A program made the translations under genes and the position numbers. From NCBI GenBank assembly GCA_951812955.1, contig OX638340.1, positions 3,392,001 through 3,456,000 on the forward strand: a stretch of 64,000 nucleotides of DNA, in the 5' to 3' direction. The stretch is from an uncultured Gemmatimonadota bacterium (lineage in GTDB: Bacteria; JAAXHH01). Below, piece after piece: positions 1-64,000 of this stretch; positions within the stretch are counted from its first letter, which is position 1; each line of letters starts with the position of its first letter. The notes beneath the pieces were generated by a model. The model saw only the letters and a list, made by a program, of their open reading frames with translations. It was not told the origin of the DNA and did not search any database.

Positions 1-899
1 GACGTGCACCGTTCCCCGTTCAGGCTGTAGATCATGAATACCGTGGCGTCCAGGGCCCGGTCCAGATCCGCGTCGGCGAAGACGACCACCGGGTTCTTGC
101 CGCCCAGTTCGAAGTGCACCCGCTTGAGCGTATCCGCGCCCTGCCGCATGATGGCGCGGCCGGTCCGCGTGTCGCCCACGAATCCGACGGCCTTGATGTC
201 CGGGTGCTCGGTGAGCGCCCGACCCGTGGTTTCGCCGATCCCGTTGACCACGTTGACCACACCCGCCGGCACGCCGGCCTCATGGACCAGTTCGGCCAGC
301 CGCATGGCCGTGACCGGGCTCCACTCCGCAGGTTTGTGTACCACCGTGCAGCCGGCCGCCAGCGCGGGCGCCATCTTCCAGGTGCTGAGCATGAAGGGCG
401 TGTTCCAGGGCGTGATGATGCCCACGGGCCCGATGGGCTGCCTCAGGGTGTAGTTCAGGTGCCCGGCCGTTGGAAGCGCGAGCCCGTCCGATGCGCTCTC
501 GGCGCGGTCCGCGAAGAACCGGAAGTTCTCGGCGGCGCGCGACGCGGCCTTGGACATGAAACGGATAGGCTGGCCCGTATCATAGGTTTCCAGCAGGGCG
601 ATCTCTTCGCCGTGTTCCTCGATCAGGTCGGCGACCCGGTGCAGCAGCCGTTTTCGTTCCGTCCCCGGGGTGTCCCGCCAGTCTTCGAAAGCCTCCGTTG
701 CCGCACGGGCCGCGGTGTCGATCACCTCCGGTCCACCGTTCGCGACGGTGCACAGGAAGGAATTGTCGACCGGCGTGGCGTTCTCTAAGGATGCGCCTCC
801 TGCGGCTGGGACGGAGGAACCGCCGATGAGATGGCCGATGCCCTGTTCGCGGAACCGGGCGATGTGCCGCTCCGCTTTCGCCTGGTTCGGATGATTCGC
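1..899 (-). CDS. Aldehyde dehydrogenase family protein (HpaE-like). The 3' end lies outside the window. The 5' end is uncertain: no canonical in-frame start was found near the expected N-terminus.
   Basis: Manual minus-strand translation in the codon frame where low coordinate is divisible by 3 gives GPVGIITPWNTPFMLSTWK, FELGGKNPVVVF and IYSLNGERCT. These are the hallmark ALDH motifs. The N-terminal region HLIGGSSV...NATPVD aligns to HpaE-type enzymes. The ORF runs off the window start, so it is absent from the ORF track. Confidence 0.8.
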
Positions 900-913
900 C
901 GTGGCCTGGATTG

Positions 914-1669
914 CTATGATGCATCCTCCTTCAGACCGTCCACCACGTCGTTTTGCAGTGCGCCCAGGCCGTCCACCTCCAGCCGGAGCCGGTCCCCCGC
1001 GTGGATGTGGGAAATGCCCTCCGGCGTACCCGACCAGATCATGTCCCCTGGGCTCAGGGTCATGTACGCGGTGATGTACTCGATGAGTTCGGCCACGCTG
1101 TGGCGCAGGTCGCCCGACCAGCCCTCCTGGCGGAGTTCGCCGTTGACGTAAGTACGCAGGTGAACGTCCGTGGGATCGATTTCGTCCGCGGTGGTCAGGA
1201 AGGGACCCAGGGGACCGAAGGTGTCGAAACCCTTGGCCTTGATCGGCGGCCTGAAATAGTTGCTCACGAAGTCCCGTATCGTCAGGTCGTTTCCAATGGT
1301 GTAACCGCCCACGTAGTCCAGGGCGTACTCGGCCTTTACCTTGCGCGCCGGACGGCCGATCACGGCGACAAGTTCGCATTCGTAGTGCAGGTAATCGAAC
1401 TCAGGCGGGACGACGATCTTCGCACGGTGTCCGATGAAGGTCTGGGGCATCTTGTTGAACAGGATGGGCTCTTCGGGCAGGTCCAGGTTCAGTTCCTTCG
1501 CGTGCTCCGTGTATCCCAGCGCGACCCCGATGGCTTTGCTCGTATGGTCCACCGGAGGCAGGAACATGACGTCCTCCGGATCGTAAGCGACCGTGCCCAC
1601 CATGAGCTGTCCGTCTTCGTACACGGCCTCGAGTACCTGGCCGTTACAGGCGAACCGTGCAGTCTTCAT
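914..1669 (-). CDS. Fumarylacetoacetate hydrolase (FAH) family protein (2-keto-4-pentenoate hydratase / diketo-acid hydrolase-like)
   Basis: 251 aa ORF. FAH-fold signature: ...GYTIGNDLTIRDF...GKGFDTFGPLGP... Confidence 0.85.
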   Translation of the reverse strand: MKTARFACNGQVLEAVYEDGQLMVGTVAYDPEDVMFLPPVDHTSKAIGVALGYTEHAKELNLDLPEEPILFNKMPQTFIGHRAKIVVPPEFDYLHYECELVAVIGRPARKVKAEYALDYVGGYTIGNDLTIRDFVSNYFRPPIKAKGFDTFGPLGPFLTTADEIDPTDVHLRTYVNGELRQEGWSGDLRHSVAELIEYITAYMTLSPGDMIWSGTPEGISHIHAGDRLRLEVDGLGALQNDVVDGLKEDAS

Positions 1670-1681
1670 TTATACCCTCCG

Positions 1682-2551
1682 TCACACGTCATACCACGTG
1701 TCCACGCTATGCTCCAGTTCACCCGGCCGGGAATACCGCGTTTCCATGTCCCGTATCGCGCGTTCCACTTCCGTCGCGGCGGGAACGAGATCCCGCTGGC
1801 CGGCCGACAGGTCATAGACCGACCGCCCTTCCGTGGCAAGGGGACTGTCCAGGTCGATCCTCCCCGAGGGCCTGTGCTTGAGCAGGACAGTATAGGTGGC
1901 GCAGTAAAGGTCGGGGTCGTAGGCGCAAGGGGCCGCTTTCCTATTTTCGTCCACCAGGCCGAACCGCGCGGCCACCTCGCACAGGTCTTCCCACAGCGCG
2001 TACATGATGCCGGGTTGGGCGTCGCCTTTCTCCCGCTCGTGCAGGGGGCTGGCGCTCCGCGCCTTGCGTTGCGCCTCGATGAGCTGCCTTACCTGCCGGG
2101 AGGGCGTGGGAATGCCGAAGAAGGTCGATGTCTCGTCCATGAGATGGGATTCGACCGGGTCCGCTTCCCGGCGGACCAGTTCCACCAGCCGGTTGCCGAT
2201 GAGCGGTGTTTCCCCGATGAGGATGTGGCGGTCCTCCCGGTGCCGTTCCGCCCAGTCTCCGACCGCGCGCCGGGCCCACATGCCGACGGCCTTGCGGACC
2301 CCGGCGTGGGTGATTCCGTCCTGTTCGTGATAATGTTCCTTCACCCGGGCGTTTGTCAAGAACGGCAGCCGGCAGACGTCCCATTGGAGCAGGTGGGGCG
2401 TCCTGCCGCGGCCGTAGGCCAGGATGGCCAGTTGCTGCAGCAGCAGGCTCTTGCCGGTGCCCGGGAGTCCGGCCAGAAAAACCATCTTGCGGGTGTCCAC
2501 CAGGCTCCGGAGGGTCTGATACAGTCCGCTGTCCTCGGGAATCAGTAGCAT
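1682..2551 (-). CDS. P-loop NTPase (AAA_33 / gluconokinase-like kinase fold), function unknown
   Basis: Begins MLLIPEDSGLYQ... Walker A motif VFLAGLPGTGKSLL. The track ORF 1682..3439 is an Arg-rich spurious upstream extension that runs antisense through the next gene; the real start is the internal Met at 2551. Confidence 0.65.
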   Translation of the reverse strand: MLLIPEDSGLYQTLRSLVDTRKMVFLAGLPGTGKSLLLQQLAILAYGRGRTPHLLQWDVCRLPFLTNARVKEHYHEQDGITHAGVRKAVGMWARRAVGDWAERHREDRHILIGETPLIGNRLVELVRREADPVESHLMDETSTFFGIPTPSRQVRQLIEAQRKARSASPLHEREKGDAQPGIMYALWEDLCEVAARFGLVDENRKAAPCAYDPDLYCATYTVLLKHRPSGRIDLDSPLATEGRSVYDLSAGQRDLVPAATEVERAIRDMETRYSRPGELEHSVDTWYDV

Positions 2552-2577
2552 TATCCAGCCGGGTCCGCAGTCTCGGC

Positions 2578-4257
2578 CTATCCCGGCCCGTCTCCTCTCA
2601 CCCTGGGGCCTCGCTTGAACCGGTCCGCGTCCGGCATCTCGCCTACCGGGATCTCCACCACGGTCGGTCCATCTTCGGCGAACCCTTCGCGTATCGCCTC
2701 GCCCATCTCGCCGGGCGTGTGCGCCCGTAACCCCCTGGCGCCGAAGGATTCGACCAGCTTGACGAAATCGGGATTCCGCAGGTCGGACGCGATAACCCGG
2801 TTGCCGTACTGTTCCTTCTGCATCCGTTTCACGTTGCCGTAGGCATTGTCGTTGAATACGAGCGTGACCAGTCCGATGCCGTGCTGCACCGCCGTGGCCA
2901 GTTCCTGCACAGCGAACATGAACCCGCCGTCGCCGGCGATCGCCAGGACCGGTTTGTCCGGATGGGCGACCTTGACACCCAGCGCCGTGGGAAATCCCCA
3001 GCCCAGGGTGCCCTGGTAACCGGTGGATATGAAAGTATAGGGTTTGTACACCGGCATAACCTGCCGGCTTGCGTAGCCGACCTGGGTCAGCTCTTCCACG
3101 AAGATGCCGTCGTCGCCCAGTTCTTCGCGGATGACCCGGAGATAGGCGGCCTGGGGTTCCAGGGCGGCTGCGAGTTTTTCGTCTGTTTCTTTTTTTAATG
3201 CCAGCATCTCGGTTTTTAATGACGGCCGTCGCCGGTTGTGCTTCTCGACCAGGGGTATCAGCTGAGGCAGGGCGTCTTCGGTACGCGCCGTGATGGGCAG
3301 GTCCGGCATGGCGATCCGGTCGTGGGCGGCGCGATCCGCATCGATGCGGACGATGGTCAGGTCCTCGTCCACGCCCCAATTGAGTTGCGGGATCTCCATT
3401 CTGGATCCCAGGGCGAGGGCGACGTCCACCTTCGGCCACAGCCGGTGTCCCGACGGGTTGGTGATACTCAGGTAGTGGCGGCTGTCCAGCACGCCCCGTC
3501 CGGTGCGGTAGCTGATGACTGGCGCCTGGAGCAGTTCGGCGAGTTGCCGGACTTCTTCGGAAACGTTCATGGCGCCGCGGCCGACGAAGATCATGGGGTT
3601 CTCTGCGCGGCCGAGGATGCGCGCGGCCTGCGCCAGCGCTTCCGTGTCAACCGGGTCGGGCGATATGGGCAGCGGACCGGGAATGCGGTCCACCCGTCCC
3701 CCGGTCGCCAGTACGTCCCAGGGGCATTCCAGTCCCACGGGGCGCGGCCTGCCCGAATTCAGTTGCCGGATGGCCTCTGCCGTCCTGGACGGCGCCCCGG
3801 CGGTGCTGTCGATCCGGGCGGACCACTTGGTCAGGGACCGCAGCACGCCGAGCTGGTCGTTGATCTCGTGCAACTGGCCGACTCCGCGGCCGATAAACCT
3901 GGAAGGGATCTCGCCGGTCAGGCACAGGACCTTCGCGTTGGTGGCGTAGGACGTGCACAGGGCGCCGGTGCTGTTGAGAAACCCCGGTCCGGGCACCACG
4001 TTGTAGACGCCGGCACGGTCTGTCGAGAGGGCATACCCCAGGGCCATGTAGCCCGCGCCCTGTTCGTGGCGGGTGTGGATTACCCGGATATGGTCGCGGT
4101 GGTCGAAGAAGGCGTTGTAGAGCGCGTCGTTCTGCACGCCCGGCAGGCCGAAGACCGTTTCGATCCCATGGGATATCAGGGTACGGACGATCGCATCGGC
4201 GGTAGTCATTTCCTGCATGGAAGTCGAGGGAGCGGTAACGGCCGCGCGGTCGGTCAC
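2578..4257 (-). CDS. Thiamine-pyrophosphate-dependent enzyme, acetolactate-synthase-like family
   Basis: 559 aa. N-terminal pyrimidine-binding domain (ADAIVRTLISHGIETVFGLPG) and C-terminal TPP motif IAGDGGFMFAVQEL...NDNAYG. The start may be an internal Met at 4218. Overlaps the upstream gene stop by 4 nt. Confidence 0.85.
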   Translation of the reverse strand: MTDRAAVTAPSTSMQEMTTADAIVRTLISHGIETVFGLPGVQNDALYNAFFDHRDHIRVIHTRHEQGAGYMALGYALSTDRAGVYNVVPGPGFLNSTGALCTSYATNAKVLCLTGEIPSRFIGRGVGQLHEINDQLGVLRSLTKWSARIDSTAGAPSRTAEAIRQLNSGRPRPVGLECPWDVLATGGRVDRIPGPLPISPDPVDTEALAQAARILGRAENPMIFVGRGAMNVSEEVRQLAELLQAPVISYRTGRGVLDSRHYLSITNPSGHRLWPKVDVALALGSRMEIPQLNWGVDEDLTIVRIDADRAAHDRIAMPDLPITARTEDALPQLIPLVEKHNRRRPSLKTEMLALKKETDEKLAAALEPQAAYLRVIREELGDDGIFVEELTQVGYASRQVMPVYKPYTFISTGYQGTLGWGFPTALGVKVAHPDKPVLAIAGDGGFMFAVQELATAVQHGIGLVTLVFNDNAYGNVKRMQKEQYGNRVIASDLRNPDFVKLVESFGARGLRAHTPGEMGEAIREGFAEDGPTVVEIPVGEMPDADRFKRGPRVRGDGPG

Positions 4258-5225
4258 AGGTCGATCCGGTACAGGGGCTCCTGCCCCCGCGCGATCCGGT
4301 CGGTATTCTCGGCGGCCGCGGCGGCCCGGCGGCGTGATGTACCGTCCGTCACGCCGGCGATGTGGGGCGTAGCCACCACGTTCGGCAACTGGTAGACGGG
4401 CAGCGTCGAATCCGGAGGTTCCTGCGCGAACACATCGAGGCCGGCGCCACCGATCTTTCCGGCAACAAGGGCATCGTAAAGGGCCGCCTCGTCCACCAGG
4501 GCGCCCCGCGCCACGTTGATAATGCTCGCCGTCGGTTTCATGCGGCCCAGTTGCCGCGCATCGATGATATGGCGGGTTTCGTCGTTCAGGTGCAGGTGCA
4601 GGGAGAGGAAGTCGCTTTCGGCCACGACCCGGTCGAGATCGGCCGGCGTACCCATGAAGTCGGGCTGAATGTCGTCTAGCACATCGGATTCGATCTCGCG
4701 GACGTCAATACCCATGATCCGCATGCCGAAAGGCTTTGCCCTCCGCGCCAGCGCCTGGCCGCTCGCGCCGAATCCGACGATGCCCAGCGTCTGGTTTTCG
4801 AGTTCGTAGCCGAGCGGTCCGTAGAGTTGCCCCTCGCGGAAGTACTCCACCGCTTCCCGGTACCGCCTGGACAGCATGATCACGAACATCATGGCCGTTT
4901 CGGCCAGGGCGACGTCGCTGAAGAGTCCGGGCGTATTGGCCGTCGGGATGCCCTTCGTCTTGATATAGGACAGGTCGAAATTGTCGAAGCCCGTTCCCAC
5001 GATCTGCCACAGCCTGCAGTCGGTCGCGGCGTCCATCATTTCCCGCGTGCCCCGGCTGCCGCCCTGGTCGATCACCACGTCCATGCCGGCGAATTGCGGC
5101 GCCAGGGGCAGGTCGTCGTCGAGTTCCTTCAGTTCGTGCCGATCGCCGAGTGCCGCCTTGATGTTGTCGCACCATGGGGAGTAGATACGGCGCACGGGCA
5201 GCAGGATAACGTTCAGTCGATCCAT
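4254..5225 (-). CDS. D-isomer-specific 2-hydroxyacid dehydrogenase, NAD-binding
   Basis: 323 aa. Rossmann motif GIVGFGASGQALARRA and a catalytic region typical of the D-2-HADH family. Confidence 0.85.
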   Translation of the reverse strand: MDRLNVILLPVRRIYSPWCDNIKAALGDRHELKELDDDLPLAPQFAGMDVVIDQGGSRGTREMMDAATDCRLWQIVGTGFDNFDLSYIKTKGIPTANTPGLFSDVALAETAMMFVIMLSRRYREAVEYFREGQLYGPLGYELENQTLGIVGFGASGQALARRAKPFGMRIMGIDVREIESDVLDDIQPDFMGTPADLDRVVAESDFLSLHLHLNDETRHIIDARQLGRMKPTASIINVARGALVDEAALYDALVAGKIGGAGLDVFAQEPPDSTLPVYQLPNVVATPHIAGVTDGTSRRRAAAAAENTDRIARGQEPLYRIDL

Positions 5226-5234
5226 GTGAATTCC

Positions 5235-6107
5235 TCAATCCCCTTCTGGCTGATTTTCGATCAGGTCATCCACCGCCGCCGTATCCTGCACGTCGGTCCG
5301 GAACACCCAGGTGCCGTTCTTCACGTAATGTACCGCGAAAGCCAGGCGGGACCGGGTACGGGAACGGTTGGCGTAGGACCCGTGCACGGTCCTGCTGGTA
5401 AAGAACACGCCGCTGCCGCGGGGGACCGTCAACCGGACGAGGTCTTTTTCTTCTATGCCCACGACGTCGAAGGAGTAGAGTTTCTCGGTCCATTCGCGGC
5501 CGTCCGGCGAGCGCATGCCGTATTCACTCTCCCAGCTTACGTGCTCCGGATTGGTGTTCAGGCTCGTTTCGCGCAGGGCGTCCTTGTGGCTCCCCGGCGC
5601 CACGCACAGTCCGCCGTTCTCCGGGTCCGTATCGCTCATGGCGATCCAGCAGGCCATGAGGGTATCGGGTTCGTTGGGCAGGTAGTGGGAGTCCTGGTGA
5701 AGGGATATGCCGGCATCGCCCAGTTCTTCGCCCGGCCCGGCCGGTTGCTTGGCCATGTACATGGACTGCACGATGCGTGGCCGTCCGCCCAGGATCTGCG
5801 CGGCGACTCCCGCGACGTTCGGATGGGTGGCGAGTCCGCGCCAGTACGGATCGGATAGATGGGTACGGAGCCCTTGCCTCAGGGATTCTGCTTCCGGATC
5901 CGCCTGGTGACGCAGGAACGCTTCCACCTCGTCCGCAGACAGCAGGTCCGGGACGACGAGATAGCCATCCGCGTGAAACTGTTCGAGCTGCGTATCCTTA
6001 AGCTGGATGGGGGTGGTTTCCTTCGGCATGTTCGGCGGGACCTCACTGGATTCGAACGAAGGGATTGGGTCCGGGGAACTACATGCGCATGAGTCTGAAA
6101 CAATCAA
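5235..6107 (-). CDS. Phytanoyl-CoA dioxygenase (PhyH) family Fe(II)/2-oxoglutarate dioxygenase, paralog 1
   Basis: PhyH-like N-terminus (EQFHADGYLVVPDLLS) and an HxD iron motif (HQDSHY). The likely start is the internal Met at 6029. Confidence 0.8.
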   Translation of the reverse strand: MIVSDSCACSSPDPIPSFESSEVPPNMPKETTPIQLKDTQLEQFHADGYLVVPDLLSADEVEAFLRHQADPEAESLRQGLRTHLSDPYWRGLATHPNVAGVAAQILGGRPRIVQSMYMAKQPAGPGEELGDAGISLHQDSHYLPNEPDTLMACWIAMSDTDPENGGLCVAPGSHKDALRETSLNTNPEHVSWESEYGMRSPDGREWTEKLYSFDVVGIEEKDLVRLTVPRGSGVFFTSRTVHGSYANRSRTRSRLAFAVHYVKNGTWVFRTDVQDTAAVDDLIENQPEGD

Positions 6108-6179
6108 CTAAAGAAAACGGCCCGGAGAAGGCCGGTCAAGGAGTATGTCCCGGCCAGCCACCGCCGCGAATGCCGGACG

Positions 6180-7229
6180 CTACAACTGGTTGAGCAGCAT
6201 CAGTTCGCCGGGAAAGGGATGGAGGTAGGTCTGGTCTTTCAAGTAGGCGATGTCGAATTCGCGGACGTAGTGCCGCAGCATGACGACCGGGACGATCAGC
6301 GGGAGCAATTCCTCCCGGTAATTCTGAATCATGCGGGTCAGTTCCCGCCGGGTACGGCTGTCGAGCCGGTCGGAAACGTAGCCCGCCATGTGTTGCAACA
6401 CGTTGGTGTGGTTCCGCCGTGACGGGGTTCGTTTCATGACCGAGTTGAATTCGTCCAGGTAGGCATTCGCCAGGGCCTGGGTGGTCGCAAATCGTTCCGG
6501 TTTCGCCAGCAGCCGGCCGAGGCGGCGGGTGCCCTCCTGGCTGTGGGCCATGAGCAAGTACTTGTAGGCCCGGTGATATCCCATCAGCGATTCCCTGGTC
6601 AGGCCCGTAGTGACCAGTTGCAGCCAGCGGTAATAGGCGAACACCCGGCTGATGAAGTTCTCCCGGATCCTGAGGTTGTGCAACCGCTGCTCTTCTTCCA
6701 CCGGCAGATGGGGGAGGACTTCCATCAACCGGCGGGCGAATATGCCCCGCCCTTTTTTAAGTGTGGCGCCATCGGGCTGGACGACGGGTACGCGCTCCTT
6801 GCCGCAGGAGGGGGATCGGCTTTTCAGGATGTATCCGCTGAGCCTGGCCTGCTCCAGGGTCTGAACACGCTGCCGGGCGAACCAGTCCACCACGTCCGTG
6901 TGGTCGACGCCCGCCTTGGTCAGCATCCGGATGTCGCCGTCGACCCGCGTCAGCTGCACCGTCTCCCGCGGCATGCCCATGCCCGCCTCCACTTCCGGAC
7001 ATACCGGGACCCACTCCACGTACCGGCCGACCACGTCCACCAGGTAGTCGTCCCGTTTGTGCCCGCCGTCGTAGCGGACTCTCTCGCCGAGCAGGCAGGA
7101 GGAGATACCGATGCGCACGGGCAATTCGGCCCGGTGAATATCCAGCAGGGGTATTTCGCTCGAGGAAGTCCCGCCAAATACCGATTCGCTCATGATTCGT
7201 CCATTATGCTCTTCGCATTGCGGTTTCAC
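6180..7229 (-). CDS. DUF523 (TudS-like [4Fe-4S] desulfidase fold) fused to DUF1722 (YbgA-like)
   Basis: N-terminal GISSCLLGERVRYDGGHK...CPEV Cys pattern of DUF523, then a DUF1722-like C-terminal half. The likely start is Met at 7193. Confidence 0.7.
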   Translation of the reverse strand: MKPQCEEHNGRIMSESVFGGTSSSEIPLLDIHRAELPVRIGISSCLLGERVRYDGGHKRDDYLVDVVGRYVEWVPVCPEVEAGMGMPRETVQLTRVDGDIRMLTKAGVDHTDVVDWFARQRVQTLEQARLSGYILKSRSPSCGKERVPVVQPDGATLKKGRGIFARRLMEVLPHLPVEEEQRLHNLRIRENFISRVFAYYRWLQLVTTGLTRESLMGYHRAYKYLLMAHSQEGTRRLGRLLAKPERFATTQALANAYLDEFNSVMKRTPSRRNHTNVLQHMAGYVSDRLDSRTRRELTRMIQNYREELLPLIVPVVMLRHYVREFDIAYLKDQTYLHPFPGELMLLNQL

Positions 7230-7243
7230 TCATGATGCGCTCG

Positions 7244-7990
7244 CTACCATCGGTCGATGGCTCCGAGAAGCAGTTTCTGTTCCTTCGTTCCCTTTTCCCG
7301 TATGGCCGTCACCCGGGGTCCGTCGAAGGGTTCCCTGGACTTCATCCAGGCGTTCTGGTAGCACATGAGGCAGACACGGCGGTTCCGTTCCGACTGGTTG
7401 GCGGCCCCGCGGTGAAACAGCCAGCCGTCGAACAGGACGGCCTGTCCCGGCCTGGCCAGCACGTGTTTTTCATCGGGGAACCGGGCATGCGTCTCCGGCG
7501 GCTTGAAGGGCGCCCTGTGGCTGCCAGGCACGATGACGATAGGACCGTTCTCCATGGTCAGCTGGTCCAGGTAATATCCGCAGTTGACCTGTCCCGGCTC
7601 GTTGCCGTAAGGCGGCGGTTCCGGGTCTTTGGGCCAGGGAATGTCCCGGTGCCAGTTCTGGTCCGGCTCCCCGGGTTTAGTCACCCGCGCCGTCGCGCTG
7701 TGCAACTGCACGCAATTGCCCAGGATGGCCTTCATACGGTCCAGGACGGGCGGGTTGTCGAGGAGGAAGGCGAACCGGTCGTCTTCCTCAAGGAGTTGGT
7801 GCGTGAAGGACTCGCCGCGCCGCTGGTAGGTCTCGTCCAGGGCGTCCCGGAGCTGTTCGACCTGCGGGACGGTCAACGCGTCCTCCACCACGAGATAGCC
7901 CCACTTCCTGAAGAAGGCGGCTTCCCGTTCCAGTTCCGGCGTCAGGTCCGGATTCATCCGCGGACCGACGATTTCGGCGTCATATCCCAT
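7244..7990 (-). CDS. PhyH-family Fe(II)/2-oxoglutarate dioxygenase, paralog 2
   Basis: 248 aa. WGYLVVEDAL... and a WHRD iron-binding motif. Confidence 0.8.
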   Translation of the reverse strand: MGYDAEIVGPRMNPDLTPELEREAAFFRKWGYLVVEDALTVPQVEQLRDALDETYQRRGESFTHQLLEEDDRFAFLLDNPPVLDRMKAILGNCVQLHSATARVTKPGEPDQNWHRDIPWPKDPEPPPYGNEPGQVNCGYYLDQLTMENGPIVIVPGSHRAPFKPPETHARFPDEKHVLARPGQAVLFDGWLFHRGAANQSERNRRVCLMCYQNAWMKSREPFDGPRVTAIREKGTKEQKLLLGAIDRW

Positions 7991-8064
7991 AGGTATCCCT
8001 GGTCGGTCGCGCGCCTGCTGGCCGGCACGACCTCCGGCACGCTACACGCCGTCCGCTCGCGACA

Positions 8065-9189
8065 TCAGAAGAAGCCGAGGTCTTCCCGGGCCGCCCGACG
8101 GGCCGTCTCCTCGTCCAGCGTCACACCCAGGCCCGGCTTCATGGGCAGGTCGATGTGCCCGTTCCGGATCAGGTCTCTTTCCACCGTCAGCGTATTCCAA
8201 ACTTCGTTGTCCAGGTGATGGAATTCGAGCACCTGGAAGTTGGGCACCGCCGCGCACAGGTGACACACGGCCACCGTGCCGATGGGTCCACAGATGTTGT
8301 GGGGCGACAGGGGGATGTAGTACATGTCCGCCAGGTCGGCGATTTTCCGGCCCTCGAGCAGTCCACCCGCCTTGGCGTGATCGGGCGAGATGATGTCCGC
8401 CGCCTGCGCCTCGATGAGGTCCCGGAATCCGTGGCGCGTGTAGAAGTTCTCCCCGGTGCAGATGGGGACGCGGGTAGCCTGGGTCACTTTCGCCATGGCC
8501 TCGATGTTCTCCGGCGGCACGGGATCCTCCAGCCACATCAGGTCCAGGTCCTCGCAGGCGTAAGCCACCTTGAGTATGTCCACCGGGGCGTAATTCCAGT
8601 GGGCGTCGATGAGCAGGTCGGTATTGGGGTTCAGCGAATCCCGAAGTGCGGTGATGACGTCAATGAAGAAGGCCACGTCGTCGTTGCTGATGGTCCGGTT
8701 GTACCGGTCCCGCCGGTTCGGCCGCGGATCGATGTCGAACTTGATGGCGTCGAAGCCGCGTGCTTCAACGGCCCGGGCTTTCTCCACATAGGCTTCCGGC
8801 GTCTCGTCATCCCCTGCGTGGCAGTCGTTGTAAACGCGGATGCGGTCCCTGAACTTGCCGCCGAGCAGTTGCCAGATGGGCACGCCGCAGGCCTGTCCCG
8901 TGATGTCCCACAGGGCCATTTCAATCCCGCTGATGGCGCTCATGACCGCGCCCTGGTAGAAACCGGACGCCGACATGGAAGACATCATGTCGTGGAAGAG
9001 CTTGTCCACGTTCCGCGGGTCCTGGCCGATGAGCGCCCGGTCCCGCAGCCTCGGGTCGGTGACGATCTGGTGGACCCCGGCGCCGTGATAGGCTTCGCCG
9101 ATGCCGACCAGCCCCTCGTCGGTTTTGACTTTTACCAGTACCCAGGGCATGGGCTGGAGCAGCACGGCCCCCACGTGTGTGATTTTCAT
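8065..9189 (-). CDS. Enolase-superfamily (mandelate racemase / muconate lactonising enzyme) sugar-acid dehydratase-like protein
   Basis: Starts MKITHVG..., then GIGEAYHG, ALWDI, PIWQLLGG and KFDIDP. The pattern resembles D-mannonate/galactonate dehydratases. The track ORF extends 28 aa further upstream to 9273. Confidence 0.8.
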   Translation of the reverse strand: MKITHVGAVLLQPMPWVLVKVKTDEGLVGIGEAYHGAGVHQIVTDPRLRDRALIGQDPRNVDKLFHDMMSSMSASGFYQGAVMSAISGIEMALWDITGQACGVPIWQLLGGKFRDRIRVYNDCHAGDDETPEAYVEKARAVEARGFDAIKFDIDPRPNRRDRYNRTISNDDVAFFIDVITALRDSLNPNTDLLIDAHWNYAPVDILKVAYACEDLDLMWLEDPVPPENIEAMAKVTQATRVPICTGENFYTRHGFRDLIEAQAADIISPDHAKAGGLLEGRKIADLADMYYIPLSPHNICGPIGTVAVCHLCAAVPNFQVLEFHHLDNEVWNTLTVERDLIRNGHIDLPMKPGLGVTLDEETARRAAREDLGFF

Positions 9190-9327
9190 TTGGACTCCAT
9201 GACTGCCTGACTGCCGGACAATGGGTTCCCACGCTTCGCCCGCCCGATCCTCAAAGGTGCGAACGCGGTACACTAAAGACGCAAGCGCGGTACACTACAG
9301 CACGAGCGCGGTACATTCAGTAACCGA

Positions 9328-9939
9328 TCATTGCATCCTGGTCAGCGCGTCCCGGGCATTGAGATAGGGTACGGATCGCTCCAGGAACGTTTCAACCAGG
9401 TGACCGGGCGTGAGTTCGGAAGTATCGATGTCGAACTTTCGTTTGATCCAGGACTGCGCGACTTCCTCTTCGAACCGTTCCAGGACGTGCGGCACGTCCT
9501 CCGATGGAACCAACTGGCGTGGATGGGGATCCTGCTCCATGCGCCGCCGGATCACCTCGGGACGTGCGTGAAGATGGACCAGGATCGCGTCGCCGGGCAT
9601 GTCCGGTTCGTACTCACGCACCGCGATATTGATCCCCGGATAATAGTAACAGGGACCGTACACCATCTCCTCGATATGGAACCCGCCCAGGAGGATGTGG
9701 TCGAACTTGTGCATCAGCCGGACGTGGTACACGATCTGGAACCGCTGAAACCGTTCCTTTATGGCCGGCAGCATGTCGATGAAGCCCTGCTGCTCCTCCT
9801 CGTCGAGGTGGTAGGCGTCCGGGATGGTGAAGTGGTCGTCCAGGTGGTGATGAACGCCCCGCTCGTTCCCCCAGTTGTAGAGGCCGTCGATCAGCGTCGT
9901 GACCCCCGAGTATTCGCAGCCTGCGGCGATCAACCGCAT
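9328..9939 (-). CDS. Hypothetical protein. The N-terminal AGCEYSGVTTL resembles a sulfotransferase/P-loop PAPS-binding motif, but this is weak.
   Basis: 203 aa ORF with balanced composition, set inside a tightly spaced co-directional gene array. No confident family assignment. Confidence 0.5.
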   Translation of the reverse strand: MRLIAAGCEYSGVTTLIDGLYNWGNERGVHHHLDDHFTIPDAYHLDEEEQQGFIDMLPAIKERFQRFQIVYHVRLMHKFDHILLGGFHIEEMVYGPCYYYPGINIAVREYEPDMPGDAILVHLHARPEVIRRRMEQDPHPRQLVPSEDVPHVLERFEEEVAQSWIKRKFDIDTSELTPGHLVETFLERSVPYLNARDALTRMQ

Positions 9940-9970
9940 GGACGCTCCTTTCGTCGATATCGGAATGGTT

Positions 9971-11089
9971 TCAATCCAGTTCCTCGTAAGCCTGCGTATA
10001 CCGCTGCAGCGCGTCGTAATCCAGGTCGCAACCCAGTCCCGGCTTCATTGGCGTGGGCACGTGGCCGTCGACAAAGGTAATGGGTTCGAGGATCAGGTCG
10101 TCCTCCCGGGTCCACCCGCCGACGAAATCGGACGCCATGGTGCAGTTCGGCGCCGCGGCCGCGGCATGGACGAAGGAGGTGTCCGAAATCCCCAGGTCGT
10201 TTCCCGATCCGTGCCAGCACGGGAGTCCGGCCGAGGCGGCCGTGGCGGCATTGCGCTGGAAGCCGAACATGCTGCCACCCAGGTTTACGCAATCCACCAC
10301 GCCCCGGCCCCCGTCGGCCTGCAGGGCGCGGACCACGCCCGGCCCGTCTCCCAGGTGCATGGCCAGGGGGAAAGGGATGGCCCCGTGGATCTCTTCGTAA
10401 CCCTCGATATCGGACTTGGGTATGGGGTCCTCGAACACCTCCACGTTTCCCAGCGGTTCGAGGCGCCCCGCCAGTTCGATGGTCTGCGCGGCGGTGTAGA
10501 ACCGTTCGTTGGGGTCCACGGTCACCTTGAATCCGGGCCCCGCCACGTCGCGCATGGCCTTCAGGCGCTCGTACATGGGTTCCTCGAGCCGGCACTTGAT
10601 CTTGACCCCCGTAAACCCTTGCCGCATCCCTCGTTCCACGGCCCTGGCGCCGTCCTCCGGCGTCTGGTGGCCCATCCAGTAATCGGCGCGGACACGGTCG
10701 CGGACGGCGCCTCCGAGCAACGCATGCACGGGCAGTTCGCGGACCCGTCCCACGAGGTCCAGCACGGCCATCTCGAAGGCGTCGTACGCCGGACCGGTAC
10801 CTACCGTGATGTCGTCGGCCGCCCTTTCGGCCCGCCGTCCGAAGATATCCTGCGGGGCCACGTCCTCGGGGTCGCGGCCGATCAGCAGCGCCGCGCCTTC
10901 CCTGACCTCCTCGATGGGTACGCCGCGCCAGGTCTCCCCGATGCCCGAGAACTCGGTGTCCGTATCGACACGGATGATGTGCTTCGGGACCTCGTCCCAG
11001 CCGGCCTTCGCAGCGTATTCAGGGCTGTGGACGCGGCCCGGTATGGTGGGTACGACGACGGTCCAGACTGCAACGGATGTGATCTTCAT
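9971..11089 (-). CDS. Enolase-superfamily (MR/MLE) dehydratase-like protein, second paralog
   Basis: 372 aa. MKITSVAV... with the capping/barrel organisation of the MR/MLE family. Confidence 0.75.
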   Translation of the reverse strand: MKITSVAVWTVVVPTIPGRVHSPEYAAKAGWDEVPKHIIRVDTDTEFSGIGETWRGVPIEEVREGAALLIGRDPEDVAPQDIFGRRAERAADDITVGTGPAYDAFEMAVLDLVGRVRELPVHALLGGAVRDRVRADYWMGHQTPEDGARAVERGMRQGFTGVKIKCRLEEPMYERLKAMRDVAGPGFKVTVDPNERFYTAAQTIELAGRLEPLGNVEVFEDPIPKSDIEGYEEIHGAIPFPLAMHLGDGPGVVRALQADGGRGVVDCVNLGGSMFGFQRNAATAASAGLPCWHGSGNDLGISDTSFVHAAAAAPNCTMASDFVGGWTREDDLILEPITFVDGHVPTPMKPGLGCDLDYDALQRYTQAYEELD

Positions 11090-11122
11090 CCAGGACTCCC
11101 TGTTTGGGGCGAAAACGTCGCT

Positions 11123-12316
11123 TCAGTTGTTCCGCCACCCTGCGATAAAAGTGTCCACATTCAGGCAGGACGGCATTTCCTCGAAGTAGTAGTGCATGGG
11201 GTCCGACTGAAACCCTGGCACGTACTGTACGGTTTCTGATTGCACCATGCCGTCGAGTGGGGCGAAGCGCTGCCAGAGGGTGTCCAGTTCGCCGTCGGCA
11301 AACCGGGGTTTCAGGTCCTCGTCGTGCGATATGTCGCTGCCGTAGTGCGGCCGGACGGGATGTGCGGAGAACTTCATCTTGTAGACAATCTTGGACAGGA
11401 GCACGACGCACACGATACGCCCGATCTCGCCGGGGTGCAGCGCGGCAAGGCCTTCCTGGAAAGCGTCCTCGTCCCGGCCGATGACGGCGCGGAAAATGGA
11501 CTCTATCAGGTCTGACTCCTCGTCATACCTGCGCTTGACGTCCTCGAAAACGGCCTGCAGATCGGAGGGCAGGCATTCGGTGAAGGAGAGATCCCTGAAG
11601 GTGCGGTTGACGTAGGGGAAGATCGGACCGCCGTAGGACCGGTAGCCCAGGTGGATGGTGCGCCTCATCCGGGCGCTGTAATTGCTCCCCCAGTGCAGGA
11701 TCGTATTGGTATAGACCACCCCGTCGCCCGCATTCAACTCGACCTGGACGGCGCCGGGCAGTACCTCGCGGGGATTCCGTCCCAGGCAGCGGTTCTCTTC
11801 GGCCGTGTTCCCCCGTTGATGACTCTTCGGCACGACCCAGAGCACGTTGTCATCGTAGAGCGGGATGTTCCACTGGAGATAACCGGGGGCGTTGTGCAGC
11901 AGGTCATCCTGCAGGCCCCTGAGCGGCGCCTGGTCGATGGGATGTATGTCCCGGTGCCACGCCGCCGGACCGTGGTCTTCCACCGGGTTGCACATGAAGA
12001 AGAAACCGGTGTTTCCCGCGGCTTTCGCGTTCATGATGCGCCGGCTGACCCCCATGGTATGCTCGTGCAGGCCGAAGGCCATGGTATTGGCCGTGTCCTC
12101 GTCCACGAGGGATTCGAAGTTCAGCCGGGGCTGGGAACTGACCGCCCACTGGCCTCCGGGCGGATCGTCCGGTTTCCTTTCCCTGGCCCAGATTTCCTTC
12201 TGACGATCCACCATGCGCTCGAAGCTGTCCCTTAACGGGTCTAGCCAGTCAGGGGGAACCACCCCACGAAGCACGATGAAACCGTCTTCGAACAGTTTCC
12301 GAGGATCGAAATTCAT
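11123..12316 (-). CDS. PhyH-family Fe(II)/2-oxoglutarate dioxygenase, paralog 3 (long form)
   Basis: 397 aa. AAWHRDIHP iron motif and PhyH-like core. Confidence 0.75.
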   Translation of the reverse strand: MNFDPRKLFEDGFIVLRGVVPPDWLDPLRDSFERMVDRQKEIWARERKPDDPPGGQWAVSSQPRLNFESLVDEDTANTMAFGLHEHTMGVSRRIMNAKAAGNTGFFFMCNPVEDHGPAAWHRDIHPIDQAPLRGLQDDLLHNAPGYLQWNIPLYDDNVLWVVPKSHQRGNTAEENRCLGRNPREVLPGAVQVELNAGDGVVYTNTILHWGSNYSARMRRTIHLGYRSYGGPIFPYVNRTFRDLSFTECLPSDLQAVFEDVKRRYDEESDLIESIFRAVIGRDEDAFQEGLAALHPGEIGRIVCVVLLSKIVYKMKFSAHPVRPHYGSDISHDEDLKPRFADGELDTLWQRFAPLDGMVQSETVQYVPGFQSDPMHYYFEEMPSCLNVDTFIAGWRNN

Positions 12317-12599
12317 GTAAGGTTTACCGCAAAAAGATGCGACGCGGGACGATGCCCGCGCCGTAGAACAGGGTTAACGTTCAATCTACATCGGCCCATG
12401 GGAATGTCAAGAGTGGGAAGACACAAATTGCGTCTTTGTTTGACTCTGAGCCGGCACCGCCCTGAGACTGCCGCGTGGACGGGTATTTCGTCTTGCAGGA
12501 AGCCCGCCGCGAAATTAGATTACGGTCCTGTAATTCAATAAACCCTGGTCCGGTTCGTTTCCACGAATACCGGTTTTCTTCCTTGTCGACGGAGTGCTC

Positions 12600-13205
12600 A
12601 TGGCGGTCCAGAAAGACTGGTGCCGGTTTGTCCTGCTGCTCATCGACGTCCAGCGGGATTTCTGGCCGGAGGAGACGGCCGAGTCTTTCCCCGATTTCCC
12701 GTCGAACGTCGAACGGCTGCTCGAATATTGCCGCGTTTCCGGTCTCGACGTCGTCCACGTGCGTGCGGATTTCGAACCGGACGGATCGGACTGGATGACG
12801 CCCTATCGGATTAAGGGGGAAACACCCTGCATACGCGGCACGCGGGGTGTGGAGGTGCTGCCCTGCGCCATGGAAATGGACGGCGAACCCGTCCTGCGCA
12901 AGCGGACCTTCGACGCCTTCCTTCAGCCGGACCTATTATCCCGTTTACATCGTGCGCGTAAATCCTATATACTGATTGCGGGACTTGAGACCTCCGTCTG
13001 CGTGCTTCTTACCGCTGCTTCCGCCGTACAGCACGGGTTCCTGGCCGCGGTCGTCGCGGACTGCTGCGCCGACGATCCCGCCAGGCACGAGGCGGTGGTA
13101 AACGGATATCCCTTCATGTTTGACCGCACTACCCTCGCCAGGCTCGAAACCGACCACGACCGCTGGATGGACATGCTGAACAAGCTGCAGCATGCCGGAG
13201 GATGA
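12600..13205 (+). CDS. Isochorismatase-family cysteine hydrolase
   Basis: [12 protein letters not shown]... is typical of the isochorismatase fold. GGAG lies 5 nt before the ATG at 12600. The track start at 12594 is an upstream GTG. Confidence 0.75.
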
Positions 13206-14248
13206 CCGTGAACCATTTGAATGTAGGGATCGTCGGCCTCGGCTGGGTGGCCGGGGCGCACATCGACGCCTTCAAGGCCGTGACCGGGGCCGACGTTACC
13301 GCCGTATGCTCCCGGAGGAACCATGACGACGCGGAACTTTCCGCGCAGTTCGGCACGCCGCTGAAGTCCTGTGTCGATTATGGCGATCTGCTCGCCGATC
13401 CCGACGTCCACGTGGTCGACATCTGCACGCCCCACCCCTTCCACGCCGACCAGGCCGTGGCCGCCGCGGAGGCCGGCAAGCATCTCATCATCGAGAAGCC
13501 CATTGCCCTGACTCCCACGGACGCCGTGCGCATCCAGTCCGCCGTCGAGAAGGCCGGGGTGTGTGTCTGCGTCTGTTTCGAATGCCGGTACAGCGCGCAC
13601 TTCACCATGATCCGGTCCGTCATCGACCAGGGGCTGCTCGGTGATCTACACTACGCCGAAGTCGACTACTACCATGGCATTGGTCCCTGGTACGGGCAGT
13701 ACGGCTGGAACGTGAAAAAGGACATGGGCGGGTCCAGCCTGCTGACGGCGGGGTGCCACGCCCTGGACGCCCTTCTGTTCTTCATGGACGGCAAGGTGGA
13801 GGAAGTCACCAGCTACAGCACGAAGTCCTCCAGCCCCCACTTCGCGCCGTACGAGTACGATACCACGAGTGTTTCCATCCTGAGATTCGAGGGCGGCAAG
13901 CGGATCGGCAAGGTGACCTCCAGCATCGACTGTCTGCAGCCCTACTATTTCCACGTGCACCTGGTAGGTAGCGAAGGAAGCCTGCTGGACAATCGGTTCT
14001 ATTCGCATAAGCTCGATGGTCTGGACCGCAGCCGTTGGAGCACGCTCGAGACCTCCCTGATCGATTCGGGCGACGTCCAGGATCACCCTTACGAACCCCA
14101 GTTCCAGGCCTTCGTCGACAGTATCAACGGAGGCGGACCCATGCCGCTCACGGACATGCATACCGCCTACGAGTCGCACCGCGTCGTCTTCGCGGCCGAC
14201 CGTTCAGCTGCGGAGGGCCGGTCTGTGCGCCTGGACGAGGTGGACTAG
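13202..14248 (+). CDS. Gfo/Idh/MocA-family NAD(P)-dependent oxidoreductase
   Basis: [17 protein letters not shown] Rossmann N-terminus. Overlaps the previous gene by ATGA. Confidence 0.8.
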
Positions 14249-14279
14249 ACGGACCAGTAACCGAAATGGAGTAAGGGAC

Positions 14280-17087
14280 ATGCGGCAGGGCGACGCCATC
14301 CTGCATTACCGCATCGTAAAAAGCCTTGGTAAGGGCGGCATGGGCGAGGTCTACCTGGCCGAGGACACCCGCCTGAAACGGCAAGTCGCCCTCAAGGTGC
14401 TGCCGGAGGACCTGGCCCGCGACCCGGCGCTGCTGCAGCGGTTCCGTGTGGAGGCCGAGGCGGCCGCCAAGCTGAACCACCCGAATATCGCCCAGGTCTT
14501 CGCCACCGAAGAGGCGCGCCTGGAAGACGACCGTACCGGCAAGGACGGTGAACGAGGCGACAGCGGCCGTACCATTAACTTCATTACCATGGAATACGTG
14601 TCCGGACGGCCCCTTCATGAACACCTCTCCGGGAAGCCCCTCCCCCTCGATACGTTCTTCGACTGGTTCCTGCCCATTGCGGACGCCCTGGATCACGCCC
14701 ACGAGCGGGGCGTCGTGCACCGGGATATGAAACCTGCGAACGTCATGATTTCGGACGAAGGCGTCCCCAAGATCCTGGATTTTGGCCTGGCCCGGGTCGT
14801 CGCCGGGGCTTCCAATGAAACCGATGGCGGAGGACCGACGATCAGTCTTACGCAGGCCGGGGCCGTCATGGGCACCCCGGCGTACATGTCGCCCGAACAG
14901 GCGACCGGCAGCCACGGCGATCATCGGAGCGACATATTCAGCCTGGGCGTCATGATGTACGAGGCCCTGGCGGGCGCCCGGCCCTTCACCGGCGACAACT
15001 ACGTAACCGTCATCAGCAGTACCCTGAAAGATGACCCGGAGCCGGTGAGCAGCGGCAACGGCGAAGTGCCTCCCGCGCTGAACCGGGTCGTCCGTCGATG
15101 CCTTGGCAAGGACTCGAGGTCCCGCTACCAGTCCGTGCTCGACGTGAGACACGCCTTGGCCGACAGCCGGGAAGAATACGAGGCTGGAACCACCACCGGA
15201 ACGACCAGCGACGCTTCCAGGCCGGTACGGGCGGTTTTCCTCCTGCGGCGTCCCGAGGTGCTCGGAGCCTGCGCCGCGTGCCTGGTCGCCGGGGCGTTGA
15301 TCGTTGCGGCCTTGATGGGGGCATTCGAAGAAGAATCGGCCGCGCCGCTGCGCAGATTCCAGGTGAGCCTGGACAATCTGGGCCGGGACAACGCGGCAAT
15401 CTCTCCGGACGGATCGCTGCTTGCCTATGTGCGTGAAAACCGCCTCTGGGTGCGTTCCCTTGACCAGGACGAGGGCCGGGAGATTCCAGGTACCGACGAC
15501 ATAGAACAGATATTCTGGTCATCCGACAGCCGCCAGATCGGTTACCTGGTCAGACGATCGATCTGGAAGGTCGCGGCGGACGGCGGCGGACAGGTGCATC
15601 TCTGCGATTTGCCGGAACGTGATCTGAGGGGTATTTCCTGGGGCGGCGACGGCCGGATACTGTTCGCCATGGCCAGCATGAGATCCGGTGGGGGGCTTTA
15701 TGCCGTGTCTGACCAGGGCGGCGATCCGGACCGCCTGCTGGAACCGGATCCGGCGAATGCCGAAAGGGCGTTGCAGTCCCCGTTGAACCTGTCCGAGTAC
15801 GGCCTGCTCATGTACGCGGTGGTCACAGTCTCCGACGATCCGCAGGAGATCGCCGACCTGAGCGAACGTTACCGGGGAAACGGGGATCTGAGCATGGCGA
15901 TCTCCATGGCTCGAATCACCACGTCCCGCATTGCCGTGGAGTTTCCAGGTCCGTCCGGATCGCCCGGTTCCTCCCGCCGAATTCTTCCACTGGAGGGCGA
16001 TTTCCTTGCCGTAGCGGGATATGCGTCCGGCCACCTCCTGTACTACCGGGAGACCACGACCCATTCCGAGGATGATCTGTGGGCCGTGCCCTTTTCACCT
16101 CGGGTCGGTGAACTGACGGGCGAGGCCTTCAGGGTTGCCCGGCGCGTCAATACGCTCAGCGTGTCCGACAACGGGATCATGGTCTATCGGAAGTTGTCCG
16201 AGTCCCCGCAGCAACTGACCGTGGTCGACCGCCGCGGCCGGATCGAACGGATCATTGGCCAGCCCCAGGAAAGGATCACAGAACTGGTCCTGTCCCCCAC
16301 CGAAAAGCAAGTCATGGTGGAAAGCGAAGAAGGCGTCCTGGCCGCGCTGTGGCTGTACGAGATCGAAAGCGGTATCGGCAGCCGGCTTACCTCTGCGGAC
16401 TTGAACTACAGCCGGCCGAGCTTTACGCCCGACGGCGGTTCGGTCGTGTTTTCGGTTTCTCCGGCGGTGAATCCCGGACTTGCGCGCGGGAACGCGCTCT
16501 TCATGCGGATGGATCTGGACGTCCTGGACGAAATGAAACCCTTCTCGGCTGATTCGCTGAGGGGGTGGGCGCCCACGCTCTCGAGAGACGGCCAGTTCCT
16601 GGTTTACTTCCATCAGCGTCAGGTTCAGTTTATTTCCACGGAGGAAGGCGCCAAGCCCCAGGTGCTCGTGGATGGCCAGGGGAGGGTGGTGCAGACGGCC
16701 CTGTCCCCGGATAACCGATACCTGGCCTACGTATCGAACCAGGGGCCCGGCTGGCAGGTATACGTGACCGGGTTTCCCACTGGTACGGGGCGTTGGCAGG
16801 TTTCGTCGAACAGCGGCTGGACACCCCGCTGGAGTCCCTCGGGCGAAGAGCTGTTTTACGTGGAGGACAACCGGTTGATGGCCGTTCCTGTGGTGGATGG
16901 ACCCGGTTTCCGGTTCGGCCGTCCCGAAGCGCTCTTCGAAGGCGTCCAGGCGGGCGCAGATGACCTGCGGTTTCCCGGATACGAGGTCTCCGCCGGCGGG
17001 GAGTCGTTCATCATCGCGGCCAACGCGGAAGAAACCCGTCCATCCCTCACCATCGTGCAGAACTGGACGCGGGAATTCGACCCGTGA
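14280..17087 (+). CDS. Serine/threonine protein kinase with a C-terminal PD40/TolB-like beta-propeller
   Basis: 935 aa. Kinase motifs GKGGMGEVY, VALK and HRDMKPAN, then a TM segment and a long WD40-like/PD40 repeat region. Confidence 0.85.
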   Translation: MRQGDAILHYRIVKSLGKGGMGEVYLAEDTRLKRQVALKVLPEDLARDPALLQRFRVEAEAAAKLNHPNIAQVFATEEARLEDDRTGKDGERGDSGRTINFITMEYVSGRPLHEHLSGKPLPLDTFFDWFLPIADALDHAHERGVVHRDMKPANVMISDEGVPKILDFGLARVVAGASNETDGGGPTISLTQAGAVMGTPAYMSPEQATGSHGDHRSDIFSLGVMMYEALAGARPFTGDNYVTVISSTLKDDPEPVSSGNGEVPPALNRVVRRCLGKDSRSRYQSVLDVRHALADSREEYEAGTTTGTTSDASRPVRAVFLLRRPEVLGACAACLVAGALIVAALMGAFEEESAAPLRRFQVSLDNLGRDNAAISPDGSLLAYVRENRLWVRSLDQDEGREIPGTDDIEQIFWSSDSRQIGYLVRRSIWKVAADGGGQVHLCDLPERDLRGISWGGDGRILFAMASMRSGGGLYAVSDQGGDPDRLLEPDPANAERALQSPLNLSEYGLLMYAVVTVSDDPQEIADLSERYRGNGDLSMAISMARITTSRIAVEFPGPSGSPGSSRRILPLEGDFLAVAGYASGHLLYYRETTTHSEDDLWAVPFSPRVGELTGEAFRVARRVNTLSVSDNGIMVYRKLSESPQQLTVVDRRGRIERIIGQPQERITELVLSPTEKQVMVESEEGVLAALWLYEIESGIGSRLTSADLNYSRPSFTPDGGSVVFSVSPAVNPGLARGNALFMRMDLDVLDEMKPFSADSLRGWAPTLSRDGQFLVYFHQRQVQFISTEEGAKPQVLVDGQGRVVQTALSPDNRYLAYVSNQGPGWQVYVTGFPTGTGRWQVSSNSGWTPRWSPSGEELFYVEDNRLMAVPVVDGPGFRFGRPEALFEGVQAGADDLRFPGYEVSAGGESFIIAANAEETRPSLTIVQNWTREFDP

Positions 17088-17142
17088 CCGGTGCGGTCCG
17101 GGCCGCACCGGGCTTCAACGGTTACAGAATCGAGGTGTGAAT

Positions 17143-17670
17143 TTGGAAGCACTCAAGCAGAAGATCCGCAACGTCCCCGATTTTCCCATTCCCGGGATCA
17201 ACTTCAAGGACGTGACCACGCTCTTCAAGGATCCGTCCGCCTTTCGTATGGCGGTGGATCGTTTCGTCACGGAGTACGCGGACAAATCCATCGATCTCGT
17301 GGCCGCCATCGAGGCCCGGGGGTTCATCCTGGCGCCGGTGCTGGCCTACCATATGGGTATGGGTATCGTCCCTCTTCGCAAACCGGGAAAGCTCCCCGCG
17401 GAGACCCGTCGGATCGAATACGACCTGGAATACGGCACGGACGCCCTCGAAATGCACCTGGACGCCGTGGGACCAGGGAATCGCGTGCTCATCGTAGACG
17501 ACCTGCTGGCCACGGGGGGAACGGCGGCGGCGGCCTGCCAGCTGGTCGAGGACGCGGGCGGGATCGTGGCCGGCGTGGGATTCCTGATCGAGTTATCCTT
17601 CCTTGACGGCCGCAAGCGTCTGGACGGCCGCCCTGTATTTTCGCTCCTGGAATACGGTTCCGACGAATAA
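17143..17670 (+). CDS. apt: Adenine phosphoribosyltransferase
   Basis: LEALKQKIRNVPDFPIPGINFKDVTTL... and the PRPP-binding VLIVDDLLATGGTA. The start is TTG at 17143 or GTG at 17137, preceded by an AGGTG RBS. The track ORF 16897..17670 is an upstream extension. Confidence 0.85.
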   Translation: MEALKQKIRNVPDFPIPGINFKDVTTLFKDPSAFRMAVDRFVTEYADKSIDLVAAIEARGFILAPVLAYHMGMGIVPLRKPGKLPAETRRIEYDLEYGTDALEMHLDAVGPGNRVLIVDDLLATGGTAAAACQLVEDAGGIVAGVGFLIELSFLDGRKRLDGRPVFSLLEYGSDE

Positions 17671-17710
17671 CGCCGCACATCGACCCGGCAACCTGCGTTC
17701 AATCACGCCA

Positions 17711-18772
17711 TCAATCCGACATCAGTCGTTCCGCCTCCTCGATTACACGCCGTGATTCGAGATCCTCCATGCACGCATGGGTACCGTAGCGGCATGCCCG
17801 GTCCCCATGCAGGCTGCAGGGACTGCAGGGAAGGTCGAGCGTTACGGCGGCGTCCGCCGGCCCGAGGGGGGCGAACCCCAGCCGGGGATGTGTGGCGCCG
17901 AACACGCCGACGACCGGCGTACCCACGGCTGTCGCCACGTGCATGGGACCGGAATCGTTGCTGACCAGGAGTCCGCAGCGCCGCACGGCCGCGGGCAGCA
18001 GCGAGAGATCAGTCGTTCCGGTCCAGTCCACGGCCGGGCTCTTCATGGCGCGGGCCACCTCGCCTGCGACGGTACGGTCCTCCTCGCTGCCAAGAAGCAA
18101 CACCCTCATGTCGCGGGATTCCGCCACGTGGTCGGCGACCTCGGCAAACCGCTCCGGAAGCCAGTGTTTCGGACCGTGCGAGGCGCCGGGCGCCACCCCG
18201 AGTACCGGGACCCCGGGGCCGATACCGGCATCCGCCAGCCGTTCCTCCACCCACGCCACCGCCCGGGCGTCGACATTCAGTTCCGGCAGCCGCTTCTCTT
18301 CTGCGCCTTGTGCGCCATCAAGATGGGACGCACCGACTGGATCGAGCTGATCGAGTGTCGCAAGGTAGCGGTCGACCGTATGGGGCACAACCGCGGCACC
18401 GCCGGGCTTTCGAACGATGGCCATCCGGGAGAGCCGGCGCTTATCGTACCGGACGACCCGCCCCGCGTTGCCAGCCAGCGACACCAGCCGGCTGCGCAGG
18501 TTCCCATGCAGGTCGGTCACCAGGTCGTATTTTCTTCGCCGTATGCGGGAGATAAGGCGCGTGAGCCCCTTCGCGGGTTCCAGGCGCTCCACCTCGTTTA
18601 CACCGGGCAACGCGCGAGCCAGGCCGACGTATTCCGAACGCGTAAGAAAGTCGATTTCCGCGTCGGGCCAGATTCTGCGAACCGCTCGCGTAACCGGCGA
18701 GGTCAGCACGATATCGCCCATTGAACTGAACCGGATGACCAGGATGCGGGATGGGGATTCGGACGGGGTCAT
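17711..18772 (-). CDS. Glycosyltransferase family 9 (ADP-heptose:LPS heptosyltransferase-like)
   Basis: RILVIRFSSMGDIVLTSPV N-terminus and a C-terminal VSNDSGPMHVATAVGTP motif. Confidence 0.8.
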   Translation of the reverse strand: MTPSESPSRILVIRFSSMGDIVLTSPVTRAVRRIWPDAEIDFLTRSEYVGLARALPGVNEVERLEPAKGLTRLISRIRRRKYDLVTDLHGNLRSRLVSLAGNAGRVVRYDKRRLSRMAIVRKPGGAAVVPHTVDRYLATLDQLDPVGASHLDGAQGAEEKRLPELNVDARAVAWVEERLADAGIGPGVPVLGVAPGASHGPKHWLPERFAEVADHVAESRDMRVLLLGSEEDRTVAGEVARAMKSPAVDWTGTTDLSLLPAAVRRCGLLVSNDSGPMHVATAVGTPVVGVFGATHPRLGFAPLGPADAAVTLDLPCSPCSLHGDRACRYGTHACMEDLESRRVIEEAERLMSD

Positions 18773-18827
18773 TGAATCACGCCCCCTAGGTACGCGTTCT
18801 TACGGAAGGAATGGGCCGGTTTGCGCC

Positions 18828-19850
18828 TTATCCCAGTTGTTCGCCCACCGCCTCAACGGCCATATCCACGGTAATGCCAGTAAGGTCGCAGAGGGGACCG
18901 CGTTCGCAGGTCGGACACTGCCCGTCGGGCGGCAGCAGGTTTTTGTCCCGTCCGCCCAGGGGCCGCCACCGCTGCGGAGACCTCGCAGGCAACGGGCAGA
19001 AGATGGATACCGTGGGGACGCCCAGCGCGCCCGCCAGGTGCATGGGACCCGTGCTGCTGCACACCAGGAGATCCATTTCACCGACCACCGCGATGAGTTC
19101 GTCCAGCGAAAGCCGCCCCGCAAGGGAAAGGGCGGGTCCGTCCAGCGCGGACATGATCGTCCGGGCGAGATGGTCTTCCTCCGCGCTGCCGGTGACGACG
19201 ATTTTCGCGCCATGGCGGTCCTGCAACCGTTTTGCCAGTGCGCCGTACCGCTCGGCCGTCCAGTTCGGGGCGTTCCCGCCGTTACCGGGATGAATGCCGA
19301 TGACCGGAATCCCTTCCGCCGAGCCCAGTACCGCGCGGGCTTCAAGCCGCTTCCGCTCCTGCACCTCGATCAGGGTCCCCCTACCCGGTTCCCGGGCGTC
19401 GAGGGCACGGGCAAGGTCCAGGCAGTAGTCCGATTCGTGCCGGAGGGGTTCGTAACCGTCGCGGCTGATCGACCGCGTAAAGGTCAGCGCCTGGTATATC
19501 GTCCGGCCCACGCCGACGCGGCGCGGAATGCCTGCCAGGAAGAGCATCCAGGCATGGCGCATGGTCGGCATGAGCATCAGGGCCGTGTCGAATCGATGGG
19601 ACCTGAGAAGCCGCACCTGTTCCAGGAAACCCGCCGGGCCGCGATGACCGTCATCCGGGTCGTCCGCGATCACGGCGTCGAGAACGGGGTTTCTTTCGGC
19701 CACCGCTCGGGTGTAGGGATGTACCATCATGGCGAGGTAGGCTTCCGGCCAGCGATGCCGGAGGGCGTTGATCACCGGCAGAGACAGCACCACGTCTCCG
19801 ACCCGGTCGGGTCTGATCACGAGGATCCGGGGTGAGGTTGCCTGTTCCAT
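18828..19850 (-). CDS. Glycosyltransferase family 9 (heptosyltransferase-like), second paralog
   Basis: RILVIRPDRVGDVVLSLPV...CSSTGPMHLAGALGVPTV. The likely start is the internal Met at 19850; the track ORF runs to 19910. Confidence 0.8.
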   Translation of the reverse strand: MEQATSPRILVIRPDRVGDVVLSLPVINALRHRWPEAYLAMMVHPYTRAVAERNPVLDAVIADDPDDGHRGPAGFLEQVRLLRSHRFDTALMLMPTMRHAWMLFLAGIPRRVGVGRTIYQALTFTRSISRDGYEPLRHESDYCLDLARALDAREPGRGTLIEVQERKRLEARAVLGSAEGIPVIGIHPGNGGNAPNWTAERYGALAKRLQDRHGAKIVVTGSAEEDHLARTIMSALDGPALSLAGRLSLDELIAVVGEMDLLVCSSTGPMHLAGALGVPTVSIFCPLPARSPQRWRPLGGRDKNLLPPDGQCPTCERGPLCDLTGITVDMAVEAVGEQLG

Positions 19851-19887
19851 CGGCGATCCACCGTCGCTCCCGCGGCCTGTCGTCTTT

Positions 19888-21126
19888 CTACGCCTTCCGG
19901 GATTCGGCAAGGCGCAGTTGTCCGCATGCCGCGTCGATGTCCCTGCCGCGTTCCCGCCGCATGGTCAAGTGCAGTCCGCCCGCCCGCAACGCATCCGCAA
20001 AGACCGTCCGGCGGTATTCGTCGGGGGTTTCGTAGGGCAGGCCGCGCACCGGGTTATAGGGAATCAGATTCAGCTTGCATTTGTCCTTTTTCAGCAGCCG
20101 AACAAGGTGTTCCGCGTCCTGGAACCGGTCGTTCACGCCCTTGAGCAGGACATATTCATAGGTGATGATCCGGTCGGTCACCCCGGTGTAGTGGCGACAG
20201 GCCTTCATGAGCTGCTTGAGGGGATAACGCCGGTTGATGGGGACGATCTCGGAACGGGTTCGGTCGTCGGCGGCATGGAGGGACACGGACAACTCGAACT
20301 GGATCTTCTCGTCGGCCAGCTGGTAGATCTTGGGAACGAGGCCGCTGGTGGACAGCGTGATTCTGCGGGCGCCGATGCCGAGTCCCCAGTCGGCGTTGAT
20401 GATCCGTACGGCCCTGAGCACCTGGCTGTAGTTGGCGAGCGGCTCCCCCATGCCCATTACGACGATGTTGTTTATTGGACGGTCATCACCGGCCAGCTTC
20501 CTGACCTGGACGACCTGGTCGACGATTTCGGCCGACGTCATGTTGCGCGCCAGGCCCTCCAGCCCGCTCGCGCAGAAACGGCAGCCGATGGCGCACCCCA
20601 CCTGCGTGGAGATGCAGAGCGTGTTGCGCCGCGAACCGCCGATCAACACCGTCTCCACCTTCTGGCCGTCCCCGAGTTCGAACAGGTACTTCATGGTCGG
20701 ACCGTGGCGCGACTTCGACTGTTGGACGATGGTCAACGGGTTCAGGCAGGCGCGGTCCGAAAGTTCGGCCCGGAATGACCGGGACAGGTTGGTCATTTCC
20801 TCGAATGAGCCCACGGCCTTCTTGTATACCCATGAGGCGATCTGGCCGGCCCGATAGGCCGGTTCGTTCATCTCCGCGACGATCCGCGAGATCTCCGGCA
20901 GCGTCAGGCTCCTCAGATCCGGTTTGCCGCGCGCCGCCGTTCGTGATGTCGGTGCCTGCATGGTCAACTCCGATTTCCTCAGATCCGGTCTGCCGCGCGC
21001 CGCCGTTCGTGATGCCGGTGCCTGCATGATCAACTCCGATTTCCTCAGGTCCGGTTTGCCGCGCGTCGCCGTCCGTGATGCCGGTGACCGCATGGTCAAC
21101 TCCGATCTCCACAAAACCGGTTGCAA
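19888..21126 (-). CDS. rlmN: 23S rRNA (adenine2503-C2)-methyltransferase RlmN (radical SAM). The N-terminal extension is built from three 22-aa tandem repeats.
   Basis: CAIGCRFCASG radical-SAM motif and an RlmN-like core. Alternative in-frame Met starts at 21093, 21027 and 20961 lie inside the 66-nt DNA repeat. Confidence 0.8.
   Translation of the reverse strand: MQPVLWRSELTMRSPASRTATRGKPDLRKSELIMQAPASRTAARGRPDLRKSELTMQAPTSRTAARGKPDLRSLTLPEISRIVAEMNEPAYRAGQIASWVYKKAVGSFEEMTNLSRSFRAELSDRACLNPLTIVQQSKSRHGPTMKYLFELGDGQKVETVLIGGSRRNTLCISTQVGCAIGCRFCASGLEGLARNMTSAEIVDQVVQVRKLAGDDRPINNIVVMGMGEPLANYSQVLRAVRIINADWGLGIGARRITLSTSGLVPKIYQLADEKIQFELSVSLHAADDRTRSEIVPINRRYPLKQLMKACRHYTGVTDRIITYEYVLLKGVNDRFQDAEHLVRLLKKDKCKLNLIPYNPVRGLPYETPDEYRRTVFADALRAGGLHLTMRRERGRDIDAACGQLRLAESRKA
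20911..21108. repeat. Tandem repeat, 66-nt unit in 3 copies (about 90% identical), inside the 5' end of rlmN
   Basis: Units begin at 20911, 20977 and 21043 (cctcagatccggtttgccgcgcgccgccgttcgtgatg...). They encode repeated MxxPxSRTAxRGxPDLRKSEL. Confidence 0.8.
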
Positions 21127-21377
21127 GATACGGCGGATCGAACCCGTTGTCTATGGAAAAGCGGTGAAGGCGCGCCGGTCGCGATCGCACCTTCAGCCCG
21201 TATACTATAGGCATGACGGCCCGGCAACGCCAAGGTTGACATTTTGCTTGTTTTCGACCTCCCGCCCGCGTATATTTTCGTCGGAAGGCAAACTGGCATG
21301 AACACAGGCTTAAGGGGTCTGCGACGTAGCGCGTCGACGCGAGGAACGCAAGGACTCCGTAGCGGAGGATTGAAAAA

Positions 21378-21554
21378 ATGGCTAAGGACAGAAGCTTTGC
21401 GGCCAAGATGGCCAAGGGGACCGACAAGGATCAGGAAGAGCAGATCCAGACCGTGCTGCTGGTCAAACCCGTCAAGTCGGAAGAAGGCCACTACAAGTTC
21501 AAGCGCACGATAACCAAGTTGACCCCCGAGAACAAGAAGGCCCTCGGCGTCTGA
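21378..21554 (+). CDS. DUF4295-family small protein (58 aa)
   Basis: Below the ORF-track size cutoff. A GGAGG RBS lies 8 nt upstream. MAKDRSFAAKMAKGTDKDQ...KPVKSEEGHYKFKRT resembles the small Lys-rich DUF4295 proteins of Bacteroidota. Confidence 0.55.
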   Translation: MAKDRSFAAKMAKGTDKDQEEQIQTVLLVKPVKSEEGHYKFKRTITKLTPENKKALGV

Positions 21555-21605
21555 GACCAGGCCGCCCCCGGAACCGACCTCCCTTCAATACCGCAACGGG
21601 CCGCG

Positions 21606-22358
21606 TCAGAACAGGCCGTTGACGAGCGTGTCCCGTTCCTCCGACAACTGCAGGATGCTAAGCAGGTTGTTGACCGCATGGATCGCGAGGGGGACGTAGA
21701 GCGAACCGGTGCGTTCCCGAGCGAAGCCGAGCAGGATGCCGATCAGCGCGATCAGCACGAGGAAATACTGGTCGTACTGGCCGACGTGCAGCAGCGTCCA
21801 CAGTAGTGTTGTGACCGCGATCGTACCCCACGCGCCAATCCTCGTCCGGCGCAGCCCTTCGAACATAAACCCCCGGAACAGCACTTCTTCGAAAACCGGC
21901 GCGGCGATCACGAGCGCGACCCAGAGCATCATCGTGTATCGCGTGGTTTCTATGATCGTTTCCATCACCGGCGGCACGGGCGAGCGTCCGAGTTCGACCG
22001 TTGCCAGGTCGGCGAGTAGCAGCAGCAAGACGGCGAAAACCAGCCAGCCAAGCAGGGTCGCGGTGCGGACCGGTACAAGAGCCAGCCAGGATTTCGGGTC
22101 GACGCCCCGCGCGAGACCGAGGGCGAGCAAAACCAGGAACGTGCAGGGTACGGCGGAGAAAATGACGCCAAGGGCGACCAGGTCACCCATGCGCGCCGCG
22201 GGGTCCAGCCCCAGCATGGCCATCGCCGCGACGGTGGCGGCGATTTGCAGAACCAGGTACGTGCCCAGGATCAGCGCGGTGGAAACAAGGGTGAACCTGA
22301 GTCGGGGCGGAGCGGACGGGCCTTGCGGTTCAATGGCGTTCAGGGGTGTTTCGTTCAT
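21606..22358 (-). CDS. CPBP-family (CAAX) intramembrane metalloprotease
   Basis: Multi-TM protein with EEVLFRG and HxxxN motifs. Confidence 0.8.
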   Translation of the reverse strand: MNETPLNAIEPQGPSAPPRLRFTLVSTALILGTYLVLQIAATVAAMAMLGLDPAARMGDLVALGVIFSAVPCTFLVLLALGLARGVDPKSWLALVPVRTATLLGWLVFAVLLLLLADLATVELGRSPVPPVMETIIETTRYTMMLWVALVIAAPVFEEVLFRGFMFEGLRRTRIGAWGTIAVTTLLWTLLHVGQYDQYFLVLIALIGILLGFARERTGSLYVPLAIHAVNNLLSILQLSEERDTLVNGLF

Positions 22359-22415
22359 GAAGAATTGCCGGGCGTATCGGTGTCTTTGACGGGCCGGCCA
22401 GGGCCCGACACTGGC

Positions 22416-23678
22416 TTAGAGTATGGCCCGGAAAATGTAGAAAAAGACGATTGCCAGCAGGGCGCCGACGGGTACGGTGATGATCCAGGACGCCGCGATT
22501 CTTCCGAGGATGCTCAGGTCGAGGGCCTTGACGCCTTGGGCCAAGCCTACGCCCATGACGCCGCCGACCAGGGTTTGGGTCGTCGAAATGGGCAGGCCGA
22601 GTCGGCTGGCCAGCACAATAGTAACGGCCGCCGCGAACTCGGCCGAATAGCCCCGGGTGGGCGTCAGTTCCGTGATCTTGGTCCCGATGGTCGCCATGAC
22701 GCGGTATCCCATGGTCGCCAGCCCGATGACGATGCCGACGCCACCGACCAGCAGGAGCCAGCTGGGTACCTGGGACTCGGGGTTGACCACGCCCGACTGG
22801 CTGATATTCACCACCGCCGCAAGCGGTCCGATGGCGTTCGCCACATCATTGGAACCGTGGGCGAAGGCTACGGCACAGGCGCTCATGATCTGGAGCACGC
22901 CAAACATCTTCTCGACCACGGCCATTTGCGCATCGCCAGAGGACGGATCTTCGGATTCGGCACCCGGCCGGTTACCGATCATGCCAAGCAGAAAGTGACC
23001 CGCGATCACCGCGAAGAGGCCCAGGATACTGGACCAGAGCAGGGATTCCATCAGGGAGAGATCCAGGTCTATATTCTTGAGTCCCTTGAACAGGGTGACC
23101 AGCGAAATCACGATGACGACGCAGAAAATGTAGAGCGGCGCCCATTTCCGGGTCCGCCGCACCGGGTCCGGATGGCGGAGGATCGTCCACTTGATCGCAC
23201 TGAAAATCAGGTAGGCCAGGATGCCCGACAGGAGGGGTGACACGATCCAGGAAGCCACGATCTGGATCAGTTGATCCCACTGCACGACGCTGACACCGAA
23301 GGCGACGATGCCGAAACCGGCGATGGCGCCCACGATCGAGTGGGTGGTCGACACCGGCCATCCCAGCCGTGATGCGACAATGAGCCACGTTCCGGCGGCC
23401 GTGAGCGCCGCGAGCATGCCGTAGACGATGAGTTCGGGTGCAGCTGCGGAGATCTGCGGGTCGAGGATGCCTCCCCGCACGGTCTTGGTGACCTGCCCTC
23501 CCACCAGGAAGGCGCCGAGGAATTCGAGCACCCCGGCGATGAGGATGGCCTGCTTGATGGTGAGCGCCTTGGAGCCCACGGAGGTACCCATGGCGTTCGC
23601 CACGTCGTTCGCGCCGATGGAAAAGGCCATGTAAAGGCCGAGTACCACGGCAAGAATCAGCGTAAAATCGGGCCCCAT
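22416..23678 (-). CDS. Inorganic phosphate transporter, PiT family
   Basis: Duplicated GANDVANA / GSNDVANA PiT signature motifs. 420 aa polytopic membrane protein. Confidence 0.9.
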   Translation of the reverse strand: MGPDFTLILAVVLGLYMAFSIGANDVANAMGTSVGSKALTIKQAILIAGVLEFLGAFLVGGQVTKTVRGGILDPQISAAAPELIVYGMLAALTAAGTWLIVASRLGWPVSTTHSIVGAIAGFGIVAFGVSVVQWDQLIQIVASWIVSPLLSGILAYLIFSAIKWTILRHPDPVRRTRKWAPLYIFCVVIVISLVTLFKGLKNIDLDLSLMESLLWSSILGLFAVIAGHFLLGMIGNRPGAESEDPSSGDAQMAVVEKMFGVLQIMSACAVAFAHGSNDVANAIGPLAAVVNISQSGVVNPESQVPSWLLLVGGVGIVIGLATMGYRVMATIGTKITELTPTRGYSAEFAAAVTIVLASRLGLPISTTQTLVGGVMGVGLAQGVKALDLSILGRIAASWIITVPVGALLAIVFFYIFRAIL

Positions 23679-23821
23679 GGTCCCTTCTTACTCCCTGTTA
23701 GCAAGGTACGATTTCAGGATGATGTTTCGGAAGGCATGGACCGGAACCTTCAGGTGAGCACAATATAAAGTGCAGTACCGGGAGCGCCACGTTTATTTTG
23801 TATCTGAACCCCAGATACAGT

Positions 23822-25513
23822 TCAGTACTTCAACCCGGTGTACAAAGACTCATCCACGTGGGCGACCAGGACACGCGCTTCGCGGTCATGCACCCACCGC
23901 GCGACGGCGTTGCGGGTTTCTTCCAGTGTGCGGACGGCCTCGGCGCCGACCCCGAATCCTTCGGCGACCCTGACCCAGTCCACCGGTGCGAAATCGACGC
24001 CGGTCTCGGGCAGCCCGCGCGCCTGCTGGGCGATCTTGATGACGGCCAGCGAAGCGTCGTACAGGACGACGAGCAGGGGCGCCATACCGGTCCGATTAAT
24101 GGTTTCGAGTTCCTGTACCATCATGGCGAAGGCGCCATCACCGGTCACGGCTGCGACGGGACGGTCGGGATGGACCGTCGCGGCGCCCATGGCCGCGCCC
24201 ACGCCGTAACCCATGGATGAAAGTCCGTTGGACATGAGCAAGGTGTCCGGTCCGGGCGCCAGCCATCGCTGACCCATGACGTTCTTGTGGGCTCCCACGT
24301 CCGACGAGACGATGGCGTCCTCCGGCAGGGCCTCTTGCAGGACGCCGACCAGGTGATAGGGCGACATGCCGCCCGGTCCCACCGTAGCCGGCGGGTGGTA
24401 CATCGCGTCGACCCGCGCGCGCAGGTATCGAATGTCGTCGTCCGTCCACGCGCTTCGCCCGGTGTACTCCGCCGCGATGCGGTCCAGCAGGTCTGAGACG
24501 TCACCCACGCAGCAAGCGGGTGGGCTGTAGGCGCCGAAGCTTACGGGGGCGTTGGCGACCACGTGCAAGGGTGCGTCGAAGTGCCAGAGCCGGGAGATCT
24601 CCACGGGATCGAAGCCGATGCCCAGGACGCAGTCGCTTTGCTCGATCTGTTCGATGATGCGATCTTCGCCCGCGGCCGGCGCGATCGTGCCCAGGAATCC
24701 CTTCCCGCGTTCGTCCGCGATCCCCTTCGCCTGCACGGTCGTAGTATAGGGTATGCCCGTGTCCCGAAGGAAACGGCGCACGGCCGGCGCGTCCCCCGGG
24801 CCGTCCATTGCGATGCCGACTACGGCAATGGGTCGTTCCGCACCGTTCAGGCTGGCGAGTATGCGGGGAAAATCGGATTCGTCCGCCTGGACCGGCGGAG
24901 GCGGACGGCCTGGTCCGGCCTGCCCGGCGGCTTCCTGAAGAAAAGGATCGGGGCCGGCATCCCGATTCGCGGATTCGTCAGAGACCGGCTTCCCCGCCAG
25001 GTCGGACGGCAGGGCCAGGTAGACCGGGCCCCGCGGCGGGCCGGCGGCGACGGACAGGGCGGTTTTAACGGTATCTTCGATCCGGGCTTCTTCCAGGTCG
25101 ACGGACCAGCGGGTGATGGGCCTGAACAGATCGACCAGGGGCAGGTTCTGCTTGTTGCTGCGGTGGTGCCGCCCGGTCGCTGTCCGCGCGGAAATGGCCA
25201 GTACCGGATCCCGGTCAAGGTAGGCGGTCCCGGCGCCAAGGACCAGGTTGCAGGCGCCAGGGCCCAGGGTCGCGACGCACACCCCGGGGATCCCGGTCAG
25301 CCGACCCGCGGCGGCGGCCATGAACGCCGCCGTGGATTCGTGGCCGGTCAGGACGAACCGAATGCCCGCGCCTTCGAGCGCGTCGATCAGTTCCAGCACT
25401 TCCCCGCCGGGATGTCCAAAGGCGAAGCGGACGCCGGCGTCATGCAGGGTGTGCGCGATGACCGCCGCACCGGTTGGGCCAGGGTTCAATCGGTCGTCCT
25501 TGGTAGTGGTCAT
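23822..25513 (-). CDS. Thiamine-pyrophosphate-dependent enzyme, acetolactate-synthase-like
   Basis: 563 aa. TPP-binding region VTGDGAFAMMVQELET and an ALS-like N-terminal domain. Confidence 0.8.
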   Translation of the reverse strand: MTTTKDDRLNPGPTGAAVIAHTLHDAGVRFAFGHPGGEVLELIDALEGAGIRFVLTGHESTAAFMAAAAGRLTGIPGVCVATLGPGACNLVLGAGTAYLDRDPVLAISARTATGRHHRSNKQNLPLVDLFRPITRWSVDLEEARIEDTVKTALSVAAGPPRGPVYLALPSDLAGKPVSDESANRDAGPDPFLQEAAGQAGPGRPPPPVQADESDFPRILASLNGAERPIAVVGIAMDGPGDAPAVRRFLRDTGIPYTTTVQAKGIADERGKGFLGTIAPAAGEDRIIEQIEQSDCVLGIGFDPVEISRLWHFDAPLHVVANAPVSFGAYSPPACCVGDVSDLLDRIAAEYTGRSAWTDDDIRYLRARVDAMYHPPATVGPGGMSPYHLVGVLQEALPEDAIVSSDVGAHKNVMGQRWLAPGPDTLLMSNGLSSMGYGVGAAMGAATVHPDRPVAAVTGDGAFAMMVQELETINRTGMAPLLVVLYDASLAVIKIAQQARGLPETGVDFAPVDWVRVAEGFGVGAEAVRTLEETRNAVARWVHDREARVLVAHVDESLYTGLKY

Positions 25514-25603
25514 TCAATCAGCATGTGACGTCTATGGAAGGTACACGCGAACCGACCAGGACATGAACGTGGAGTGATGCCGAGGCGCCGCCGTCCGATT
25601 CGC

Positions 25604-26968
25604 TCAGTCGGAAGTGACCAGGTCTCCTCGCCGGAGATGGATCCGGTCGAAGCTGTCGGAGGAGATGACGTAGTACCACTGGGCGAAACGTGCGTTCAGG
25701 TCGGCGGAGGTCCGGCGCCCCGTATCGACGTTCCGCTGCCACGCTTCGTGTTTTTCCTGCAGGTCGGCGTTAGTCCGGTCGGCGTCGGTCCAGAGCGAGT
25801 CCGGCCGATTCTGGAAAGTCAGGTCGTCCGGCCTGCGCGGTTCCGGAAACGAGGCAGCGTCGAAACCGGTCGTGATGAACAGGTACCGGTTCTCGCCCGG
25901 TCCGACCGGACCGCCGGTCCCGGCTGCGCCCGTGCCGGCCGTAAGTCCATCGCCGGCGCCGTACGCGATCTCGCCGAAGCGCAGCGTGTATAGCACGCCG
26001 TCCCTGGTGCGGACCTGGGCCTCTCCCTCGTTGGAGACCAGTTGGCCGTCCCGGGTAAAGAAGTAACCCTTTTCCTGTAGGGAGGCCATATCGCTTCGCG
26101 TGATGCCGATGCCTTCGTCGTTGTCCTCCAGGCTCCTCGAAAGGCCGGCGGGCTTGGGACGGACGCCGACGATGGTCAGTTCGTCCAGGGCCTTGAGCAG
26201 GTCTTCCATCTTTACCTCGTCGACCAGCTGCCCGCTCCGCATGCGATTGACCGTCCAGTCGGTGTCTCCGCGGGTCAGGACGATCGTGTCGCGCTGGTTC
26301 AGGACCCTGGTGCGTTCGTCGATGGAGTAGTCCTTCAGGGTCACCTGCTCGATCCGGTCCGGGTCCACCTCCAGCAGGTCCTGCTCGATCCAGTCGCCGA
26401 ACCGGGACGAGACGTCCACGTCGAAGCGCGCCGCGTAGGTCCTTTTCTGGCCTGGCACCCGGAGGTAGCGGTACCTGCCCTCCCGCCCGGGCACGTTTTT
26501 GCCGATGATCAGGTCGGCGAGCAGGTTGTCGTTCCCGTCCTTTATCGTCACGCGCTTGCCTCGTCCGGCCAGCGAGGCGACGGATTCGTCCAGCGGGTCC
26601 ACCACGCCCAGGGCCTCATGGTCCGAGGCGACCTCGGCGACCACGTCGTCCTTGCGGGCCTCGATGAGACCGGCGGCGGTACGGGCCAGACGGTCCCGGT
26701 CATCCGCGGGGTAGTTGTGGTGGGACGGGATCCGCCAGCGCGTACCCTTGAACACCACATTGAAAGCGTCCACGCGGCCGGTCACCTCGTCGAAGTCGAT
26801 GACCTCCAGCGAAGCCGCTTCGTTGGGATCGGCGAATGCTGGAAAGAAGGCCTCGCCACGGTCGGAGAAAGCTTCAGGCGTAGGGTCCGCCGGCGCAACC
26901 AGAAATGCGGCGACGGTCACCACCGCGGCGGCGGCGACAAAGGCCAGGGTCTTGCGGATTTCATTCAT
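25604..26968 (-). CDS. DUF4340-domain protein (partner of GldG-type ABC transporter components)
   Basis: N-terminal signal/anchor, 454 aa. Sits immediately downstream of a GldG-like gene. Confidence 0.6.
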   Translation of the reverse strand: MNEIRKTLAFVAAAAVVTVAAFLVAPADPTPEAFSDRGEAFFPAFADPNEAASLEVIDFDEVTGRVDAFNVVFKGTRWRIPSHHNYPADDRDRLARTAAGLIEARKDDVVAEVASDHEALGVVDPLDESVASLAGRGKRVTIKDGNDNLLADLIIGKNVPGREGRYRYLRVPGQKRTYAARFDVDVSSRFGDWIEQDLLEVDPDRIEQVTLKDYSIDERTRVLNQRDTIVLTRGDTDWTVNRMRSGQLVDEVKMEDLLKALDELTIVGVRPKPAGLSRSLEDNDEGIGITRSDMASLQEKGYFFTRDGQLVSNEGEAQVRTRDGVLYTLRFGEIAYGAGDGLTAGTGAAGTGGPVGPGENRYLFITTGFDAASFPEPRRPDDLTFQNRPDSLWTDADRTNADLQEKHEAWQRNVDTGRRTSADLNARFAQWYYVISSDSFDRIHLRRGDLVTSD

Positions 26969-26975
26969 GGTCGGC

Positions 26976-29708
26976 TCAGCTCCTCAACCGGCGCGCGGCG
27001 GCTGCGGCTTCGTTCTCCCGCCGCCTTCTCCTTACGAATATGAATACGCCCAGGAGGAATACAGGCACGGGCGGCAACAGGGCGGCCAGGTTCTTTATGG
27101 TATTCTGAATCAATCGAATCTGGCCTTCCATCATTTCCTTGCTGGCCTGGATCCGGGCTTCCTTTTCTGCCTCGATATTGGTCTTCAGGGTTTCGAACCG
27201 ACGGTTCTCCAATTCCTCCAGGTTGCGGACCATGATCATCCGGGTCTGCTCGTCCAGGTCGGTCCGCTGGCGGACCTCGTCCACACGGGCCGTGAGCCGG
27301 CGGCGGGCCTGGTCCAGGGCCGCCTGCGCCTCCTGTTCGGCCGTGTCCTCGTCCGTGACCCGCTGCTGCGTGTACGCCAGGGTCTGCCTTTCGACCGTCT
27401 CGAGCGTCCGGTACCGTACCCGCTTGCTGCGAAGTGCGATGAAGGATTCGTCCCCGGCCAGGACGTCCATAGCGTTCAGGAAGAAGGTCACGTTGTCGAA
27501 ATTCAGTCCCGCGGCGCCCATGCGACGGATATCGAAGAACTGCTGCGACGCGAAATCCACGTCGGCCACGACGACCAGGTTGACAGGCGCGGTCATCCCG
27601 GTGTCGAGCCCGTCGACCGTGCCGGAGTCTGTCTCGTCACCGCCCGCCGCGCCGCCGGCCTCCGCGAAACCTGTTACGCGGGCCGCCATCGTGTAGGCAT
27701 GCTCGCTCGCCCGCCGGGGCACGTTGGAAAGGACCAGTTGCGAGCCCCCGAAGAAGTTGCGCTGCACGAGTTGGGAATAAACTGTAAGCCCCGATGCCAC
27801 TCCGCTCTGCACGAGGGGCTCGAAGGCGTAGCCGCCGGTCCCGGCGGGTTGCAACCGGCCCGGGAAGATGAAGACGAGTTCCTGCAGCGAGGCGGTGCTG
27901 GCCGCTTCTCCATTGAACGTGTCCGGGTTCTCGTTGCCCGGAGAGGCGAAGACCACTTCCGGCGGCAGATGAGCCATGCCCGGGTGGGGATTATAGCGGT
28001 CCCACACGATCAGCCCGGCATTCCATTCCACGCCGAATCTTCGCAGTAGGCCCTGGATATCGCCCTTGGGCGTCGGCGCAGGCTGCTGGTTGCCGGCGAA
28101 GGGATTGTTGCCCGCGCCCTTCTGCTCCGAGGGAGAAAGGGTCAGGTTGAAGGACGGCAGGGGATCCACGAGGAGCAGGGTGGGATGGCCCTCTTCGATG
28201 TAATCGGAAAGCCGGTCCATTTCTTCCTGCGCCAACGTGTTGGGCAGGGCGACCATGAGCGCGTCGAGATCGTCCGGATAGTCTTCCTGCGGCTGGACCT
28301 GCACCACGTCGTATTGCTTGCGCAGCTCCTCGGTCATGGCCCAGGGCTGCCGGCTCTGCATGGTGTTGAAATCGAATCCACCGAAGAGCCGAACGTCCGT
28401 GGTTAATATGCCGATTTTTGCGCGGTCCGCGCGGGCGACCACACGCAGGCTGCGCACCAGTTCATATTCTACGGGCAGCCCGGAATCCAGGAACCCGATG
28501 ACCCGTTCCTCCGGACCGCAGGTGACGGCTATCCCGGCGAACACATTTGTAAATCCCGAACGGGCGCTTCGAAGATCCGGCAGCTCTCGGGGCGTGATGC
28601 CGAATCGTTCCCGGGCTTCGCGGGCCTCCGGGGTATACATCTCGGTTTCCTCGATCCGCACCTGGACACGGGAGCCTCCCGCGGCGTCCAGCTCCTTGAG
28701 GACGTCCACCAGGTTAGAACGGGTCTGCACGTAGGATTCCGGCACCTCGGGGCTTACGAAGGCCTGGATGTACACGGGCCGTTCCGGGTCCAGTTCTCCC
28801 AGCATCTGCACGGTCTCGTCGGAGAGCGAATGGAGGCCTTCGGCGGTTACGTCAAGGCGTAGGCCCGCCCGGCCCAGAATGACGTTCAGTCCAATGACCG
28901 CTGCGACGAGCGCCGCCGTCCGCACGCCATGATGGATTCCCATCCGGTAGCCCCCGACCTGCGCGGGCCAGTGGCGGCGGCTGATCAGCACCACGTTCAG
29001 ATACAGCATGAGTCCCGTGACCGAAACGAAATGGACCAGGCCGGAGATACTCACGACGCCGCGCGCGAAGTCATCGAAGGCGCTGAAGAGGCCTAGAGGT
29101 GAGAGCAGGTCGCGCAGCCCCTCGCTGACACCGCTCGTTATGGAGCCTATCAGCACGAAGACTGCGCAGAACAGGGCGCCGAGGATGAAGGCGATGGTCA
29201 CGTGAGCAGTCAGCAGGGACGCCAGCATGCCGACGGAGATGAGGGCGGCTCCGGCGAACCAGTAACCCAGGTAGTTGCCCGCCATGAGCCCGAGGTCGGG
29301 ACTCCCGAGAAACATCAGAACCAGCACGTGGGTCAGCGAGAGCGCGAGCGAGGCCGTATAGACGCCCAGCACCGCGAGGTATTTGCCCAGGACGATTTCC
29401 AGGTCCGTGGCGGGCAGGGTAAGCAGCAGTTCATCCGTTCCCTGCCGTGTTTCCTCGGCCCAGACGCCCATGGTCAGCGCGGGTACGAAGAAGAGAAGCA
29501 GGTAGGGGAACACGGCGTTCAACTGATCGAGATTGGCCAGGTTGTTCAGGAAGAACTGGACCTGCCAGAACGCGGCGGCCGCGCTGAGGAAGATGAACAG
29601 GGTGACGAAGACGTATCCTGTGGGATTGCTGAAGGCCAGGCGCATGTCGCGGCGGGCGATGGCCGCAATAACCCTCCCGTTGAGTCGGCCGAGCAGTCCG
29701 ATGTTCAT
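26976..29708 (-). CDS. Fused ABC-2 permease (GldF-like) and GldG-like ABC-transporter auxiliary component
   Basis: 910 aa. Six N-terminal TM helices of an ABC-2 permease, a large extracytoplasmic GldG-like domain, and a C-terminal anchor helix. Confidence 0.7.
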   Translation of the reverse strand: MNIGLLGRLNGRVIAAIARRDMRLAFSNPTGYVFVTLFIFLSAAAAFWQVQFFLNNLANLDQLNAVFPYLLLFFVPALTMGVWAEETRQGTDELLLTLPATDLEIVLGKYLAVLGVYTASLALSLTHVLVLMFLGSPDLGLMAGNYLGYWFAGAALISVGMLASLLTAHVTIAFILGALFCAVFVLIGSITSGVSEGLRDLLSPLGLFSAFDDFARGVVSISGLVHFVSVTGLMLYLNVVLISRRHWPAQVGGYRMGIHHGVRTAALVAAVIGLNVILGRAGLRLDVTAEGLHSLSDETVQMLGELDPERPVYIQAFVSPEVPESYVQTRSNLVDVLKELDAAGGSRVQVRIEETEMYTPEAREARERFGITPRELPDLRSARSGFTNVFAGIAVTCGPEERVIGFLDSGLPVEYELVRSLRVVARADRAKIGILTTDVRLFGGFDFNTMQSRQPWAMTEELRKQYDVVQVQPQEDYPDDLDALMVALPNTLAQEEMDRLSDYIEEGHPTLLLVDPLPSFNLTLSPSEQKGAGNNPFAGNQQPAPTPKGDIQGLLRRFGVEWNAGLIVWDRYNPHPGMAHLPPEVVFASPGNENPDTFNGEAASTASLQELVFIFPGRLQPAGTGGYAFEPLVQSGVASGLTVYSQLVQRNFFGGSQLVLSNVPRRASEHAYTMAARVTGFAEAGGAAGGDETDSGTVDGLDTGMTAPVNLVVVADVDFASQQFFDIRRMGAAGLNFDNVTFFLNAMDVLAGDESFIALRSKRVRYRTLETVERQTLAYTQQRVTDEDTAEQEAQAALDQARRRLTARVDEVRQRTDLDEQTRMIMVRNLEELENRRFETLKTNIEAEKEARIQASKEMMEGQIRLIQNTIKNLAALLPPVPVFLLGVFIFVRRRRRENEAAAAARRLRS

Positions 29709-30583
29709 TCGTCCGCCTCCCCGTTCGTCGCCTTCGAGTTCGCTGCGCCCCCGTTTATTTTGTCCCCTTTTGCCGTGTCCCGGCTCGTCGCTTCCCCGTT
29801 CGCCGTGTCCTCACCTGCCAGCCCGGCGGCGGTTTCGTCAAAACGGGTCTCCTCGCCGCTGGCTTCGGACGATGCCGAACCATTCCCGGTCAATGCGTAA
29901 AAGGATTCTTCCAGCGTACCGTCCCGCTGCAGCGTGTCGGGCGTGCCGTCGAAGACCAGCCGGCCTTCGTGGATCAGCAGCACACGGTCGGCGATGGCGT
30001 CCACTTCCTGGAGGATATGGGTAGACAGGAGTACGGTCTTGGTCTGCCCGAGCAACCGGATGTCCTGCCGGAAATCCCGGATCTGGTTGGGGTCGAGGCC
30101 GGCAGTCGGCTCGTCCATGATGAGCACGTCGGGATCATGAAGCAGGGCCTGAGCCAGGCCGACCCGCTGTTTGTTGCCCCTGGACAGCTTGTCTATGGGT
30201 TTTTCGAGGGCTTGGTCCAGGCTGCACCGGTCGATGACGTAGTCCAAGCGCCTGGTCAAGAGCCCACGCTCGAGACCCCGGGCCTCGCCGAAGAACCGCA
30301 ACAGTTCCAGCGGCGTCATGTTCTGGTACAAAGGACCGTTTTCAGGGAGGTAGCCCAGGTGCCGCGACATGGCGAGACGGTCCCGCCGCACATCAAATCC
30401 GGCGATGGACGCGCTGCCGGCGCTGGCGCCCAGGTAACCGCTGAGGATCTTCATCGTCGTGGACTTGCCTGCGCCGTTTGGACCCAGGAACGCCACGATC
30501 TGACCGTCGGGTATTTTAAAGGAGATGTCTTGCACGGCGACAAAGGAACCGTAGTACTTGCATAGTCCCTTTGCTTCGATCAT
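29705..30583 (-). CDS. ABC transporter ATP-binding protein (GldA-like)
   Basis: Walker A GPNGAGKST, signature LSRGNKQRV and Walker B LIMDEP. The likely start is the Met of MIEAKGL at 30583; the track ORF extends to 30739. Confidence 0.85.
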   Translation of the reverse strand: MIEAKGLCKYYGSFVAVQDISFKIPDGQIVAFLGPNGAGKSTTMKILSGYLGASAGSASIAGFDVRRDRLAMSRHLGYLPENGPLYQNMTPLELLRFFGEARGLERGLLTRRLDYVIDRCSLDQALEKPIDKLSRGNKQRVGLAQALLHDPDVLIMDEPTAGLDPNQIRDFRQDIRLLGQTKTVLLSTHILQEVDAIADRVLLIHEGRLVFDGTPDTLQRDGTLEESFYALTGNGSASSEASGEETRFDETAAGLAGEDTANGEATSRDTAKGDKINGGAANSKATNGEADE

Positions 30584-30863
30584 TGTTCTTTCGGACACCC
30601 CGGTTCTCGCTCCTTTGCTTGCGTCATAAGCAGATGTCCGCATGCTAATCGCGTCGTTTTTTCGCGGCGTCGAATAATAACAAAGGGTCTTACGCCGTGT
30701 CAAGTCTGTAATCGCGGAACCAGCGAAATTACTTGACATAACGGCTAAAATAGCATAGTTTTATAGACTGAAATACCTTAGAGAATTCTGCTCATGTTGC
30801 ACAATCTTTGGATTGGTTCACCTGCCTTAGGGACTGGTCCATCTACCTCGTGACGAGTCCGGT

Positions 30864-31133
30864 ATGAAACTCCTTACGTTCTCCTCCATCCTGGTATTTG
30901 CCTTTCTTCTTACCAGTCCGCCGCATCATTGCCACGGACTGGATCAGGGCGCTGCAATTGCAGACCAATGCCAGGGTTGCCTTTTCGGCGGCGCATCCTC
31001 CGCGGTGCTCGAAAAGTCGCCTTCTACGCTCTCTGGGCACGAGTTTGTCGCCACCGTGGCCGACGCGCCGGAGCCTGGGCATCCCCAGGCACGGAACGCG
31101 CAGCACCGGAACCGCGCACCGCCCCTTTCCTGA
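30864..31133 (+). CDS. Hypothetical small secreted protein with HHCHG / CQGC motifs
   Basis: 89 aa. The hydrophobic N-terminus MKLLTFSSILVFAFLL is signal-peptide-like. Sits in an AT-rich intergenic island. No SD. Confidence 0.3.
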   Translation: MKLLTFSSILVFAFLLTSPPHHCHGLDQGAAIADQCQGCLFGGASSAVLEKSPSTLSGHEFVATVADAPEPGHPQARNAQHRNRAPPLS

Positions 31134-31526
31134 CCTGACACCCCGCAGGATCCGGCCGATCGCCCGACCCATAGGGCACGGCCCGCGACCACTTCAGGAC
31201 TTGCACGATTCATATCGTCCAGTCCTCTGTCCTCAACGATAGCATTAAAATAGTTCGGATGACGCCGCTGGCAAGTGGTCGAGGGTGAATTTCCTTCGAA
31301 GAAACCAGTGTTCCACCAAGCGGCTTAGACGAGTTCGGTACCAGATCCAGCGGTTCTAAATCAGGTCATCCCGGGCAGGTCACCTGTTTGAGCAGGGCGA
31401 GCCTTGACGCTCTCGTCTCCGACGGGTTGAAACCGATGTTATGAGCATGATCTTAAGAAGCAGTTCGATACACAAGGCAGATGCAGTTCAACTTACGCAA
31501 CGCAGCAAAAAGAGAGGAAGTTCGAT

Positions 31527-32165
31527 ATGTTCAGGCATCGCTGGAACGTACTGTCAATCCTTACCGCCGCGGTATTTGTCTCCGCCGCGCTGACGTTTGC
31601 ATGTGCGGACGATGAAGACACCAGTCCGACCGGTCCTTCCGAACCGAACGGACAGGATGAGGACGACCATGGACCGGGCGAAGAAGAGCTCATTACGACG
31701 CTCGAAATCACACTTACGCCCAGTGGCGGGGGAGCGCCGTACACCGTGCGGTGGCGGGACTTGGACGGCTTAGGCGGCAACCATCCGGTCGTGGACAGGA
31801 TTGAGCTAGACGCGGGTACGGTTTACAATGGCACGGTACGGGTGTTGAACGAAACCGAGAGCCCGCCGGAGAATATCACCGAGGAGGTGGAGGAGGAAGC
31901 CGAGGCCCACCAGTTCTTCTATGCCACCCTGGGCGGTTTTTCACCGGCCTCCGTTACCTACGCGGACAAGGAATCCGATTACGTAACGAACTCGGGCGCC
32001 GATCATCCAGTAGGAATCGCATTTACTCTTTCTGTACCCGAAAACGCGGCGAACGGCGAGCTTCGGGTCACGCTGAGTCACTATGATGACACACCCAAGG
32101 ATGGTGTGAACCCGAGCGACGAGACGGACATCGACGTGATTTTCCAGGTCTTTGTGCGCCCGTAG
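31527..32165 (+). CDS. Lipoprotein (lipobox LTFAC), probable partner of the downstream TonB-dependent receptor
   Basis: Signal peptide plus Cys lipobox, an acidic low-complexity linker, and a beta-rich C-terminal domain. RBS AGAGAGGAAG. Confidence 0.65.
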   Translation: MFRHRWNVLSILTAAVFVSAALTFACADDEDTSPTGPSEPNGQDEDDHGPGEEELITTLEITLTPSGGGAPYTVRWRDLDGLGGNHPVVDRIELDAGTVYNGTVRVLNETESPPENITEEVEEEAEAHQFFYATLGGFSPASVTYADKESDYVTNSGADHPVGIAFTLSVPENAANGELRVTLSHYDDTPKDGVNPSDETDIDVIFQVFVRP

Positions 32166-32216
32166 TACGATCGCAGTTGTGAACTTATCGAGGAAACGCG
32201 CGCCAGGGATATACAT

Positions 32217-34568
32217 ATGAACGTAACAAGAATCCTGTGTGCCATCCTGGCGATTGCCTTGTCCGGCATCGTTATTCTCGCAGAGGCGCGGGCCGCCACG
32301 GTGCGCGGCAAGGTGCTGGACGAGACCGGCGAGCCGTTACAGGCCGTGACCGTTGCCTTTTCCGTACTAGAAATCGGGACGTTCACAGACGAGCGTGGCG
32401 AATTCCGCCTGGAGAATGTACCGCAGGGCAGCCACACAATCGAATTTCGATTCGTCGGCTACCGGACGATCCGAAGCGAGATCCTCGTCACCGAAAACAG
32501 GGCGACCGCGCTCGAAGTAACCATGGAGCCGGAACCCCTTATCGGCGAGGAGGTCACCGTAACCGGCGACCGCGACCTGGCAGGAGAACTCACGGGTTCC
32601 AGCCAGTCCGTACTCGTACTGCCCCCTTCGGCCCTGGAAGAACGCCGCGGCCAGACGCTGGGCGAGACGCTGGAGTCCCTGCCGGGCGTGTCCAGCCTGA
32701 CCACGGGTCCCGCTGTTTCAAAGCCCGTGCTGCGCGGCGTTCACAGCGCTCGGGTGCTGGTGCTCAACGCCGGGATTACCCAGGAGGGACAGCAGTGGGG
32801 CGGGGACCACGCCCCGGAGATCGATCCCTTTTCACCGGCTCGCATCGAGGTACTCAAAGGCGCCGCCAGTGTTCAATATGGCGCCGGCGCCATCGGAGGG
32901 GTCATTCGCATCGAACCCCCGGAACTGCCCACGAGACCGGGAATCGGCGGCAGGATAAACTCGAACCTGTTTTCTAACAACAGGCAAGGCGCAGGTTCCG
33001 TGATGGTACAGGGCGCCCTGCGCCGCCTGGCGGGACTCAAGTGGCGGGTGCAGGGAAGCCTGCGGCGCGCGGGGAACGCCCGGGCGCCGGTCCACGTCAT
33101 CCGGAATTCCGGTTTCGACGAGCGGGACTATTCCGCCGCCCTGGGCCTGACGACGGACTGGATGGACACCGAAGCTTATTTCAGCCATTTCGGTACCTGG
33201 ATCGGGATATTCAAAGGCGCCCACATCGGCAATACCACGGACCTGAGAAGGACCATCGAACGGGGCGACCCGAGCATCGTGGGCTCCTTCACCTACGAAA
33301 TCGACAACCCTCGCCAGCGGGTGGATCACGACCTGCTGTCGCTTCGGTCCCTGATACGTTTAGGGAGAAAGGGCAATCTCGAGCTTCGTTACGGCCAGCA
33401 GTACAACCGGCGTGAGGAGTGGGACTCCCAGGCCCGGGGCGGCGGAGCGCCGCCGAAACCCGGCTTCTCCCAGGGCCTGCAGACCCATAGCGGGGAAATG
33501 ATCTTCCAGCACCGCAACATTGGTAACTGGTACGGCAAATTCGGCGTCAGCGGCATGCGCCAACGAAACACGCGCTTCACCACAGGGTTTCTGATTCCGG
33601 ACTTTCAGGCCTACAGTTTCGGCGTGTTTGCCCTGGAATCCTGGACTAAGGGCAGGGCCACGGTAGAGACCGGGTTGCGCTATGACTACCGGTGGATGGA
33701 GATCTACTCTAACGAGGGGCGTCGCGCCACCGAGATTGTCGAGGGGGGCATCCACACCTACAGCAACGTGACGGGGGTGCTTGGCCTGATCTACGAACTG
33801 GCCCCGACCCTGGCAATTGCCGCAAACGTCGGCCGGGCCTGGCGTCCGCCGGGGGTGAACGAGTTGTACAGCCACGGTGTCCATCACGGGACGGCACAAT
33901 TCGAGGTCGGGGACAAGGAACTGGGCACGGAAGCAAGCCTGAATACGGACCTCACCCTGCGTTACCGAGGGGAACGGGGCCGCGGCGAACTGGGGGTATT
34001 TCGTTCGCAATACAGTAATTTCATCTCGCTTTTGCCGGCAGACGACCTCGTCTTGACAATTCGGGGCGCATTCCCTAAATTCACCTACGTCCAATCCAAC
34101 GCGGTAATACAGGGATTCGACGGGTACCTCGAGTACGATCTGACGAGGTATATGGACACCTACCTGTCCGCCTCCCTCGTCCGGGGGCGGGATACGGCCG
34201 AAGACCAGCCCCTGTACCAGATGCCGTCCACCCGGTTAATCGCCGGCCTGGATTTCCATCTGCCCACTACCGGGCGACTACTGGAGGCCGGGATCGGGTT
34301 CGAAGGACGCTTCGTCATGCAGCAGAAAAGCTTTCCCGAAGGAATCGATTACGCGGACCCTCCGGCCGGCTACAGCCTCTTCGACGTACACCTGCACGCG
34401 GAATTCGCCGTAGCCGACCAACCGGTTCGCATGCAATTCGGAGTACATAACCTGTTCAATGAGCGGTACCGGGACTACCTGAGCCGTTTCAGGTACTTCA
34501 TTGACAACCCGGGCCGCAACATAACTTTCGGCTTGTCCATTCCCTTCGGACAGCCCATGGAGGAATAG
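32217..34568 (+). CDS. TonB-dependent outer-membrane receptor with N-terminal carboxypeptidase-regulatory-like domain
   Basis: Signal peptide, then a CarbopepD_reg-like segment (TVRGKVLDETGEPLQAVTV), plug and barrel motifs, and a C-terminal aromatic residue. Confidence 0.85.
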   Translation: MNVTRILCAILAIALSGIVILAEARAATVRGKVLDETGEPLQAVTVAFSVLEIGTFTDERGEFRLENVPQGSHTIEFRFVGYRTIRSEILVTENRATALEVTMEPEPLIGEEVTVTGDRDLAGELTGSSQSVLVLPPSALEERRGQTLGETLESLPGVSSLTTGPAVSKPVLRGVHSARVLVLNAGITQEGQQWGGDHAPEIDPFSPARIEVLKGAASVQYGAGAIGGVIRIEPPELPTRPGIGGRINSNLFSNNRQGAGSVMVQGALRRLAGLKWRVQGSLRRAGNARAPVHVIRNSGFDERDYSAALGLTTDWMDTEAYFSHFGTWIGIFKGAHIGNTTDLRRTIERGDPSIVGSFTYEIDNPRQRVDHDLLSLRSLIRLGRKGNLELRYGQQYNRREEWDSQARGGGAPPKPGFSQGLQTHSGEMIFQHRNIGNWYGKFGVSGMRQRNTRFTTGFLIPDFQAYSFGVFALESWTKGRATVETGLRYDYRWMEIYSNEGRRATEIVEGGIHTYSNVTGVLGLIYELAPTLAIAANVGRAWRPPGVNELYSHGVHHGTAQFEVGDKELGTEASLNTDLTLRYRGERGRGELGVFRSQYSNFISLLPADDLVLTIRGAFPKFTYVQSNAVIQGFDGYLEYDLTRYMDTYLSASLVRGRDTAEDQPLYQMPSTRLIAGLDFHLPTTGRLLEAGIGFEGRFVMQQKSFPEGIDYADPPAGYSLFDVHLHAEFAVADQPVRMQFGVHNLFNERYRDYLSRFRYFIDNPGRNITFGLSIPFGQPMEE

Positions 34569-34571
34569 TAA

Positions 34572-36878
34572 ATGTCTTGGATCTGCGCCTGCATGTATGA
34601 TTTATTCGCCTGCGTGCGCGCACCGGCTGCGCCTTGCATCAAGCGTGCGGCGACCGCGTTCTGTATGGTCGCGCTGCTGTCTATGCAGTCCGCAGGCACT
34701 GCATCGGCACAGGAGCGGGAACTCGTACCCCTTCGCATCCTGGAATCGCTGCACATGGACGGGGTGCTGGACGAGGGCATCTGGCAGAACGCCCTGGCGG
34801 CCAGCGGTTTCACCCAGCAGCGTCCCGACGAAGGGCAGCCATCGACCGAGCGGACCGAGGTGCGGGTCCTCTACGACGAGCAGACCCTGTACATCGGCGT
34901 ATGGGCCTACGACTCGGACCCTACCCAGATTATCGCCACCCAGATGGCCCGGGACGGCGATCTGGCCGACGACGACTACTTCCAGATCATCCTGGATACG
35001 TATATGGACCGGCAGAACGGCATTCTTTTTGCCACCAATCCCGACGGCGCCCGCTATGACGCCCAGGTCCGCAACGAAGGCCGGTCAGAGGGGCGCTTCA
35101 ATACCAACGTCCTGACGGACTGGAACGGCGTGTGGGACGTATACACCTCCCGGAACGAGGAGGGGTGGTACGCCGAGATGGCCATTCCCTGGAGCACGCT
35201 GCGCTTTGAAACCGGCGATGACGTCGATTTCGGCATAAACCTGGAGCGCCAGATCCGCCGCCGCAACGAACAGGCCTTCTGGGCGCCCGTCATCCGGCCT
35301 TTCAACATCTCCCAGGTGTCGGTTGCCGGGACCCTGGCGGGCATGAACCTTACGCGGCACGACCACCGCTACCTGCAGGTCACCCCCTATTCACTGGGCG
35401 GCGCCACCTGGACGTTCCAGCCCGGGACGACCGAACGGGACGACGACTTCGATGGCGGGGTGGACGTCAAGTACGGCCTGACCAACAACCTGTCGCTCGA
35501 CCTGACGTACAACACGGATTTCTCCCAGGTGGAAGTGGACGACGCGCAGGTCAACCTCACCCAGTTCAACCTGTTCTTTCCCGAAAAGCGGGCTTTTTTC
35601 CTCGAGAACGCCGGGCTGTTCCGCTTCGGCGTGGCCCGGGAGACGGAGTTGTTCTACAGCCGAAACGTCGGCCTGGTGCGCGACGCAAGCGGAACCTTGA
35701 GACAGGTGCCGATAACCGGCGGCGGCCGGCTGACGGGCAAGGCTGATCGCACGAACCTGGGCTTGCTGCTCATGCGGACGGGTGACGAGCGGTTCGGGGA
35801 CAACAAGATCGAGGACAATATTTACGCTGTGGCGCGGGTCAGCCAGGACGTGGGCGAGAAATCAAATGTCGGGTTCATTCTGACCAATCAGCGGGTCGGC
35901 GGAGGGGACTACAACCGGGCGGCCGGTGCCGATTTCAACCTGGCCATCGGACCGAAACTGGCCGTCAGCGGTTTCCTCGCCGGGACCACCTTTGAACAAG
36001 GCGAAAGCAGCGAATCGGGTTTCGCGGGACGGCTGTGGTCGCGCTGGAACGGTCCGCTGTGGCAGTTCGAGGGTCTCTACATGGGCGTGTCCGAGTTCTT
36101 CGATCCCGGTATGGGTTTTTTCAGCCGCAGGTCCCTGGCCCGGAACTTCGGCGGGTTTCACGAGGTTTCCGCCCGTGCGTTCTTTACGCCCGAGCCCACG
36201 AACAGCATCGTCCGGCGGTACTTTCCCCATATCGTGCTGTCCGCCACTTTCGGGGACGACGGCACGCAACTGACCCGGCGGGAACACTACCACTGGGAGT
36301 TGTTCTTTACCGGGGGCGAACAGGCGGGGATCACGCTGGACCGCGCATACCGTCGAATCAGCGCGGACACCCGGCCCATCCTGGGCGTCAAGTTGCCGGT
36401 GGGGAATTACACCGATGCGTCAACGCGCATGCACTACACGACGAACCTGAGCAAGCCGCTGTTCGCCGACTTTCAGCTTATCCTGGGACAATACATCAAC
36501 GGCGACCGCCGCTCGCTGAATCTCGAAGGCGGCGTGCGAACCGGGTCGAAGTTCGCGATCGGACCCCGGTACGAGCTGAACGACGTGACGCTCACCGATA
36601 CCGCCAATATGGAGCGGGAGGTCACCACCCACCTCTTCGGCGTCAGGACCAGCTATTCCTTTTCACCCGATGTATCGCTCAACGCGCTGGTGCAGTGGGA
36701 TACCAACCAGGACCGGTTCGTATCGAATTTCCGGTTCAACTACATCATCAGTCCCGGCAGCAATCTTTACGTCGTGTACAACGAGAACCGCGACAACGGG
36801 GACATGACGGACGCCCTGCTGGGCGATCCGCTGGACCGGACACTGATCGTCAAGCTGGCCTACCTGTTCGATATTTGA
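34572..36878 (+). CDS. DUF5916 / carbohydrate-binding-family-9-like domain protein (secreted)
   Basis: 768 aa. The N-terminal CBM9-like region (DGVLDEGIWQNALAASGF...YDEQTLYIGVWAYD) is typical of this family. The start may be an internal Met at 34593 or 34665. Confidence 0.65.
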   Translation: MSWICACMYDLFACVRAPAAPCIKRAATAFCMVALLSMQSAGTASAQERELVPLRILESLHMDGVLDEGIWQNALAASGFTQQRPDEGQPSTERTEVRVLYDEQTLYIGVWAYDSDPTQIIATQMARDGDLADDDYFQIILDTYMDRQNGILFATNPDGARYDAQVRNEGRSEGRFNTNVLTDWNGVWDVYTSRNEEGWYAEMAIPWSTLRFETGDDVDFGINLERQIRRRNEQAFWAPVIRPFNISQVSVAGTLAGMNLTRHDHRYLQVTPYSLGGATWTFQPGTTERDDDFDGGVDVKYGLTNNLSLDLTYNTDFSQVEVDDAQVNLTQFNLFFPEKRAFFLENAGLFRFGVARETELFYSRNVGLVRDASGTLRQVPITGGGRLTGKADRTNLGLLLMRTGDERFGDNKIEDNIYAVARVSQDVGEKSNVGFILTNQRVGGGDYNRAAGADFNLAIGPKLAVSGFLAGTTFEQGESSESGFAGRLWSRWNGPLWQFEGLYMGVSEFFDPGMGFFSRRSLARNFGGFHEVSARAFFTPEPTNSIVRRYFPHIVLSATFGDDGTQLTRREHYHWELFFTGGEQAGITLDRAYRRISADTRPILGVKLPVGNYTDASTRMHYTTNLSKPLFADFQLILGQYINGDRRSLNLEGGVRTGSKFAIGPRYELNDVTLTDTANMEREVTTHLFGVRTSYSFSPDVSLNALVQWDTNQDRFVSNFRFNYIISPGSNLYVVYNENRDNGDMTDALLGDPLDRTLIVKLAYLFDI

Positions 36879-37004
36879 TAAAGTCGCATTTAAGGCTGGA
36901 TCTTCGCGCGGCCGGGTCGCAACGTGCGGCCGGGTCGCAAACGGTGGCGCGAAAAAACCTTCCTGCAGTCCGACTCGGGACCACTACATGCTCGGGATCA
37001 CTTC

Positions 37005-37364
37005 ATGAACGTACTCGGCGGATCACTCACCGGCTGTTCGACGGACCCCCTGACCGGGTTCTACCGTGACGGAGCGTGCAATACCGGTTCGGGCGATTCC
37101 GGCGTCCACGCCGTCTGCGCGGTGATGACCGAGGAGTTCCTGGTTTTTTCCAAGGCGACCGGAAACGATCTCAGCACACCCGTGCCGGCCTTCGGCTTCC
37201 AGTGCCTCAAACCCGGTGACCGCTGGTGCGTGTGCGTGAACCGGTGGAAAGAGGCCTACGACGCGGGCGTGGCGGCGCCGGTCGTACTGAGCGCCACCCA
37301 CATCATGGCCCTGGAGTTCGTGACAATGGACGAATTGCGGGCGTGTGCCGTTGAAGAGGCCTAG
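37005..37364 (+). CDS. DUF2237-family protein
   Basis: MNVLGGSLTGCSTDPLTGFYRDGAC... matches the conserved N-terminus of DUF2237. The track ORF 36924 start is an upstream extension. Confidence 0.6.
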   Translation: MNVLGGSLTGCSTDPLTGFYRDGACNTGSGDSGVHAVCAVMTEEFLVFSKATGNDLSTPVPAFGFQCLKPGDRWCVCVNRWKEAYDAGVAAPVVLSATHIMALEFVTMDELRACAVEEA

Positions 37365-37418
37365 GAAGAAGCTAGGGAGAGGCGTAGGGAGAGGCGTAGG
37401 CTGATCTGTTTTATTTCC

Positions 37419-37449
37419 TTGATTTTACCGGACGTACTCATTAAATTTG
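37419..37449 (+). promoter_or_regulatory. Candidate Bacteroidota-type sigma-A promoter (-33 TTG, -7 TAAATTTG) upstream of rpmG
   Basis: TTG at 37419-37421, a 20-nt spacer, then TAAATTTG at 37442-37449. This matches the TTG...TAnnTTTG consensus. Confidence 0.35.
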
Positions 37450-37503
37450 AGCGCTGATTGGTAAAACCGGCATTCTGAAGATACGTTCGCCTGGGAGTAC
37501 AGC

Positions 37504-37665
37504 ATGGCCAAGAGCAAAAACCGTGACCTCGTAAAACTCAAGAGCACGGAAAGCGCGCATTGTTACTACACGAAGAAGAACCGGCGTAACACGACCGCCC
37601 GCGTGGAACTCAAGAAGTACGATCCCACGCTGCGGCGGCACGTCATGTACCGGGAGACGCGGTAA
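37504..37665 (+). CDS. rpmG: 50S ribosomal protein L33
   Basis: 53 aa, below the track cutoff. [53 protein letters not shown]. Confidence 0.9.
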
Positions 37666-37688
37666 CGGCGTTCCTGGAGGTTTATCCG

Positions 37689-37928
37689 ATGTCAAGAAAA
37701 TGCAAGTTGACCGGAAAAGGACCCCTGGTCGGCTACAACATTTCCCACGCACATAACAAGACCAAGCGGCGTCAGTATCCCAATCTCCAGCTGAAGCGTA
37801 TCTACGTGCCCGAACTGGGCCGGACGGTGCGCATCAAGATGTCCGTCAGCGCCCTGCGGACGGTCACGAAGATCGGGCTGATGCCTTTCCTGAAGAAACA
37901 GGGACTGCGGCTGCAGGACGTGCTGTAG
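37689..37928 (+). CDS. rpmB: 50S ribosomal protein L28
   Basis: [33 protein letters not shown]... is the L28 signature. Confidence 0.9.
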
Positions 37929-37939
37929 AATCCGGTCTC

Positions 37940-38455
37940 ATGTCATCGAAAAGCGCTTCGTTCCACAAATCCCTCGCCGCCGAGCGCGGGCCTCTGGGCG
38001 TCGCCGTCGTAACGGTGAGCGATTCCCGCACGCCTGAAACCGATACCAACGGAAATTACCTCAAGGGGTGCATCGAAGAAGCGGGCCACCGGGTCGCCGG
38101 CTACCGGCTGATCCGGGACGAGCCGGACGAGGTGGCGGCCGCCCTTGAATCGTCGACCGGCGAGGACGTGCAGGTCGTGATATTCAACGGGGGCACCGGG
38201 ATCTCCCGGCGGGACCGGACCTTCGACGTGCTGGACCGCAAGCTGGAAAAGCCCCTTCCCGGATTCGGCGAGATCTTTCGCATGCTCAGTTACGAACAGG
38301 TCGGTTCCGCGGCCATGATGTCCCGCGCCACGGCAGGCGTGTACCGCAACACGGTGGTCATCTCCACGCCCGGCTCTCCCGCCGCGGTGAAACTCGCCTG
38401 GGAGAAACTGATCGCACCGGAAATCTCCCACATGGGCTGGGAACTGACCCGGTAG
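37940..38455 (+). CDS. Molybdenum cofactor biosynthesis protein B / MogA-family protein
   Basis: [10 protein letters not shown]...[16 protein letters not shown] is MoaB/MogA-fold. Confidence 0.8.
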
Positions 38456-38572
38456 TCGCCGCAAGCTTCCGCGGACCGGGAACCGAACTGGTGGTCTTCG
38501 ATGGCGGGAACCTGCCCCTTATCGCCGCGGATCGGATCATTTTAAAAGCCGTTTCTACCCACGGAGGTCTTC

Positions 38573-40051
38573 ATGCTTTCTCCGCACCAAGGCAACATAC
38601 TTGGGATCGCGCGCAAGGCGATCCTGCCCTTTTCTCTGTCTTTTATCCTGGCGGCTACACTGGCTGTCGCGCTGGCGATTTCAGCGATCTTCCCCCGCGA
38701 AGTCCGCGCCCAGACCCAGACCGAGGACGAGCAGACTGTCACTGCCATCTTCAATGAACGGTTGACGACAGGCGAGATGTACTACCTCCTCGAAGACCTG
38801 TGCAAGAGCATTGGACCGCGCCTGAGTGGTTCCGAAGGCGCAGAACGGGCCGTGGCATGGGCCAAAGAGGTGATGGAAGGCTACGGATTCGACCGCGTGT
38901 ACCTCCAGGAAGTCATGGTGCCCCATTGGGAACGGGGCGATCCGGAGCAGGTGCGGATCGTCGACGTCGAGGAAGGGATGATCGAGCTGCGTGCCCTGGC
39001 CATCGGCGGATCGGTGCCGACCGCGCCGACGGGGATCACGGCTCCGGTGGTCGTGGTCCACTCCATCGAAGAAGTGGAGGAACTCGGACGCGATGCCATT
39101 GAAGGGAAGATCGTTTTCTATAACCGTGCGTTCGACCAGACCGTGATCGGAACGGGAGCCGGATATGGCGGGGCGGTGGGACAGCGGTCCGCCGGTCCGT
39201 CCCAGGCTGCGAAGTATGGCGCCGTGGGCGTCGTAATCCGTTCGGTCGCCTCTAACTTCGACGACGCGCCCCACACCGGCGGCCTGCGTTATCTCGCGGA
39301 CGTGGAGCGCATCCCCGCCGCGGCGCTGGGTTTCCAGTCCGCCGACCGGCTGGTCCGAGTGCTAGAGGAGCAGCCCGACGCCCGGCTTTTCATGCATCTT
39401 TCCAGCAAGTGGCATCCCGACGCCCTGTCGCATAACGTGATCGGCGAGATCCGGGGCAGCGAACGGCCGGACGAGATCATCCTGGTGGGCGGCCACCTCG
39501 ATTCGTGGGACGTGGCCGAAGGCGCCCATGACGACGGCGCCGGCAGCGTCCACGCCATCGGCGTGCTGCGTACCTTCATGAAACTGGGCATACGGCCCCG
39601 GCACACCATCCGGGCCGTCCTGTTCATGAACGAGGAGAATGGTCTCCGCGGCGGCATCAAGTACGCCGAGGTGGCGAAGGAAACGGGTGAGAAGCACCTG
39701 ATCGCCCTGGAGAGCGACGCGGGCGGATTCAGTCCCAGGGGATTCGGCGCGTCCGTCGACGATGATGTCCTCGAACGGTTCCGCTCGTGGCTGCCCCTCT
39801 TTCCCCAGAACACGATCTCCTATATCAACAAGGGCGGTGGCGGGGCCGACATCGGTCCGCTACGACGGGAGACGGGCACGCCGACCATCGGATTCATCCC
39901 GGATTCGCAGCGGGCGTTCGACTACCACCACGCGCCCACCGACGTTTTCGAGGCGGTGAACCGCCGGGAACTGGAACTGGGTGGTGCGTCCATTGCCTCG
40001 CTCATCTACCTGATCGACAAGTACGGCCTCAAGGGCGAGATGGCCCAGTAA
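38573..40051 (+). CDS. M28-family zinc aminopeptidase with PA domain (secreted)
   Basis: Signal peptide. HLDSWD...HDDGAGS...FMNEENGLRGG metal-binding motifs of M28 peptidases. Confidence 0.8.
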   Translation: MLSPHQGNILGIARKAILPFSLSFILAATLAVALAISAIFPREVRAQTQTEDEQTVTAIFNERLTTGEMYYLLEDLCKSIGPRLSGSEGAERAVAWAKEVMEGYGFDRVYLQEVMVPHWERGDPEQVRIVDVEEGMIELRALAIGGSVPTAPTGITAPVVVVHSIEEVEELGRDAIEGKIVFYNRAFDQTVIGTGAGYGGAVGQRSAGPSQAAKYGAVGVVIRSVASNFDDAPHTGGLRYLADVERIPAAALGFQSADRLVRVLEEQPDARLFMHLSSKWHPDALSHNVIGEIRGSERPDEIILVGGHLDSWDVAEGAHDDGAGSVHAIGVLRTFMKLGIRPRHTIRAVLFMNEENGLRGGIKYAEVAKETGEKHLIALESDAGGFSPRGFGASVDDDVLERFRSWLPLFPQNTISYINKGGGGADIGPLRRETGTPTIGFIPDSQRAFDYHHAPTDVFEAVNRRELELGGASIASLIYLIDKYGLKGEMAQ

Positions 40052-40085
40052 GATGCCCGGTAGGAAGCCCGGTAGGAAGAGGGCG

Positions 40086-40676
40086 ATGAAGACTTTCCGG
40101 ATCCTCCTTTGCCTCCTGTTCGTTCCCGCGGTCGAGCCGGTTTTGGACCTAGTCCTGGGTCCGGCATCGGTCCTGGGTCCGGCCCCAGTATTGGGTCCGG
40201 TATCGGTCCTGGGTCCGGCCACTGCGCAGGCCCACGTGTTCTATGTGAGTATCGTCCGGGTCAAATGGAACGCGGAGGAAGCGCGTCTCGACGTGACCGT
40301 GCGGATTTTCACGGACGACCTGGAGGAGGCCATCCTGGCGGAAGGCGGCCCGCGACTGCGGCTCTGGACCGACCAGGCACGGGAAGACCGCGACCGGCAC
40401 GTTGCGGACTACCTGCTTTCCAGGATGGCCTTCCGTGTCAACGGCCAAGAGCGCGAGTTGGCCTATACCGGAATGGAGGACGCGCTTGACGCCACGGCCT
40501 GTCTGGTGCAGATTACGAATGTGGACCGGGTGGAAACGATCGAGGTCGAGAACCGGATCCTGATCGATATGTTCGACACACAGGCCAACGTGATGCGGTT
40601 CGAAGTCGGCGGCGAGAAGAAGTACGTAAACCTGGGCAAGGGAACCGTCAAGGGCCTGGTCCGCTTCGGTTCCTGA
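40086..40676 (+). CDS. DUF6702-like secreted protein (HupE-associated). Its signal-peptide region is expanded by 15-nt tandem repeats.
   Basis: HVFYVSIVRVKWN...VRIFTDDLEEAI conserved core. A GP(x)SVLGPA repeat run lies at about 40140-40210. The start is the Met of MKTFRILL; the track ORF begins at 40053. Confidence 0.5.
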   Translation: MKTFRILLCLLFVPAVEPVLDLVLGPASVLGPAPVLGPVSVLGPATAQAHVFYVSIVRVKWNAEEARLDVTVRIFTDDLEEAILAEGGPRLRLWTDQAREDRDRHVADYLLSRMAFRVNGQERELAYTGMEDALDATACLVQITNVDRVETIEVENRILIDMFDTQANVMRFEVGGEKKYVNLGKGTVKGLVRFGS

Positions 40677-40729
40677 GGATGTGGCACCGAGCCCTGTCGG
40701 CGGTCCGTCTATGGCGCCGGACGGAGCTC

Positions 40730-40862
40730 GAATGTGACCGATCCGCGTCGCCGGCTGGATCCCGAATGTGACCTATCTGCTGCGACGGCCGAACTTGATG
40801 TGACCGATCCGCGGGGCCGGCCGAATTCGAATGTGACCGGTCCGCGGCGATGGCCAGAATTA
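40730..40862. repeat. Tandem repeat, ~33-34 nt unit in 4 degenerate copies, intergenic upstream of hupE
   Basis: GAATGTGACC(G/T)ATCCGCG... cores begin at 40730, 40764, 40796 and 40829. Confidence 0.7.
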
Positions 40863-40872
40863 TGGCGGGAAG

Positions 40873-41445
40873 ATGTCTGAATTTCAAGTCTATCTGCAAA
40901 TCGGTTTCGACCATATATCGGACCTGAACGCCTACGATCACATCGTTTTCATCATCGCCCTGTGCGCCGCCTATCCGCTGAACCGGTGGCGCTCGGTGCT
41001 TCTGCTCGTTACGGCTTTCACGATCGGGCACTCGATCACCCTGGCGCTGGCCACGATGCGCGTCATACTGGTCCCATCGGACTTGGTCGAGACGCTGATC
41101 CTATTGACGATACTGGCGACCTGCCTGATGAACGTTTACCGGCCGTTCGAGGGCAAAATCGGCCGCAAGACAAGTTACGGACTGGCCCTGTTCTTCGGCC
41201 TGATCCACGGCCTGGGTTTCTCGAACTACCTGAGGGCGCTTCTCGGCATGGAGGAATCGATCATCGTGCCGCTCCTGTCCTTCAACATCGGGCTGGAACT
41301 GGGCCAGTTGATGATCGTGGGGCTCTTCACGGTCGCAGCCTTCGTGTTTCTCAGGGTGCTCGGAACGCCGCACCGACAATGGAACCTGTTCGTATCGGGC
41401 GCGGCCGCAGGTGTTTCAGCCATGTTGCTGTTGGGGGCGGGTTGA
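40873..41445 (+). CDS. HupE/UreJ-family membrane protein (probable Ni/Co transporter)
   Basis: 190 aa, 6 TM. Conserved GHSITLA and HGLGFS motifs. Confidence 0.8.
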   Translation: MSEFQVYLQIGFDHISDLNAYDHIVFIIALCAAYPLNRWRSVLLLVTAFTIGHSITLALATMRVILVPSDLVETLILLTILATCLMNVYRPFEGKIGRKTSYGLALFFGLIHGLGFSNYLRALLGMEESIIVPLLSFNIGLELGQLMIVGLFTVAAFVFLRVLGTPHRQWNLFVSGAAAGVSAMLLLGAG

Positions 41446-41646
41446 AAAGCTGCCGGGGCGGGTTGGCATAGGGGTTGAACATGGCGACGGGACTGGCCTG
41501 ATCCGCGGAGCGGTCGAACTGAACTGGGACAAGTTGTAGAGCTGCCGGGATGAGTTGCGCATGGCGCCGCCCGGGTCGGATCTGCATCGCATCAAGTAAG
41601 CGCTGCATCCGAAAGTCGAATCTCGTGATATGGAGGACGCACCATC

Positions 41647-42075
41647 GTGACGCTGGACACGACGATAGAAGAAGTGCTGGAAGACTTCGAATACCTGGAT
41701 GACTGGGAAGAACGCTACCAGGAAATCATCGACCTGGGCAGGAAGCTGCCGGTCCTGGACGATTCCTACAGGACGGAAGCGTACCGGGTCAAGGGATGCG
41801 TGAGCCAGGTCTGGTTCGTACCCCACGTCGCGGATACCCTGCCGCCCACCATCTCCTTCCAGGCCGACAGCGACGCCCATATAGTCCGCGGCCTCGTGGC
41901 CATCCTGCTCATGGTCTACTCGGGCAAGACCGCGCGCCAGATCCTGGAAGCCGATATCGAAGGCATCTTCAACAGGCTGGACCTCGCGTCCCACCTCAGC
42001 CCAAGCCGAAGCAATGGTTTCCGGTCCATGGTGAAGAAGATCCGGTCCATCGCGGACGCCGCAATGGCAAACTAG
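41647..42075 (+). CDS. sufE: Cysteine desulfuration protein SufE
   Basis: VKGCVSQVWFV... with the active Cys. GGAGG RBS. GTG start. Confidence 0.8.
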   Translation: MTLDTTIEEVLEDFEYLDDWEERYQEIIDLGRKLPVLDDSYRTEAYRVKGCVSQVWFVPHVADTLPPTISFQADSDAHIVRGLVAILLMVYSGKTARQILEADIEGIFNRLDLASHLSPSRSNGFRSMVKKIRSIADAAMAN

Positions 42076-42103
42076 CTCCTACCTGCCTGATCATCCCCTC
42101 ATC

Positions 42104-42262
42104 GGAACCGTCGCGGCCACTGACCACAGGACTCGATCACGGTTCCGTCGCGGCCACATGACTCGGTCACGGTTCCGTCGCGGCCACATGACTCGGGCAA
42201 GGTTTCGTCGCGGCCACAGGACTCGGGCAAGGTTCCATCGTGGCCACTCAACTCGGCCAATT
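42104..42262. repeat. Tandem repeat, 30-nt unit in about 5 copies, between convergent sufE and an aldo/keto reductase
   Basis: GGTTCCGTCGCGGCCACATGACTCGGTCAC-like units begin at 42104, 42141, 42171, 42201 and 42231. Confidence 0.8.
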
Positions 42263-42299
42263 TACAGTATTATCCACTCGACCCTGTCACGGTGCAGTC

Positions 42300-43250
42300 C
42301 TATCCACCCAATTCGGACACGAGCCCATCGAGTTGCGTTCGATGTTCGTCGGACAGTTCCCAACCCACTGAGTCGACGTTCTGCTCGACCTGGGCCGGTC
42401 GCGTTGCACCGCACAGGACCGACGTGATGCCGGGCTGCCGGGACGTCCAGTGGATGACGAGCTGGGCGAGGGATTTGCCATATTCATCCGCGATAGACTT
42501 CATTCGGCCGAGCATGTCGAGGGTTCGGGCCAGTTCCTCCCCCTGGAACCTGGGATCGTCGTTGCGTGAGTCGCCTTCCGGAAACCGGTGGCCCCTTCCG
42601 TATTTGCCTGTCAGCAGGCCCTTGTACAGCGGCCAGTAGGAGATCACCCCGATGTTGTTATCGCGGCAGTGGGGGAGAATCTGAGCCTCGATGTCGCGGA
42701 TGAGCATGTTGTAGGGCGGCTGATCCGAGTGCAGCGGCGCATGGCGTGCGAAGTCCTCCATTTGCGCCACGTCGTAATTGCTTACGCCAATCGCCCGGAT
42801 CTTGCCCTGTTCTTTCAGTTCGGCCAGGGTGACTGCCGTTTCCTCAAAGGGTGTGTTCTCGTCCGGCGCGTGCACCTGGTACAGGTCGATGTAGTCCGTA
42901 TTCAGACGTCGCAGACTCTCCTCGACCTGCTCCAGGACGCGTTTCCTGGAGCTGTCGCGCAGCAGCGTGGTGCCGTCCCAGTACAGTCCGCATTTCGTCG
43001 CAAGGACGATCTCGTCCCGTCGGCCTGAGATAGCCCGGCCTACCAGTCGTTCCGATTCGCCGCTGCGCCCGTACATGTAGGCGGTGTCGATGAGGGTTAT
43101 CCCGCCGTCCATGGCGCTTTCCAGCGCAGCCAGGGACGCGTTGTCGTCGATTCCGGTCCATCCGACGCCGGCCATAGGCCAGCAGCCCATGCCGATGACC
43201 GATACCGACAATCCCGATTCACCGAGCGCTCTGTATTCCATATTCGCCAT
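42300..43250 (-). CDS. Aldo/keto reductase family oxidoreductase
   Basis: MANMEYRALGESGLSVSVIGMGCW... with the AKR catalytic Tyr/Lys context. The track ORF 42300..43571 is an upstream extension. Confidence 0.8.
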   Translation of the reverse strand: MANMEYRALGESGLSVSVIGMGCWPMAGVGWTGIDDNASLAALESAMDGGITLIDTAYMYGRSGESERLVGRAISGRRDEIVLATKCGLYWDGTTLLRDSSRKRVLEQVEESLRRLNTDYIDLYQVHAPDENTPFEETAVTLAELKEQGKIRAIGVSNYDVAQMEDFARHAPLHSDQPPYNMLIRDIEAQILPHCRDNNIGVISYWPLYKGLLTGKYGRGHRFPEGDSRNDDPRFQGEELARTLDMLGRMKSIADEYGKSLAQLVIHWTSRQPGITSVLCGATRPAQVEQNVDSVGWELSDEHRTQLDGLVSELGG

Positions 43251-43411
43251 CCTTTGACGGAAGATCCGGGCACGTTCAGGTCCGTCCGGAGAAGGCCGGC
43301 GGACCGCCCGCGATCGATACGATTTCCAATTGACGAGGTGGGGCGGGAAACATATATTGAATGTAATTACGTGTTCCCGGTACGGTAGAATATACCACGT
43401 AACTTTTAAGC

Positions 43412-43472
43412 ATTCAATCGATATAGACCAGGAAACTGCAGCATAGACCAGGAAACTGCAGTATATACCAGG
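43412..43472. repeat. Tandem repeat, 20-21 nt unit in 3 copies, intergenic
   Basis: ATAGACCAGGAAACTGCAGC occurs twice, followed by a degenerate third copy. Confidence 0.6.
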
Positions 43473-43586
43473 AATAGGCAGTGACCGGCCTTCGGTTGCG
43501 CTCAATCGGTCGACCAGCCGGCAGTTAACTCCGGTAAATCCGAAAAATCTCATAAATCTCATAAATCCCATGGCAGGGAGGTAGAT

Positions 43587-44234
43587 ATGTTGAAAACCGG
43601 TTTAACCCTGATGGTCGCGATGGTTCTTGCGGCGTCTCCGGCAATGGCGGGTTCTCCGACGGTTACCGGCGATTACGTGGAAGTGCGCTCCAACCACATC
43701 CTGGGCGGCGGCTGCACCTATTCGGCGGAAGCCGGCGGCGATGCCAACCAGGCCGTCGTGGCGTGGCGCGTCCGTGACGGAGCGCTGGCCGATCTGTCCG
43801 TCGTTGCCGTCATTCTCGGGAAAGGCAACCTGCAACTCGGTCACCATGCACGCGAAACCGTGCTGCTGATCGACAGCCGGGCCACGCCGACCCAGCGCCA
43901 GGTCTTGAAGAGCACCTTCACGGCACGCTACGGCGAACTTTTCGGTACGGTGAAGACGGTGAAACCCACCGACATTTCCTTCCGCCACGACGGCGGGGAC
44001 ACCTACGCGGTTTCGGTGGACGGCCAGGTTCGCGTTTCTACCCGGACCATGGTTGCGACCGACCATGAGCCCAACTGCGACCGCATGGTTTGGTACGATC
44101 CCTTCACGAAGGACGCGTCGGCTTCGCTGGTCCAGACCGCGGCCCACGCATACAGCGGATCTGACCTGATCGCCACGTGGAGCATCCCGAACAAGCGCAG
44201 CGCTTACGTGGGAACCTTCTCCTTCACGCCGTAA
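43587..44234 (+). CDS. Hypothetical secreted protein
   Basis: Signal peptide MLKTGLTLMVAMVLAASPAMA. Strong RBS GGGAGGTAG. 215 aa. Confidence 0.6.
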   Translation: MLKTGLTLMVAMVLAASPAMAGSPTVTGDYVEVRSNHILGGGCTYSAEAGGDANQAVVAWRVRDGALADLSVVAVILGKGNLQLGHHARETVLLIDSRATPTQRQVLKSTFTARYGELFGTVKTVKPTDISFRHDGGDTYAVSVDGQVRVSTRTMVATDHEPNCDRMVWYDPFTKDASASLVQTAAHAYSGSDLIATWSIPNKRSAYVGTFSFTP

Positions 44235-44377
44235 ACTGAATCGGCGACCATGAACCAAGATAAGAAGCCGGCGAGGCGGTGTTCGTTCGCCGGCTTCTGT
44301 TATTTATCTACTTAGTCTCTTGATATCTATCTACTTAGTCTAAGGACGGAGAGCAGACCACGGCGCTCGGACTCCTA

Positions 44378-45214
44378 TTGCTGATCACCGCGACCGTCGT
44401 TACGTCGTGCTTCGGCCTGATTCTAAAATCCGCCCACCACAACGGACGAAATGCACTGGCGGTGGGCAGCCTGAATTACGGCGCGGGCGCCGTAATCTCC
44501 GGCCTGCTAATGCTCTTTGACACGGGCTGGGTCTGGCACGGGACCACCATACTGATCGGTGCGGCCAGCGGATTCTTCTATTTCGTAGCCTTCCGATTTC
44601 TGATCCAGGCGCTTCTGCAGGGCGGCGTCGCCGTTACCCTGGCGATCGTTCGCCTGTCCGTCCTGATCCCCATCCTCTGTTCCATCGTAATCTGGTATGA
44701 AGTCCCCAATCTGCCGCAGATTGCGGGAATCATCACGGTTTGCCTCGCACTGCCGCTCCTGACACTCGGCGTGGGCAGGCAGTCCGATCTGTCGCTGCGC
44801 GGCGTCGCCTGGCTGGTCGGAGCCCTCTTCATCACCACGGGATTCTGTCACCTGTCACCGAAGGTATTCAGCGAACTCGCGCCGCAGAGCCAGATGTCGC
44901 TCTACCTATTCTCACTCTTTGCCGTATCCGGATTCATGGGGCTGTGCTACATCTGGTACAAACCGATCCGGGTGCGACTGCCAGAAGTGTGGTGGAGCGG
45001 CATACTGGGCGCGTGCAACGTCGCGGGGACCTGGCTCCTCGTTCTCACGCTCAAGTTCCTCCCCGGTACCGTCGTCTTTCCTTTCGTCAGCGCGGTCGGC
45101 CTTGTCATCACCACGCTCGTGGCTATATTGTACTGGAAAGAACAGGTTCGCAGACTCGCCTACGTCGGCATCGGCCTGACCCTGTTAGCGGTCGTCCTTG
45201 TGAACAGCGGCTGA
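44378..45214 (+). CDS. EamA/DMT-superfamily membrane transporter
   Basis: 10-TM hydrophobic profile with a duplicated EamA-like architecture. TTG start. Confidence 0.6.
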   Translation: MLITATVVTSCFGLILKSAHHNGRNALAVGSLNYGAGAVISGLLMLFDTGWVWHGTTILIGAASGFFYFVAFRFLIQALLQGGVAVTLAIVRLSVLIPILCSIVIWYEVPNLPQIAGIITVCLALPLLTLGVGRQSDLSLRGVAWLVGALFITTGFCHLSPKVFSELAPQSQMSLYLFSLFAVSGFMGLCYIWYKPIRVRLPEVWWSGILGACNVAGTWLLVLTLKFLPGTVVFPFVSAVGLVITTLVAILYWKEQVRRLAYVGIGLTLLAVVLVNSG

Positions 45215-45242
45215 GGCAGGCGGCGATCCGTACGACTGACCG

Positions 45243-45345
45243 CGCGTCGGCGGCGAATCCGCGTTGATTACCGAGCGCGTTGGCGGCGAATCCGCGTCGA
45301 TTGGTGAGCGCGTCGGCGGCGAATCCGCGTTGATTTCCGAGCGCG
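45243..45345. repeat. Tandem repeat, 33-nt unit in 3 copies, intergenic upstream of the PfkB-SIS gene
   Basis: CGCGTCGGCGGCGAATCCGCGTTGATTACCGAG units at 45243, 45276 and 45309. An AT-rich promoter-like region follows. Confidence 0.8.
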
Positions 45346-45531
45346 GTCTGCTATATATGTAAAACACAATTTGAATGTTGATTCTTATTTTGATCAATGT
45401 TGACAATATAAAAATCCACGTTTCTAGATAAAGCGGCCACCCGCGTGTTACAACCGCGAGTATCGGGCGCAACTACGCAACACGGAGCGGAAGTACCACT
45501 CCCCCGCGCAGTGCCTTAGAGGTGATATTTC

Positions 45532-47271
45532 GTGATCCTGGACATTGACCGCACAGGCAGGATAGTGGGCATCGGCAGCAACGTCATGGACGTGATCTAT
45601 CGGGTAAACCGAATCGCGGGACCGGAGGAAAAAACCTATATCCTGCCGAATGAACATGGCGCGGTCGTGACCGAGGTAACAGGCGGCGTGACGCTGAACC
45701 ATCTGGCGTGGACGGCCCAGATGGGCGTCCCCGCCGGTCTTTTTGGATTTCAAGGGGACGACCGGTTCGGCGCTATGATCCGGGACGAAATGGACCGCCA
45801 CGGTATCGATCGGTCGGCCGTTCGGGTCCTCGAGGGCCGCGCATCCGGTTTTTCGGTGGTGAACGTGGCCGACGACGCGGACCGGGCAATTTACATGGCC
45901 CGCGCTCTGACGGCGGAGACCTCGGCTGCGGACGTAGAGACGTATTTTGCCGGGTACATTTGTTCCGCCGCGATGGTGACGACGGAAATATCCCAACTCC
46001 CGCTGGACGCCGTTATCGCGGTCCTGCGCATAGCCCGCGAGGCTGGCGTGCCGACCGTGCTGGACGTGGACGTCCCGCCGGAATTCGCCACCGAAGTGGC
46101 CGGACTCGGTTCCGCCGAAGATTTCGAAGAGGCCCTGCGTCTCGCCGACGTCGTGAAACCCGCCAAGGCCGCCGCATCGCAGATAGCAGCAGCCGAGAGT
46201 TCAGAGGAACGGGCCGAGCGTATTTTCAACCGGTACGGCGCCCGGCTGGTGGCCATCACCGAAGGGGCGCAAGGTTCGGTCGTCACCGACGGGAAGCAGA
46301 CGATCCGCACGCCTGCGAAACCCGTGGAAGCCCGGGACACCACCGGCGCGGGAGATGCCTTTCTGGGCGGCCTGATTGCGGGTATATACCACGGATTTGC
46401 GTTACAGGACATCGCATCGCTCGCCAATGCCTGCGGCGCTGTATGTTGCCGCATCCCGGGGGCCTTCCCGCAACTGGGTTCGAGCCGGGACGACGTTATC
46501 AGCCTGTACGAAGGCACTCCGATTCCTGCCGGGACCGCATCGGAATCGGTTGCAGGTCCGGAACCTGGGATCATCCCGGAGTCGGGGATCGTCCCGCAGT
46601 CGGAGATCGTCCCGCAGTCGGGGGTTGTGACCGAAAGCCTTGACGATTCCGGTTCAGCGACCGCGGGTGCAGCCGGCCTGAATGCCGTGCGGCGGACCGC
46701 TGCCGCCCTTTCCGGACTGTATGACGGCATGTCTGACACCTACTTTGACGAAGCCGTCGCGATTATCCGGAAGGCAGAAGCGGCCGGCGGGCGCGTACAC
46801 GTCACCGGTGTGGGGAAGTCCCGGCACATCGGCCACAAGCTGGCGGCCACGCTGCAGAGCACGGGAACGAAGGCGTATTTCCTCGATCCAGTCGACTGCA
46901 ACCACGGAGACAGTGGACAGGTAGCGGAAGGGGACGTGGTCGTCGCCCTGTCTCACAGCGGGGAGACGGAGGAACTGATGGCAGCCGTTGAAACCCTCGC
47001 CGCGATCGGTGCGATACTCATCGCAATCACCGGGCACGCCGCATCCAGTCTGGCCCGTTCGAGTGCGGCGACCCTGCACGTTCCCGTTGACCGCGAAGGC
47101 GGTCCCCTGGGACTCGCGCCGACCGTGAGCACGTCCTGCCAACTCGCCGTGGCCGACGGACTCGCCATGGCCCTGAAGGCCTGCCGTGGGTTTACCCGGG
47201 AAGACTTCGCCCGGTACCATCCCGGCGGGCGTATTGGAAGGCAACTGCGGGACAGTGAAGCCGAAAACTGA
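45532..47271 (+). CDS. Fusion protein: N-terminal PfkB-family carbohydrate kinase plus C-terminal SIS (KpsF/KdsD-like sugar-phosphate isomerase) domain
   Basis: PfkB motif DTTGAGDAF in the N-terminal half. SIS motif VTGVGKSRHIGHKLAATLQSTGT...ALSHSGETEEL in the C-terminal half. The linker carries 15-nt tandem repeats (PESGIVPQSEIVPQSGVV). GTG start with an AGGTGA RBS. Confidence 0.75.
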   Translation: MILDIDRTGRIVGIGSNVMDVIYRVNRIAGPEEKTYILPNEHGAVVTEVTGGVTLNHLAWTAQMGVPAGLFGFQGDDRFGAMIRDEMDRHGIDRSAVRVLEGRASGFSVVNVADDADRAIYMARALTAETSAADVETYFAGYICSAAMVTTEISQLPLDAVIAVLRIAREAGVPTVLDVDVPPEFATEVAGLGSAEDFEEALRLADVVKPAKAAASQIAAAESSEERAERIFNRYGARLVAITEGAQGSVVTDGKQTIRTPAKPVEARDTTGAGDAFLGGLIAGIYHGFALQDIASLANACGAVCCRIPGAFPQLGSSRDDVISLYEGTPIPAGTASESVAGPEPGIIPESGIVPQSEIVPQSGVVTESLDDSGSATAGAAGLNAVRRTAAALSGLYDGMSDTYFDEAVAIIRKAEAAGGRVHVTGVGKSRHIGHKLAATLQSTGTKAYFLDPVDCNHGDSGQVAEGDVVVALSHSGETEELMAAVETLAAIGAILIAITGHAASSLARSSAATLHVPVDREGGPLGLAPTVSTSCQLAVADGLAMALKACRGFTREDFARYHPGGRIGRQLRDSEAEN

Positions 47272-47290
47272 AGGTTCAGGAAGGAACGCC

Positions 47291-48199
47291 ATGATTGCCG
47301 AAGCACCGAAAGCAAATACCGAAACACCCGAAATAAGACTGATCGCTTTCGATCAGGACGATACGGCCCTGCTGCCCGACGGCAAGCCCTCCTCCGAGGG
47401 TTTGGCCGCCATCGAAGCCGCTCTCGACCAGGGACTGATCGTGAGCTCCGTGAGCGGCCGCAACATAGATCGCAGCGGCGAGCCCTTCAGCGGCGCTCGT
47501 CAGCTGTTCGACCGGCTCTACCTGATCGCCAACAACGGCGGGATCATACTCGGGCCAGCCGAAGGGGGCCGAAGACCGCTGCTGTTCGAAAAGCGCATGT
47601 CTACCGGCGCTTTCCTGGACCTGCTCGACTTCATCGAAGAAAACGGTTTCAATTTCGTATACAGCTGGCTGCGCGTGACGGAGGCCGGTCCCCTGGACAG
47701 CGTAATAGCCGACCGGTATACTCCGTCCATCGCAGCCATAGAGGAGCAGAGCCGCGCCGCCGTCGACCGGGACGACGACCTGCTGGCGAAACTGAGACAG
47801 GGCGCATACCCGCCGCCGCCCAAGATGCTGATTCTTCCAGGCCTGGAACGGCGCGAGGCGGTGCTGTCGGAGTTGAAGGCCCGTTTCGACTCCCGTCTCT
47901 ACCTCGTCAAGACGAATCCGGACCGGATCGAAGCCATGCACGCCGACGTCAACAAGAAGGTCGCCGTGGAGTTCATCGCGCGCGAGCACGGAATATCCCT
48001 CAATAACGTGATGGCAGTCGGGGACGGCGACAACGACCTGCCCATGCTCTTCAACGCGGGCCTGGGGGTGATCATGGAAAACGCCCAGGACGCGGTCAAA
48101 GAAGCGGGCCGGGCGCAAGGTCTGGTCATTGCTCCGCCGAACCACGAGAACGGCTTTGCCTGGGCGGTACGTCGATACGCGTTAAACAACGGCCGTTAA
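47291..48199 (+). CDS. Cof-type HAD-IIB phosphatase
   Basis: IAFDQDDT...(DxD motif)...VMAVGDGDNDLPM. RBS AGGAAGG. The track ORF 47186 start is an upstream extension. Confidence 0.8.
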   Translation: MIAEAPKANTETPEIRLIAFDQDDTALLPDGKPSSEGLAAIEAALDQGLIVSSVSGRNIDRSGEPFSGARQLFDRLYLIANNGGIILGPAEGGRRPLLFEKRMSTGAFLDLLDFIEENGFNFVYSWLRVTEAGPLDSVIADRYTPSIAAIEEQSRAAVDRDDDLLAKLRQGAYPPPPKMLILPGLERREAVLSELKARFDSRLYLVKTNPDRIEAMHADVNKKVAVEFIAREHGISLNNVMAVGDGDNDLPMLFNAGLGVIMENAQDAVKEAGRAQGLVIAPPNHENGFAWAVRRYALNNGR

Positions 48200-48325
48200 G
48201 CGGCGACTGTTGAACCGCGACCGTCGAGCGGTAGCTGATGAGCGGGACGCGTCGATTCGTGTAATAACGACGGACGGTGGCCGGCATACCGGACCGTGCC
48301 CGCGGCTCTAACGGAACTCCTCCCC

Positions 48326-50284
48326 ATGACCACTTCCCTTCTTGATCATCTTAGATCTTCCCTGCTGGTGGCTGATGGCGCGAGCGGAACCATGCTGTAC
48401 GCCCGCGGCGTTCCGATAGAGGTCTGTTTCGACGAGATCAACCAGAGCCGACCCGACCTGATCCGGCGTATCCACGAGGAATACGTGGATGCGGGAGCCG
48501 GTCTGATCGAGGCCAACACCTTCGGGGCCAATGCCCTGTCTCTCTCCAAGTACAACCTCGAGGACCAGGCGGAATCACTGAACGCCCGCGGCGTCGAGAT
48601 CGCCCGGGCGGCGGCAGGATCCCGGGCCTACGTAGCGGGGGCCGTCGGGCCGGCCCGCGGCCTACCCCACCTGGAATACACCGAAGCGGACTACGACAGG
48701 GTCTACCGTGAACAGATCTCGGCCCTGGCCGGCGGCGGTGCGGACGCGATCATCCTGGAGACCTTCCTCCGGCTCAATGAACTGACCGGGGCGCTGGCGG
48801 TCTGCCGCGACGTCTGCGACCTCCCCGTGATCTGCCAACTCGCGGTGGACCAGTCGGGACAGACCGATGACGGGTACGGCGTCGCGAATGCCTTCGATCA
48901 ACTGCGCGCGGCCGGCGCCGACGTGGTGGGGGTGAACTGCCGCAGCGGCCCCAAGGGCCTGCTGGACGCGCTTGCGCCGGTTCCCCTTGAGGATGGGCTC
49001 ATCCTCTCGGCCTTCCCCAACGCAGGCTCCCCGGTATACGTGGACGGACGATTCATCTACGAGGCTACGCCCGAGTACTTCGCAACGAGCGCGCTCCGGC
49101 TGCGCGACCAGGGCGTGCGCCTGATCGGCGGGTGCTGCGGGACCATGCCCGATCACGTCCGGGCCATGGCCCAGGCGCTCGAAGGCAGGGAGATCGTCAC
49201 GCGGAAGAAGGTCGTCCCGGTGGCAGTCCGAGCTCCGGCCAGCAAGGCCAGCACGGCCAGCAAGGCTCCCCCGGCCCGCCCTGACCGCCCTGGCCGACCG
49301 ACTCGTCCTGGCCGTCCCGACCAACCTGGTCAGCCTGACCACACTGACTATCCGCCGCGCAAACCCCCGGCGGCCGAACCGTCGATCGTGGACCTGGTCC
49401 GCAAGCGGGTGACCGTCATCGTTGAGCTCGACCCGCCCCGTGACCTGGACCACGAACCCATCGTAAGGGGCGCCATGGCCCTGAAGGAGGCGGGCGCCGA
49501 CGCCTTGACCATGGCCGACAATTCCCTCGCCGTCACGCGGATCAGCAACATGGCCATGGGACAGATCGTCAAGGAGGAAGCGGGTATCCGGCCGCTGTTG
49601 CACATCACCTGCCGGGACAGGAACCTGGCCAGCCTGCAGTCCCAGGTGCTCGGCCTGCATGCCCTGGGTATCGACCACGTCCTCGCCGTCACGGGCGACC
49701 CCGTCAAATTCGGCGATCAGCCGGGAGCCAGCAACGTCTACGACGTTTCCTCATTCGAACTGATCAGACTAATAAAGCAAATGAACGAGGGAGTGGGTTT
49801 TTCGGGCCGGCCCTTAAACGGCAAAACCGGATTCACCGTCGCGGCGGCCTTCGACCCCAATGGTACCAACCTGGACAGAAGGATCCGGAGGCTGGAACGA
49901 AAAGTCGAGGCAGGCGCCGACCTGATCATGACGCAACCGCTGTTCGACCGACGCCAGGCCAGGGCGCTTTACGAAGCAACCCGCGATGCCGGCGTCCCCA
50001 TACTGCCGGGCGTCATGCCCCTGGTCAGCGAAGGAAACACGGAATTCCTCCACAACGAAGTACCGGGATTCGTGGTGACCGACGACGTTCGTGCGCGCAT
50101 GGCCCGCGCGGGCCGGGGTAGAAAGGCCCGACGGGAGGGCATCGCAATCGCCAGGGAGATCATCGAATCCGTCCTGACCTACTTCAACGGTCTATACCTG
50201 ATCACGCCCTTCAACCGTTATCCCATGACGGTGGAGCTGACGGAATTCGCCCTGCAGGGCGTTGAACGCTCCGAATCCCGATAG
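48326..50284 (+). CDS. Bifunctional homocysteine S-methyltransferase / 5,10-methylenetetrahydrofolate reductase
   Basis: N-terminal Hcy-binding domain (GGCCGT Zn-binding Cys triad region). A Pro-rich linker. C-terminal MTHFR domain (LHITCRDRN..., PGVMPL). Confidence 0.8.
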   Translation: MTTSLLDHLRSSLLVADGASGTMLYARGVPIEVCFDEINQSRPDLIRRIHEEYVDAGAGLIEANTFGANALSLSKYNLEDQAESLNARGVEIARAAAGSRAYVAGAVGPARGLPHLEYTEADYDRVYREQISALAGGGADAIILETFLRLNELTGALAVCRDVCDLPVICQLAVDQSGQTDDGYGVANAFDQLRAAGADVVGVNCRSGPKGLLDALAPVPLEDGLILSAFPNAGSPVYVDGRFIYEATPEYFATSALRLRDQGVRLIGGCCGTMPDHVRAMAQALEGREIVTRKKVVPVAVRAPASKASTASKAPPARPDRPGRPTRPGRPDQPGQPDHTDYPPRKPPAAEPSIVDLVRKRVTVIVELDPPRDLDHEPIVRGAMALKEAGADALTMADNSLAVTRISNMAMGQIVKEEAGIRPLLHITCRDRNLASLQSQVLGLHALGIDHVLAVTGDPVKFGDQPGASNVYDVSSFELIRLIKQMNEGVGFSGRPLNGKTGFTVAAAFDPNGTNLDRRIRRLERKVEAGADLIMTQPLFDRRQARALYEATRDAGVPILPGVMPLVSEGNTEFLHNEVPGFVVTDDVRARMARAGRGRKARREGIAIAREIIESVLTYFNGLYLITPFNRYPMTVELTEFALQGVERSESR

Positions 50285-50424
50285 TCAGCCAGCGCTGCCG
50301 GCAAGGCAACCAGCCCGGCCGGACACCGGCGAGTCCGGCAATCAGCGCGTCCGAAAATCGGTGTGTCCGAATACGTGAGCCTGCGCGGCCGGAATTCAGC
50401 GCGTCCCGGATCGCACCGGCGCGG

Positions 50425-52458
50425 TCAGGAAGCCGGCCGATTGCGGTAGTAAAGGTAGGATACGGCGGTGAGGATAGCGCTCAGGGCGAGGAAGCCGATG
50501 ATGCGATACAGCGTGTCCAGCATCATGAGGTCGAAGACGAAGGCTTTCACCACGGTGCATCCGAAGTAGACGATGGCCGCGGCGCGAAGTGCCCGGATAT
50601 CCAGCAAACGCCCGAGGAGCATGACGAGGGTCGCGCCAATCAGCCAAACGCCCGAAACGGCCAGCTGGCGCAAGTTTTCCAATTGATTCAGCGAACCATC
50701 CCCAAGTGTGATGATCCGGTACTGGAAATAGCTCAGGATTTCCACCGTACCCCAGACCAGGAGAAGAAACGACCAGGCCACGTGAAAGATCGAAAACAGC
50801 ACGCGGTCACGCCTCGTTTCGTCGCTCCTCGTTTCCTCGCTCCTCGTTTCGTCGCTCCCTGTTTCCTCGCTCCTCGTTTCATCGCGGCCCTGCAGCATGC
50901 CGGCGCAGACAAGCAGCAGTCCTCCCACCACCCAGTAAGCACCGGTGCGCAACGATAGAATCGGCACATAAGCAGAAACGAGGTTGGACACGATCGTCCC
51001 GCCGTGGAGGAATATCGCTACGAACGAAAGGGCAGCCAGTGCCGTCCCGGCGTGACGGACCGGTCGCGTGCCGTAGTGGACACCAAACCAGAACAACGCG
51101 AAGGCTTCGAGGGCCCAGGCAATGATCACGCCGTAACTGAAGAAAAAGCTTATCGGTGCGAGCACCGCAAGCAGCACGGCTACCGTCGCGTGCTCCGCGG
51201 CCGCGGGCCGGTCATCGGTTCGCCGGACAATCCACGCCGTGAGCCCGAAGTACACCAGCGATAGGACCGCGGTCGCGACACCCCCGGAATAGTCCGCAGC
51301 GTGCTGCTCGTACTGAAACTGGACGCCGAAAAAGTCCCACAGGCCTTCCGTGTGCCACGTAAGGCGCATGAGCATCACGTAGTAGCCCAGTACGTTGATC
51401 GCTATTGCCGCCCGCCGCCACCACCTGTTCCCCGGGTCGCCCGTGACCGAGCGCAAGAGGTTCGTCCCCGCAAACAGCATCCACCAAAGCGTCAAAAAGG
51501 CCAGGGCGGTTCCGAGACCTTCGGGCAGGTCCGCCCGGAACGACCAGGTCAGGTAGATTCCGTAAGTGGCCGCGACAGCCAGCAGTTCGAGCAGCCGCCA
51601 TCTGCGCCGCCTCACCAGGATGGCGATCAGGCCGGCGTCGAGCAGCGTAAGGTATACGAAGAGACCGAGGGTGTTCAGTTCGGCCGTGACGAGGAGGAGG
51701 GGGGTCAGGAATCCGCCGGCCCATCCCAGCAGGGCGATGGCCCGCGCGTCGTAGTACAGGGAAATCAGCAGGGCGGCGGCCGTTACCAGGGTCATGAGGA
51801 AAAAGGCGACGGGCTGCGGCACAAGATGGTAGAAGTCGAAAGCTGCGTAGATCGACAGGTATAGAATCGCCACGCCCGCGCCGGTCAGCCCATGGGAGAA
51901 AACGGACATTTGACGCCGATGGAATCGGTAGCCACCGGCGATCAGCAACATGCCGGCCGCTCCGCCCAGGATCACGCGCGCGGTTTCATTCAACCAGTCG
52001 TTGTCGAAAGCATATTTCAGGAAGAATCCCGCGGCGAGAATGAGCGCCAGGGCGCCCGCACGGTTCAACAGCTTGCCGCCGAAAAGAATCTCCCACTCTT
52101 CTCGGGTGCGTGGCCGCAGCATGTGGGCAACCCGGCCGGGCGTTCGATGCGGTACGGGTTCACTCGCCAGTGCCCCTCCCGCCAGTGCCCCTCCCGCCAG
52201 TGCCCCTCCCGCTAGTGCCCCTCCCGCCGCCGGAGATTCCTCCGTTGTTTCTTCTATCGTTTCTTTTGCCGTTTCCTTCGTGGTCTCTTCCGTTTCTTCT
52301 GTCGTCTCCTCAACTCCCCGTCCGGCTGGCGCCGTACCGGTTGTCCCGGTCTTCCGTCTTATGACCTCCTCGAGTTTCCGGACTCGTCCCGATAGAGACA
52401 GGTACGTCCCGACGAGGAAAAGGATTAGCAAGATGTTGAAAACGATCAGTAGTTCCAT
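50425..52458 (-). CDS. DUF2339-domain polytopic membrane protein
   Basis: 677 aa with many TM helices. An N-terminal coiled/low-complexity region carries in-frame 15-nt tandem repeats (GGALA in 4 copies, EETTE-like repeats). Confidence 0.65.
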   Translation of the reverse strand: MELLIVFNILLILFLVGTYLSLSGRVRKLEEVIRRKTGTTGTAPAGRGVEETTEETEETTKETAKETIEETTEESPAAGGALAGGALAGGALAGGALASEPVPHRTPGRVAHMLRPRTREEWEILFGGKLLNRAGALALILAAGFFLKYAFDNDWLNETARVILGGAAGMLLIAGGYRFHRRQMSVFSHGLTGAGVAILYLSIYAAFDFYHLVPQPVAFFLMTLVTAAALLISLYYDARAIALLGWAGGFLTPLLLVTAELNTLGLFVYLTLLDAGLIAILVRRRRWRLLELLAVAATYGIYLTWSFRADLPEGLGTALAFLTLWWMLFAGTNLLRSVTGDPGNRWWRRAAIAINVLGYYVMLMRLTWHTEGLWDFFGVQFQYEQHAADYSGGVATAVLSLVYFGLTAWIVRRTDDRPAAAEHATVAVLLAVLAPISFFFSYGVIIAWALEAFALFWFGVHYGTRPVRHAGTALAALSFVAIFLHGGTIVSNLVSAYVPILSLRTGAYWVVGGLLLVCAGMLQGRDETRSEETGSDETRSEETRSDETRRDRVLFSIFHVAWSFLLLVWGTVEILSYFQYRIITLGDGSLNQLENLRQLAVSGVWLIGATLVMLLGRLLDIRALRAAAIVYFGCTVVKAFVFDLMMLDTLYRIIGFLALSAILTAVSYLYYRNRPAS

Positions 52459-52684
52459 GATCGTGCATACTAAGCCCCCCGAAGGCGCCGTGTCAAGTTA
52501 CTCCTCCGGTCTCGAGATCCTGGCGGCGGTGTGATCACATCTCTGGAGAATCCGGGATCGTTGACATGGTTCATACAGCCGTCTATATTCCGTTCGCTTG
52601 CCGATACACACCTTAGTGAACAAGCGAAAGTGAATAAGCGGATCCTTCGCGGAATCGAATTCAATAAGTTTCAGAGAGGAGCCT

Positions 52685-53776
52685 TTGATGTCCACGGTCT
52701 ATCGCGTCGGCATAATCGGGTGCGGCAGCATCTCGCACCTCCACATGAAGGGATACCTGGGCGAAGAGCGGTTCGAGGTCGTCGCACTATCGGACCCGGT
52801 TGCCGAGGCCAGGAAGGATTTCGGTGACCGCTACGGAATCGAAAAACGCTATGCCGATGTCCGTGAGATGATGGACACCGAGGGCCTGGACGTCGTCAGC
52901 ATCTGCACCTGGCACAAGCTGCACGCCCCCCTGACCATCGCCGCCTGCGCGCGTCGGCCGAAGGCCATCCTGTGCGAGAAGCCCATGGCCGTCAACATGG
53001 GGGAGTGCGACGAGATGATGATCGCGGCGCGGCGGAACGACGTGAAGCTCGCCATCGCCCACCAGCGCCGTTTCAATCCGGTCTGGACCGACGCCCGGAA
53101 CCTGGTGGCGGAAGGGGCGATCGGCGACGTGCGCCACGTCCACTGCAGTGGCAGCCAGGGCCTGCTGAACGACTGCTCCCACATGTTCGATTTCATGCGC
53201 TACGTCCTGGGCGATCCCGCGCCGGAGTGGGTGATGGGGAACATCGAACGCAAGACCGACCGGTACGAGCGGGATATCCGCATCGAGGACCGCAGCGCGG
53301 GAATCGTGGGCTTTGACAACGGCGCCGTGGGACAACTCCTGCAGGAGCTTCATCCGGAACGCCGCCAGGGCGGTTACCTCTACGGAACTGACGGCATGAT
53401 GGACGTGAACGAGCAGCGCGTTCTGCTTATCAATTCGAAGACCGGCGGCTGGGAGGAACGGCCGTCCACCGGCGAGGATCCGAGTGTGGGCCAGGCCGTG
53501 GAACTGGCTGACTGGATCGAAGGCAAGTCGGAACACCGGGGAGAGGCCTCGAACGGCCGGGCTGCCGTGGAGATCATCATGGGGATCTACGAGTCGGCGC
53601 GGCTTCACGAGGTCGTCCAGATGCCCGTGCGCACCCACAGTTCGCCCATCGAGGAAATGCTCGAGGCTGGCGACCTGCCCGTGGAACGCCCCGGCCGGTA
53701 CGACATTCGCGCCTTCCTCCTGCGCGGGGAGTCCATGCAGGGTGAGGAGCCGGACGAAGAAGATGAGGAAGAATGA
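52685..53776 (+). CDS. Gfo/Idh/MocA-family oxidoreductase
   Basis: RVGIIGCGSISHLHMKGY Rossmann N-terminus and an acidic C-terminal tail. Confidence 0.8.
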   Translation: MMSTVYRVGIIGCGSISHLHMKGYLGEERFEVVALSDPVAEARKDFGDRYGIEKRYADVREMMDTEGLDVVSICTWHKLHAPLTIAACARRPKAILCEKPMAVNMGECDEMMIAARRNDVKLAIAHQRRFNPVWTDARNLVAEGAIGDVRHVHCSGSQGLLNDCSHMFDFMRYVLGDPAPEWVMGNIERKTDRYERDIRIEDRSAGIVGFDNGAVGQLLQELHPERRQGGYLYGTDGMMDVNEQRVLLINSKTGGWEERPSTGEDPSVGQAVELADWIEGKSEHRGEASNGRAAVEIIMGIYESARLHEVVQMPVRTHSSPIEEMLEAGDLPVERPGRYDIRAFLLRGESMQGEEPDEEDEEE

Positions 53777-53789
53777 CCGGTCACGGTCC

Positions 53790-53868
53790 CGTGACCACGC
53801 TCAGACCGACGAGACCCGCGACCACGCTCAGACCGACGAGGCCCGTGACCACGCTCAGCAGGGCGAAG
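53790..53868. repeat. Tandem repeat, 27-nt unit in 3 copies, intergenic
   Basis: CGTGACCACGCTCAGACCGACGAGACC-like units at 53790, 53817 and 53844. Confidence 0.75.
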
Positions 53869-53930
53869 TTCGATCCGAGGCGGATATCGGCGGAGCAGGC
53901 GACGGTGCACAGATCGGCGAAGCACGCAAA

Positions 53931-54929
53931 ATGGCGGAGATCGGCCGAACGGGGTTGATGGTCAGCCGCCTGGGTCTGGGCGGCGCACCGCTGGCCGGTC
54001 TGTACCAGGGGGTTTCCGACGAGCAGGCCTCCCGGGTTGTGAACACCTACCTCGATCACGGCCCCGGATTTATCGACACGGCCCCGCTCTACGGCAGCGG
54101 CGTGAGCGAGACAAGGTTGGGCGCCGTACTATCGGAGCGAGTCCGCAATGCGCGCGTATTCTGCGACGGTCGCGGTTCCTTTGTGCTCGCCACCAAGGTG
54201 GGCCGCCTCCTCGTGCCCGACCCGGCGCGGGACCAGGACGTGTGGTCTGAGGATCTCCCGCCCGTCGGCCCCGTCTTCGACTACAGCTACGACGGCACGC
54301 TACGGTCTCTCGATGAGAGTCTCGCTCGCCTTGGCCTGGATAAGGTGGATATCCTCCATATCCACGACCCGGACAACCACTACGATGAGGCGATGAGGGG
54401 CAGCTACCGGGCGCTCGTAAGAATGCGCGACGAGGGAGTCATCCGGGCGGTCGGCGTTGGCATGAACCAGGCGAAAATGCTGGCCCGTTTTTCCCAGGAA
54501 GGTGACTTCGACTGTTTTCTTTGTGCGGGCAGATACACCCTGGTGGACCACACGGCGCTCAAGCGGCTGCTGCCCCTGTGCGAAGAACGCAAGATCAGCC
54601 TCATTATCGGCGGGCCCTACAACAGCGGCATCCTGGCGCAGGGCGCTGTGGAAGGGGCGAAGTTCGATTACCGGAAAGCACCGCCCGGGATCGTGGAGCG
54701 GGTTCGTCGCGTCGAAACGGTGTGCGGCCGCCACGGCACGCCCCTGAAGGCGGCGGCGCTGCAGTTCCCCCTGGCCCATCCAGCGGTGGCAGCGGTCATT
54801 CCGGGTGCGCGTTCGCCTGAGGAAGTGGATGAGAACGTGGCGATGGCGGAGTTTGAGATTCCGGCGGATTTCTGGGCGGAACTTCGACAGGAAGGGTTGA
54901 TCCCTGACGAGGCGCCCACGCCCGGATAG
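53931..54929 (+). CDS. Aldo/keto reductase family oxidoreductase
   Basis: MAEIGRTGLMVSRLGLGGAPL... N-terminus. The track ORF 53484 start is a long Arg-rich spurious extension. Confidence 0.8.
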   Translation: MAEIGRTGLMVSRLGLGGAPLAGLYQGVSDEQASRVVNTYLDHGPGFIDTAPLYGSGVSETRLGAVLSERVRNARVFCDGRGSFVLATKVGRLLVPDPARDQDVWSEDLPPVGPVFDYSYDGTLRSLDESLARLGLDKVDILHIHDPDNHYDEAMRGSYRALVRMRDEGVIRAVGVGMNQAKMLARFSQEGDFDCFLCAGRYTLVDHTALKRLLPLCEERKISLIIGGPYNSGILAQGAVEGAKFDYRKAPPGIVERVRRVETVCGRHGTPLKAAALQFPLAHPAVAAVIPGARSPEEVDENVAMAEFEIPADFWAELRQEGLIPDEAPTPG

Positions 54930-55128
54930 TGAAGTAGGTCGCATGTATATCTAAAAACGCGGAAAAATATATTGTCAATATTGATGAAAATAACAATCAA
55001 CCTATAAATCCGGTTTTGATATATATGAGGGACGCCCCTCGCCACGGTCCGCTGCCGGTAGTGTGCGCCTCGCGCCCGGCTGGCTCCGTGCCCCTCAGTC
55101 CGCGAAACGCACTTGAAAGGAGATCCCA

Positions 55129-55485
55129 ATGACCGCATCTGAGAACGCATCTGAAGCCACTCCCCAACGCTATGGCATGGTCCTCAAGGTCAAGCCTGAC
55201 CGGATCGAGGAATACAAGGCATACCACGCCGAGGTCTGGCCCGGCGTTGCGAAGAGGATCACGGAAAGCAACATCACCAACTACTCCATCTATCTGAAGG
55301 ACGATTACCTCTTCTCCTATTTCGAGTACGTCGGGGACGATTTCGAGGCGGACATGGCTAAAATGGCCGCCGACCCGGTCACGCAGGAGTGGTGGGACGT
55401 GATGATGCCGATGCAGGACCCCCTGCCAACGCGGAAGGAAGGCGAATGGTGGGCGAATATGGAGGAAGTCTTTCACCAGGATTGA
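55129..55485 (+). CDS. rhaM: L-rhamnose mutarotase (RhaM/DUF718 family)
   Basis: MVLKVKPDRIEEYKAYHAEVWPGV...YSIYL...EWWDVMMPMQ. RBS AAAGGAGA. Confidence 0.75.
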   Translation: MTASENASEATPQRYGMVLKVKPDRIEEYKAYHAEVWPGVAKRITESNITNYSIYLKDDYLFSYFEYVGDDFEADMAKMAADPVTQEWWDVMMPMQDPLPTRKEGEWWANMEEVFHQD

Positions 55486-55778
55486 GTACAAACACTTCCC
55501 AGACGGACTTTCATATGTTCGTTCGTCTTAGACCGTTGCCAATGAACCGATTGTCGATTATGTTTTCGGGTACTACCCATCCGGTATTGTTTGAGAAATA
55601 ACAGTCCGGTATTGTGCGAGTACTACTCATCCGGCATCGTGCGAGTAATTCTTTTCAGGTATTGAATGAACGCACCAATGATAAGGTTTGAGAAAAGTTA
55701 ATGATGAGATTAAAGAAGAGTTTTAAAAGAAAACTCAGGATATCATAGGAAAACATAGGAGAACATAGGAGAACGTCC

Positions 55779-56672
55779 ATGGCCCTGACTGAAGCGCAAC
55801 TGGCTGAATTCCACGACCGCGGATTGGTGGTCGTGGAAGACGTGCTGGCCGACGCCGATCTCGATCCCGTGATCGACGCGATGACGGAGTATGTCGACCT
55901 GCAGGCACGGAAACTGCAGGCCGAGGGCAAGATCGCCGACCTGCATGAAGACGAACCCTTCCTGACACGATACGCCCGGTTGTTCGCCCAAAGCACGGAG
56001 ATCGGCCACGGGATGGATATCTACGACCTGCGGGCGAAGGCGGTCTTCGATTTCCTGCGGAACGACAACCTGCTCGACGCCGTGGAATCCCTGGTGGGAT
56101 CCGAAATCACCTGCTCGCCGATCCAGCACCTGCGGGCCAAGCCGCCGTCCCGCCTTGACGCCAGCCCGTCCTATAACGTGCCCTGGCACCAGGATTCCGG
56201 GGTGAGCTGGGCGGAGTCCGACAAGACCCTGGCGCTGACCTGCTGGCTGCCCCTCGTGGACGCCACGGTGGAGCGGGGCTGCCTGGAGGTGATCCCGGAC
56301 GTGATCAAGGTCGGCCATCTCGACCACGTGTCGGACGCCGGAACGCGTATAAAACCGGACCTCATGCCCGAGACCGAAGCGCTACCGGCTGAAGTGCGCA
56401 AGGGCGGGGTCGTTTTCCTGAGCCAGTATACACCGCACCGTTCGACGCCCAACCTGACGCAGTGGGATGTGCGCTGGAGCCTTGACCTGCGGTACGTGGC
56501 CTACGGTGAGCCGACTGGGCGGCCCTTCTTTCCCGATTTCTGCGTGCGGAGCCGCACCCATCCTGAACGGGTCCTGACCGATCACCAGGTCTGGGCCGAC
56601 AGCTGGGTCGCGGCCCTTGAGGAACAAATACGCAATCCCAAGCAGGCCCACCGTGTCGCCCAGGAACCCTGA
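55779..56672 (+). CDS. PhyH-family Fe(II)/2-oxoglutarate dioxygenase, paralog 4
   Basis: EFHDRGLVVVEDVL... and the PWHQD iron motif. Confidence 0.8.
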   Translation: MALTEAQLAEFHDRGLVVVEDVLADADLDPVIDAMTEYVDLQARKLQAEGKIADLHEDEPFLTRYARLFAQSTEIGHGMDIYDLRAKAVFDFLRNDNLLDAVESLVGSEITCSPIQHLRAKPPSRLDASPSYNVPWHQDSGVSWAESDKTLALTCWLPLVDATVERGCLEVIPDVIKVGHLDHVSDAGTRIKPDLMPETEALPAEVRKGGVVFLSQYTPHRSTPNLTQWDVRWSLDLRYVAYGEPTGRPFFPDFCVRSRTHPERVLTDHQVWADSWVAALEEQIRNPKQAHRVAQEP

Positions 56673-56940
56673 GGACACCTGATCCAAGAGGCACACCATG
56701 CTTTGAGGCCTGACCTCAGGCGCCAGGTTCGGCGCCCTTCTCGGCAGTCTGATCATTCCCGGTCTGGGACAGTTGTACCAGGGTCGCAGGCCGGCCGCGG
56801 TCATACACTTCATCCTCGCGGTCGTGATCTGGTTGATCGGCTACGGCTGGATCGTTCATCTGTATTCCGCGGTCGACGCGGCATTTCAGGCACCGCGCGG
56901 CGAAGGCTGCAAAACGTAAACCTTACAGTCCTGGTTACGG

Positions 56941-57056
56941 TGAACGCATCGGCGCCCGCCGGCAGGGGTGCGCGTCTCTGATCGCATCGGCGCCCGCTGG
57001 CAGGTGCGCGTCTATGAACGCATCGGTGCTCGCCGGCAGGGGTGCACGTCTGCGAA
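56941..57056. repeat. Tandem repeat, ~37-nt unit in 3 copies, intergenic upstream of the NHL-repeat gene
   Basis: GAACGCATCGGCGCCCGCCGGCAGGGGTGCGCGTCT-like units at 56941, 56979 and 57015. Confidence 0.75.
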
Positions 57057-57098
57057 CCATAAACCAGACAAACCACATTCAACAGGAAGAGGTCATGC

Positions 57099-57965
57099 AT
57101 GAGTTTCGGTAACGGGGCCTACAGGTACGAGGTGCAGGAAAACTGGTGGAAGCTTCCTGAAGGGTGGTCCTTCGGATGGATAACCGGAGTCGCCTGCGAT
57201 TCAAAGGACCAGGTGTACGTCTATTCCCGAAGCGAGCATCCCCTGGTGGTCTTCGACCGCGACGGAACGTTTGTCAAGACCATCGGCGACGGCATACTGA
57301 AGGACGCTCATGGTATATACATCGACGGAGAGGACAACATCTTCCTGGTCGACTGGCTGGACCACTGCGTCCGCAAGTTCGACGCGGACGGGAACCAGGT
57401 CCTGGTGATTGGCACGCCCGGTGTTCCGAGCGACAACGACGGTGATCCTTTCCGCAAGCCGACGGAAGCGGTCGTCGCGCCGAACGGAGATATCTACGTG
57501 TCCGACGGGTACGACAACGCCCGGGTACACCGGTACGACGCCGAAGGGAACCACATCCACTCCTGGGGCAGCTGGGGTGACGGCCCCTCCCAGTTCGCGC
57601 TGAGCCACTGCGTCCGCATTGACCGGCATGACCGGCTGTGGGTGTGTGATCGTGAAAACCAGCGCATCCAGCTATTCGACCTGGAAGGCAAGTTTATCGA
57701 GGAGCGACACGTTCCTGGCAAACCCGACACCGTCTACTTTGATCCGGTAGAAGATATAGCGTACGTGGCCGAGCTGGAACAACAGGTGGGTATCTACACC
57801 CTGGACGGCGACCTGGTCAGCAGCTGGGGCGGCGGTAAGCGGAGCGATCGGCCGGGCGAATTCGCCGGCTGTCCCCACGGCATCTGGATGGACTCCCACG
57901 GCGACCTCTATGTCGGCGAAGTTCAGGCCGACGCCAGGCTGCAGAAGTTCGTGAGATCGAGGTAA
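57099..57965 (+). CDS. NHL-repeat beta-propeller protein
   Basis: Repeated ...G.F..P.G.A.D..G..YV.D..N.R...D motifs over 288 aa. Confidence 0.75.
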   Translation: MSFGNGAYRYEVQENWWKLPEGWSFGWITGVACDSKDQVYVYSRSEHPLVVFDRDGTFVKTIGDGILKDAHGIYIDGEDNIFLVDWLDHCVRKFDADGNQVLVIGTPGVPSDNDGDPFRKPTEAVVAPNGDIYVSDGYDNARVHRYDAEGNHIHSWGSWGDGPSQFALSHCVRIDRHDRLWVCDRENQRIQLFDLEGKFIEERHVPGKPDTVYFDPVEDIAYVAELEQQVGIYTLDGDLVSSWGGGKRSDRPGEFAGCPHGIWMDSHGDLYVGEVQADARLQKFVRSR

Positions 57966-58070
57966 TTAGGCAATCGAGGACACTCGGCGACCGAGGTAAT
58001 CCGGCAATCGAGGACACTCGGCGATCGAGGTAATTCGGCAATCGAGGACACTCGGCGACCGAAGTAATAC
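57955..58070. repeat. Tandem repeat, 33-nt unit in about 3.3 copies, beginning at the NHL gene stop codon
   Basis: CGAGGTAAT(T/C)(A/C)GGCAATCGAGGACACTCGGCGAC units at about 57960, 57993 and 58026. Confidence 0.8.
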
Positions 58071-58210
58071 GTGCGATCGGGGGAATACGCAGTACGGTTC
58101 CGGTCGACGAGTCCTCAGGTCCTACAGATTCCCTTCTGGCCCTGCAATTCCACGTAGCAGATCCCTTCTAGGTTTAGACCAGGATTCACCAAAACCTCCG
58201 GCTGCTGGAA

Positions 58211-60613
58211 ATGACCGATACTGACGAACGACATCGTGATACCCGCACGGACCGAGACCGGCTCGTGAGGCTGAGCCAGGCCAGTCTGCGCATAAGCGAA
58301 AGCCTGGATGTCGATACCGTGCTGCACGAGGTCGTGGAGAGCGCGTGCGAATTAACGGGTGCCGCAGCCGGGGGGATCGTCGCGGTGGATCACACAGGAA
58401 GTGTAAAGGATTTCGTTACGTATGGGGTGCGTCCCGAGGAGTACCAGAAGTGTCTTGACCTGCCGATCGGACCGAGATTGTGGGAAACCCTTCGCCGGTT
58501 GACGCAACCGCTAAGAATCAACGACCTTTCGTCCCATCTCGTATCGCAGGGTTTTCCTGACGATCCATGGCTGGCCCGGAGCTTTCTGGGTGTGCCTGTT
58601 CGGCATCAGGGCGATTTCATCGGATTCTTCTGTCTTACCGACAAGAGAGCTGGTGAGACCTTCACTGACGAAGACGAGGGGATCCTGGTCCTGTTCGCTT
58701 CTCAGGCCGCCGCCGCGATTGTCAATGCCCGCAGGCATGGCGAAATGCAGCGGGCAAGGGCCGACCTCGAAGTTTTGATCGACACCTCTCCCGTGGGTGT
58801 AGTGGTATTCGATGCCAGAACCGGAAAAATAACATCGTATAACCGGGAGACGCAACGCATTGTGGAGGAGCTCCTGGATCCTGGCCAGCCGACCGAAGAA
58901 CTAATGGACATACTCAGTGTGCAGCGCGCCGATGGACGTGAGATCGTGCTGGAGGACTCCGATCCGGCCGAGGTGTTCATGGACGCCACGGCGATCCGGG
59001 CCGAGGAGATTGTCCTCGTCGTTCCGGACGGACGAAAAATATCCACGCTGGTCAACGCCACCCCGATCTGCACCGAAAAGGGCGAGGTGGAGACGGTGGT
59101 CGTCACCTTGCAGGACATGACGTCCCGGGAGGACCTCGAGCGCATGCGTACCCAGTTCCTGGGCATGGTGAGTCACGAACTGAGAGCGCCGCTTACGTCG
59201 ATCAAGGGTTGCGCGGCTACTGCGTTGGGGACCCCGTCGATACTGGATCCGGCCGAGGTCCGGCAGTTTTTCCGCATCATCGATGAACAGGCGGATAACA
59301 TGCGTGAACTGATCGGCGACCTGCTGGATGCGGTCCACATCGATACAGGCACACTGTCTGTAACCCCGGAACCTGTGGAACTGGCTATCATGCTGGACCA
59401 GGCCCGTAACATGTACTTGAGCAGCGGAAGGAGAAGTCCGGTCAGTGTTGATCTGCCGGCTGATCTGCCGAAGGTGAAGGCGGACCGGCAGCGCGTCATA
59501 CAGGTGCTGGTGAATCTCCTATCCAATGCCTCCCGGCACGCGCCCGAGTCGTCTACGATACGGGTACAGGTGGTGCAGGAAGACTACCATGTAGCAATTT
59601 CAGTAATCGACGAGGGCCGGGGGATACCAGAGGATCGCCTGCCCCACCTGTTCCAGAAATTCGTTCAAAGTGGCCGGGAGGACCGCGGCCGCGGCGTAGG
59701 GGAGGGCCTCGGGCTGGCGATATGCAAGGGTCTGGTAGAAGCGCATGGTGGCCGAATCTGGGCTGAAAGCGAAGCCGACGGACTCGGCACGCGATTCACG
59801 TTTACTTTACCCGTGGTTGAAGTGGCCAAAGCAGAATTCGAAGTGACTTCAACAGGGCCCGAAGTGACTTCAACAGGGTCCGAAGTGACTTCAGCACGGG
59901 AGAAAGAGGGCAAGGATCGGAGAGTCCGGCATACGCCTTGCATACTCGCGGTGGATGACGATCCGATGGCTCTGGGACAGATCCGGGAGATCCTCAAGGG
60001 CGCGGGATTCACGCCACTTATCACGGGAGATCCCAAAGAGGTGCCGGACCTGATAGAAACCCGTCAGCCCGACCTGGTACTGCTGGATCTGCTGCTGCCG
60101 AAGAGCGATGGGATCGAACTGATGCAAAGCGAGCCTGCCTTGGCTGATCAGCCGGTCATCTTCCTGTCGGCGTACGGCCGGGACGAGACCATAGTCAAGG
60201 CCCTGGAAGTGGGTGCGGTCGACTACATAGTCAAGCCGTTCTCACCGTCGGAACTCGTGGCCAGGATACAGTCGGCACTTCGTAAGCATGACAGCGCGCC
60301 AGAGCCATTTCAGTCCGGCAGTCTCTATATCAACTATGAAGAACGGAATGCCGTTCTGGATGGCCGGCCACTGAAGCTGACCGCCACCGAGTACGGTCTG
60401 CTCAGGTTGCTTTCAGTCAACGCGGGTCGGGTGGTCACCCATGACAAGCTGCTACGTAGTGTGTGGCGGTCGAGTAAACCTGGTGACGCCCGGGTGGTGC
60501 ACGCGTTCGTGAAGAAACTCCGCCAGAAGCTGGGCGATGAAAGCAGCAATCCTACCTACATTTTCACCGAACACCGGGTTGGCTACCGAATGGCACGACC
60601 GGATGATGCATAA
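58211..60613 (+). CDS. Hybrid signalling protein: GAF, PAS, HisKA/HATPase_c, receiver, and OmpR-type winged-helix DNA-binding domain
   Basis: H-box SHELRAPLTSI, an ATP lid (...GLGLAICKGLVEAHGG), receiver Asp (VLLDLLLP...) and a C-terminal trans_reg_C (YIFTEHRVGYRM). An in-frame 21-nt x3 repeat (EVTSTGP) lies between the kinase and receiver. Confidence 0.85.
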   Translation: MTDTDERHRDTRTDRDRLVRLSQASLRISESLDVDTVLHEVVESACELTGAAAGGIVAVDHTGSVKDFVTYGVRPEEYQKCLDLPIGPRLWETLRRLTQPLRINDLSSHLVSQGFPDDPWLARSFLGVPVRHQGDFIGFFCLTDKRAGETFTDEDEGILVLFASQAAAAIVNARRHGEMQRARADLEVLIDTSPVGVVVFDARTGKITSYNRETQRIVEELLDPGQPTEELMDILSVQRADGREIVLEDSDPAEVFMDATAIRAEEIVLVVPDGRKISTLVNATPICTEKGEVETVVVTLQDMTSREDLERMRTQFLGMVSHELRAPLTSIKGCAATALGTPSILDPAEVRQFFRIIDEQADNMRELIGDLLDAVHIDTGTLSVTPEPVELAIMLDQARNMYLSSGRRSPVSVDLPADLPKVKADRQRVIQVLVNLLSNASRHAPESSTIRVQVVQEDYHVAISVIDEGRGIPEDRLPHLFQKFVQSGREDRGRGVGEGLGLAICKGLVEAHGGRIWAESEADGLGTRFTFTLPVVEVAKAEFEVTSTGPEVTSTGSEVTSAREKEGKDRRVRHTPCILAVDDDPMALGQIREILKGAGFTPLITGDPKEVPDLIETRQPDLVLLDLLLPKSDGIELMQSEPALADQPVIFLSAYGRDETIVKALEVGAVDYIVKPFSPSELVARIQSALRKHDSAPEPFQSGSLYINYEERNAVLDGRPLKLTATEYGLLRLLSVNAGRVVTHDKLLRSVWRSSKPGDARVVHAFVKKLRQKLGDESSNPTYIFTEHRVGYRMARPDDA

Positions 60614-60892
60614 AGAGTGGATTTTCGACGAACTGAAGTGTGAATTACCGACAACGTAATGTGTGGATTTACGACGGAACGCACTTCTTTGAATACGATC
60701 AGTCCATTACGGCATCGGGCCGCTCCTCCTGACCTGTCGATGCACCTTTCCTGCTGGAAGCTATTTCACCGGTAATTGTCTTTCCATGTGGCCCCCTCAC
60801 TTTCTCCTTGATAATATCCCTGCCGTTTCATCATTTTAGCTATTCGTTTTTGACACTCCATTGATACTCCTGACTCCAGTATAGGGGCGTTC

Positions 60893-61723
60893 ATGCGTAT
60901 CATCGACCCCCACACCCACGTCTGGATCAACGACCCCGCCTTTCCCTGGCCGGCGGAAAGTACAGGCCAGGTCCCCGAGGACAGGACGGCGGAGATGCTC
61001 CTTGACCTGATGGACCGTCACGGCGTGGAGAAGACTGTCCTGGTTCAGTATATCGGATTCCGATGGGACAACTCGTACGTGTCCCACGTTCTGCGCAAGT
61101 ACCCCGACAAATTCGCTGGGGTCTGCCGCGTCAATCCCGAAGATCCGGCCGCGCCGGACCACCTGAGCCACTGGGTGGAAGAACACGGATTCCAAGGGGT
61201 GCGGCTCAGCCCCTCCGCGGGACCGGAAGGAGACTGGTTCACGGGTCCCCTCATGCCGCCGATCTTCCGGCGCGCCGAGGACCTTCGTGTACCACTGCTC
61301 ATGCTCACGCGTCCCGGACGTCTTACGGACCTGGCCCGGCTTTTGGACCGCTTTCCGGATCTCGACGTGGTCGTGGACCACATGGCCGACGCGCGCCCCG
61401 ACCGTCCGGAGGAGATCCGGGCCGTCCTCGACCTGGCGCGGTACCCTAACGTCTACGTGAAGATCAGCCATACGTGGTCCATTTCGAATCAGGACTATCC
61501 CTGGCCGGACACCCATGACATGGTCGAGGCGGTATACCAGGCCTTCGGAGGACGCCGTATCATGTGGAGCACCGACTGGCCTGTCTGCCTCCCGAAGGCC
61601 GATTACGGCCAGACCCTTTCCGTCGTCCGCGACGAGATGCGGTTCATCTCACCTGAAGATCTGGTCCGCGTGCTGGGTGGCACGGCCCTGGGGCTGTGGA
61701 CCTTCGAAGATCGGAAGGCCTGA
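60893..61723 (+). CDS. Amidohydrolase-2 family metal-dependent hydrolase (sugar lactonase / LigI-like)
   Basis: IDPHTHVW...HxH N-terminus and a TIM-barrel hydrolase pattern. Confidence 0.75.
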   Translation: MRIIDPHTHVWINDPAFPWPAESTGQVPEDRTAEMLLDLMDRHGVEKTVLVQYIGFRWDNSYVSHVLRKYPDKFAGVCRVNPEDPAAPDHLSHWVEEHGFQGVRLSPSAGPEGDWFTGPLMPPIFRRAEDLRVPLLMLTRPGRLTDLARLLDRFPDLDVVVDHMADARPDRPEEIRAVLDLARYPNVYVKISHTWSISNQDYPWPDTHDMVEAVYQAFGGRRIMWSTDWPVCLPKADYGQTLSVVRDEMRFISPEDLVRVLGGTALGLWTFEDRKA

Positions 61724-61850
61724 AGTGATCAATCGGCCAGGGGCACGATTCCAGGGCACGCTGCCGGGCCGCATGCGGAATGGTCACCGCGTGAACCTTG
61801 ATTATATTAGTCGGAAGAGTCATGGCAGTTCTCGAATAAAAAACTTAAAA

Positions 61851-61874
61851 CCGCAGAAACTGCGGCATTTTCGG
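61851..61874 (+). terminator. Candidate Rho-independent terminator after the amidohydrolase gene
   Basis: CCGCAG-aaa-CTGCGG hairpin followed by cATTTTcgg. Confidence 0.45.
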
Positions 61875-62013
61875 TATCCGCAGCAACTTTAGCATCTGGA
61901 GTACCAGTAGCATCCGCGTGAACCGCGTGAACCGCGTCAACTGCGGCACCTGTAGCAACCACGGCATCGATAGCATATGATGAACGCACGATATCACGCT
62001 CAAAGGAGTACCC

Positions 62014-62781
62014 ATGAATATCCTGATCACCGGCGCCGCGAGCAGGCTGGGACAAGCGGTGGCCGAGGCCCTTCAAGGCCACATGCTTCGCCTCATGGAC
62101 GAGTCGCCCGTCGACCTGCCCGGGGAGGGCGATACCGTCGACGTGCCTGCGGAAAGCGATTCCGTCGAAGGCAGCCTGCTGGACCAGGACTTCGTATGGC
62201 GGGCGGTCCGCGGCATGGAAGCCGTCATCCACACGGGCGAGCCTCCTCAGGACCTTCCCGAGTCCGACGTGGAGCGCGAGAAGCACCTCCTGGAACTGGC
62301 TACGAGGGGCACCCACCAGCTCTTCAAGGCCGCTGTGGAGGTCGGCGTCAAGCGCTTCGTCTACGGCGGAACCCTCGACCTCTTCCGGCCCTATCCCGAC
62401 GATGTTTACATCAGCGAGCTTTGGAAGCCGCTGCCCGAACCGGACATGCCGGCCATGTCCCGCTATCTGGGAGAGCACACCGCCCGGGAATTCGCCCGGG
62501 ACTACATGGTGACGGTCACGGGGCTTCGTCTGGGGACGCTGGTCTGCGAGGAGGAAGTCGCCGGCCAGGCGCCCGACCTGCTGTGGCTGGACTACCGCGA
62601 CGCCGCCCAGGCCTTCAAACTGGCCCTGGAGCGCGACGCCTCGGACCAGGTATGGTGGACGAGCCGTTACGCCATTTACCACGTCTGCGCCGACCTGGAG
62701 AATCCGAAATACCTCATCAACCAGGCCCGCAACCTCGGCTACGCGCCGGTCCACAACTTCGCCGCAAACTGGAAGGACTGA
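62014..62781 (+). CDS. NAD(P)-dependent epimerase/dehydratase-family (atypical SDR) protein
   Basis: MNILITGAASRLG Rossmann motif. RBS AAAGGAG. Confidence 0.75.
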   Translation: MNILITGAASRLGQAVAEALQGHMLRLMDESPVDLPGEGDTVDVPAESDSVEGSLLDQDFVWRAVRGMEAVIHTGEPPQDLPESDVEREKHLLELATRGTHQLFKAAVEVGVKRFVYGGTLDLFRPYPDDVYISELWKPLPEPDMPAMSRYLGEHTAREFARDYMVTVTGLRLGTLVCEEEVAGQAPDLLWLDYRDAAQAFKLALERDASDQVWWTSRYAIYHVCADLENPKYLINQARNLGYAPVHNFAANWKD

Positions 62782-62906
62782 GGCGCGGCAACGGAAATGA
62801 AATCCCGGAGCGGCCATGGCCTGCCGGTCGTTGTAACCGGCCGTAGTAAACGGTAGTTGCACCGGCCGCGCTAGTCCGGCGTTTCAACAATCGTGAGGAG
62901 ACGTAC

Positions 62907-63629
62907 TTGAAGAAAATCCTGCTGCTTGGCGCGTCCGGACTCATCGCGCCACATATCATCCCTGTGCTTGAGAAGGATTACGACCTGCGGCTGGCCGACA
63001 TCAAGGACCATCCGGACGGAAAACCGATCCAAACCGTGGACGTGCGCGACTACGGCCAGGTGCGTGAGGCCGTGGAGGGCATGGACGCGGTCATGAATTT
63101 CACGGTCCTGCGCCATGACGACACGCTCAGTTTTCAGGTCAATACCATCGGGGCGTGGAACGTCATGAAAGCGGTGGCCGACGCCGGCATCAAGAAAGTG
63201 ATCCATACCGGTCCAGCCCAGACGCTCCTGTTGTATGCCCATGATATGGACGTCCCGGTCGACGCTCCCGACGCGCCGTCCAGCGACTACTACTTCATCA
63301 CCAAGCATCTTTCAAACGAGATCGTCCGGAGCTTCGCCCGGCGGCACGAAATCCACACGGTCTGCTACCTGTTCCAGGGCCTGGCGCCCCGGCCGACTGA
63401 ACCCGCCAGCAAAACGTCGACCCGGGACTTCCTCATCATCTATGACGACCTGGCCGTGGCCTGCCGCCAGGGACTCGAACTCCCTTCGGTGCCCGGCTTC
63501 TACCAGGCGTTCAACCTGCACAGCCATTACGGGCCGGGCAAGTACAACCTGGAAAAGGCAGAGCGCATCCTGGGATACGCCCCGCAGGAGGCCTGGTGGG
63601 ATTGGCAGCGGAGGCCGACGGAAGATTGA
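62907..63629 (+). CDS. NAD(P)-binding epimerase/dehydratase-like (atypical SDR) protein, second paralog
   Basis: KILLLGASGLIAPH. TTG start with a GAGGAG RBS 6 nt upstream. Confidence 0.7.
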   Translation: MKKILLLGASGLIAPHIIPVLEKDYDLRLADIKDHPDGKPIQTVDVRDYGQVREAVEGMDAVMNFTVLRHDDTLSFQVNTIGAWNVMKAVADAGIKKVIHTGPAQTLLLYAHDMDVPVDAPDAPSSDYYFITKHLSNEIVRSFARRHEIHTVCYLFQGLAPRPTEPASKTSTRDFLIIYDDLAVACRQGLELPSVPGFYQAFNLHSHYGPGKYNLEKAERILGYAPQEAWWDWQRRPTED

Positions 63630-63756
63630 GGTTGGTGGACCTGGCAGCGGCGGCCAGTGGATCAGCGGACGCAGGATTCGGTTGTTTTAAGTAGCGTGGG
63701 GACGGGAACAGGTATTAAGGAGTTGACCAACGACGGGTAATTATGCAGTGTCTATT

Positions 63757-63984
63757 TCATCCAACGTTCGACACCGAACTCAGGCCTCTCAAGAACCAAC
63801 CTGCCAGAACACCGACGATAGCAATGATGATCTTAAGTACATGATCCACTGTTCTCTCTCGACGACGTACACCTTCTTCCAATCGTCCAATTGATCGACC
63901 TATTTCCAGGATGCCCGTATCAAAAGAAGAGCTATGTGACCGTTGTGCTAATTGTTCAAGTATTCCTCTGATATCCTGACTCAC
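63757..63984 (-). CDS. Hypothetical small protein with C-terminal TM helix, in a low-GC segment
   Basis: 75 aa. GTG start with an AGGAG RBS. Local GC is about 48%, against about 65% for the rest of the window. Confidence 0.3.
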   Translation of the reverse strand: MSQDIRGILEQLAQRSHSSSFDTGILEIGRSIGRLEEGVRRRERTVDHVLKIIIAIVGVLAGWFLRGLSSVSNVG

Positions 63985-64000
63985 CCTACAGCTCCTGGAG

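Follow-up and report, generated by a model that had tools for sequence, protein, structure and literature searches.

A putative aromatic-acid catabolic unit that combines a TPP enzyme with a kinase-like P-loop protein in an uncultured Gemmatimonadota bacterium

Gene content of the locus

The window, by which we mean the whole 64-kb stretch of DNA that was analyzed, begins with five co-directional genes on the minus strand that follow a gene for a PhyH-family oxygenase (PhyH1) with a gap of 9 nt, as described in the first-pass annotation (Table 1). The family-level names given there (2-hydroxyacid dehydrogenase, ALS-like TPP enzyme, P-loop protein, FAH-family enzyme and HpaE-like aldehyde dehydrogenase, ALDH) were all correct. 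Four of the five families were confirmed with Pfam at E-values from 1e-33 to 1e-95, the P-loop protein being the one without an above-threshold match. Each of the five proteins also has counterparts in 12 related genomes, at 60-98% identity, which marks the genes as real and not as chance open reading frames (ORFs) in GC-rich DNA. The mechanically called ORF of the P-loop protein spans 1682-3439, the real start being the ATG at 2551; from there the protein measures 289 aa rather than the 290 aa first assigned to it, while the reported GLPGTGKS motif is present. Likewise, the mechanical ORF of PhyH1 runs to 6107, and the relatives call a protein of 263-264 aa starting at MPKE. Its translation shows the His-x-Asp (HQD) of a facial triad. 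For the ALDH gene no in-frame ATG, GTG or TTG start was found, and an AAGGAGG-N7-ATA arrangement ahead of it is conserved in 13 genomes; an ATA at 917-915, overlapping with the stop codon of the FAH gene, probably serves as its start.

Table 1. Features of the 12-gene array, listed in the direction of transcription.
Feature	Position	Strand	Remarks
PhyH	11123-12316	minus	upstream module
MR_MLE	9971-11089	minus	upstream module
203-aa protein of unknown family	9328-9939	minus	upstream module
MR_MLE	8065-9273	minus	upstream module
PhyH	7244-7990	minus	upstream module
2-thiouracil-desulfurase/DUF1722	6180-7229	minus	upstream module
Conserved intergenic element (candidate)	6101-6144	minus	in the 150-nt gap from the YbgA-like gene to PhyH1
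PhyH-family Fe(II)/2-oxoglutarate oxygenase (PhyH paralog 1, PhyH1)	5235-6029	minus	Pfam PhyH E = 6e-30
D-2-hydroxyacid dehydrogenase, D-isomer-specific, GRHPR/PGDH-like	4254-5225	minus	323 aa, ATG at 5225
TPP enzyme, ALS-like, PRK08266 subfamily	2578-4257	minus	559 aa, three TPP domains
P-loop protein, Walker A GLPGTGKS	1682-2551	minus	289 aa, predicted kinase-like fold
FAH-family enzyme, predicted HpaG/HpcE type, single-domain	914-1669	minus	251 aa
Predicted HpaE-type ALDH, N-terminal ~305 codons, cut at window edge	1-917	minus	

A conserved element in the 12-gene array

Together with PhyH1 and an upstream module (6180-12316), whose families were assigned from Pfam and NCBIfam, the five genes form an array of 12. 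With the gene starts of the relatives, the successive gaps are 33, 31, 138, 74, 50 and 150 nt, then exactly 9 nt (PhyH1 stop at 5235 to dehydrogenase ATG), -4 nt (dehydrogenase stop overlapping the TPP-enzyme start), 26 nt (TPP enzyme to P-loop gene) and 12 nt (P-loop gene to FAH gene), followed by an overlap. The tight spacing noted earlier is borne out, and these values are close to the range of 9-140 nt given for it. The largest gap contains an element with the structure ACTCCTTGACC - variable GC hairpin - GTTTTCTT(A/T)NGTTGATTG, which includes a -35-like box, a hairpin and a T-run and was listed as terminator-like. It is present in the window and in all 12 clade relatives, its hairpin having a dG of -5.5 to -13 kcal/mol in 11 of the 13, and it is unique in the window (0 expected by chance). 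An insertion of 2.3 kb in one relative (L015) has not separated the element from PhyH1. We regard the element as a candidate promoter/operator and/or weak terminator that probably divides the array. The transcription unit to which the five genes belong probably opens with PhyH1. The full array was found at 12 loci of one Gemmatimonadota/Latescibacterota clade and at none of 75 loci of other lineages, and other phyla keep only the part with the TPP enzyme, the P-loop protein and the hpa genes. This distribution, along with the element in the largest gap, speaks against the single 12-gene super-operon suggested in the first-pass annotation, which had itself named internal promoters or terminators as evidence that would split the array; the element is a candidate for such a signal.

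Predicted homoprotocatechuate enzymes

The FAH-family protein scores 282.4 bits on the HpaG C-terminal model TIGR02303, a margin of only 6 bits over the cut-off of 276.4, and its best relatives of solved structure are, over the full length, the HpcE proteins of Escherichia coli (PDB 1gtt, E = 1e-80) and Thermus (1wzo, E = 4e-77). A member of its 90% cluster is named '2-hydroxyhepta-2,4-diene-1,7-dioate isomerase' in one source. The protein is accordingly predicted to be of the HpaG/HpcE type (OPET decarboxylase/HHDD isomerase of the homoprotocatechuate pathway). The ALDH matches Pfam Aldedh at E = 3e-95. Only 305-306 codons of about 509 in relatives are visible in the window, and this half-length fragment scores 439.5 bits over positions 1-279 of the HpaE model TIGR02299; the full-length ortholog in L001 (95% identical) reaches 760 bits, well over the cut-off of 638. 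These scores identify the ALDH as HpaE, 5-carboxymethyl-2-hydroxymuconate semialdehyde dehydrogenase. In relatives whose P-loop protein is 72-94% identical, the next gene past window position 1 is HpaD. It lies directly downstream in L001 and L002, with 379.5 and 408.7 bits on TIGR02295 (cut-off 321.4). By these model matches, the FAH enzyme, the ALDH and HpaD are the meta-cleavage enzymes for homoprotocatechuate (3,4-dihydroxyphenylacetate), and the earlier proposal that the first two resemble the terminal steps of diketo-deoxy-sugar-acid cleavage is not supported.

The orthologs pass the curated models and occur in the same G-E-D order as in the E. coli operon hpaGEDFHI/hpcECBDGH and the corresponding Thermus operon, the differences being that the present locus has only a single-domain HpaG and that the trio is preceded by the 2-hydroxyacid dehydrogenase, the TPP enzyme and the P-loop protein, which the classical operon lacks. 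None of HpaF, HpaH, HpaI and HpaBC is encoded anywhere in the 64-kb window, and without the first three the locus holds just part of the lower pathway. Within the Gemmatimonadota/Latescibacterota clade, no ring hydroxylase was identified.

The TPP enzyme and the 2-hydroxyacid dehydrogenase

The TPP enzyme scores 732.8 bits on NF006122 (cut-off 571). Its second-best model, which represents the nearest named family, is the AruI-type 5-guanidino-2-oxopentanoate decarboxylase (342 bits). It belongs to the uncharacterised PRK08266 subfamily, and from the gene context we infer a 2-oxo-acid decarboxylase acting on an arylpyruvate-type substrate. Orthologs with 58-62% identity adjoin P-loop genes in Chloroflexota. 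The dehydrogenase matches Pfam 2-Hacid_dh_C at E = 1e-54 and reaches no equivalog cut-off (glyoxylate reductase, 191 bits versus 455); its best PDB matches are glyoxylate/hydroxypyruvate reductases, and hydroxyphenylpyruvate reductase 3ba1 is matched at 6e-28. In other lineages the place that the dehydrogenase takes here, ahead of the TPP gene, often belongs to a HisC-like aminotransferase. The AruH-AruI-KauB arginine transaminase pathway of Pseudomonas aeruginosa consists of an aminotransferase, a TPP-dependent 2-oxo-acid decarboxylase and an ALDH, and the co-linear HisC-like aminotransferase, TPP enzyme and ALDH at many loci of the present family match its logic. Unlike AruI, the TPP enzyme is of the PRK08266 subfamily, has a P-loop partner and would act on an aromatic substrate; in the window, the 2-hydroxyacid dehydrogenase replaces the aminotransferase.

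The P-loop protein and its partners

We agree with the first-pass annotation that the P-loop protein is the odd one out of the set. Its description as AAA_33-like did not hold, as no match to AAA_33, Zeta_toxin or gluconokinase was obtained even at E ≤ 10; a toxin match, which would have counted against the earlier reading, was thus not found. The AF2 model has a pLDDT of 92.7 and gave no Foldseek match at E ≤ 1e-3; by our own reading, the insert between strands 2 and 3 resembles an NMP-binding domain. Within the family alignment, Walker A, D58, R61, E114, R121 and the H171/E174 segment are invariant, and the family profile aligns to APS kinase over the P-loop plus the DGDxxR region (E = 2e-5). 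Compared with APS kinase CysC, NMP kinases, gluconate kinase and chloramphenicol phosphotransferase, the protein is only 10-21% identical, matches no family model and is about 100 residues larger. Judged by the structural model and these alignments, it represents a distinct, uncharacterised family with a predicted NMP/APS-kinase-like P-loop fold.

The claim that the protein has no obvious partner role is not supported, since at 32 loci, 20 of them outside the clade, its gene comes immediately after a TPP gene of this subfamily. In total, a PRK08266-type TPP enzyme was found within 10 kb of the P-loop gene at 47 of 87 loci (on the same strand at 43), and the directly adjacent pairs have a median gap of 12.5 nt. 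This TPP enzyme is the conserved partner of the P-loop protein in many phyla. At 8 of the 11 same-strand but non-adjacent loci, the intervening genes include an HD or YfcE-like phosphoesterase, and fusions of the P-loop protein to HD (P0140) and Metallophos_2 domains (P0179) also occur; the 64-kb window has no phosphoesterase partner. In cultured Aquimarina atlantica (L069), a single same-strand run encodes HpaH, HpaI, HpaG, HpaE, HpaD, CHMI, a StyD-like phenylacetaldehyde dehydrogenase, the TPP enzyme, a YfcE-like phosphoesterase, HisC and the P-loop protein. It should be noted that none of the partners is present at 20 of 40 well-flanked loci outside the clade, which means that the link of the P-loop family to the pathway is not a strict one.

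Proposed pathway and alternatives

We consider it reasonably likely that positions 1-5225 form the middle of an aromatic-acid catabolic unit in which a 2-oxo-acid decarboxylase route leads into ring cleavage, with a putative small-molecule kinase. The unit would probably run from PhyH1 through the dehydrogenase, TPP enzyme, P-loop protein, hpaG and hpaE to hpaD and onward, and looks like tyrosine/DOPA-type aromatic-acid breakdown rather than sugar-acid degradation. The translationally coupled dehydrogenase would convert an aryl-lactate to the 2-oxo acid that feeds the TPP enzyme, a role that in other phyla may fall to the HisC-like aminotransferase acting on an amino acid. From an arylpyruvate (of the 4-hydroxy- or 3,4-dihydroxyphenylpyruvate type) the TPP enzyme would produce an arylacetaldehyde, which would enter homoprotocatechuate meta-cleavage via HpaG, HpaE and HpaD. 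The P-loop protein is most likely an ATP-dependent phosphotransferase acting on a small molecule at the TPP-enzyme step, and the HD or YfcE-type phosphoesterases of other lineages could reverse or complete that step. The substrates of both proteins are suggested by context.

Alternatively, the P-loop protein might belong to a kinase/phosphatase switch, of which it would be one half, for the reversible phosphorylation of a protein; the neighboring TPP decarboxylase is the most plausible target. Such a switch would resemble AceK, or the kinase and phosphatase of PDH/BCKDH E1, in logic but not in ancestry. The order TPP enzyme, phosphoesterase, P-loop protein indeed recurs with two unrelated phosphoesterase folds, both also found fused, the pathway chemistry needs no phospho-intermediate, and weak matches in sequence and fold include the P-loop bacterial tyrosine kinases BceF and VpsO. 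However, those matches are no better than the ones to nucleotide or APS kinases, the window's clade also lacks the phosphoesterase, and outside the clade half of the well-flanked loci have no TPP gene nearby, which makes such a switch unlikely. T4 and bacterial Pnkp and PFK-2/FBPase-2 differ in that the P-loop protein has a metabolic/aromatic context without an RNA-repair ligase or Hen1, and stands alone in the window, where the bifunctional enzymes include a phosphoesterase.

The P-loop protein might also be an NTP-driven, SIMIBI-like accessory or maturation factor for its partners that loads or repairs their cofactors or metal centres, which would be ThDP/Mg for the TPP enzyme, haem for SfmD-like proteins and dimetal sites for HD or Metallophos enzymes. 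Such a role would fit the weak MeaB Pfam matches of several homologs and the fact that every fusion partner is a cofactor-dependent enzyme. We find this improbable, as the alignment has no deviant Walker A, NKxD or G3E ExxG motif, the WD..R after strand 2 aligns to the catalytic DGD..R of APS kinase, and one chaperone is not expected to serve haem, dimetal and ThDP sites alike.

It is quite unlikely that the TPP enzyme is instead a carboligase or C-C hydrolase in the style of ALS, ScyA or IolD, in a biosynthetic or non-aromatic module that has hpa genes as coincidental catabolic-island neighbors. Its best PDB matches are acetolactate synthases (2.7e-61), with BbmA, CsmA and glyoxylate carboligase also listed, and at a set of Chloroflexota loci, several from sponge-derived MAGs, the neighbors of the TPP/P-loop pair are a GFO_IDH_MocA oxidoreductase and two unknown proteins but no hpa genes. 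Against this, hpa genes recur beside the pair in Gemmatimonadota, Chloroflexota, Rhodothermaceae, Acidobacteria and Aquimarina, the combination of an aminotransferase, the TPP enzyme and an ALDH resembles the established AruH/AruI/KauB pathway, and the StyD-like ALDH directly upstream of the Aquimarina TPP gene points to an aldehyde product.

Very unlikely, finally, is a single operon of all 12 genes in which the FAH enzyme, as a 2,4-diketo-3-deoxy acid hydrolase, and the ALDH, as a semialdehyde dehydrogenase, complete a non-phosphorylative sugar-acid pathway that starts with the upstream MR_MLE dehydratases: two enolase-superfamily genes lie upstream, one of them scoring 258 bits on galactonate dehydratase, the array order is kept in 12 relatives and the FAH enzyme matches 2,4-didehydro-3-deoxy-L-rhamnonate hydrolase (156 bits) and PDB 8gsr (1e-34), but the former score is far under its cut-off of 500 whereas HpaG-C-term passes, the galactonate dehydratase score is also below its cut-off of 311, the ALDH is HpaE and followed by HpaD, the conserved element interrupts the array, and outside the clade the FAH, HpaE and HpaD genes accompany the TPP/P-loop pair but in no case the MR_MLE genes.

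A P-loop paralog of Chloroflexota carries a fused SfmD-like domain, and the next ORF (185 aa) is homologous to the C-terminal half of SfmD/TyrH tyrosine hydroxylases (E = 1e-14 to SfmD), including an HxxxC motif; SfmD-like proteins are absent from the window. The known haem-dependent tyrosine hydroxylases SfmD and LmbB2 are biosynthetic (saframycin, lincomycin) and not catabolic (PMC8179489, PMC3851162). The likeness to SfmD and LmbB2 (TyrH) would fit a conversion of Tyr to DOPA upstream of the same TPP/hpa module, with the difference that the Chloroflexota enzyme appears to be split, its other part being the one fused to the P-loop paralog.

A homoprotocatechuate ring-cleavage trio follows the P-loop gene

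The first-pass annotation placed five co-directional genes on the minus strand at positions 1-5225 and likened the last two to the end of a diketo-deoxy-sugar-acid pathway. The five gene models were borne out by their coordinates, by Pfam matches for four of them (E = 1e-33 to 1e-95) and by conservation of all five proteins in 12 related genomes, and the 9-nt spacing between the PhyH stop (5235) and the 2-hydroxyacid dehydrogenase gene proved to be exact. The G+C content of this DNA is 62-67% and shadow ORFs are numerous, and it is the homology evidence that tells the real genes apart from them. The P-loop gene lies within a mechanical ORF at 1682-3439, and its true start is the ATG at 2551. 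The 2-hydroxyacid dehydrogenase has the catalytic and NAD-binding Pfam domains of its superfamily above gathering score, and reached no specific NCBIfam equivalog. Apart from the P-loop protein, the enzymes encoded here are ordinary.

Features of the array discussed in the text (window coordinates)
Feature	Position	Strand	Observation
Aldehyde dehydrogenase	~917 to beyond window edge	-	HpaE match (fragment)
FAH/aldehyde dehydrogenase junction	914-930	-	AAGGAGG, 7 nt, then ATA
FAH-family protein, 251 aa	914-1669	-	HpaG-C-term match
P-loop protein, 289 aa	1682-2551	-	GLPGTGKS present; 26 nt past TPP stop
TPP enzyme, 559 aa	2578-4257	-	dehydrogenase stop overlapped by 4 nt
D-2-hydroxyacid dehydrogenase, 323 aa	4254-5225	-	PF02826 185 bits, PF00389 51 bits
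PhyH paralog 1	5235-6029	-	
Intergenic element	6101-6144		ACTCCTTGACC, variable GC hairpin, then GTTTTCTT..GTTGATTG; T-run present
YbgA-like protein	6180-7229	-	2-thiouracil desulfurase domain + DUF1722
203-aa protein	9328-9939	-	weak shikimate-kinase-like match, residues 117-187
Leader of first array gene (PhyH, ATG 12316)	12340-12410	-	TTGACA-16-TAGATT, then 9-bp GC hairpin + T-run

The sugar-acid assignment did not hold for either of the last two genes. The FAH-family protein passed the curated equivalog cut-off of TIGR02303 (HpaG-C-term), albeit by a narrow margin (282.4 versus 276.4 bits), and its closest solved relatives are the HpcE proteins of E. coli (1gtt, E = 1e-80) and Thermus (1wzo, E = 4e-77, full length). 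It is accordingly classed as HpaG/HpcE C-terminal type, with predicted OPET decarboxylase / HHDD isomerase activity. An assignment as 2,4-didehydro-3-deoxy-L-rhamnonate / L-2,4-diketo-3-deoxyrhamnonate hydrolase (NF053535) was rejected, the score being 156.3 bits against a cut-off of 500. The aldehyde dehydrogenase gene, which overlaps the FAH stop codon, is represented in the window by 306 of about 509 residues; this fragment scored 439.5 bits over positions 1-279 of the 488 of HpaE (TIGR02299), for which the full-length cut-off is 638.35. Gene content past position 1 was read from two related loci, L001 (94%-identical, on a 3.85-Mb contig) and L006 (72%-identical). In both, a full-length HpaE (in L001 a 95%-identical ortholog with 760.1 bits against the same cut-off) is followed by a 331-aa extradiol dioxygenase that passes the HpaD model (379.5 versus 321.4 bits), and then by an amino-acid permease, one or more sulfatases, another PhyH protein, kynureninase and a flavin monooxygenase. 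Given these matches and this gene order, the FAH and aldehyde dehydrogenase genes are the first two of an hpaG-hpaE-hpaD homoprotocatechuate ring-cleavage trio, which sits within an aromatic amino-acid catabolic region. This reassigns to aromatic-acid ring cleavage a gene block that is conserved in Gemmatimonadota and Latescibacterota MAGs, several of them derived from sponges or corals. Genes for HpaF, HpaH, HpaI, HD-domain or YfcE proteins were not found in the 64-kb window.

The start of hpaE is unusual. There is no in-frame ATG, GTG or TTG near the N-terminus, and the ATA that follows the AAGGAGG sequence overlaps the FAH stop (as ATAG or ATAA) in 13 of 13 clade genomes (the window, L001, L006 and L008-L017), which suggests a conserved AUA start or coupling by termination and reinitiation. 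Gene callers shorten HpaE, to 418 aa in the case of L001.

Throughout the clade of the window, the genes that come after the block encode the amino-acid permease and either one sulfatase or two. Judging by the record titles, symbionts of sponges or corals are the source of several MAG loci that carry the P-loop family (L008-L017, L038-L039, L057, L075, L082), and these belong to the Gemmatimonadota, Latescibacterota, Chloroflexota and Gammaproteobacteria. Together, these observations hint that the aromatic substrate comes from the host and may be sulfated.

The TPP enzyme as a putative arylpyruvate-type decarboxylase

The TPP enzyme matched NF006122 (PRK08266), a subfamily labelled 'hypothetical protein', with 732.8 bits (cut-off 571), and contains the N, M and C domains PF02776, PF00205 and PF02775. 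Its orthologs in other phyla are 49-62% identical. Acetolactate synthase large subunit was rejected as an identity, with 277 bits against 538 for TIGR00118 and every ALS equivalog below its cut-off. Among named families AruI comes nearest, which serves as decarboxylase in an arginine pathway composed of aminotransferase, decarboxylase and aldehyde dehydrogenase. A HisC-like aminotransferase gene is present in 22 of the 87 loci collected for the P-loop family, usually just upstream of the TPP gene, in the slot that the 2-hydroxyacid dehydrogenase gene occupies in the window; either enzyme, acting ahead of the TPP enzyme, would yield a 2-oxo acid. In the cultured Aquimarina atlantica the full set forms one same-strand run, encoding HpaH, HpaI, HpaG, HpaE, HpaD, CHMI, a StyD-like phenylacetaldehyde dehydrogenase, the TPP enzyme, a YfcE-like phosphoesterase, HisC and the P-loop protein. 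From the proximity to AruI, the preceding gene for a 2-oxo-acid-forming enzyme and the phenylacetaldehyde-dehydrogenase-like gene directly upstream in Aquimarina, we infer that the TPP enzyme is a 2-oxo-acid decarboxylase. The less likely alternative is that it catalyzes chemistry other than decarboxylation.

Since HpaD, HpaE and HpaG lie downstream, the simplest route would end in ring cleavage: an aryl-lactate or aromatic amino acid would be converted to an arylpyruvate, then to an arylacetaldehyde and to homoprotocatechuate, followed by cleavage of the ring. Such a pathway would be a variant of the classical hpa system, from which it differs by its ThDP-dependent entry, and it would assign the PRK08266 subfamily a function open to testing, that of an arylpyruvate-type decarboxylase that supplies homoprotocatechuate cleavage. 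The complete operon in a cultured organism, Aquimarina atlantica, opens this hypothesis to direct genetics and enzymology. Our literature searches on the gene cluster, on a link between SfmD and the P-loop protein, and on an arylpyruvate decarboxylase route to homoprotocatechuate retrieved no relevant paper, and none describing the P-loop family.

An unannotated P-loop family with a specific partner

The P-loop protein had been described in the first-pass annotation as AAA_33-like and lacking an obvious partner role, and neither description was upheld; the toxin match that the annotation named as refuting its own reading was not obtained. Nothing scored above threshold in Pfam, NCBIfam or PADLOC, and AAA_33, Zeta_toxin and gluconokinase (SKI) were absent from the Pfam matches even at E <= 10. 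The sub-threshold matches were AAA_16, nSTAND3 and AAA_30 only, and cover largely the Walker A region. Given the lack of any match of this kind and the metabolic gene context, a zeta-toxin or defence function was rejected. The 564 homologs, of about 282-300 aa, carry no functional names, being labelled 'hypothetical protein' or left unnamed, with one 'predicted kinase'. With 384 members found when a profile was run against 1.84 billion representatives clustered at 50% identity, this is a small family with sharp limits. When 45 members were aligned, 41 columns proved invariant, among them G28-S35 (Walker A), Q56, D58, R61, E114, R121, H171 and E174.

The AlphaFold2 model is of high confidence (pLDDT 92.7, pTM 0.91), and Foldseek gave no match to the PDB at E <= 1e-3. 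The sole sequence-level link is to APS kinase (E = 2e-5), where Walker A and the following LLDGD..R align with LLQWD..R of the P-loop protein. As in P-loop NTPases of the kinase type, the protein has a Rossmann-like alpha/beta core, a Walker A GxxxxGK[ST] motif and an acidic residue that follows strand 2 or 3. Judged from the order of secondary structure elements and the motifs, the fold is probably of the NMP/APS-kinase type; a putative acceptor-binding insert would separate strand 2 from strand 3, and the H171/E174 motif would sit on a lid.

Neighbours in the 87 loci were scored by tblastn and de novo ORF clustering. The commonest partner was the TPP enzyme. Its gene is found within 10 kb in 47 loci; in 43 the two genes share a strand, and in 32 of these it immediately precedes the P-loop gene (median gap 12.5 nt). 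Of these 32 loci, 20 lie outside the clade of the window. Among the other 11 same-strand loci, 8 have a phosphoesterase gene in between, which encodes an HD-domain protein in 5 loci and a YfcE-like metallophosphoesterase in 4, two of the latter with HisC as well. The pair is accompanied by HpaE-like, FAH and HpaD genes in 32, 28 and 25 of the 87 loci, respectively, and the loci with such hpa genes include Gemmatimonadota, Chloroflexota, Rhodothermaceae, Acidobacteria and Aquimarina. The partners are absent from 20 of 40 well-flanked loci outside the clade, mainly in Rokubacteria/Methylomirabilota, and the upstream neighbours in loci without the TPP gene were heterogeneous, with no common family. 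An unannotated family that spans many phyla with a specific conserved partner and has informative fusions is the part of this region worth following up.

The TPP/P-loop pair has a different context in a group of Chloroflexota loci, of which several belong to MAGs from sponges: hpa genes are absent, and two conserved proteins (about 118-179 aa and about 268-291 aa, both lacking a Pfam or PDB match) and a GFO_IDH_MocA oxidoreductase follow (L038, L039, L057, L059, L060, L075, L087; one family is missing in L065, L067 and L079).

Fusions and a possible phosphotransfer step

The representative library contains fusions of the P-loop protein with an HD domain (P0140) and with a Metallophos_2 domain (P0179). 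In Chloroflexota, a second paralog (41% identical) carries a fused SfmD_perox-like domain. The next ORF, of 185 aa and with an HxxxC motif, is related to SfmD in the C-terminal half of the latter (E = 1e-14), and also to haem-dependent tyrosine hydroxylase. SfmD and LmbB2 hydroxylate tyrosine (PMC8179489, PMC3851162). It appears that an SfmD/TyrH-like haem hydroxylase is split in two ORFs in Chloroflexota and Rhodothermaceae loci (L002:8002-9925, L003:8032-9936, L019, L021-L025, L055), its first part residing on the C-terminus of the P-loop paralog and its second being the 185-aa ORF with the haem-linking HxxxC.

Taken with the SfmD-like domain of the haem tyrosine-hydroxylase family, the phosphoesterase fusions point to a missing phosphotransfer step. 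Based on the kinase-type fold and motifs and on the repeated pairing or fusion with two unrelated phosphoesterase folds, an arrangement reminiscent of Pnkp and PFK-2/FBPase-2, the P-loop protein is most likely a phosphotransferase that acts on a small molecule tied to the TPP-enzyme step. Less likely alternatives are a protein kinase/phosphatase switch acting on the TPP enzyme and an NTP-driven maturation factor.

A bolder reading is rather unlikely in our estimation, namely that the protein is a new kinase of a phenolic or catecholic intermediate or, together with the phosphoesterase, an as yet undescribed switch on the ALS-like ThDP decarboxylase. As a new kinase, it would transiently phosphorylate a tyrosine-, DOPA- or arylpyruvate-type intermediate; the phosphate would shield the oxidation-prone, toxic catechol aldehyde route during transamination and ThDP-dependent decarboxylation, and an HD or YfcE-type phosphoesterase would strip it ahead of extradiol ring cleavage. 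Either form, if true, would give a textbook aromatic pathway an additional, phospho-dependent layer.

Organization of the 12-gene array

The first-pass annotation suggested that the 12 genes from 12316 to 1 may form one super-operon. Their order is intact in the 12 Gemmatimonadota/Latescibacterota loci, down to 60% identity of the P-loop protein, and in none of the remaining 75, which retain the TPP/P-loop/hpa part alone. The largest gap in the array (150 nt) separates the stop of the YbgA-like gene (6180) from the likely start of PhyH paralog 1 (6029). It contains an element that is conserved in 13 of 13 genomes and unique in the window. Its hairpin is weak to modest, with energies of -5.5 to -13 kcal/mol and z values from -0.1 to -2.7. 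The element remains with PhyH paralog 1 in L015, where 2.3 kb of inserted DNA part it from the YbgA-like gene. We read the element as a candidate promoter/operator of a unit starting at PhyH paralog 1, which would divide the array, and possibly also as a terminator of low strength. Overall, the generic search for terminators performed at chance level (10 found, 9.6 expected), and an Rfam scan of positions 1-13500 found no RNA family. The -35-like box of the element recurs as CTCCTTGACC at 60998, within coding sequence, and this copy was put down to chance. The insertion in L015 is of low G+C content (approximately L015:6450-8800).

The best sigma-70-like match of the scan precedes the first array gene, and the hairpin that follows it may belong to an attenuator-like leader or else terminate the gene that comes before. 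A halogenase function for PhyH paralog 1 was ruled out by its His-x-Asp (HQD) iron-binding motif.

The 203-aa protein is conserved (79-96%) in 12 of 12 clade relatives. It had no Pfam or PADLOC match, and its sole NCBIfam match was shikimate kinase (20 bits against 204). Its N-terminus, AGCEYSGVTT, resembles a degenerate Walker A without the lysine, and this protein could be the second P-loop member of the array, in an inactivated or atypical form. The YbgA-like gene keeps its position between the oxygenase and dehydratase genes throughout the clade, and fits oddly in a catabolic array.

Follow-up and report, generated by a model that had tools for sequence, protein, structure and literature searches.

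Gene content of the minus-strand run

The window (the whole 64,000-nucleotide stretch of DNA analysed), whose source is a sponge-associated, marine bacterium, carries seven minus-strand open reading frames (ORFs) between positions 5,235 and 12,316 (Table 1), as the initial annotation had listed them; their domains, accepted from Pfam above the gathering score, were also as described there, apart from a sulfotransferase motif considered below. The seven genes are intact, and a third-position GC of about 0.8 marks the minus-strand frames as coding, so long plus-strand ORFs lying over the array were rejected as shadow ORFs. The longest ORFs are separated by gaps of 14–74 nt; if the starts used by relatives are taken (ATG 6029 for PhyH290, ATG 9189 for MLE402), the largest gaps widen to about 140–150 nt, matching the 14–140 nt given earlier. 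These starts, probably the true ones, yield proteins of 264 and 374 aa; relatives call PhyH290 as 264 aa, and the upstream TTG of its ORF falls within a conserved non-coding element. The proposal of a single seven-gene operon proved too narrow: within the window the co-directional run, which continues to the left edge, comprises at least 12 genes, and in relatives it has at least 20; a conserved intergenic element splits it. Divergent from the array, the isochorismatase/GFO pair is syntenic in the window's clade and is kept in 19 of 80 loci, every time with the array.

Table 1. Genes and non-coding elements of the run, the divergent pair and the fourth PhyH gene
Feature	Position	Strand	Assignment	Support
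HpaE	3..893	-	HpaE-type aldehyde dehydrogenase	N-terminal 297 aa, cut by window edge
FAH251	914..1669	-	FAH family, HpaG C-terminal-domain type	TIGR02303 282.4 bits (cut-off 276.4)
P-loop ATPase	1682..2551	-	No family assigned	Canonical Walker A, GLPGTGKS
ThDP enzyme	2578..4257	-	ThDP-dependent enzyme, PRK08266 subfamily	NCBIfam NF006122 732.8 bits (cut-off 571)
2-Hydroxyacid dehydrogenase	4254..5225	-	D-isomer-specific	Pfam 2-Hacid_dh_C 185 bits
PhyH290	5235..6107	-	PhyH-family oxygenase	Pfam PhyH 105.6 bits
Intergenic element	6100..6149	-	Between RudS-like gene and PhyH290	GACAnACTCCTTGACC ... TTTTCTT ... GATTGT
RudS-like	6180..7229	-	TudS(DUF523)+DUF1722 fusion	Pfam 2-thiour_desulf and DUF1722, above cut-off
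PhyH248	7244..7990	-	PhyH-family oxygenase, variably present	Pfam PhyH 82.4 bits
MLE402	8065..9273	-	Galactonate-dehydratase-like enolase-superfamily enzyme	Pfam MR_MLE_N and MR_MLE_C
hyp203	9328..9939	-	Conserved P-loop kinase-fold protein, 203 aa	Val at Walker-A lysine position
MLE372	9971..11089	-	Divergent enolase-superfamily enzyme, glucarate-dehydratase-related type	Pfam MR_MLE_C/N
PhyH397	11123..12316	-	PhyH-family Fe(II)/2OG oxygenase with C-terminal helical domain	Pfam PhyH 47.7 bits
Leader hairpin	12330..12363	-	5′ leader, ~15 nt upstream of start codon	9 bp, 6-nt loop, then U-run
Promoter-like element	12383..12410	-	Heads the array	TTGACA-16-TAGATT
Isochorismatase	12594-13205	+	Isochorismatase-family hydrolase	Pfam
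GFO	13202-14248	+	GFO/IDH/MocA oxidoreductase	Pfam
Fourth PhyH	55779-56672		PhyH family	Pfam PhyH 68.4 bits

All four PhyH proteins of the window, including the distant fourth member that had been reported and is indeed present, retain HxD at pairwise identities of at most 25% and are therefore old paralogues rather than pseudogenes or recent duplicates. In PhyH397 the Pfam domain spans residues 10–219, with HxD at residue 121 and with H208 and R218/R219 invariant among 28 homologues; an AF2 model (pLDDT 90) comprises a jelly-roll plus helices 244–357, and the closest folds are DhiD, EvdO1, SptF and FtmOx1. PhyH248 follows MLE402 in loci L025, L032, L042, L094, L095 and L098, but 7 of the roughly 25 species with synteny lack it, and it is therefore not an obligatory step.

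The top family matches of MLE402 are, without exception, acid-sugar dehydratases. It scores 258 bits against the NCBIfam galactonate dehydratase model, under the 311-bit cut-off, and 110 bits against that for L-rhamnonate dehydratase (cut-off 393), and it carries K-x-D, not KxK. Because of the sub-cut-off score, and because the best PDB match (2qq6, 306 bits) itself has no assigned function, 'acid sugar' is a family-level description of this enzyme. The best solved relatives of MLE372, 3vdg and 3vc5, likewise have no assigned function; MLE372 retains KxK, the Asp and Glu ligands and the His, with His instead of Asn at the third ligand position.

The 203-aa protein had been called an orphan with a sulfotransferase-like N-terminal motif, and neither description held. 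No Pfam family exceeds its gathering score for hyp203, which has 594 homologues in the protein database, is represented in 325 species and has a fold of the nucleoside/NMP-kinase P-loop type; the supposed motif, GCEYSGVTT, is a Walker-A loop in which Val takes the place of Lys. The closest known proteins are P-loop proteins of the nucleoside/NMP-kinase type (B. subtilis YorR, 2axp; thymidylate kinase; NadR ribosylnicotinamide kinase; gluconate kinase), from which the subfamily differs in having Val at the Lys position in all 15 aligned sequences; many relatives have Thr there. The subfamily also has an invariant His/Asp-rich block, HHxLDDHFTIPD, for which we know of no counterpart in nucleoside/NMP-type kinases.

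The DUF523/DUF1722 fusion, correctly recognised before as TudS-like, aligns with TudS (6z92) at all three Cys ligands, the CPE Glu and SPSCG. The same two-domain architecture, [4Fe-4S] Cys ligands, Glu and SPSCG characterise RudS, a TudS–DUF1722 fusion that acts as a tRNA 4-thiouridine (s4U) desulfidase (PMC11417400). Unlike the RudS system, the window gene sits within a catabolic run, and neither a photolyase nor a LitR gene was observed. Other genes replace it in L032/L042 (amidohydrolase, RmlA-like and metallophosphoesterase) and in L025 (amidohydrolase and metallophosphoesterase). The match to RudS and this exchangeability argue against the role of pathway enzyme first given to it; the protein probably stands outside the catabolic chemistry, and its gene may be a clade-specific passenger.

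Downstream of PhyH290, after a 9-nt gap, the 2-hydroxyacid dehydrogenase gene overlaps the ThDP gene by 4 nt. The nearest named relative of the ThDP enzyme is 5-guanidino-2-oxopentanoate decarboxylase (PRK07524, 342 bits). The P-loop ATPase, with weak AAA matches and a 289-aa orthologue in L005, is unrelated to hyp203. A diketo-rhamnonate hydrolase assignment for FAH251 was rejected (156 bits against a 500-bit cut-off). By tblastn, the HpaE fragment is 95% identical to an aldehyde dehydrogenase of L005 that scores 761 bits against TIGR02299 (cut-off 638). In close relatives the run extends into HpaD, a LAT-type amino-acid transporter, an arylsulfatase, another PhyH and kynurenine-pathway genes. 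HpaG, HpaE, HpaD and kynureninase each exceed NCBIfam cut-offs; the stretch examined showed no HpaF, HpaH, HpaI or 4-HPA hydroxylase. We assign the downstream half of the run to 2-oxo-acid and aromatic catabolism, and its aromatic genes mean that the upstream enzymes could also act on aromatic or amino-acid-derived acids.

These catabolic flanking genes (Hpa, kynureninase, sulfatases, transporter) make it very improbable that the locus is instead a biosynthetic or tailoring cluster for a modified sugar or secondary metabolite. The nearest structures of PhyH397 are all natural-product tailoring oxygenases, and RmlA-like and glycosyltransferase-like genes, identified by reading sequences, adjoin the hyp203–MLE402 pair in L032/L042 and L081; against this, structural neighbours mirror what has been crystallised, and the window yielded no scaffold enzyme of PKS, NRPS, terpene or any other type.

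Recurrence of the oxygenase, hyp203 and dehydratase-like genes

One clade of bacteria from sponges, corals and seawater, with records labelled Latescibacterota, Gemmatimonadetes or just 'bacterium', retains the island, and about 20 of 80 species-level loci show synteny of the entire array.

First, hyp203 and MLE402 are adjacent in 37 of 80 genome loci, among which are loci of rearranged order or divergent orientation (L061, L072, L081, L082), and in 24 of 45 informative metagenome loci of orthologues, compared with 0 of 20 for more distant homologues. MLE402 orthologues adjoining hyp203 are 68–98% identical. About half of the close MLE402 orthologues lack a hyp203 gene within 3 kb, and many hyp203 genes instead adjoin a GFO oxidoreductase and a class-V aminotransferase, so that the two genes pair often but not obligatorily.

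Second, outside the window's clade the pair has a PhyH gene within 1.5 kb in 11 of 23 distinct loci, where about 1.2 would be expected, a roughly ninefold enrichment in which the PhyH subfamilies vary among loci. The trio of PhyH, hyp203 and galactonate-dehydratase-like enzyme is found under at least five phylum labels, in lineages labelled Latescibacterota, Gemmatimonadota, Poribacteria, Chloroflexota (Litorilinea) and Opitutales-type. A functional link between the PhyH oxygenase and the sugar-acid-dehydratase-like enzyme is thus supported, and this is the part of the earlier idea of oxidative tailoring before dehydration that survives; the pathway roles given to the TudS-like and supposedly sulfotransferase-like proteins do not.

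Third, recurring neighbours of carbohydrate type beside hyp203, PhyH397-type and PhyH297-type genes include GFO/IDH/MocA, UxuA-like, sulfatase, GH95, RhaM, AKR and Amidohydro_2 genes. Sulfatases flank the pair in L001–L004, one PhyH397 orthologue adjoins a GH95 fucosidase-family gene, and the fourth PhyH lies beside an L-rhamnose mutarotase-family gene (RhaM), an AKR, a lactonase-like NHL/SGL protein and Amidohydro_2.

Contrary to the earlier assumption, PhyH genes are not normally solitary here: the regions flanking related loci give a background of about 18 per Mb, and the family is massively expanded in this niche. PhyH exceeds 1.9% of genes in sponge-symbiont Poribacteria (PMC3909097) and the enolase superfamily is expanded in SAR202 (PMC6946804), the same families in the same niche, as abundant, diverse and mostly uncharacterised paralogues; the passages searched in these papers give family counts, not physical linkage of PhyH, enolase-superfamily and kinase-fold genes. 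Such expansions in marine and sponge bacteria, long co-directional runs common in the window, and the pooled non-clade hyp203 loci, where PhyH is not enriched (7 observed, about 6 expected), would all fit a chance grouping with no functional unit. We nevertheless consider chance quite unlikely, given three PhyH genes within 7 kb (0.13 expected), the ninefold enrichment beside the pair outside the clade, the adjacency of that pair through rearrangements in several phyla, and a conserved promoter and leader. We attribute PhyH abundance to lineage-wide family expansion together with a genuine local linkage to the dehydratase pair.

Conserved non-coding elements

The promoter-like element is the top sigma-70-like match within positions 1–13,300 and the sole match to TTGACA-16-TAGATT in the window, with none in 100 shuffles. 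Its −35 hexamer is identical in 15 of 15 aligned species, and its −10 hexamer reads TAGATT in 13 of them and TAAATT in the other two. The leader hairpin was detected by a terminator-like scan, in which matches showed no excess (10 observed, 9.7 by chance); RNAalifold on 15 species gave 9 pairs, 3 with compensatory double changes, and no Rfam family matched. It is a candidate attenuator or RNA-stability element. The intergenic element, near-invariant across 12 species and without a consensus hairpin by alifold, is a candidate internal terminator and/or promoter. Its conservation suggests that a second transcription unit may begin there, after the RudS-like gene, a division that we infer from sequence.

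A candidate modular catabolic island

We put at roughly even odds (about 0.5) the reading that the seven genes are the upstream part of a modular, co-directional catabolic island, whose first module contains a trio acting on a carboxylated sugar-like substrate. Module A (12,410 to 7,244: PhyH397, MLE372, hyp203, MLE402, PhyH248) would be expressed from the conserved promoter with its leader hairpin, and its core would be a PhyH Fe(II)/2OG oxygenase, hyp203 without the Walker lysine, and the galactonate-dehydratase-like enzyme. We infer an order of reactions in which the oxygenase(s) would modify the substrate oxidatively, by hydroxylation or substituent removal, and MLE402 would abstract the alpha-proton and eliminate water to give a 2-keto-3-deoxy acid; hyp203 may be an accessory or partner protein binding substrate or nucleotide rather than a classical kinase. 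Module B (6,029 to 1 and beyond: PhyH290, D-2-hydroxyacid dehydrogenase, ThDP decarboxylase-type enzyme, P-loop ATPase, HpaG-like, HpaE; in relatives also HpaD, LAT-type transporter, arylsulfatase, PhyH and kynurenine-pathway genes) would process 2-hydroxy/2-oxo acids and aromatic ring-cleavage products.

Non-phosphorylative L-fucose, L-rhamnose and pentonate pathways combine a sugar dehydrogenase, a lactonase, an enolase-superfamily dehydratase (FucD, LRA3), a 4-dehydrogenase and an FAH-family diketo hydrolase, and to our knowledge include neither 2OG oxygenases nor a hyp203-like protein. Such oxidative pathways for L-fucose and L-rhamnose were reportedly described by Yew et al. in 2006 and Watanabe and Makino in 2009. 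Like them, the window has a dehydratase-like enzyme with GFO/IDH/MocA, FAH and 2-hydroxyacid-dehydrogenase family genes, and RhaM, AKR, lactonase-like and Amidohydro_2 genes around the fourth PhyH; unlike them, it reaches neither the rhamnonate nor the galactonate dehydratase equivalog model, and its FAH protein is HpaG-type. The initial annotation had cast all seven genes as one operon for tailoring (hydroxylation, demethylation or desulfation) and then dehydrating a substituted deoxy-sugar acid (fuconate/rhamnonate), with the TudS-like and 203-aa proteins as pathway enzymes. The PhyH plus MR/MLE linkage is real, and the neighbours of the fourth PhyH, the GH95 gene and the flanking sulfatases favour this scheme. 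It is doubtful as a whole, since MLE402 falls below the L-rhamnonate dehydratase cut-off, FAH251 fits HpaG-C and not the diketo-deoxy-rhamnonate hydrolase model, the RudS-like protein matches a tRNA enzyme and is exchangeable, hyp203 is not sulfotransferase-like, and the run exceeds seven genes, of which PhyH248 is dispensable in 7 species.

The mandelate pathway combines enolase-superfamily racemase, 2-hydroxyacid dehydrogenase, ThDP-enzyme and aldehyde dehydrogenase families. By its logic the whole run might form one pathway for an aromatic or amino-acid-derived acid: MLE372 and/or MLE402 would be a racemase interconverting 2-hydroxy-acid enantiomers, the D-2-hydroxyacid dehydrogenase would form the 2-oxo acid, the ThDP enzyme would decarboxylate it, aldehyde dehydrogenase would oxidise the aldehyde, HpaD/HpaE/HpaG would cleave the ring and PhyH enzymes would hydroxylate side chains. 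This shared set of families, the translational coupling of the dehydrogenase and ThDP genes, the amino-acid-derived 2-oxo-acid decarboxylase nearest the latter, the downstream Hpa, transporter, arylsulfatase and kynureninase genes, and the presence in MLE372 of both KxK and His, as in two-base racemases, speak for it. A single such pathway is unlikely, however, given the acid-sugar dehydratase matches and K-x-D of MLE402, the carbohydrate-type rather than aromatic genes that accompany the trio outside the clade, the conserved element between the two halves, and the missing Hpa components in the examined stretch.

For the island reading, the homoprotocatechuate meta-cleavage (hpaD/E/G) and kynurenine pathways account for HpaG-C, HpaE, HpaD and kynureninase matches directly downstream on the same strand, outside the array itself, and leave the PhyH/MR-MLE/hyp203 core, which occurs elsewhere without those genes, unexplained. 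A literature search returned no described pathway for this core, in line with the initial annotation, and the small recurring oxygenase/hyp203/dehydratase-like trio is the sole new part of the island.

Extent and transcription signals of the array

An ORF check found the seven minus-strand genes of the array exactly as the initial annotation had claimed them, and the Pfam domains agreed with its assignments, including the lack of any family for the 203-aa protein (hyp203) and the presence of a fourth PhyH gene outside the array. Real genes in this window (GC ~62%) have third-position GC near 0.8. Long plus-strand ORFs that overlie the array (4827–5858, 7232–8218, 8155–9210 and 9899–11239; at most 446 aa) were ruled out as genes; high first-position and lower third-position GC marks them as shadow ORFs over GC-rich coding sequence. 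Pairwise identity is at most 25% among the four PhyH proteins and 26% between the two MR/MLE proteins, MLE402 and MLE372; no PhyH or MR/MLE gene is a pseudogene or a recent duplicate.

Features of the array, its same-strand continuation and nearby control elements (window coordinates)
Feature	Position	Strand	Basis
HpaE-type aldehyde dehydrogenase, first 297 residues, cut by window edge	3–893	−	
FAH-family protein (FAH251), HpaG C-terminal model	914–1669	−	TIGR02303, 282.4 vs 276.4 bits
P-loop ATPase	1682–2551	−	
ThDP enzyme, subfamily PRK08266	2578–4257	−	733 bits vs 571-bit cut-off
D-2-hydroxyacid dehydrogenase	4254–5225	−	
PhyH290, PhyH domain	5235–6107	−	Pfam
Conserved non-coding element	6100–6149	−	
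RudS-like gene, 2-thiour_desulf (DUF523) + DUF1722	6180–7229	−	Pfam
PhyH248, PhyH domain	7244–7990	−	Pfam
MLE402, MR_MLE_N + MR_MLE_C	8065–9273	−	Pfam
hyp203, no family	9328–9939	−	Pfam
MLE372, MR_MLE_N + MR_MLE_C	9971–11089	−	Pfam
PhyH397, PhyH domain	11123–12316	−	Pfam
Leader hairpin	12330–12363	−	
Head promoter	12383–12410		
Conserved block, divergent intergenic region	~12510–12530		
Fourth PhyH (PhyH297)	55779–56672		

The same-strand run continues past PhyH290 for five further genes, with gaps of 9, −4, ~26, 12 and ~20 nt. They include a ThDP enzyme whose nearest named relative is 5-guanidino-2-oxopentanoate decarboxylase and, at the window edge, an HpaE-type gene (TIGR02299, 761 vs 638 bits for its counterpart in the related locus L005). 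In three related contigs the run goes on, still on the same strand, beyond the HpaE gene into genes for HpaD (TIGR02295, 391 vs 321 bits), a LAT-type amino-acid transporter, an arylsulfatase-like protein, a further PhyH protein and an Amidohydro_2 protein, and also for a kynureninase (464 vs 246 bits), a KMO/VioC-like flavoprotein and a second aldehyde dehydrogenase. Genes downstream of the array thus exceed the equivalog cut-offs for HpaG, HpaE and HpaD of the homoprotocatechuate pathway. Given these HpaG and HpaE genes and the HpaD- and kynureninase-type continuation, we assign the downstream half to 2-oxo-acid and aromatic catabolism, not to sugar-acid chemistry. The succession of 2-hydroxyacid dehydrogenase, ThDP decarboxylase, aldehyde dehydrogenase and then ring cleavage resembles the mandelate pathway, whose first step likewise uses an enolase-superfamily enzyme, and would offer a rival logic to the oxidation of sugar-derived acids.

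Upstream of the array, an isochorismatase-family hydrolase and a GFO/IDH/MocA oxidoreductase (GFO) are encoded divergently. Directly after this GFO gene, a plus-strand gene (14280–17087) encodes a 935-aa Ser/Thr protein kinase fused to PD40/WD40-like β-propeller repeats; a large gene, about 936 aa, holds the matching position in L005, a locus on the 3.9-Mb MAG chromosome OY762445.1, to which the window DNA is 95–96% identical.

The seven genes share one strand, have short gaps and are headed by one conserved promoter. No other site in the window matches its sequence, TTGACA-16-TAGATT, and shuffles gave no match. All 15 species compared have the same −35 hexamer; the −10 hexamer reads TAGATT in 13 of them and TAAATT in the other 2. 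Between the promoter and the PhyH397 start codon, the 5′ leader holds a 9-bp hairpin and a U-run, with compensatory changes at three pairs across 15 species. Rfam has no family for this hairpin, or for anything else in the window; the hairpin could serve in attenuation or in RNA stability. The run, however, is longer than seven genes, and a second conserved element separates the RudS-like gene from PhyH290. Near-invariant in 12 species, this non-coding element contains CTCCTTGACC and a T-run, with the layout GACAnACTCCTTGACC ... TTTTCTT ... GATTGT, and it has CTTGAC in common with the head promoter. RNAalifold gave no consensus hairpin for it, and we therefore do not call it a terminator; it suggests a boundary or an internal promoter, with an operator as a further candidate role, which leaves one operon not established. 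A terminator scan returned 10 matches against 9.7 expected and, being at chance level, speaks neither for nor against operon boundaries. The intergenic region between the divergent genes holds a conserved block, CCGTAATCTAATTT, whose reverse complement contains TAGATT, the −10-like hexamer of the array promoter; this block is a candidate promoter for the isochorismatase/GFO pair.

Modular composition across relatives

Exact-sequence database look-ups of hyp203, its 100%-identical match P0001 and FAH251 found nothing on record, and gene context was therefore drawn from relatives. The entire array, from the GFO gene through the FAH gene, occurs in ~20 species of one clade at 72–99% protein identity (tblastn, best 80 loci). 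PhyH248 is missing from seven clade species, with no room left for the gene. The DUF523/DUF1722 gene is exchanged for an amidohydrolase, an RmlA-like gene and a metallophosphoesterase at loci L032 and L042, and for an amidohydrolase and a metallophosphoesterase at L025, these replacements being named by sequence reading and not by family scan. By its gene content the array is a mosaic.

The DUF523/DUF1722 protein was previously read as a pathway enzyme. It fuses PF04463 and PF08349 (135.9 and 129.5 bits, both over cut-off), and its SSCLLG, VCPEV and SPSCG motifs align with TudS (6z92), keeping the three [4Fe–4S] cysteine ligands and the catalytic CPE glutamate. A TudS–DUF1722 fusion is RudS, which experimentally removes 4-thiouridine from tRNA and whose family is frequently, not obligatorily, found in a light-responsive operon context with photolyase, LitR and carotenoid genes (PMC11417400). 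Although the fusion and cluster residues are the same here, that context is absent, family scans having found no photolyase, LitR or carotenoid gene in the window. RudS architecture and replaceability together point to a passenger in place of a pathway enzyme.

We favour, with a probability of about 0.5, the explanation that the supposed seven-gene pathway would be a modular island whose RudS and Hpa pieces are already accounted for. We class the locus as a catabolic gene cluster of known superfamilies with one unannotated component. The RudS, Hpa and kynurenine genes belong to known systems; what is left over and reasonably new is a recurrent trio, made up of a PhyH oxygenase, hyp203 and an MLE402-type enzyme, together with the hyp203 family itself.

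Proteins of the trio

The label 'orphan' does not suit hyp203: the protein database contains 594 homologues of it, and its relatives span 325 species. These are mostly MAGs labelled Latescibacterota or Gemmatimonadota, the remainder being labelled Poribacteria, Zixibacteria, Handelsmanbacteria, Chloroflexota or Opitutales; several come from sponge or coral projects, judged by their names. Names of related MAGs point to Aplysina, Ircinia or Petrosia as hosts or projects. The protein has the fold of P-loop nucleoside/NMP-type kinases and lacks the Walker-A lysine: the loop GCEYSGVTT at its N-terminus is of Walker-A type, valine standing at the lysine position. The sulfotransferase-like motif once proposed for it is therefore rejected on both fold and motif, as hyp203 does not combine the corresponding fold with a 5′-PSB loop carrying a catalytic lysine. 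Valine stands at the Walker-lysine position in all 15 hyp203-subfamily members aligned, and across the wider family (431 cluster representatives) that position is lysine in the nearest outgroups and threonine in many members. Such variability is unusual for a P-loop family, and by its sequence hyp203 is probably not a classical kinase. In the wider-family alignment, G7, E9, G12, D35, R133 and F156 are invariant although the Walker-lysine position varies. The P-loop ATPase further along the run was considered as a relative of hyp203 and proved unrelated on comparison.

MLE402 and MLE372 each carry the capping and barrel domains of the enolase superfamily, together with its carboxylate metal ligands on the strands of the barrel. 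MLE402 matches D-galactonate dehydratase (NCBIfam PRK14017 equivalog) over its full length at 258.2 bits, below the 311-bit cut-off; MLE372 reaches 71 bits. The best family matches of MLE402 are all acid-sugar dehydratases, gluconate/galactonate (220 bits) and mannonate (193 bits) following galactonate, and its motifs, read directly, are IDAHW, LEDP, TGEN, PDH and PHN, whose roles we take to be those in GalD-type enzymes. Its nearest solved relative, 2qq6, is a structure without assigned function. MLE372 is nearest to glucarate-dehydratase-related proteins, likewise without assigned function, and in alignment it retains KxK, Asp, Glu and His, while its third-ligand position is occupied by His. 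A PDB sequence search gave no close characterised relative for either enzyme, or for any PhyH paralogue (matches ≤59 bits).

All four PhyH proteins of the window score well above the 22-bit PF05721 cut-off (105.6, 82.4, 47.7 and 68.4 bits) and have the HxD iron motif at the expected site. For PhyH397, H121, D123, H208 and R218/R219 do not vary across 28 homologues; in PhyH290 (TVHGS...RSR) and PhyH248 (LFHRG...RNRR), direct reading of the sequence located the distal His and Arg. No equivalog model was approached, ectoine hydroxylase giving 41 of 336 bits. PhyH397 belongs to a subfamily of ~395 aa with >1000 members, and its structure model (pLDDT 90) is a jelly-roll with a C-terminal helical domain, the nearest structures being natural-product tailoring oxygenases. 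PhyH abundance in sponge symbionts is documented (PMC3909097), and on that account the premise that PhyH enzymes are normally solitary fails in this niche. Enolase-superfamily expansions are likewise documented in SAR202 (PMC6946804).

Recurrence of the trio and its carbohydrate-type neighbours

Several counts bear on the linkage of hyp203 to MLE402. First, hyp203 adjoins an MLE402 orthologue in 37 of 80 genome loci, orthologues beyond the clade being 68–88% identical; Litorilinea MAGs (L081, L082) have the pair in the opposite order, and in L061 and L072 its orientation is divergent. Second, in a reciprocal search of marine metagenomes with MLE402 as query, hyp203 lay near 24 of the 45 orthologues (≥65% identity) that had enough upstream sequence, and near none of 20 homologues of 43–50% identity. 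The pairing is specific and frequent, not obligate; an obligate complex is too strong a claim, about half of the MLE402 orthologues being without hyp203 nearby. No fusion protein occurs among the hyp203 homologues listed, all ≤283 aa.

Third, of 23 distinct non-clade loci that carry the pair, 11 have a PhyH gene no more than 1.5 kb from it, against ~1.2 expected from the PhyH background in the outer flanks of the loci (roughly 18 per Mb). The PhyH count over the collected loci is biased by locus choice and is not taken as a genome-wide figure. Only beside the hyp203–MLE402 pair is PhyH enriched, with no excess near hyp203 that has no MLE partner; a general PhyH enrichment near hyp203 was rejected (7 observed vs ~6 expected). 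The PhyH subfamily beside the pair varies, being PhyH248-type in some loci and of other types in L002 and L045; in L029, L099, L100 and L104 it shares 50% identity with the distant fourth PhyH of the window.

Large Latescibacterota genomes place hyp203 between a divergent GFO/IDH/MocA oxidoreductase gene and, by sequence reading, an apparent class-V aminotransferase with a twin-arginine signal. This context was seen in L036, L038, L044, L048–L051 and others, around position 10001, with TPR and FG-GAP/VCBS-like proteins and NrfH/NrfA-like cytochromes, also named by sequence reading, near hyp203.

The genes that recur near the trio, and near its relatives, belong to carbohydrate-type families. 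In L001–L004 the pair is surrounded by sulfatases, a UxuA-like TIM-barrel protein and GFO/IDH/MocA genes. In L088/L089 a 62%-identical PhyH397 orthologue is followed by two more PhyH genes and then a GH95 glycosidase, and tandem PhyH arrays therefore recur in glycan-type contexts; the tandem there (6001–11425) encodes PhyH proteins of 397, 235 and 238 aa and is preceded by LamG, GFO and 2-hydroxyacid dehydrogenase genes. These neighbours fit the general idea, put forward in the initial annotation, that sugar-derived acids are oxidized before dehydration. Against a known route, no equivalog model of the fucose, rhamnose or galactonate pathways was reached, and the FAH protein here is HpaG-type.

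We found no description of a module of PhyH, kinase-fold and GalD-like proteins in literature on PhyH with mandelate racemase, sulfatase or fucoidan, and the cluster was likewise undescribed in papers on Latescibacterota and PAUC34f, one of which deals with sponge-associated MAGs. A speculative and rather unlikely reading is that marine and sponge-associated bacteria would have in the trio a catabolic module not yet described, its 2OG (2-oxoglutarate) oxygenase removing or installing a sugar-acid substituent (for example, O-methyl or sulfate) before dehydration; as part of the same improbable joint reading, hyp203, a kinase-fold protein without the Walker lysine and with an invariant His/Asp-rich block, would have a new catalytic or partner role other than that of a kinase. 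If the oxygenases do strip sugar substituents, this would be a new route in the turnover of marine glycans and dissolved organic matter; otherwise, the mosaic of catabolic genes at this locus is an ordinary one. In some sponge symbionts no protein family is more abundant than PhyH, and abundant ocean bacteria have expanded sets of enolase-superfamily paralogues; a substrate is known for almost none of these proteins. A handle on this substrate problem is offered by the physical linkage of oxygenase, dehydratase-like and unannotated kinase-fold proteins, seen in lineages that carry the labels of at least five phyla.

The fourth PhyH gene is set among genes for aldo-keto reductase, L-rhamnose-mutarotase-family, lactonase-like NHL/SGL and Amidohydro_2 proteins. 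The surrounding plus-strand set (53484–63629) also includes a GAF–PAS hybrid histidine kinase/response regulator with a DNA-binding output and an NAD epimerase-family protein, and by its gene families looks like a deoxy-sugar oxidative locus. Elsewhere on the plus strand are two fusions, a 579-aa PfkB carbohydrate kinase with a SIS (sugar isomerase/phosphosugar-binding) domain (45532–47271) and a 662-aa protein with homocysteine S-methyltransferase and methylenetetrahydrofolate reductase domains (48296–50284). On the minus strand, a second ThDP-dependent enzyme of 563 aa (23822–25513), 20 kb from the first, adjoins a PHO4 phosphate transporter gene.

Follow-up and report, generated by a model that had tools for sequence, protein, structure and literature searches.

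The closest described analogues of the array analysed here are the MIRU-VNTR loci of Mycobacterium tuberculosis, in which units of 40–100 bp lie at gene starts and carry open reading frames (ORFs) that are coupled to the downstream start codon (PMC12548453). The tandem repeat at the 5' end of rlmN in the window (the whole 64-kb stretch of DNA that was analysed) is similar in unit size, in its site at a gene start, in an ORF that is in phase or coupled with the downstream start, in a copy number that is polymorphic among strains, and in a possible effect on expression. However, MIRUs are interspersed over many loci and are thought to be mobile, whereas the rlmN unit consists of the start region of the gene itself and, within the 64-kb window, occurs at this locus only, for which reason an interspersed, MIRU-like family was rejected. 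A second type of related system is provided by nested in-frame starts, of which IF2 alpha and beta are a natural example: alternative starts in one frame give rise to isoforms. When two to four Shine-Dalgarno (SD)/AUG sites were placed in tandem and in frame on an mRNA in E. coli, all of them were used, each accounting for 11–85% of the product (Drechsel & Bock, PMC3045613). As in IF2 and these multi-SD constructs, several SD-AUG sites share one frame and one mRNA in the rlmN array; however, the internal starts of those systems are conserved and selected, or engineered, whereas the extra rlmN starts stem from duplication and are decaying in relatives.

Two further classes invite comparison. 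With coding minisatellites in disordered protein tails, the array shares a period that is a multiple of three, a disordered basic peptide, and a length that varies between strains; unlike plain coding minisatellites, its unit spans the boundary between 5'UTR and coding sequence (CDS), such that each copy brings its own ribosome-binding site and start codon. With simple-sequence contingency loci, it shares a hypermutable repeat at the 5' end of a gene. The units of contingency loci, however, measure 1–7 nt, whereas the rlmN unit of 66 nt equals 22 codons; since 66 is a multiple of three and the -10 box lies upstream of the whole array, gain or loss of copies leaves both the reading frame and the promoter spacing as they were. 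A phase-variable contingency locus was therefore rejected: the frame breaks seen in relatives are point indels inside a unit. A literature search returned no direct precedent for the tandem duplication of a bacterial start region, nor for repeat richness in sponge Latescibacterota.

The rlmN gene occupies an open frame on the minus strand (19888..21126) that comprises 412 aa from a TTG and contains in-frame ATGs at 21093, 21027, and 20961. The features of the locus are as follows:

21125..21153, minus strand: predicted sigma-70-like promoter of rlmN, from a promoter scan.
21045..21110, minus strand: repeat unit 1 (outer), with GGAG at 21103-21100 and ATG at 21093-21091; encodes RSPASRTATRGKPDLRKSELI.
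20979..21044, minus strand: repeat unit 2 (middle, the strain-specific extra copy), with GGAG at 21037-21034 and ATG at 21027-21025.
20913..20978, minus strand: repeat unit 3 (inner, the native translation start region), with GGAG at 20971-20968 and ATG at 20961-20959.
20909..20912, minus strand: GGAG directly 3' of the array (codons AGG AGC), read from the sequence.
19888..20961, minus strand: rlmN CDS as read from the conserved ATG; its 357 aa include the RlmN_N and radical SAM domains (Pfam).
Start at 21027, minus strand: nested 379-aa form of rlmN, from an in-frame ATG.
19888..21093, minus strand: longest plausible rlmN frame, 401 aa, public record P0121.
18828..19910, minus strand: glycosyltransferase family 9 (GT9) gene (Pfam), overlapping or abutting the rlmN stop codon.
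17711..18772, minus strand: second GT9 gene (Pfam) of the same co-directional cluster, syntenic in L001–L003.

In the 412-aa frame, the accessory domain RlmN_N (PF21016, residues 70-127, E 1.9e-14) is followed by the radical SAM core (PF04055, residues 172-337, E 2.7e-17), as in members of the RlmN family. The translation contains the CxxxCxxC motif (CAIGCRFC), the upstream cysteine of NTLCISTQ, and the C-terminal cysteine of DIDAACGQL; the putative iron-sulfur and catalytic cysteines are invariant columns in alignment A2, which likewise points to RlmN. Homologs named RlmN reach 91% identity (P0006), and P0122, which falls into the same 90% cluster, is the named 357-aa RlmN of a locus that is 99% identical (L004). 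Close homologs (95-97% identity) are annotated with 357-359 aa, and public calls for sibling strains are 357, 359, or 379 aa. The first GT9 gene is probably co-transcribed with rlmN, and the rlmN-GT9 order is the same in L001-L003; the gene order rlmN-GT9-GT9 given in the first-pass annotation is correct according to Pfam and synteny. A plus-strand ORF of 125 aa (20924..21301), which spans repeat and promoter, was discarded for lack of supporting evidence. Divergent from rlmN lies an ORF of 58 aa (MAKDRSFAAKMAKGTDKDQEEQ..., 21378-21554, plus strand) with a GGAGGA ribosome-binding site, which has no Pfam match; wherever genes have been called in a close relative, the ORF is present at the same place and equally long.

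Tandem Repeats Finder (TRF) places the array at 20910-21122, with a period of 66, 3.2 copies, 89% matches, and 0% indels; its score of 342 is the highest among the arrays in the 64-kb window. The 66-nt triplication described by the first-pass annotation is thereby borne out. When up to three mismatches are allowed, a 37-nt core of the unit has three matches in the 64-kb window, all at this locus, and 0 matches in 100 dinucleotide-preserving shuffles. On the coding strand, the unit reads GGAGATC-GGAG-TTGACC-ATG followed by 16 codons (M-Q/R-A/S-P-A/T-S-R-T-A-A/T-R-G-K/R-P-D-L) and ends in ...CTGA. Every unit is thus a copy of the rlmN translation start region: an SD-like GGAG, a 6-nt spacer, an ATG, and 16 codons. 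Units 2 and 3 differ at 3/66 positions, units 1 and 3 at 7/66, and all pairs at 3-8. Unit 3 encodes the native N-terminal tail, MQAPTSRTAARGKPDL, which alters the count of the proposed 22-aa x3 extension: the repeat is present, but because its third unit is native, the true extension amounts to 2 x 22 = 44 aa. The GGAG at 20909-20912 matches the GGAG that opens each unit and might represent the microhomology at the boundary of the duplication, which would then have its end point here. To judge from the predicted transcript start, the duplicated unit would comprise the whole 5'UTR and the unstructured N-terminal tail ahead of the RlmN_N domain.

The array begins directly 3' of a conserved promoter-like site. 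The promoter scan, which observed 2 sites compared to 0.2 expected in shuffles, identified a -35 hexamer TAGACA (21153-21148), a 17-nt spacer, and a -10 hexamer TATCTT (21130-21125), and the block ...TTTTC[CA]ATAGACA...17 nt...TATCTTG is kept in all relatives, including those with a single copy. From the match to the consensus, transcription is predicted to start near 21118, at the very beginning of the array; no promoter elements were found by the scan within the repeat units. The nested set of start codons proposed by the first-pass annotation can be retained with regard to the ATGs at 21093, 21027, and 20961, all of which are in frame, but not with regard to the TTG at 21126: it overlaps the -10 hexamer and is therefore an unlikely start, so that the largest plausible product is the 401-aa protein from ATG 21093.

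The closest genomes are metagenome-assembled genomes (MAGs) labelled Gemmatimonadetes or Candidatus Latescibacterota, and some isolate names, such as APA_bin_41, suggest a derivation from sponges or corals. The order of the locus in relatives is PHO4, Rce1-like, the opposite-strand 58-aa ORF, rlmN, GT9, and GT9. Comparing copy number among relatives, as had been proposed at the outset, revealed one, two, or three copies and a nested 22-nt expansion. Copy number was assigned by the length of the leader, taken as the distance between the -10 box and the codons for the conserved PEISRIV:

One copy, leader of 95-98 nt: L008, L010, L014, L022 (86-89% protein identity).
Two copies, leader of 161-164 nt: L001, L002, L003, L004=L085, L005=L093=L095, L086, L088=L089, L092.
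At least two copies: L087, the contig of which ends within the array.
Three copies, leader of 229 nt: the window and L084.
Two units with a nested 21-22-nt expansion (about 7 copies) in the outer unit, leader of 293 nt: L090=L091.

L084 is an independent metagenome contig of a different strain with 98.3% CDS identity. At least two copies are present in all 15 loci fetched from the clade of about 98% identity and also in the sister species L003 (91% CDS identity, 24% divergence at 4-fold sites). The window diverges from the main clade by about 2% within the CDS of rlmN, by about 5% if 4-fold sites are considered, and by 4-7% in the intergenic spacer. The units, which exceed the 10 bp that delimit minisatellites, are arranged head-to-tail and differ in copy number among related strains, as is characteristic of a VNTR. 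In L090 and L091 (~1305-1500), two independent assemblies, the upstream unit contains the nested repeat GGACGGCGGCRCGMGGCAAWCC in about 7 copies of 21-22 nt, and a 62-aa upstream ORF has been called that ends 8 nt ahead of the rlmN ATG. Short-read assemblies tend to break in the array, in that a contig starts or ends there (L087) or an N-gap lies at the inner start (L094), so that copy numbers from short-read MAGs need care at this locus.

Which of the start codons is under selection can be read from the decay of the units. The ATG located 66 nt ahead of the PEISRIV anchor (20961 in the window) is found in every genome, be it with one, two, or three copies, and is the only ATG of the array for which this holds; inner units show no indel and no lost ATG in any genome compared. 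In upstream units, by contrast, three independent frame-breaking indel events have occurred:

64 nt: upstream unit of L001.
67 nt: upstream unit of L005, L088, L089, L093, and L095.
+130 nt: upstream unit of L090 and L091.

Moreover, the upstream start codon has changed to ACG (L004, L085, L084_1), ATA (L003), or TTG (L092). Among strains, outer units differ at 3-12/66 positions and inner units at 0-7/66, with about 5% divergence from the window at 4-fold sites; by this comparison, the rate of change in upstream units is no lower than at neutral sites, and these units carry no signal of purifying selection. Most differences that separate the units of the window from each other are non-synonymous (3/3 for units 2 vs 3, 5/7 for units 1 vs 3). 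Indels, lost ATGs, divergence, and non-synonymous changes together imply that the upstream copies are free of coding constraint and that the conserved protein is the one of 357 aa. Comparison of the strains thus shows selection to act on the innermost ATG (20961) as the start. The notion of the extension as a conserved feature of RlmN is contradicted by these observations: upstream copies are out of frame or lack the ATG in relatives, and the innermost ATG alone is universal. An identical extension in distant RlmN orthologs was looked for and is absent, and the N-termini of the longer distant homologs P0051, P0095, P0108, and P0033 are unrelated to it.

In the window, all three SD-ATG sites are intact and in frame. 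Given the precedent of the E. coli reporters, a mixture of isoforms may be expected: the strain probably yields nested RlmN proteins of 401, 379, and 357 aa, which would differ only by a basic, disordered N-terminal tail. Base-pair probabilities leave the SD unpaired with a probability of 0.39-0.49 at all three starts and indicate no clear preference. An AlphaFold2 model of the 401-aa form (mean pLDDT 82.9, alignment of 30 sequences) has pLDDT values below 50 and no secondary structure for residues 1-54, with the fold beginning around residue 58; the N-terminal extension is accordingly predicted by the model to be disordered. The inner start itself is not entirely static. The GGAG at position -10 of the inner ATG is missing in five alleles (L002, L086, L087, L088/L089, L090/L091), all of which keep the junction GGAG at -17, 7 nt ahead of an in-frame TTG, and where the junction reads CGAG instead (L001, L005, L003), the GGAG at -10 is retained in each case. 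Among the alleles compared, none lacks both. As a GGAG at -10, at -17, or at both is thus found throughout, the start region is under some selection, which could interact with the repeat.

A distance matrix of all units, together with a neighbour-joining tree, served to reconstruct their history. In the window, the outer unit (WIN_1) groups with L084_1 and L004_1, near L005_1 and L002_1, and is orthologous to the outer unit of two-copy relatives; the first duplication is thus older than the radiation of the strains. WIN_2 and WIN_3 are sisters that differ at three positions and have in common the derived bases GGAAATC, CACGAACGG and GGATCTGA, which indicates that the third copy came from the inner unit in the lineage of this strain. 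L084_2 is a chimera of L084_1 and L084_3, i.e., a mosaic, and the third copy of L084 therefore arose separately. Single-copy relatives possess the same promoter, 5'UTR, and ATG, which identifies one copy as the ancestral state. Units 2 and 3 differ by 4.5%, about as much as neutral divergence between strains, and hence even the step from two to three copies is not very recent. The first-pass annotation had favoured recent slippage: while an origin by slippage or unequal recombination fits the variable copy number, the first duplication is older and shared by the clade and its sister species, and the step from two to three copies, independent in L084, is the only one that is strain-specific.

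The reading that best accommodates these data, to which we assign a probability of about 75%, is that the locus is a VNTR or minisatellite which was built from rlmN's own translation start region and has no dedicated function. In a single-copy ancestor, a tandem duplication of 66 bp would have taken place between two short, GGAG-containing microhomologies. The duplicated stretch would have extended from just past the transcription start, through 5'UTR, GGAG, 6-nt spacer, and ATG, to codon 16; as 66 is a multiple of three, the duplicate copy was kept in frame. As the comparison of units across strains shows, unequal recombination, slippage, and gene conversion between units then changed the copy number further, from two to three in this strain and independently in L084, and by a nested 22-nt expansion in another strain. 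The upstream copies form an unconstrained 5' leader that decays by frameshifts and by loss of start codon or SD. Any effect on the dosage of RlmN would be a by-product, the array most likely being without dedicated function.

This minisatellite reading is in line with the repeat content of the lineage. At a TRF score of at least 50, the window contains 26 arrays, i.e., 4.1 per 10 kb, and the clade loci contain 3.1 per 10 kb; for 60 unrelated rlmN loci, mostly from Verrucomicrobia, the value at the same threshold is 1.0 per 10 kb. A lineage that makes minisatellites everywhere requires no special explanation for the one at rlmN. Minisatellites at 36900-62200 of the window have periods of 15-38 nt and lie mostly in spacers between ordinary metabolic genes (e.g., 40713-40849, 42124-42260, 45242-45345, 53788-53858, 56941-57051, 57956-58068); by eye, the consensus units of the other arrays look unrelated to each other and to the 66-nt unit. 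Some arrays are located within genes: a gene for a DUF2339 membrane protein (ORF 50425..52458, minus strand) contains two in-frame 15/30-nt arrays, one near its 5' end (52165-52228, 4.3 copies, 95% match) and one further in (50812-50885, 4.9 copies). Another array, of 34 nt x 3.3 (57956-58068), lies ahead of a gene for a hybrid sensor kinase/response regulator (58211..60613; GAF-PAS-HisKA-HATPase-REC-Trans_reg_C), which itself holds an in-frame array of 21 nt x 2.6 (59839-59893, 97% match).

Repeats also occur around rlmN in more distant relatives. In a sister clade, an independent in-frame 15-nt array encodes (GKPEG)n at the same rlmN codons, just ahead of KPDLRGL (proteins P0013 and P0017), with 9.2 copies and 96% match in L015 (~2375-2512), 4.7 copies in L016 (~2440-2509), and 2.7 copies in L017. 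These arrays exemplify a plain coding minisatellite at the same site, and their independent expansion indicates that the RlmN tail is slippage-prone, tolerant of changes in length, and a recurrent hot spot of expansion in this lineage. Relatives with a single-copy start carry other spacer repeats upstream of rlmN (L016, L006, L013, L017): in L016 (~2209-2320), an array of 16 nt x 7 is separated by about 15 nt from the -35 hexamer downstream of it, while L006 (1-97) has 21 nt x 4.6 at a greater distance from rlmN.

An unlikely alternative, which the first-pass annotation had raised and which conservation does not support, is that the array acts as a regulatory leader of variable copy number, whose extra SD-ATG units would tune the output of RlmN and the downstream GT9 proteins. 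Units in frame would serve as standby or additional initiation sites and units out of frame as interfering or coupled upstream ORFs, so that a change in copy number would create heritable expression variants. Close strains do differ in copy number and in the frame of their units, and alleles with out-of-frame units form upstream ORFs of 43-62 codons, which overlap with the start of rlmN or, as in L090, stop 8 nt ahead of it. A precedent exists in M. tuberculosis, where the length of the MIRU-VNTR upstream of fpg1 correlates with expression (PMC2734929). Moreover, the second copy has never been lost, as 0/15 close loci are back to one copy: tandem repeats of 66 bp should delete easily, and their retention in two or more copies may be a hint that a longer leader is beneficial. 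The persistence of copies, the GGAG kept at the inner start, and the upstream ORFs amount to hints, not to evidence. On the other hand, upstream units change at least as fast as neutral sites, and SD, ATG, or frame are lost in about half of the alleles, which is roughly what neutral decay predicts; in addition, minisatellites are found everywhere in this lineage, and neither a stable or conserved RNA structure nor an Rfam family was detected for the leader. The 230-nt leader folds with -83.9 kcal/mol compared to -83.9 +/- 4.5 in shuffles (z = 0.01), single units reach z values of -0.12 to 1.16, no better than shuffles, and a search of 20600-21600 on both strands returned no Rfam match at E <= 1. 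A riboswitch or other structured RNA leader was rejected on these grounds, as was a leader-peptide attenuator of the erm/cat type, which would require a conserved upstream ORF and alternative hairpins that sequester the downstream SD: the upstream ORF is absent or different in many relatives, and the fold of the leader does not exceed that of shuffles.

It is quite improbable that the 22-aa repeats constitute a functional extension of the protein, i.e., a basic, flexible tail that aids the binding of RlmN to rRNA or tRNA and whose repeat number is selected. The extension has a net charge of about +3 per unit, none of the three units is closed or out of frame in the window, public annotation gives the 401-aa form, and in-frame 379-aa alleles exist in L002, L086, and L087; the sister clade has independently expanded its Lys-rich GKPEG repeat at the same position to up to 9 copies (L015). 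However, the upstream unit cannot be translated in frame in most close relatives, differences between units are mostly non-synonymous, the tail is predicted to be disordered, and it is without counterpart in single-copy and distant orthologs.

Similarly doubtful is the idea that the array has been selected as a hypermutable tuning knob, by which copy number and frame of the leader would produce heritable variants in RlmN dosage or isoforms. If true, this would diversify A2503 and tRNA methylation, translational fidelity, and responses to stress and antibiotics within a symbiont population. The modification m2A2503 contributes to the sensing of nascent peptides by the ribosome, and a still more speculative version is an autoregulatory loop, in which methylated ribosomes would differ from unmethylated ones in how they read the leader peptide. 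The only hints for either are the presence of at least two copies in 15/15 close loci and the turnover of the SD at the inner start. Finally, a mis-expanded repeat is hardly credible as the source of the triplication. Short-read assemblies of relatives do break here (contig end in L087, N-gap in L094), but the units are non-identical and can be told apart by 3-8 differences, P0121 lies on a 3.81-Mb contig, three units are likewise present in the independent contig of a different strain, L084, and closed multi-megabase contigs contain two.

The array thus looks like an ordinary, slippage-prone minisatellite, with no new mechanism indicated. For annotation, this means that the public 401-aa RlmN is most likely 44 residues longer than the conserved protein, and that gene callers disagree between strains (357, 359, 379, or 401 aa). 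The locus breaks short-read assemblies, and at the same time offers a ready marker for strain typing in this sponge-associated lineage. The natural series of one, two, and three copies in various states of decay illustrates the fate of a duplicated whole translation start region, in which turnover affects the surplus starts and SD motifs but not the enzyme.
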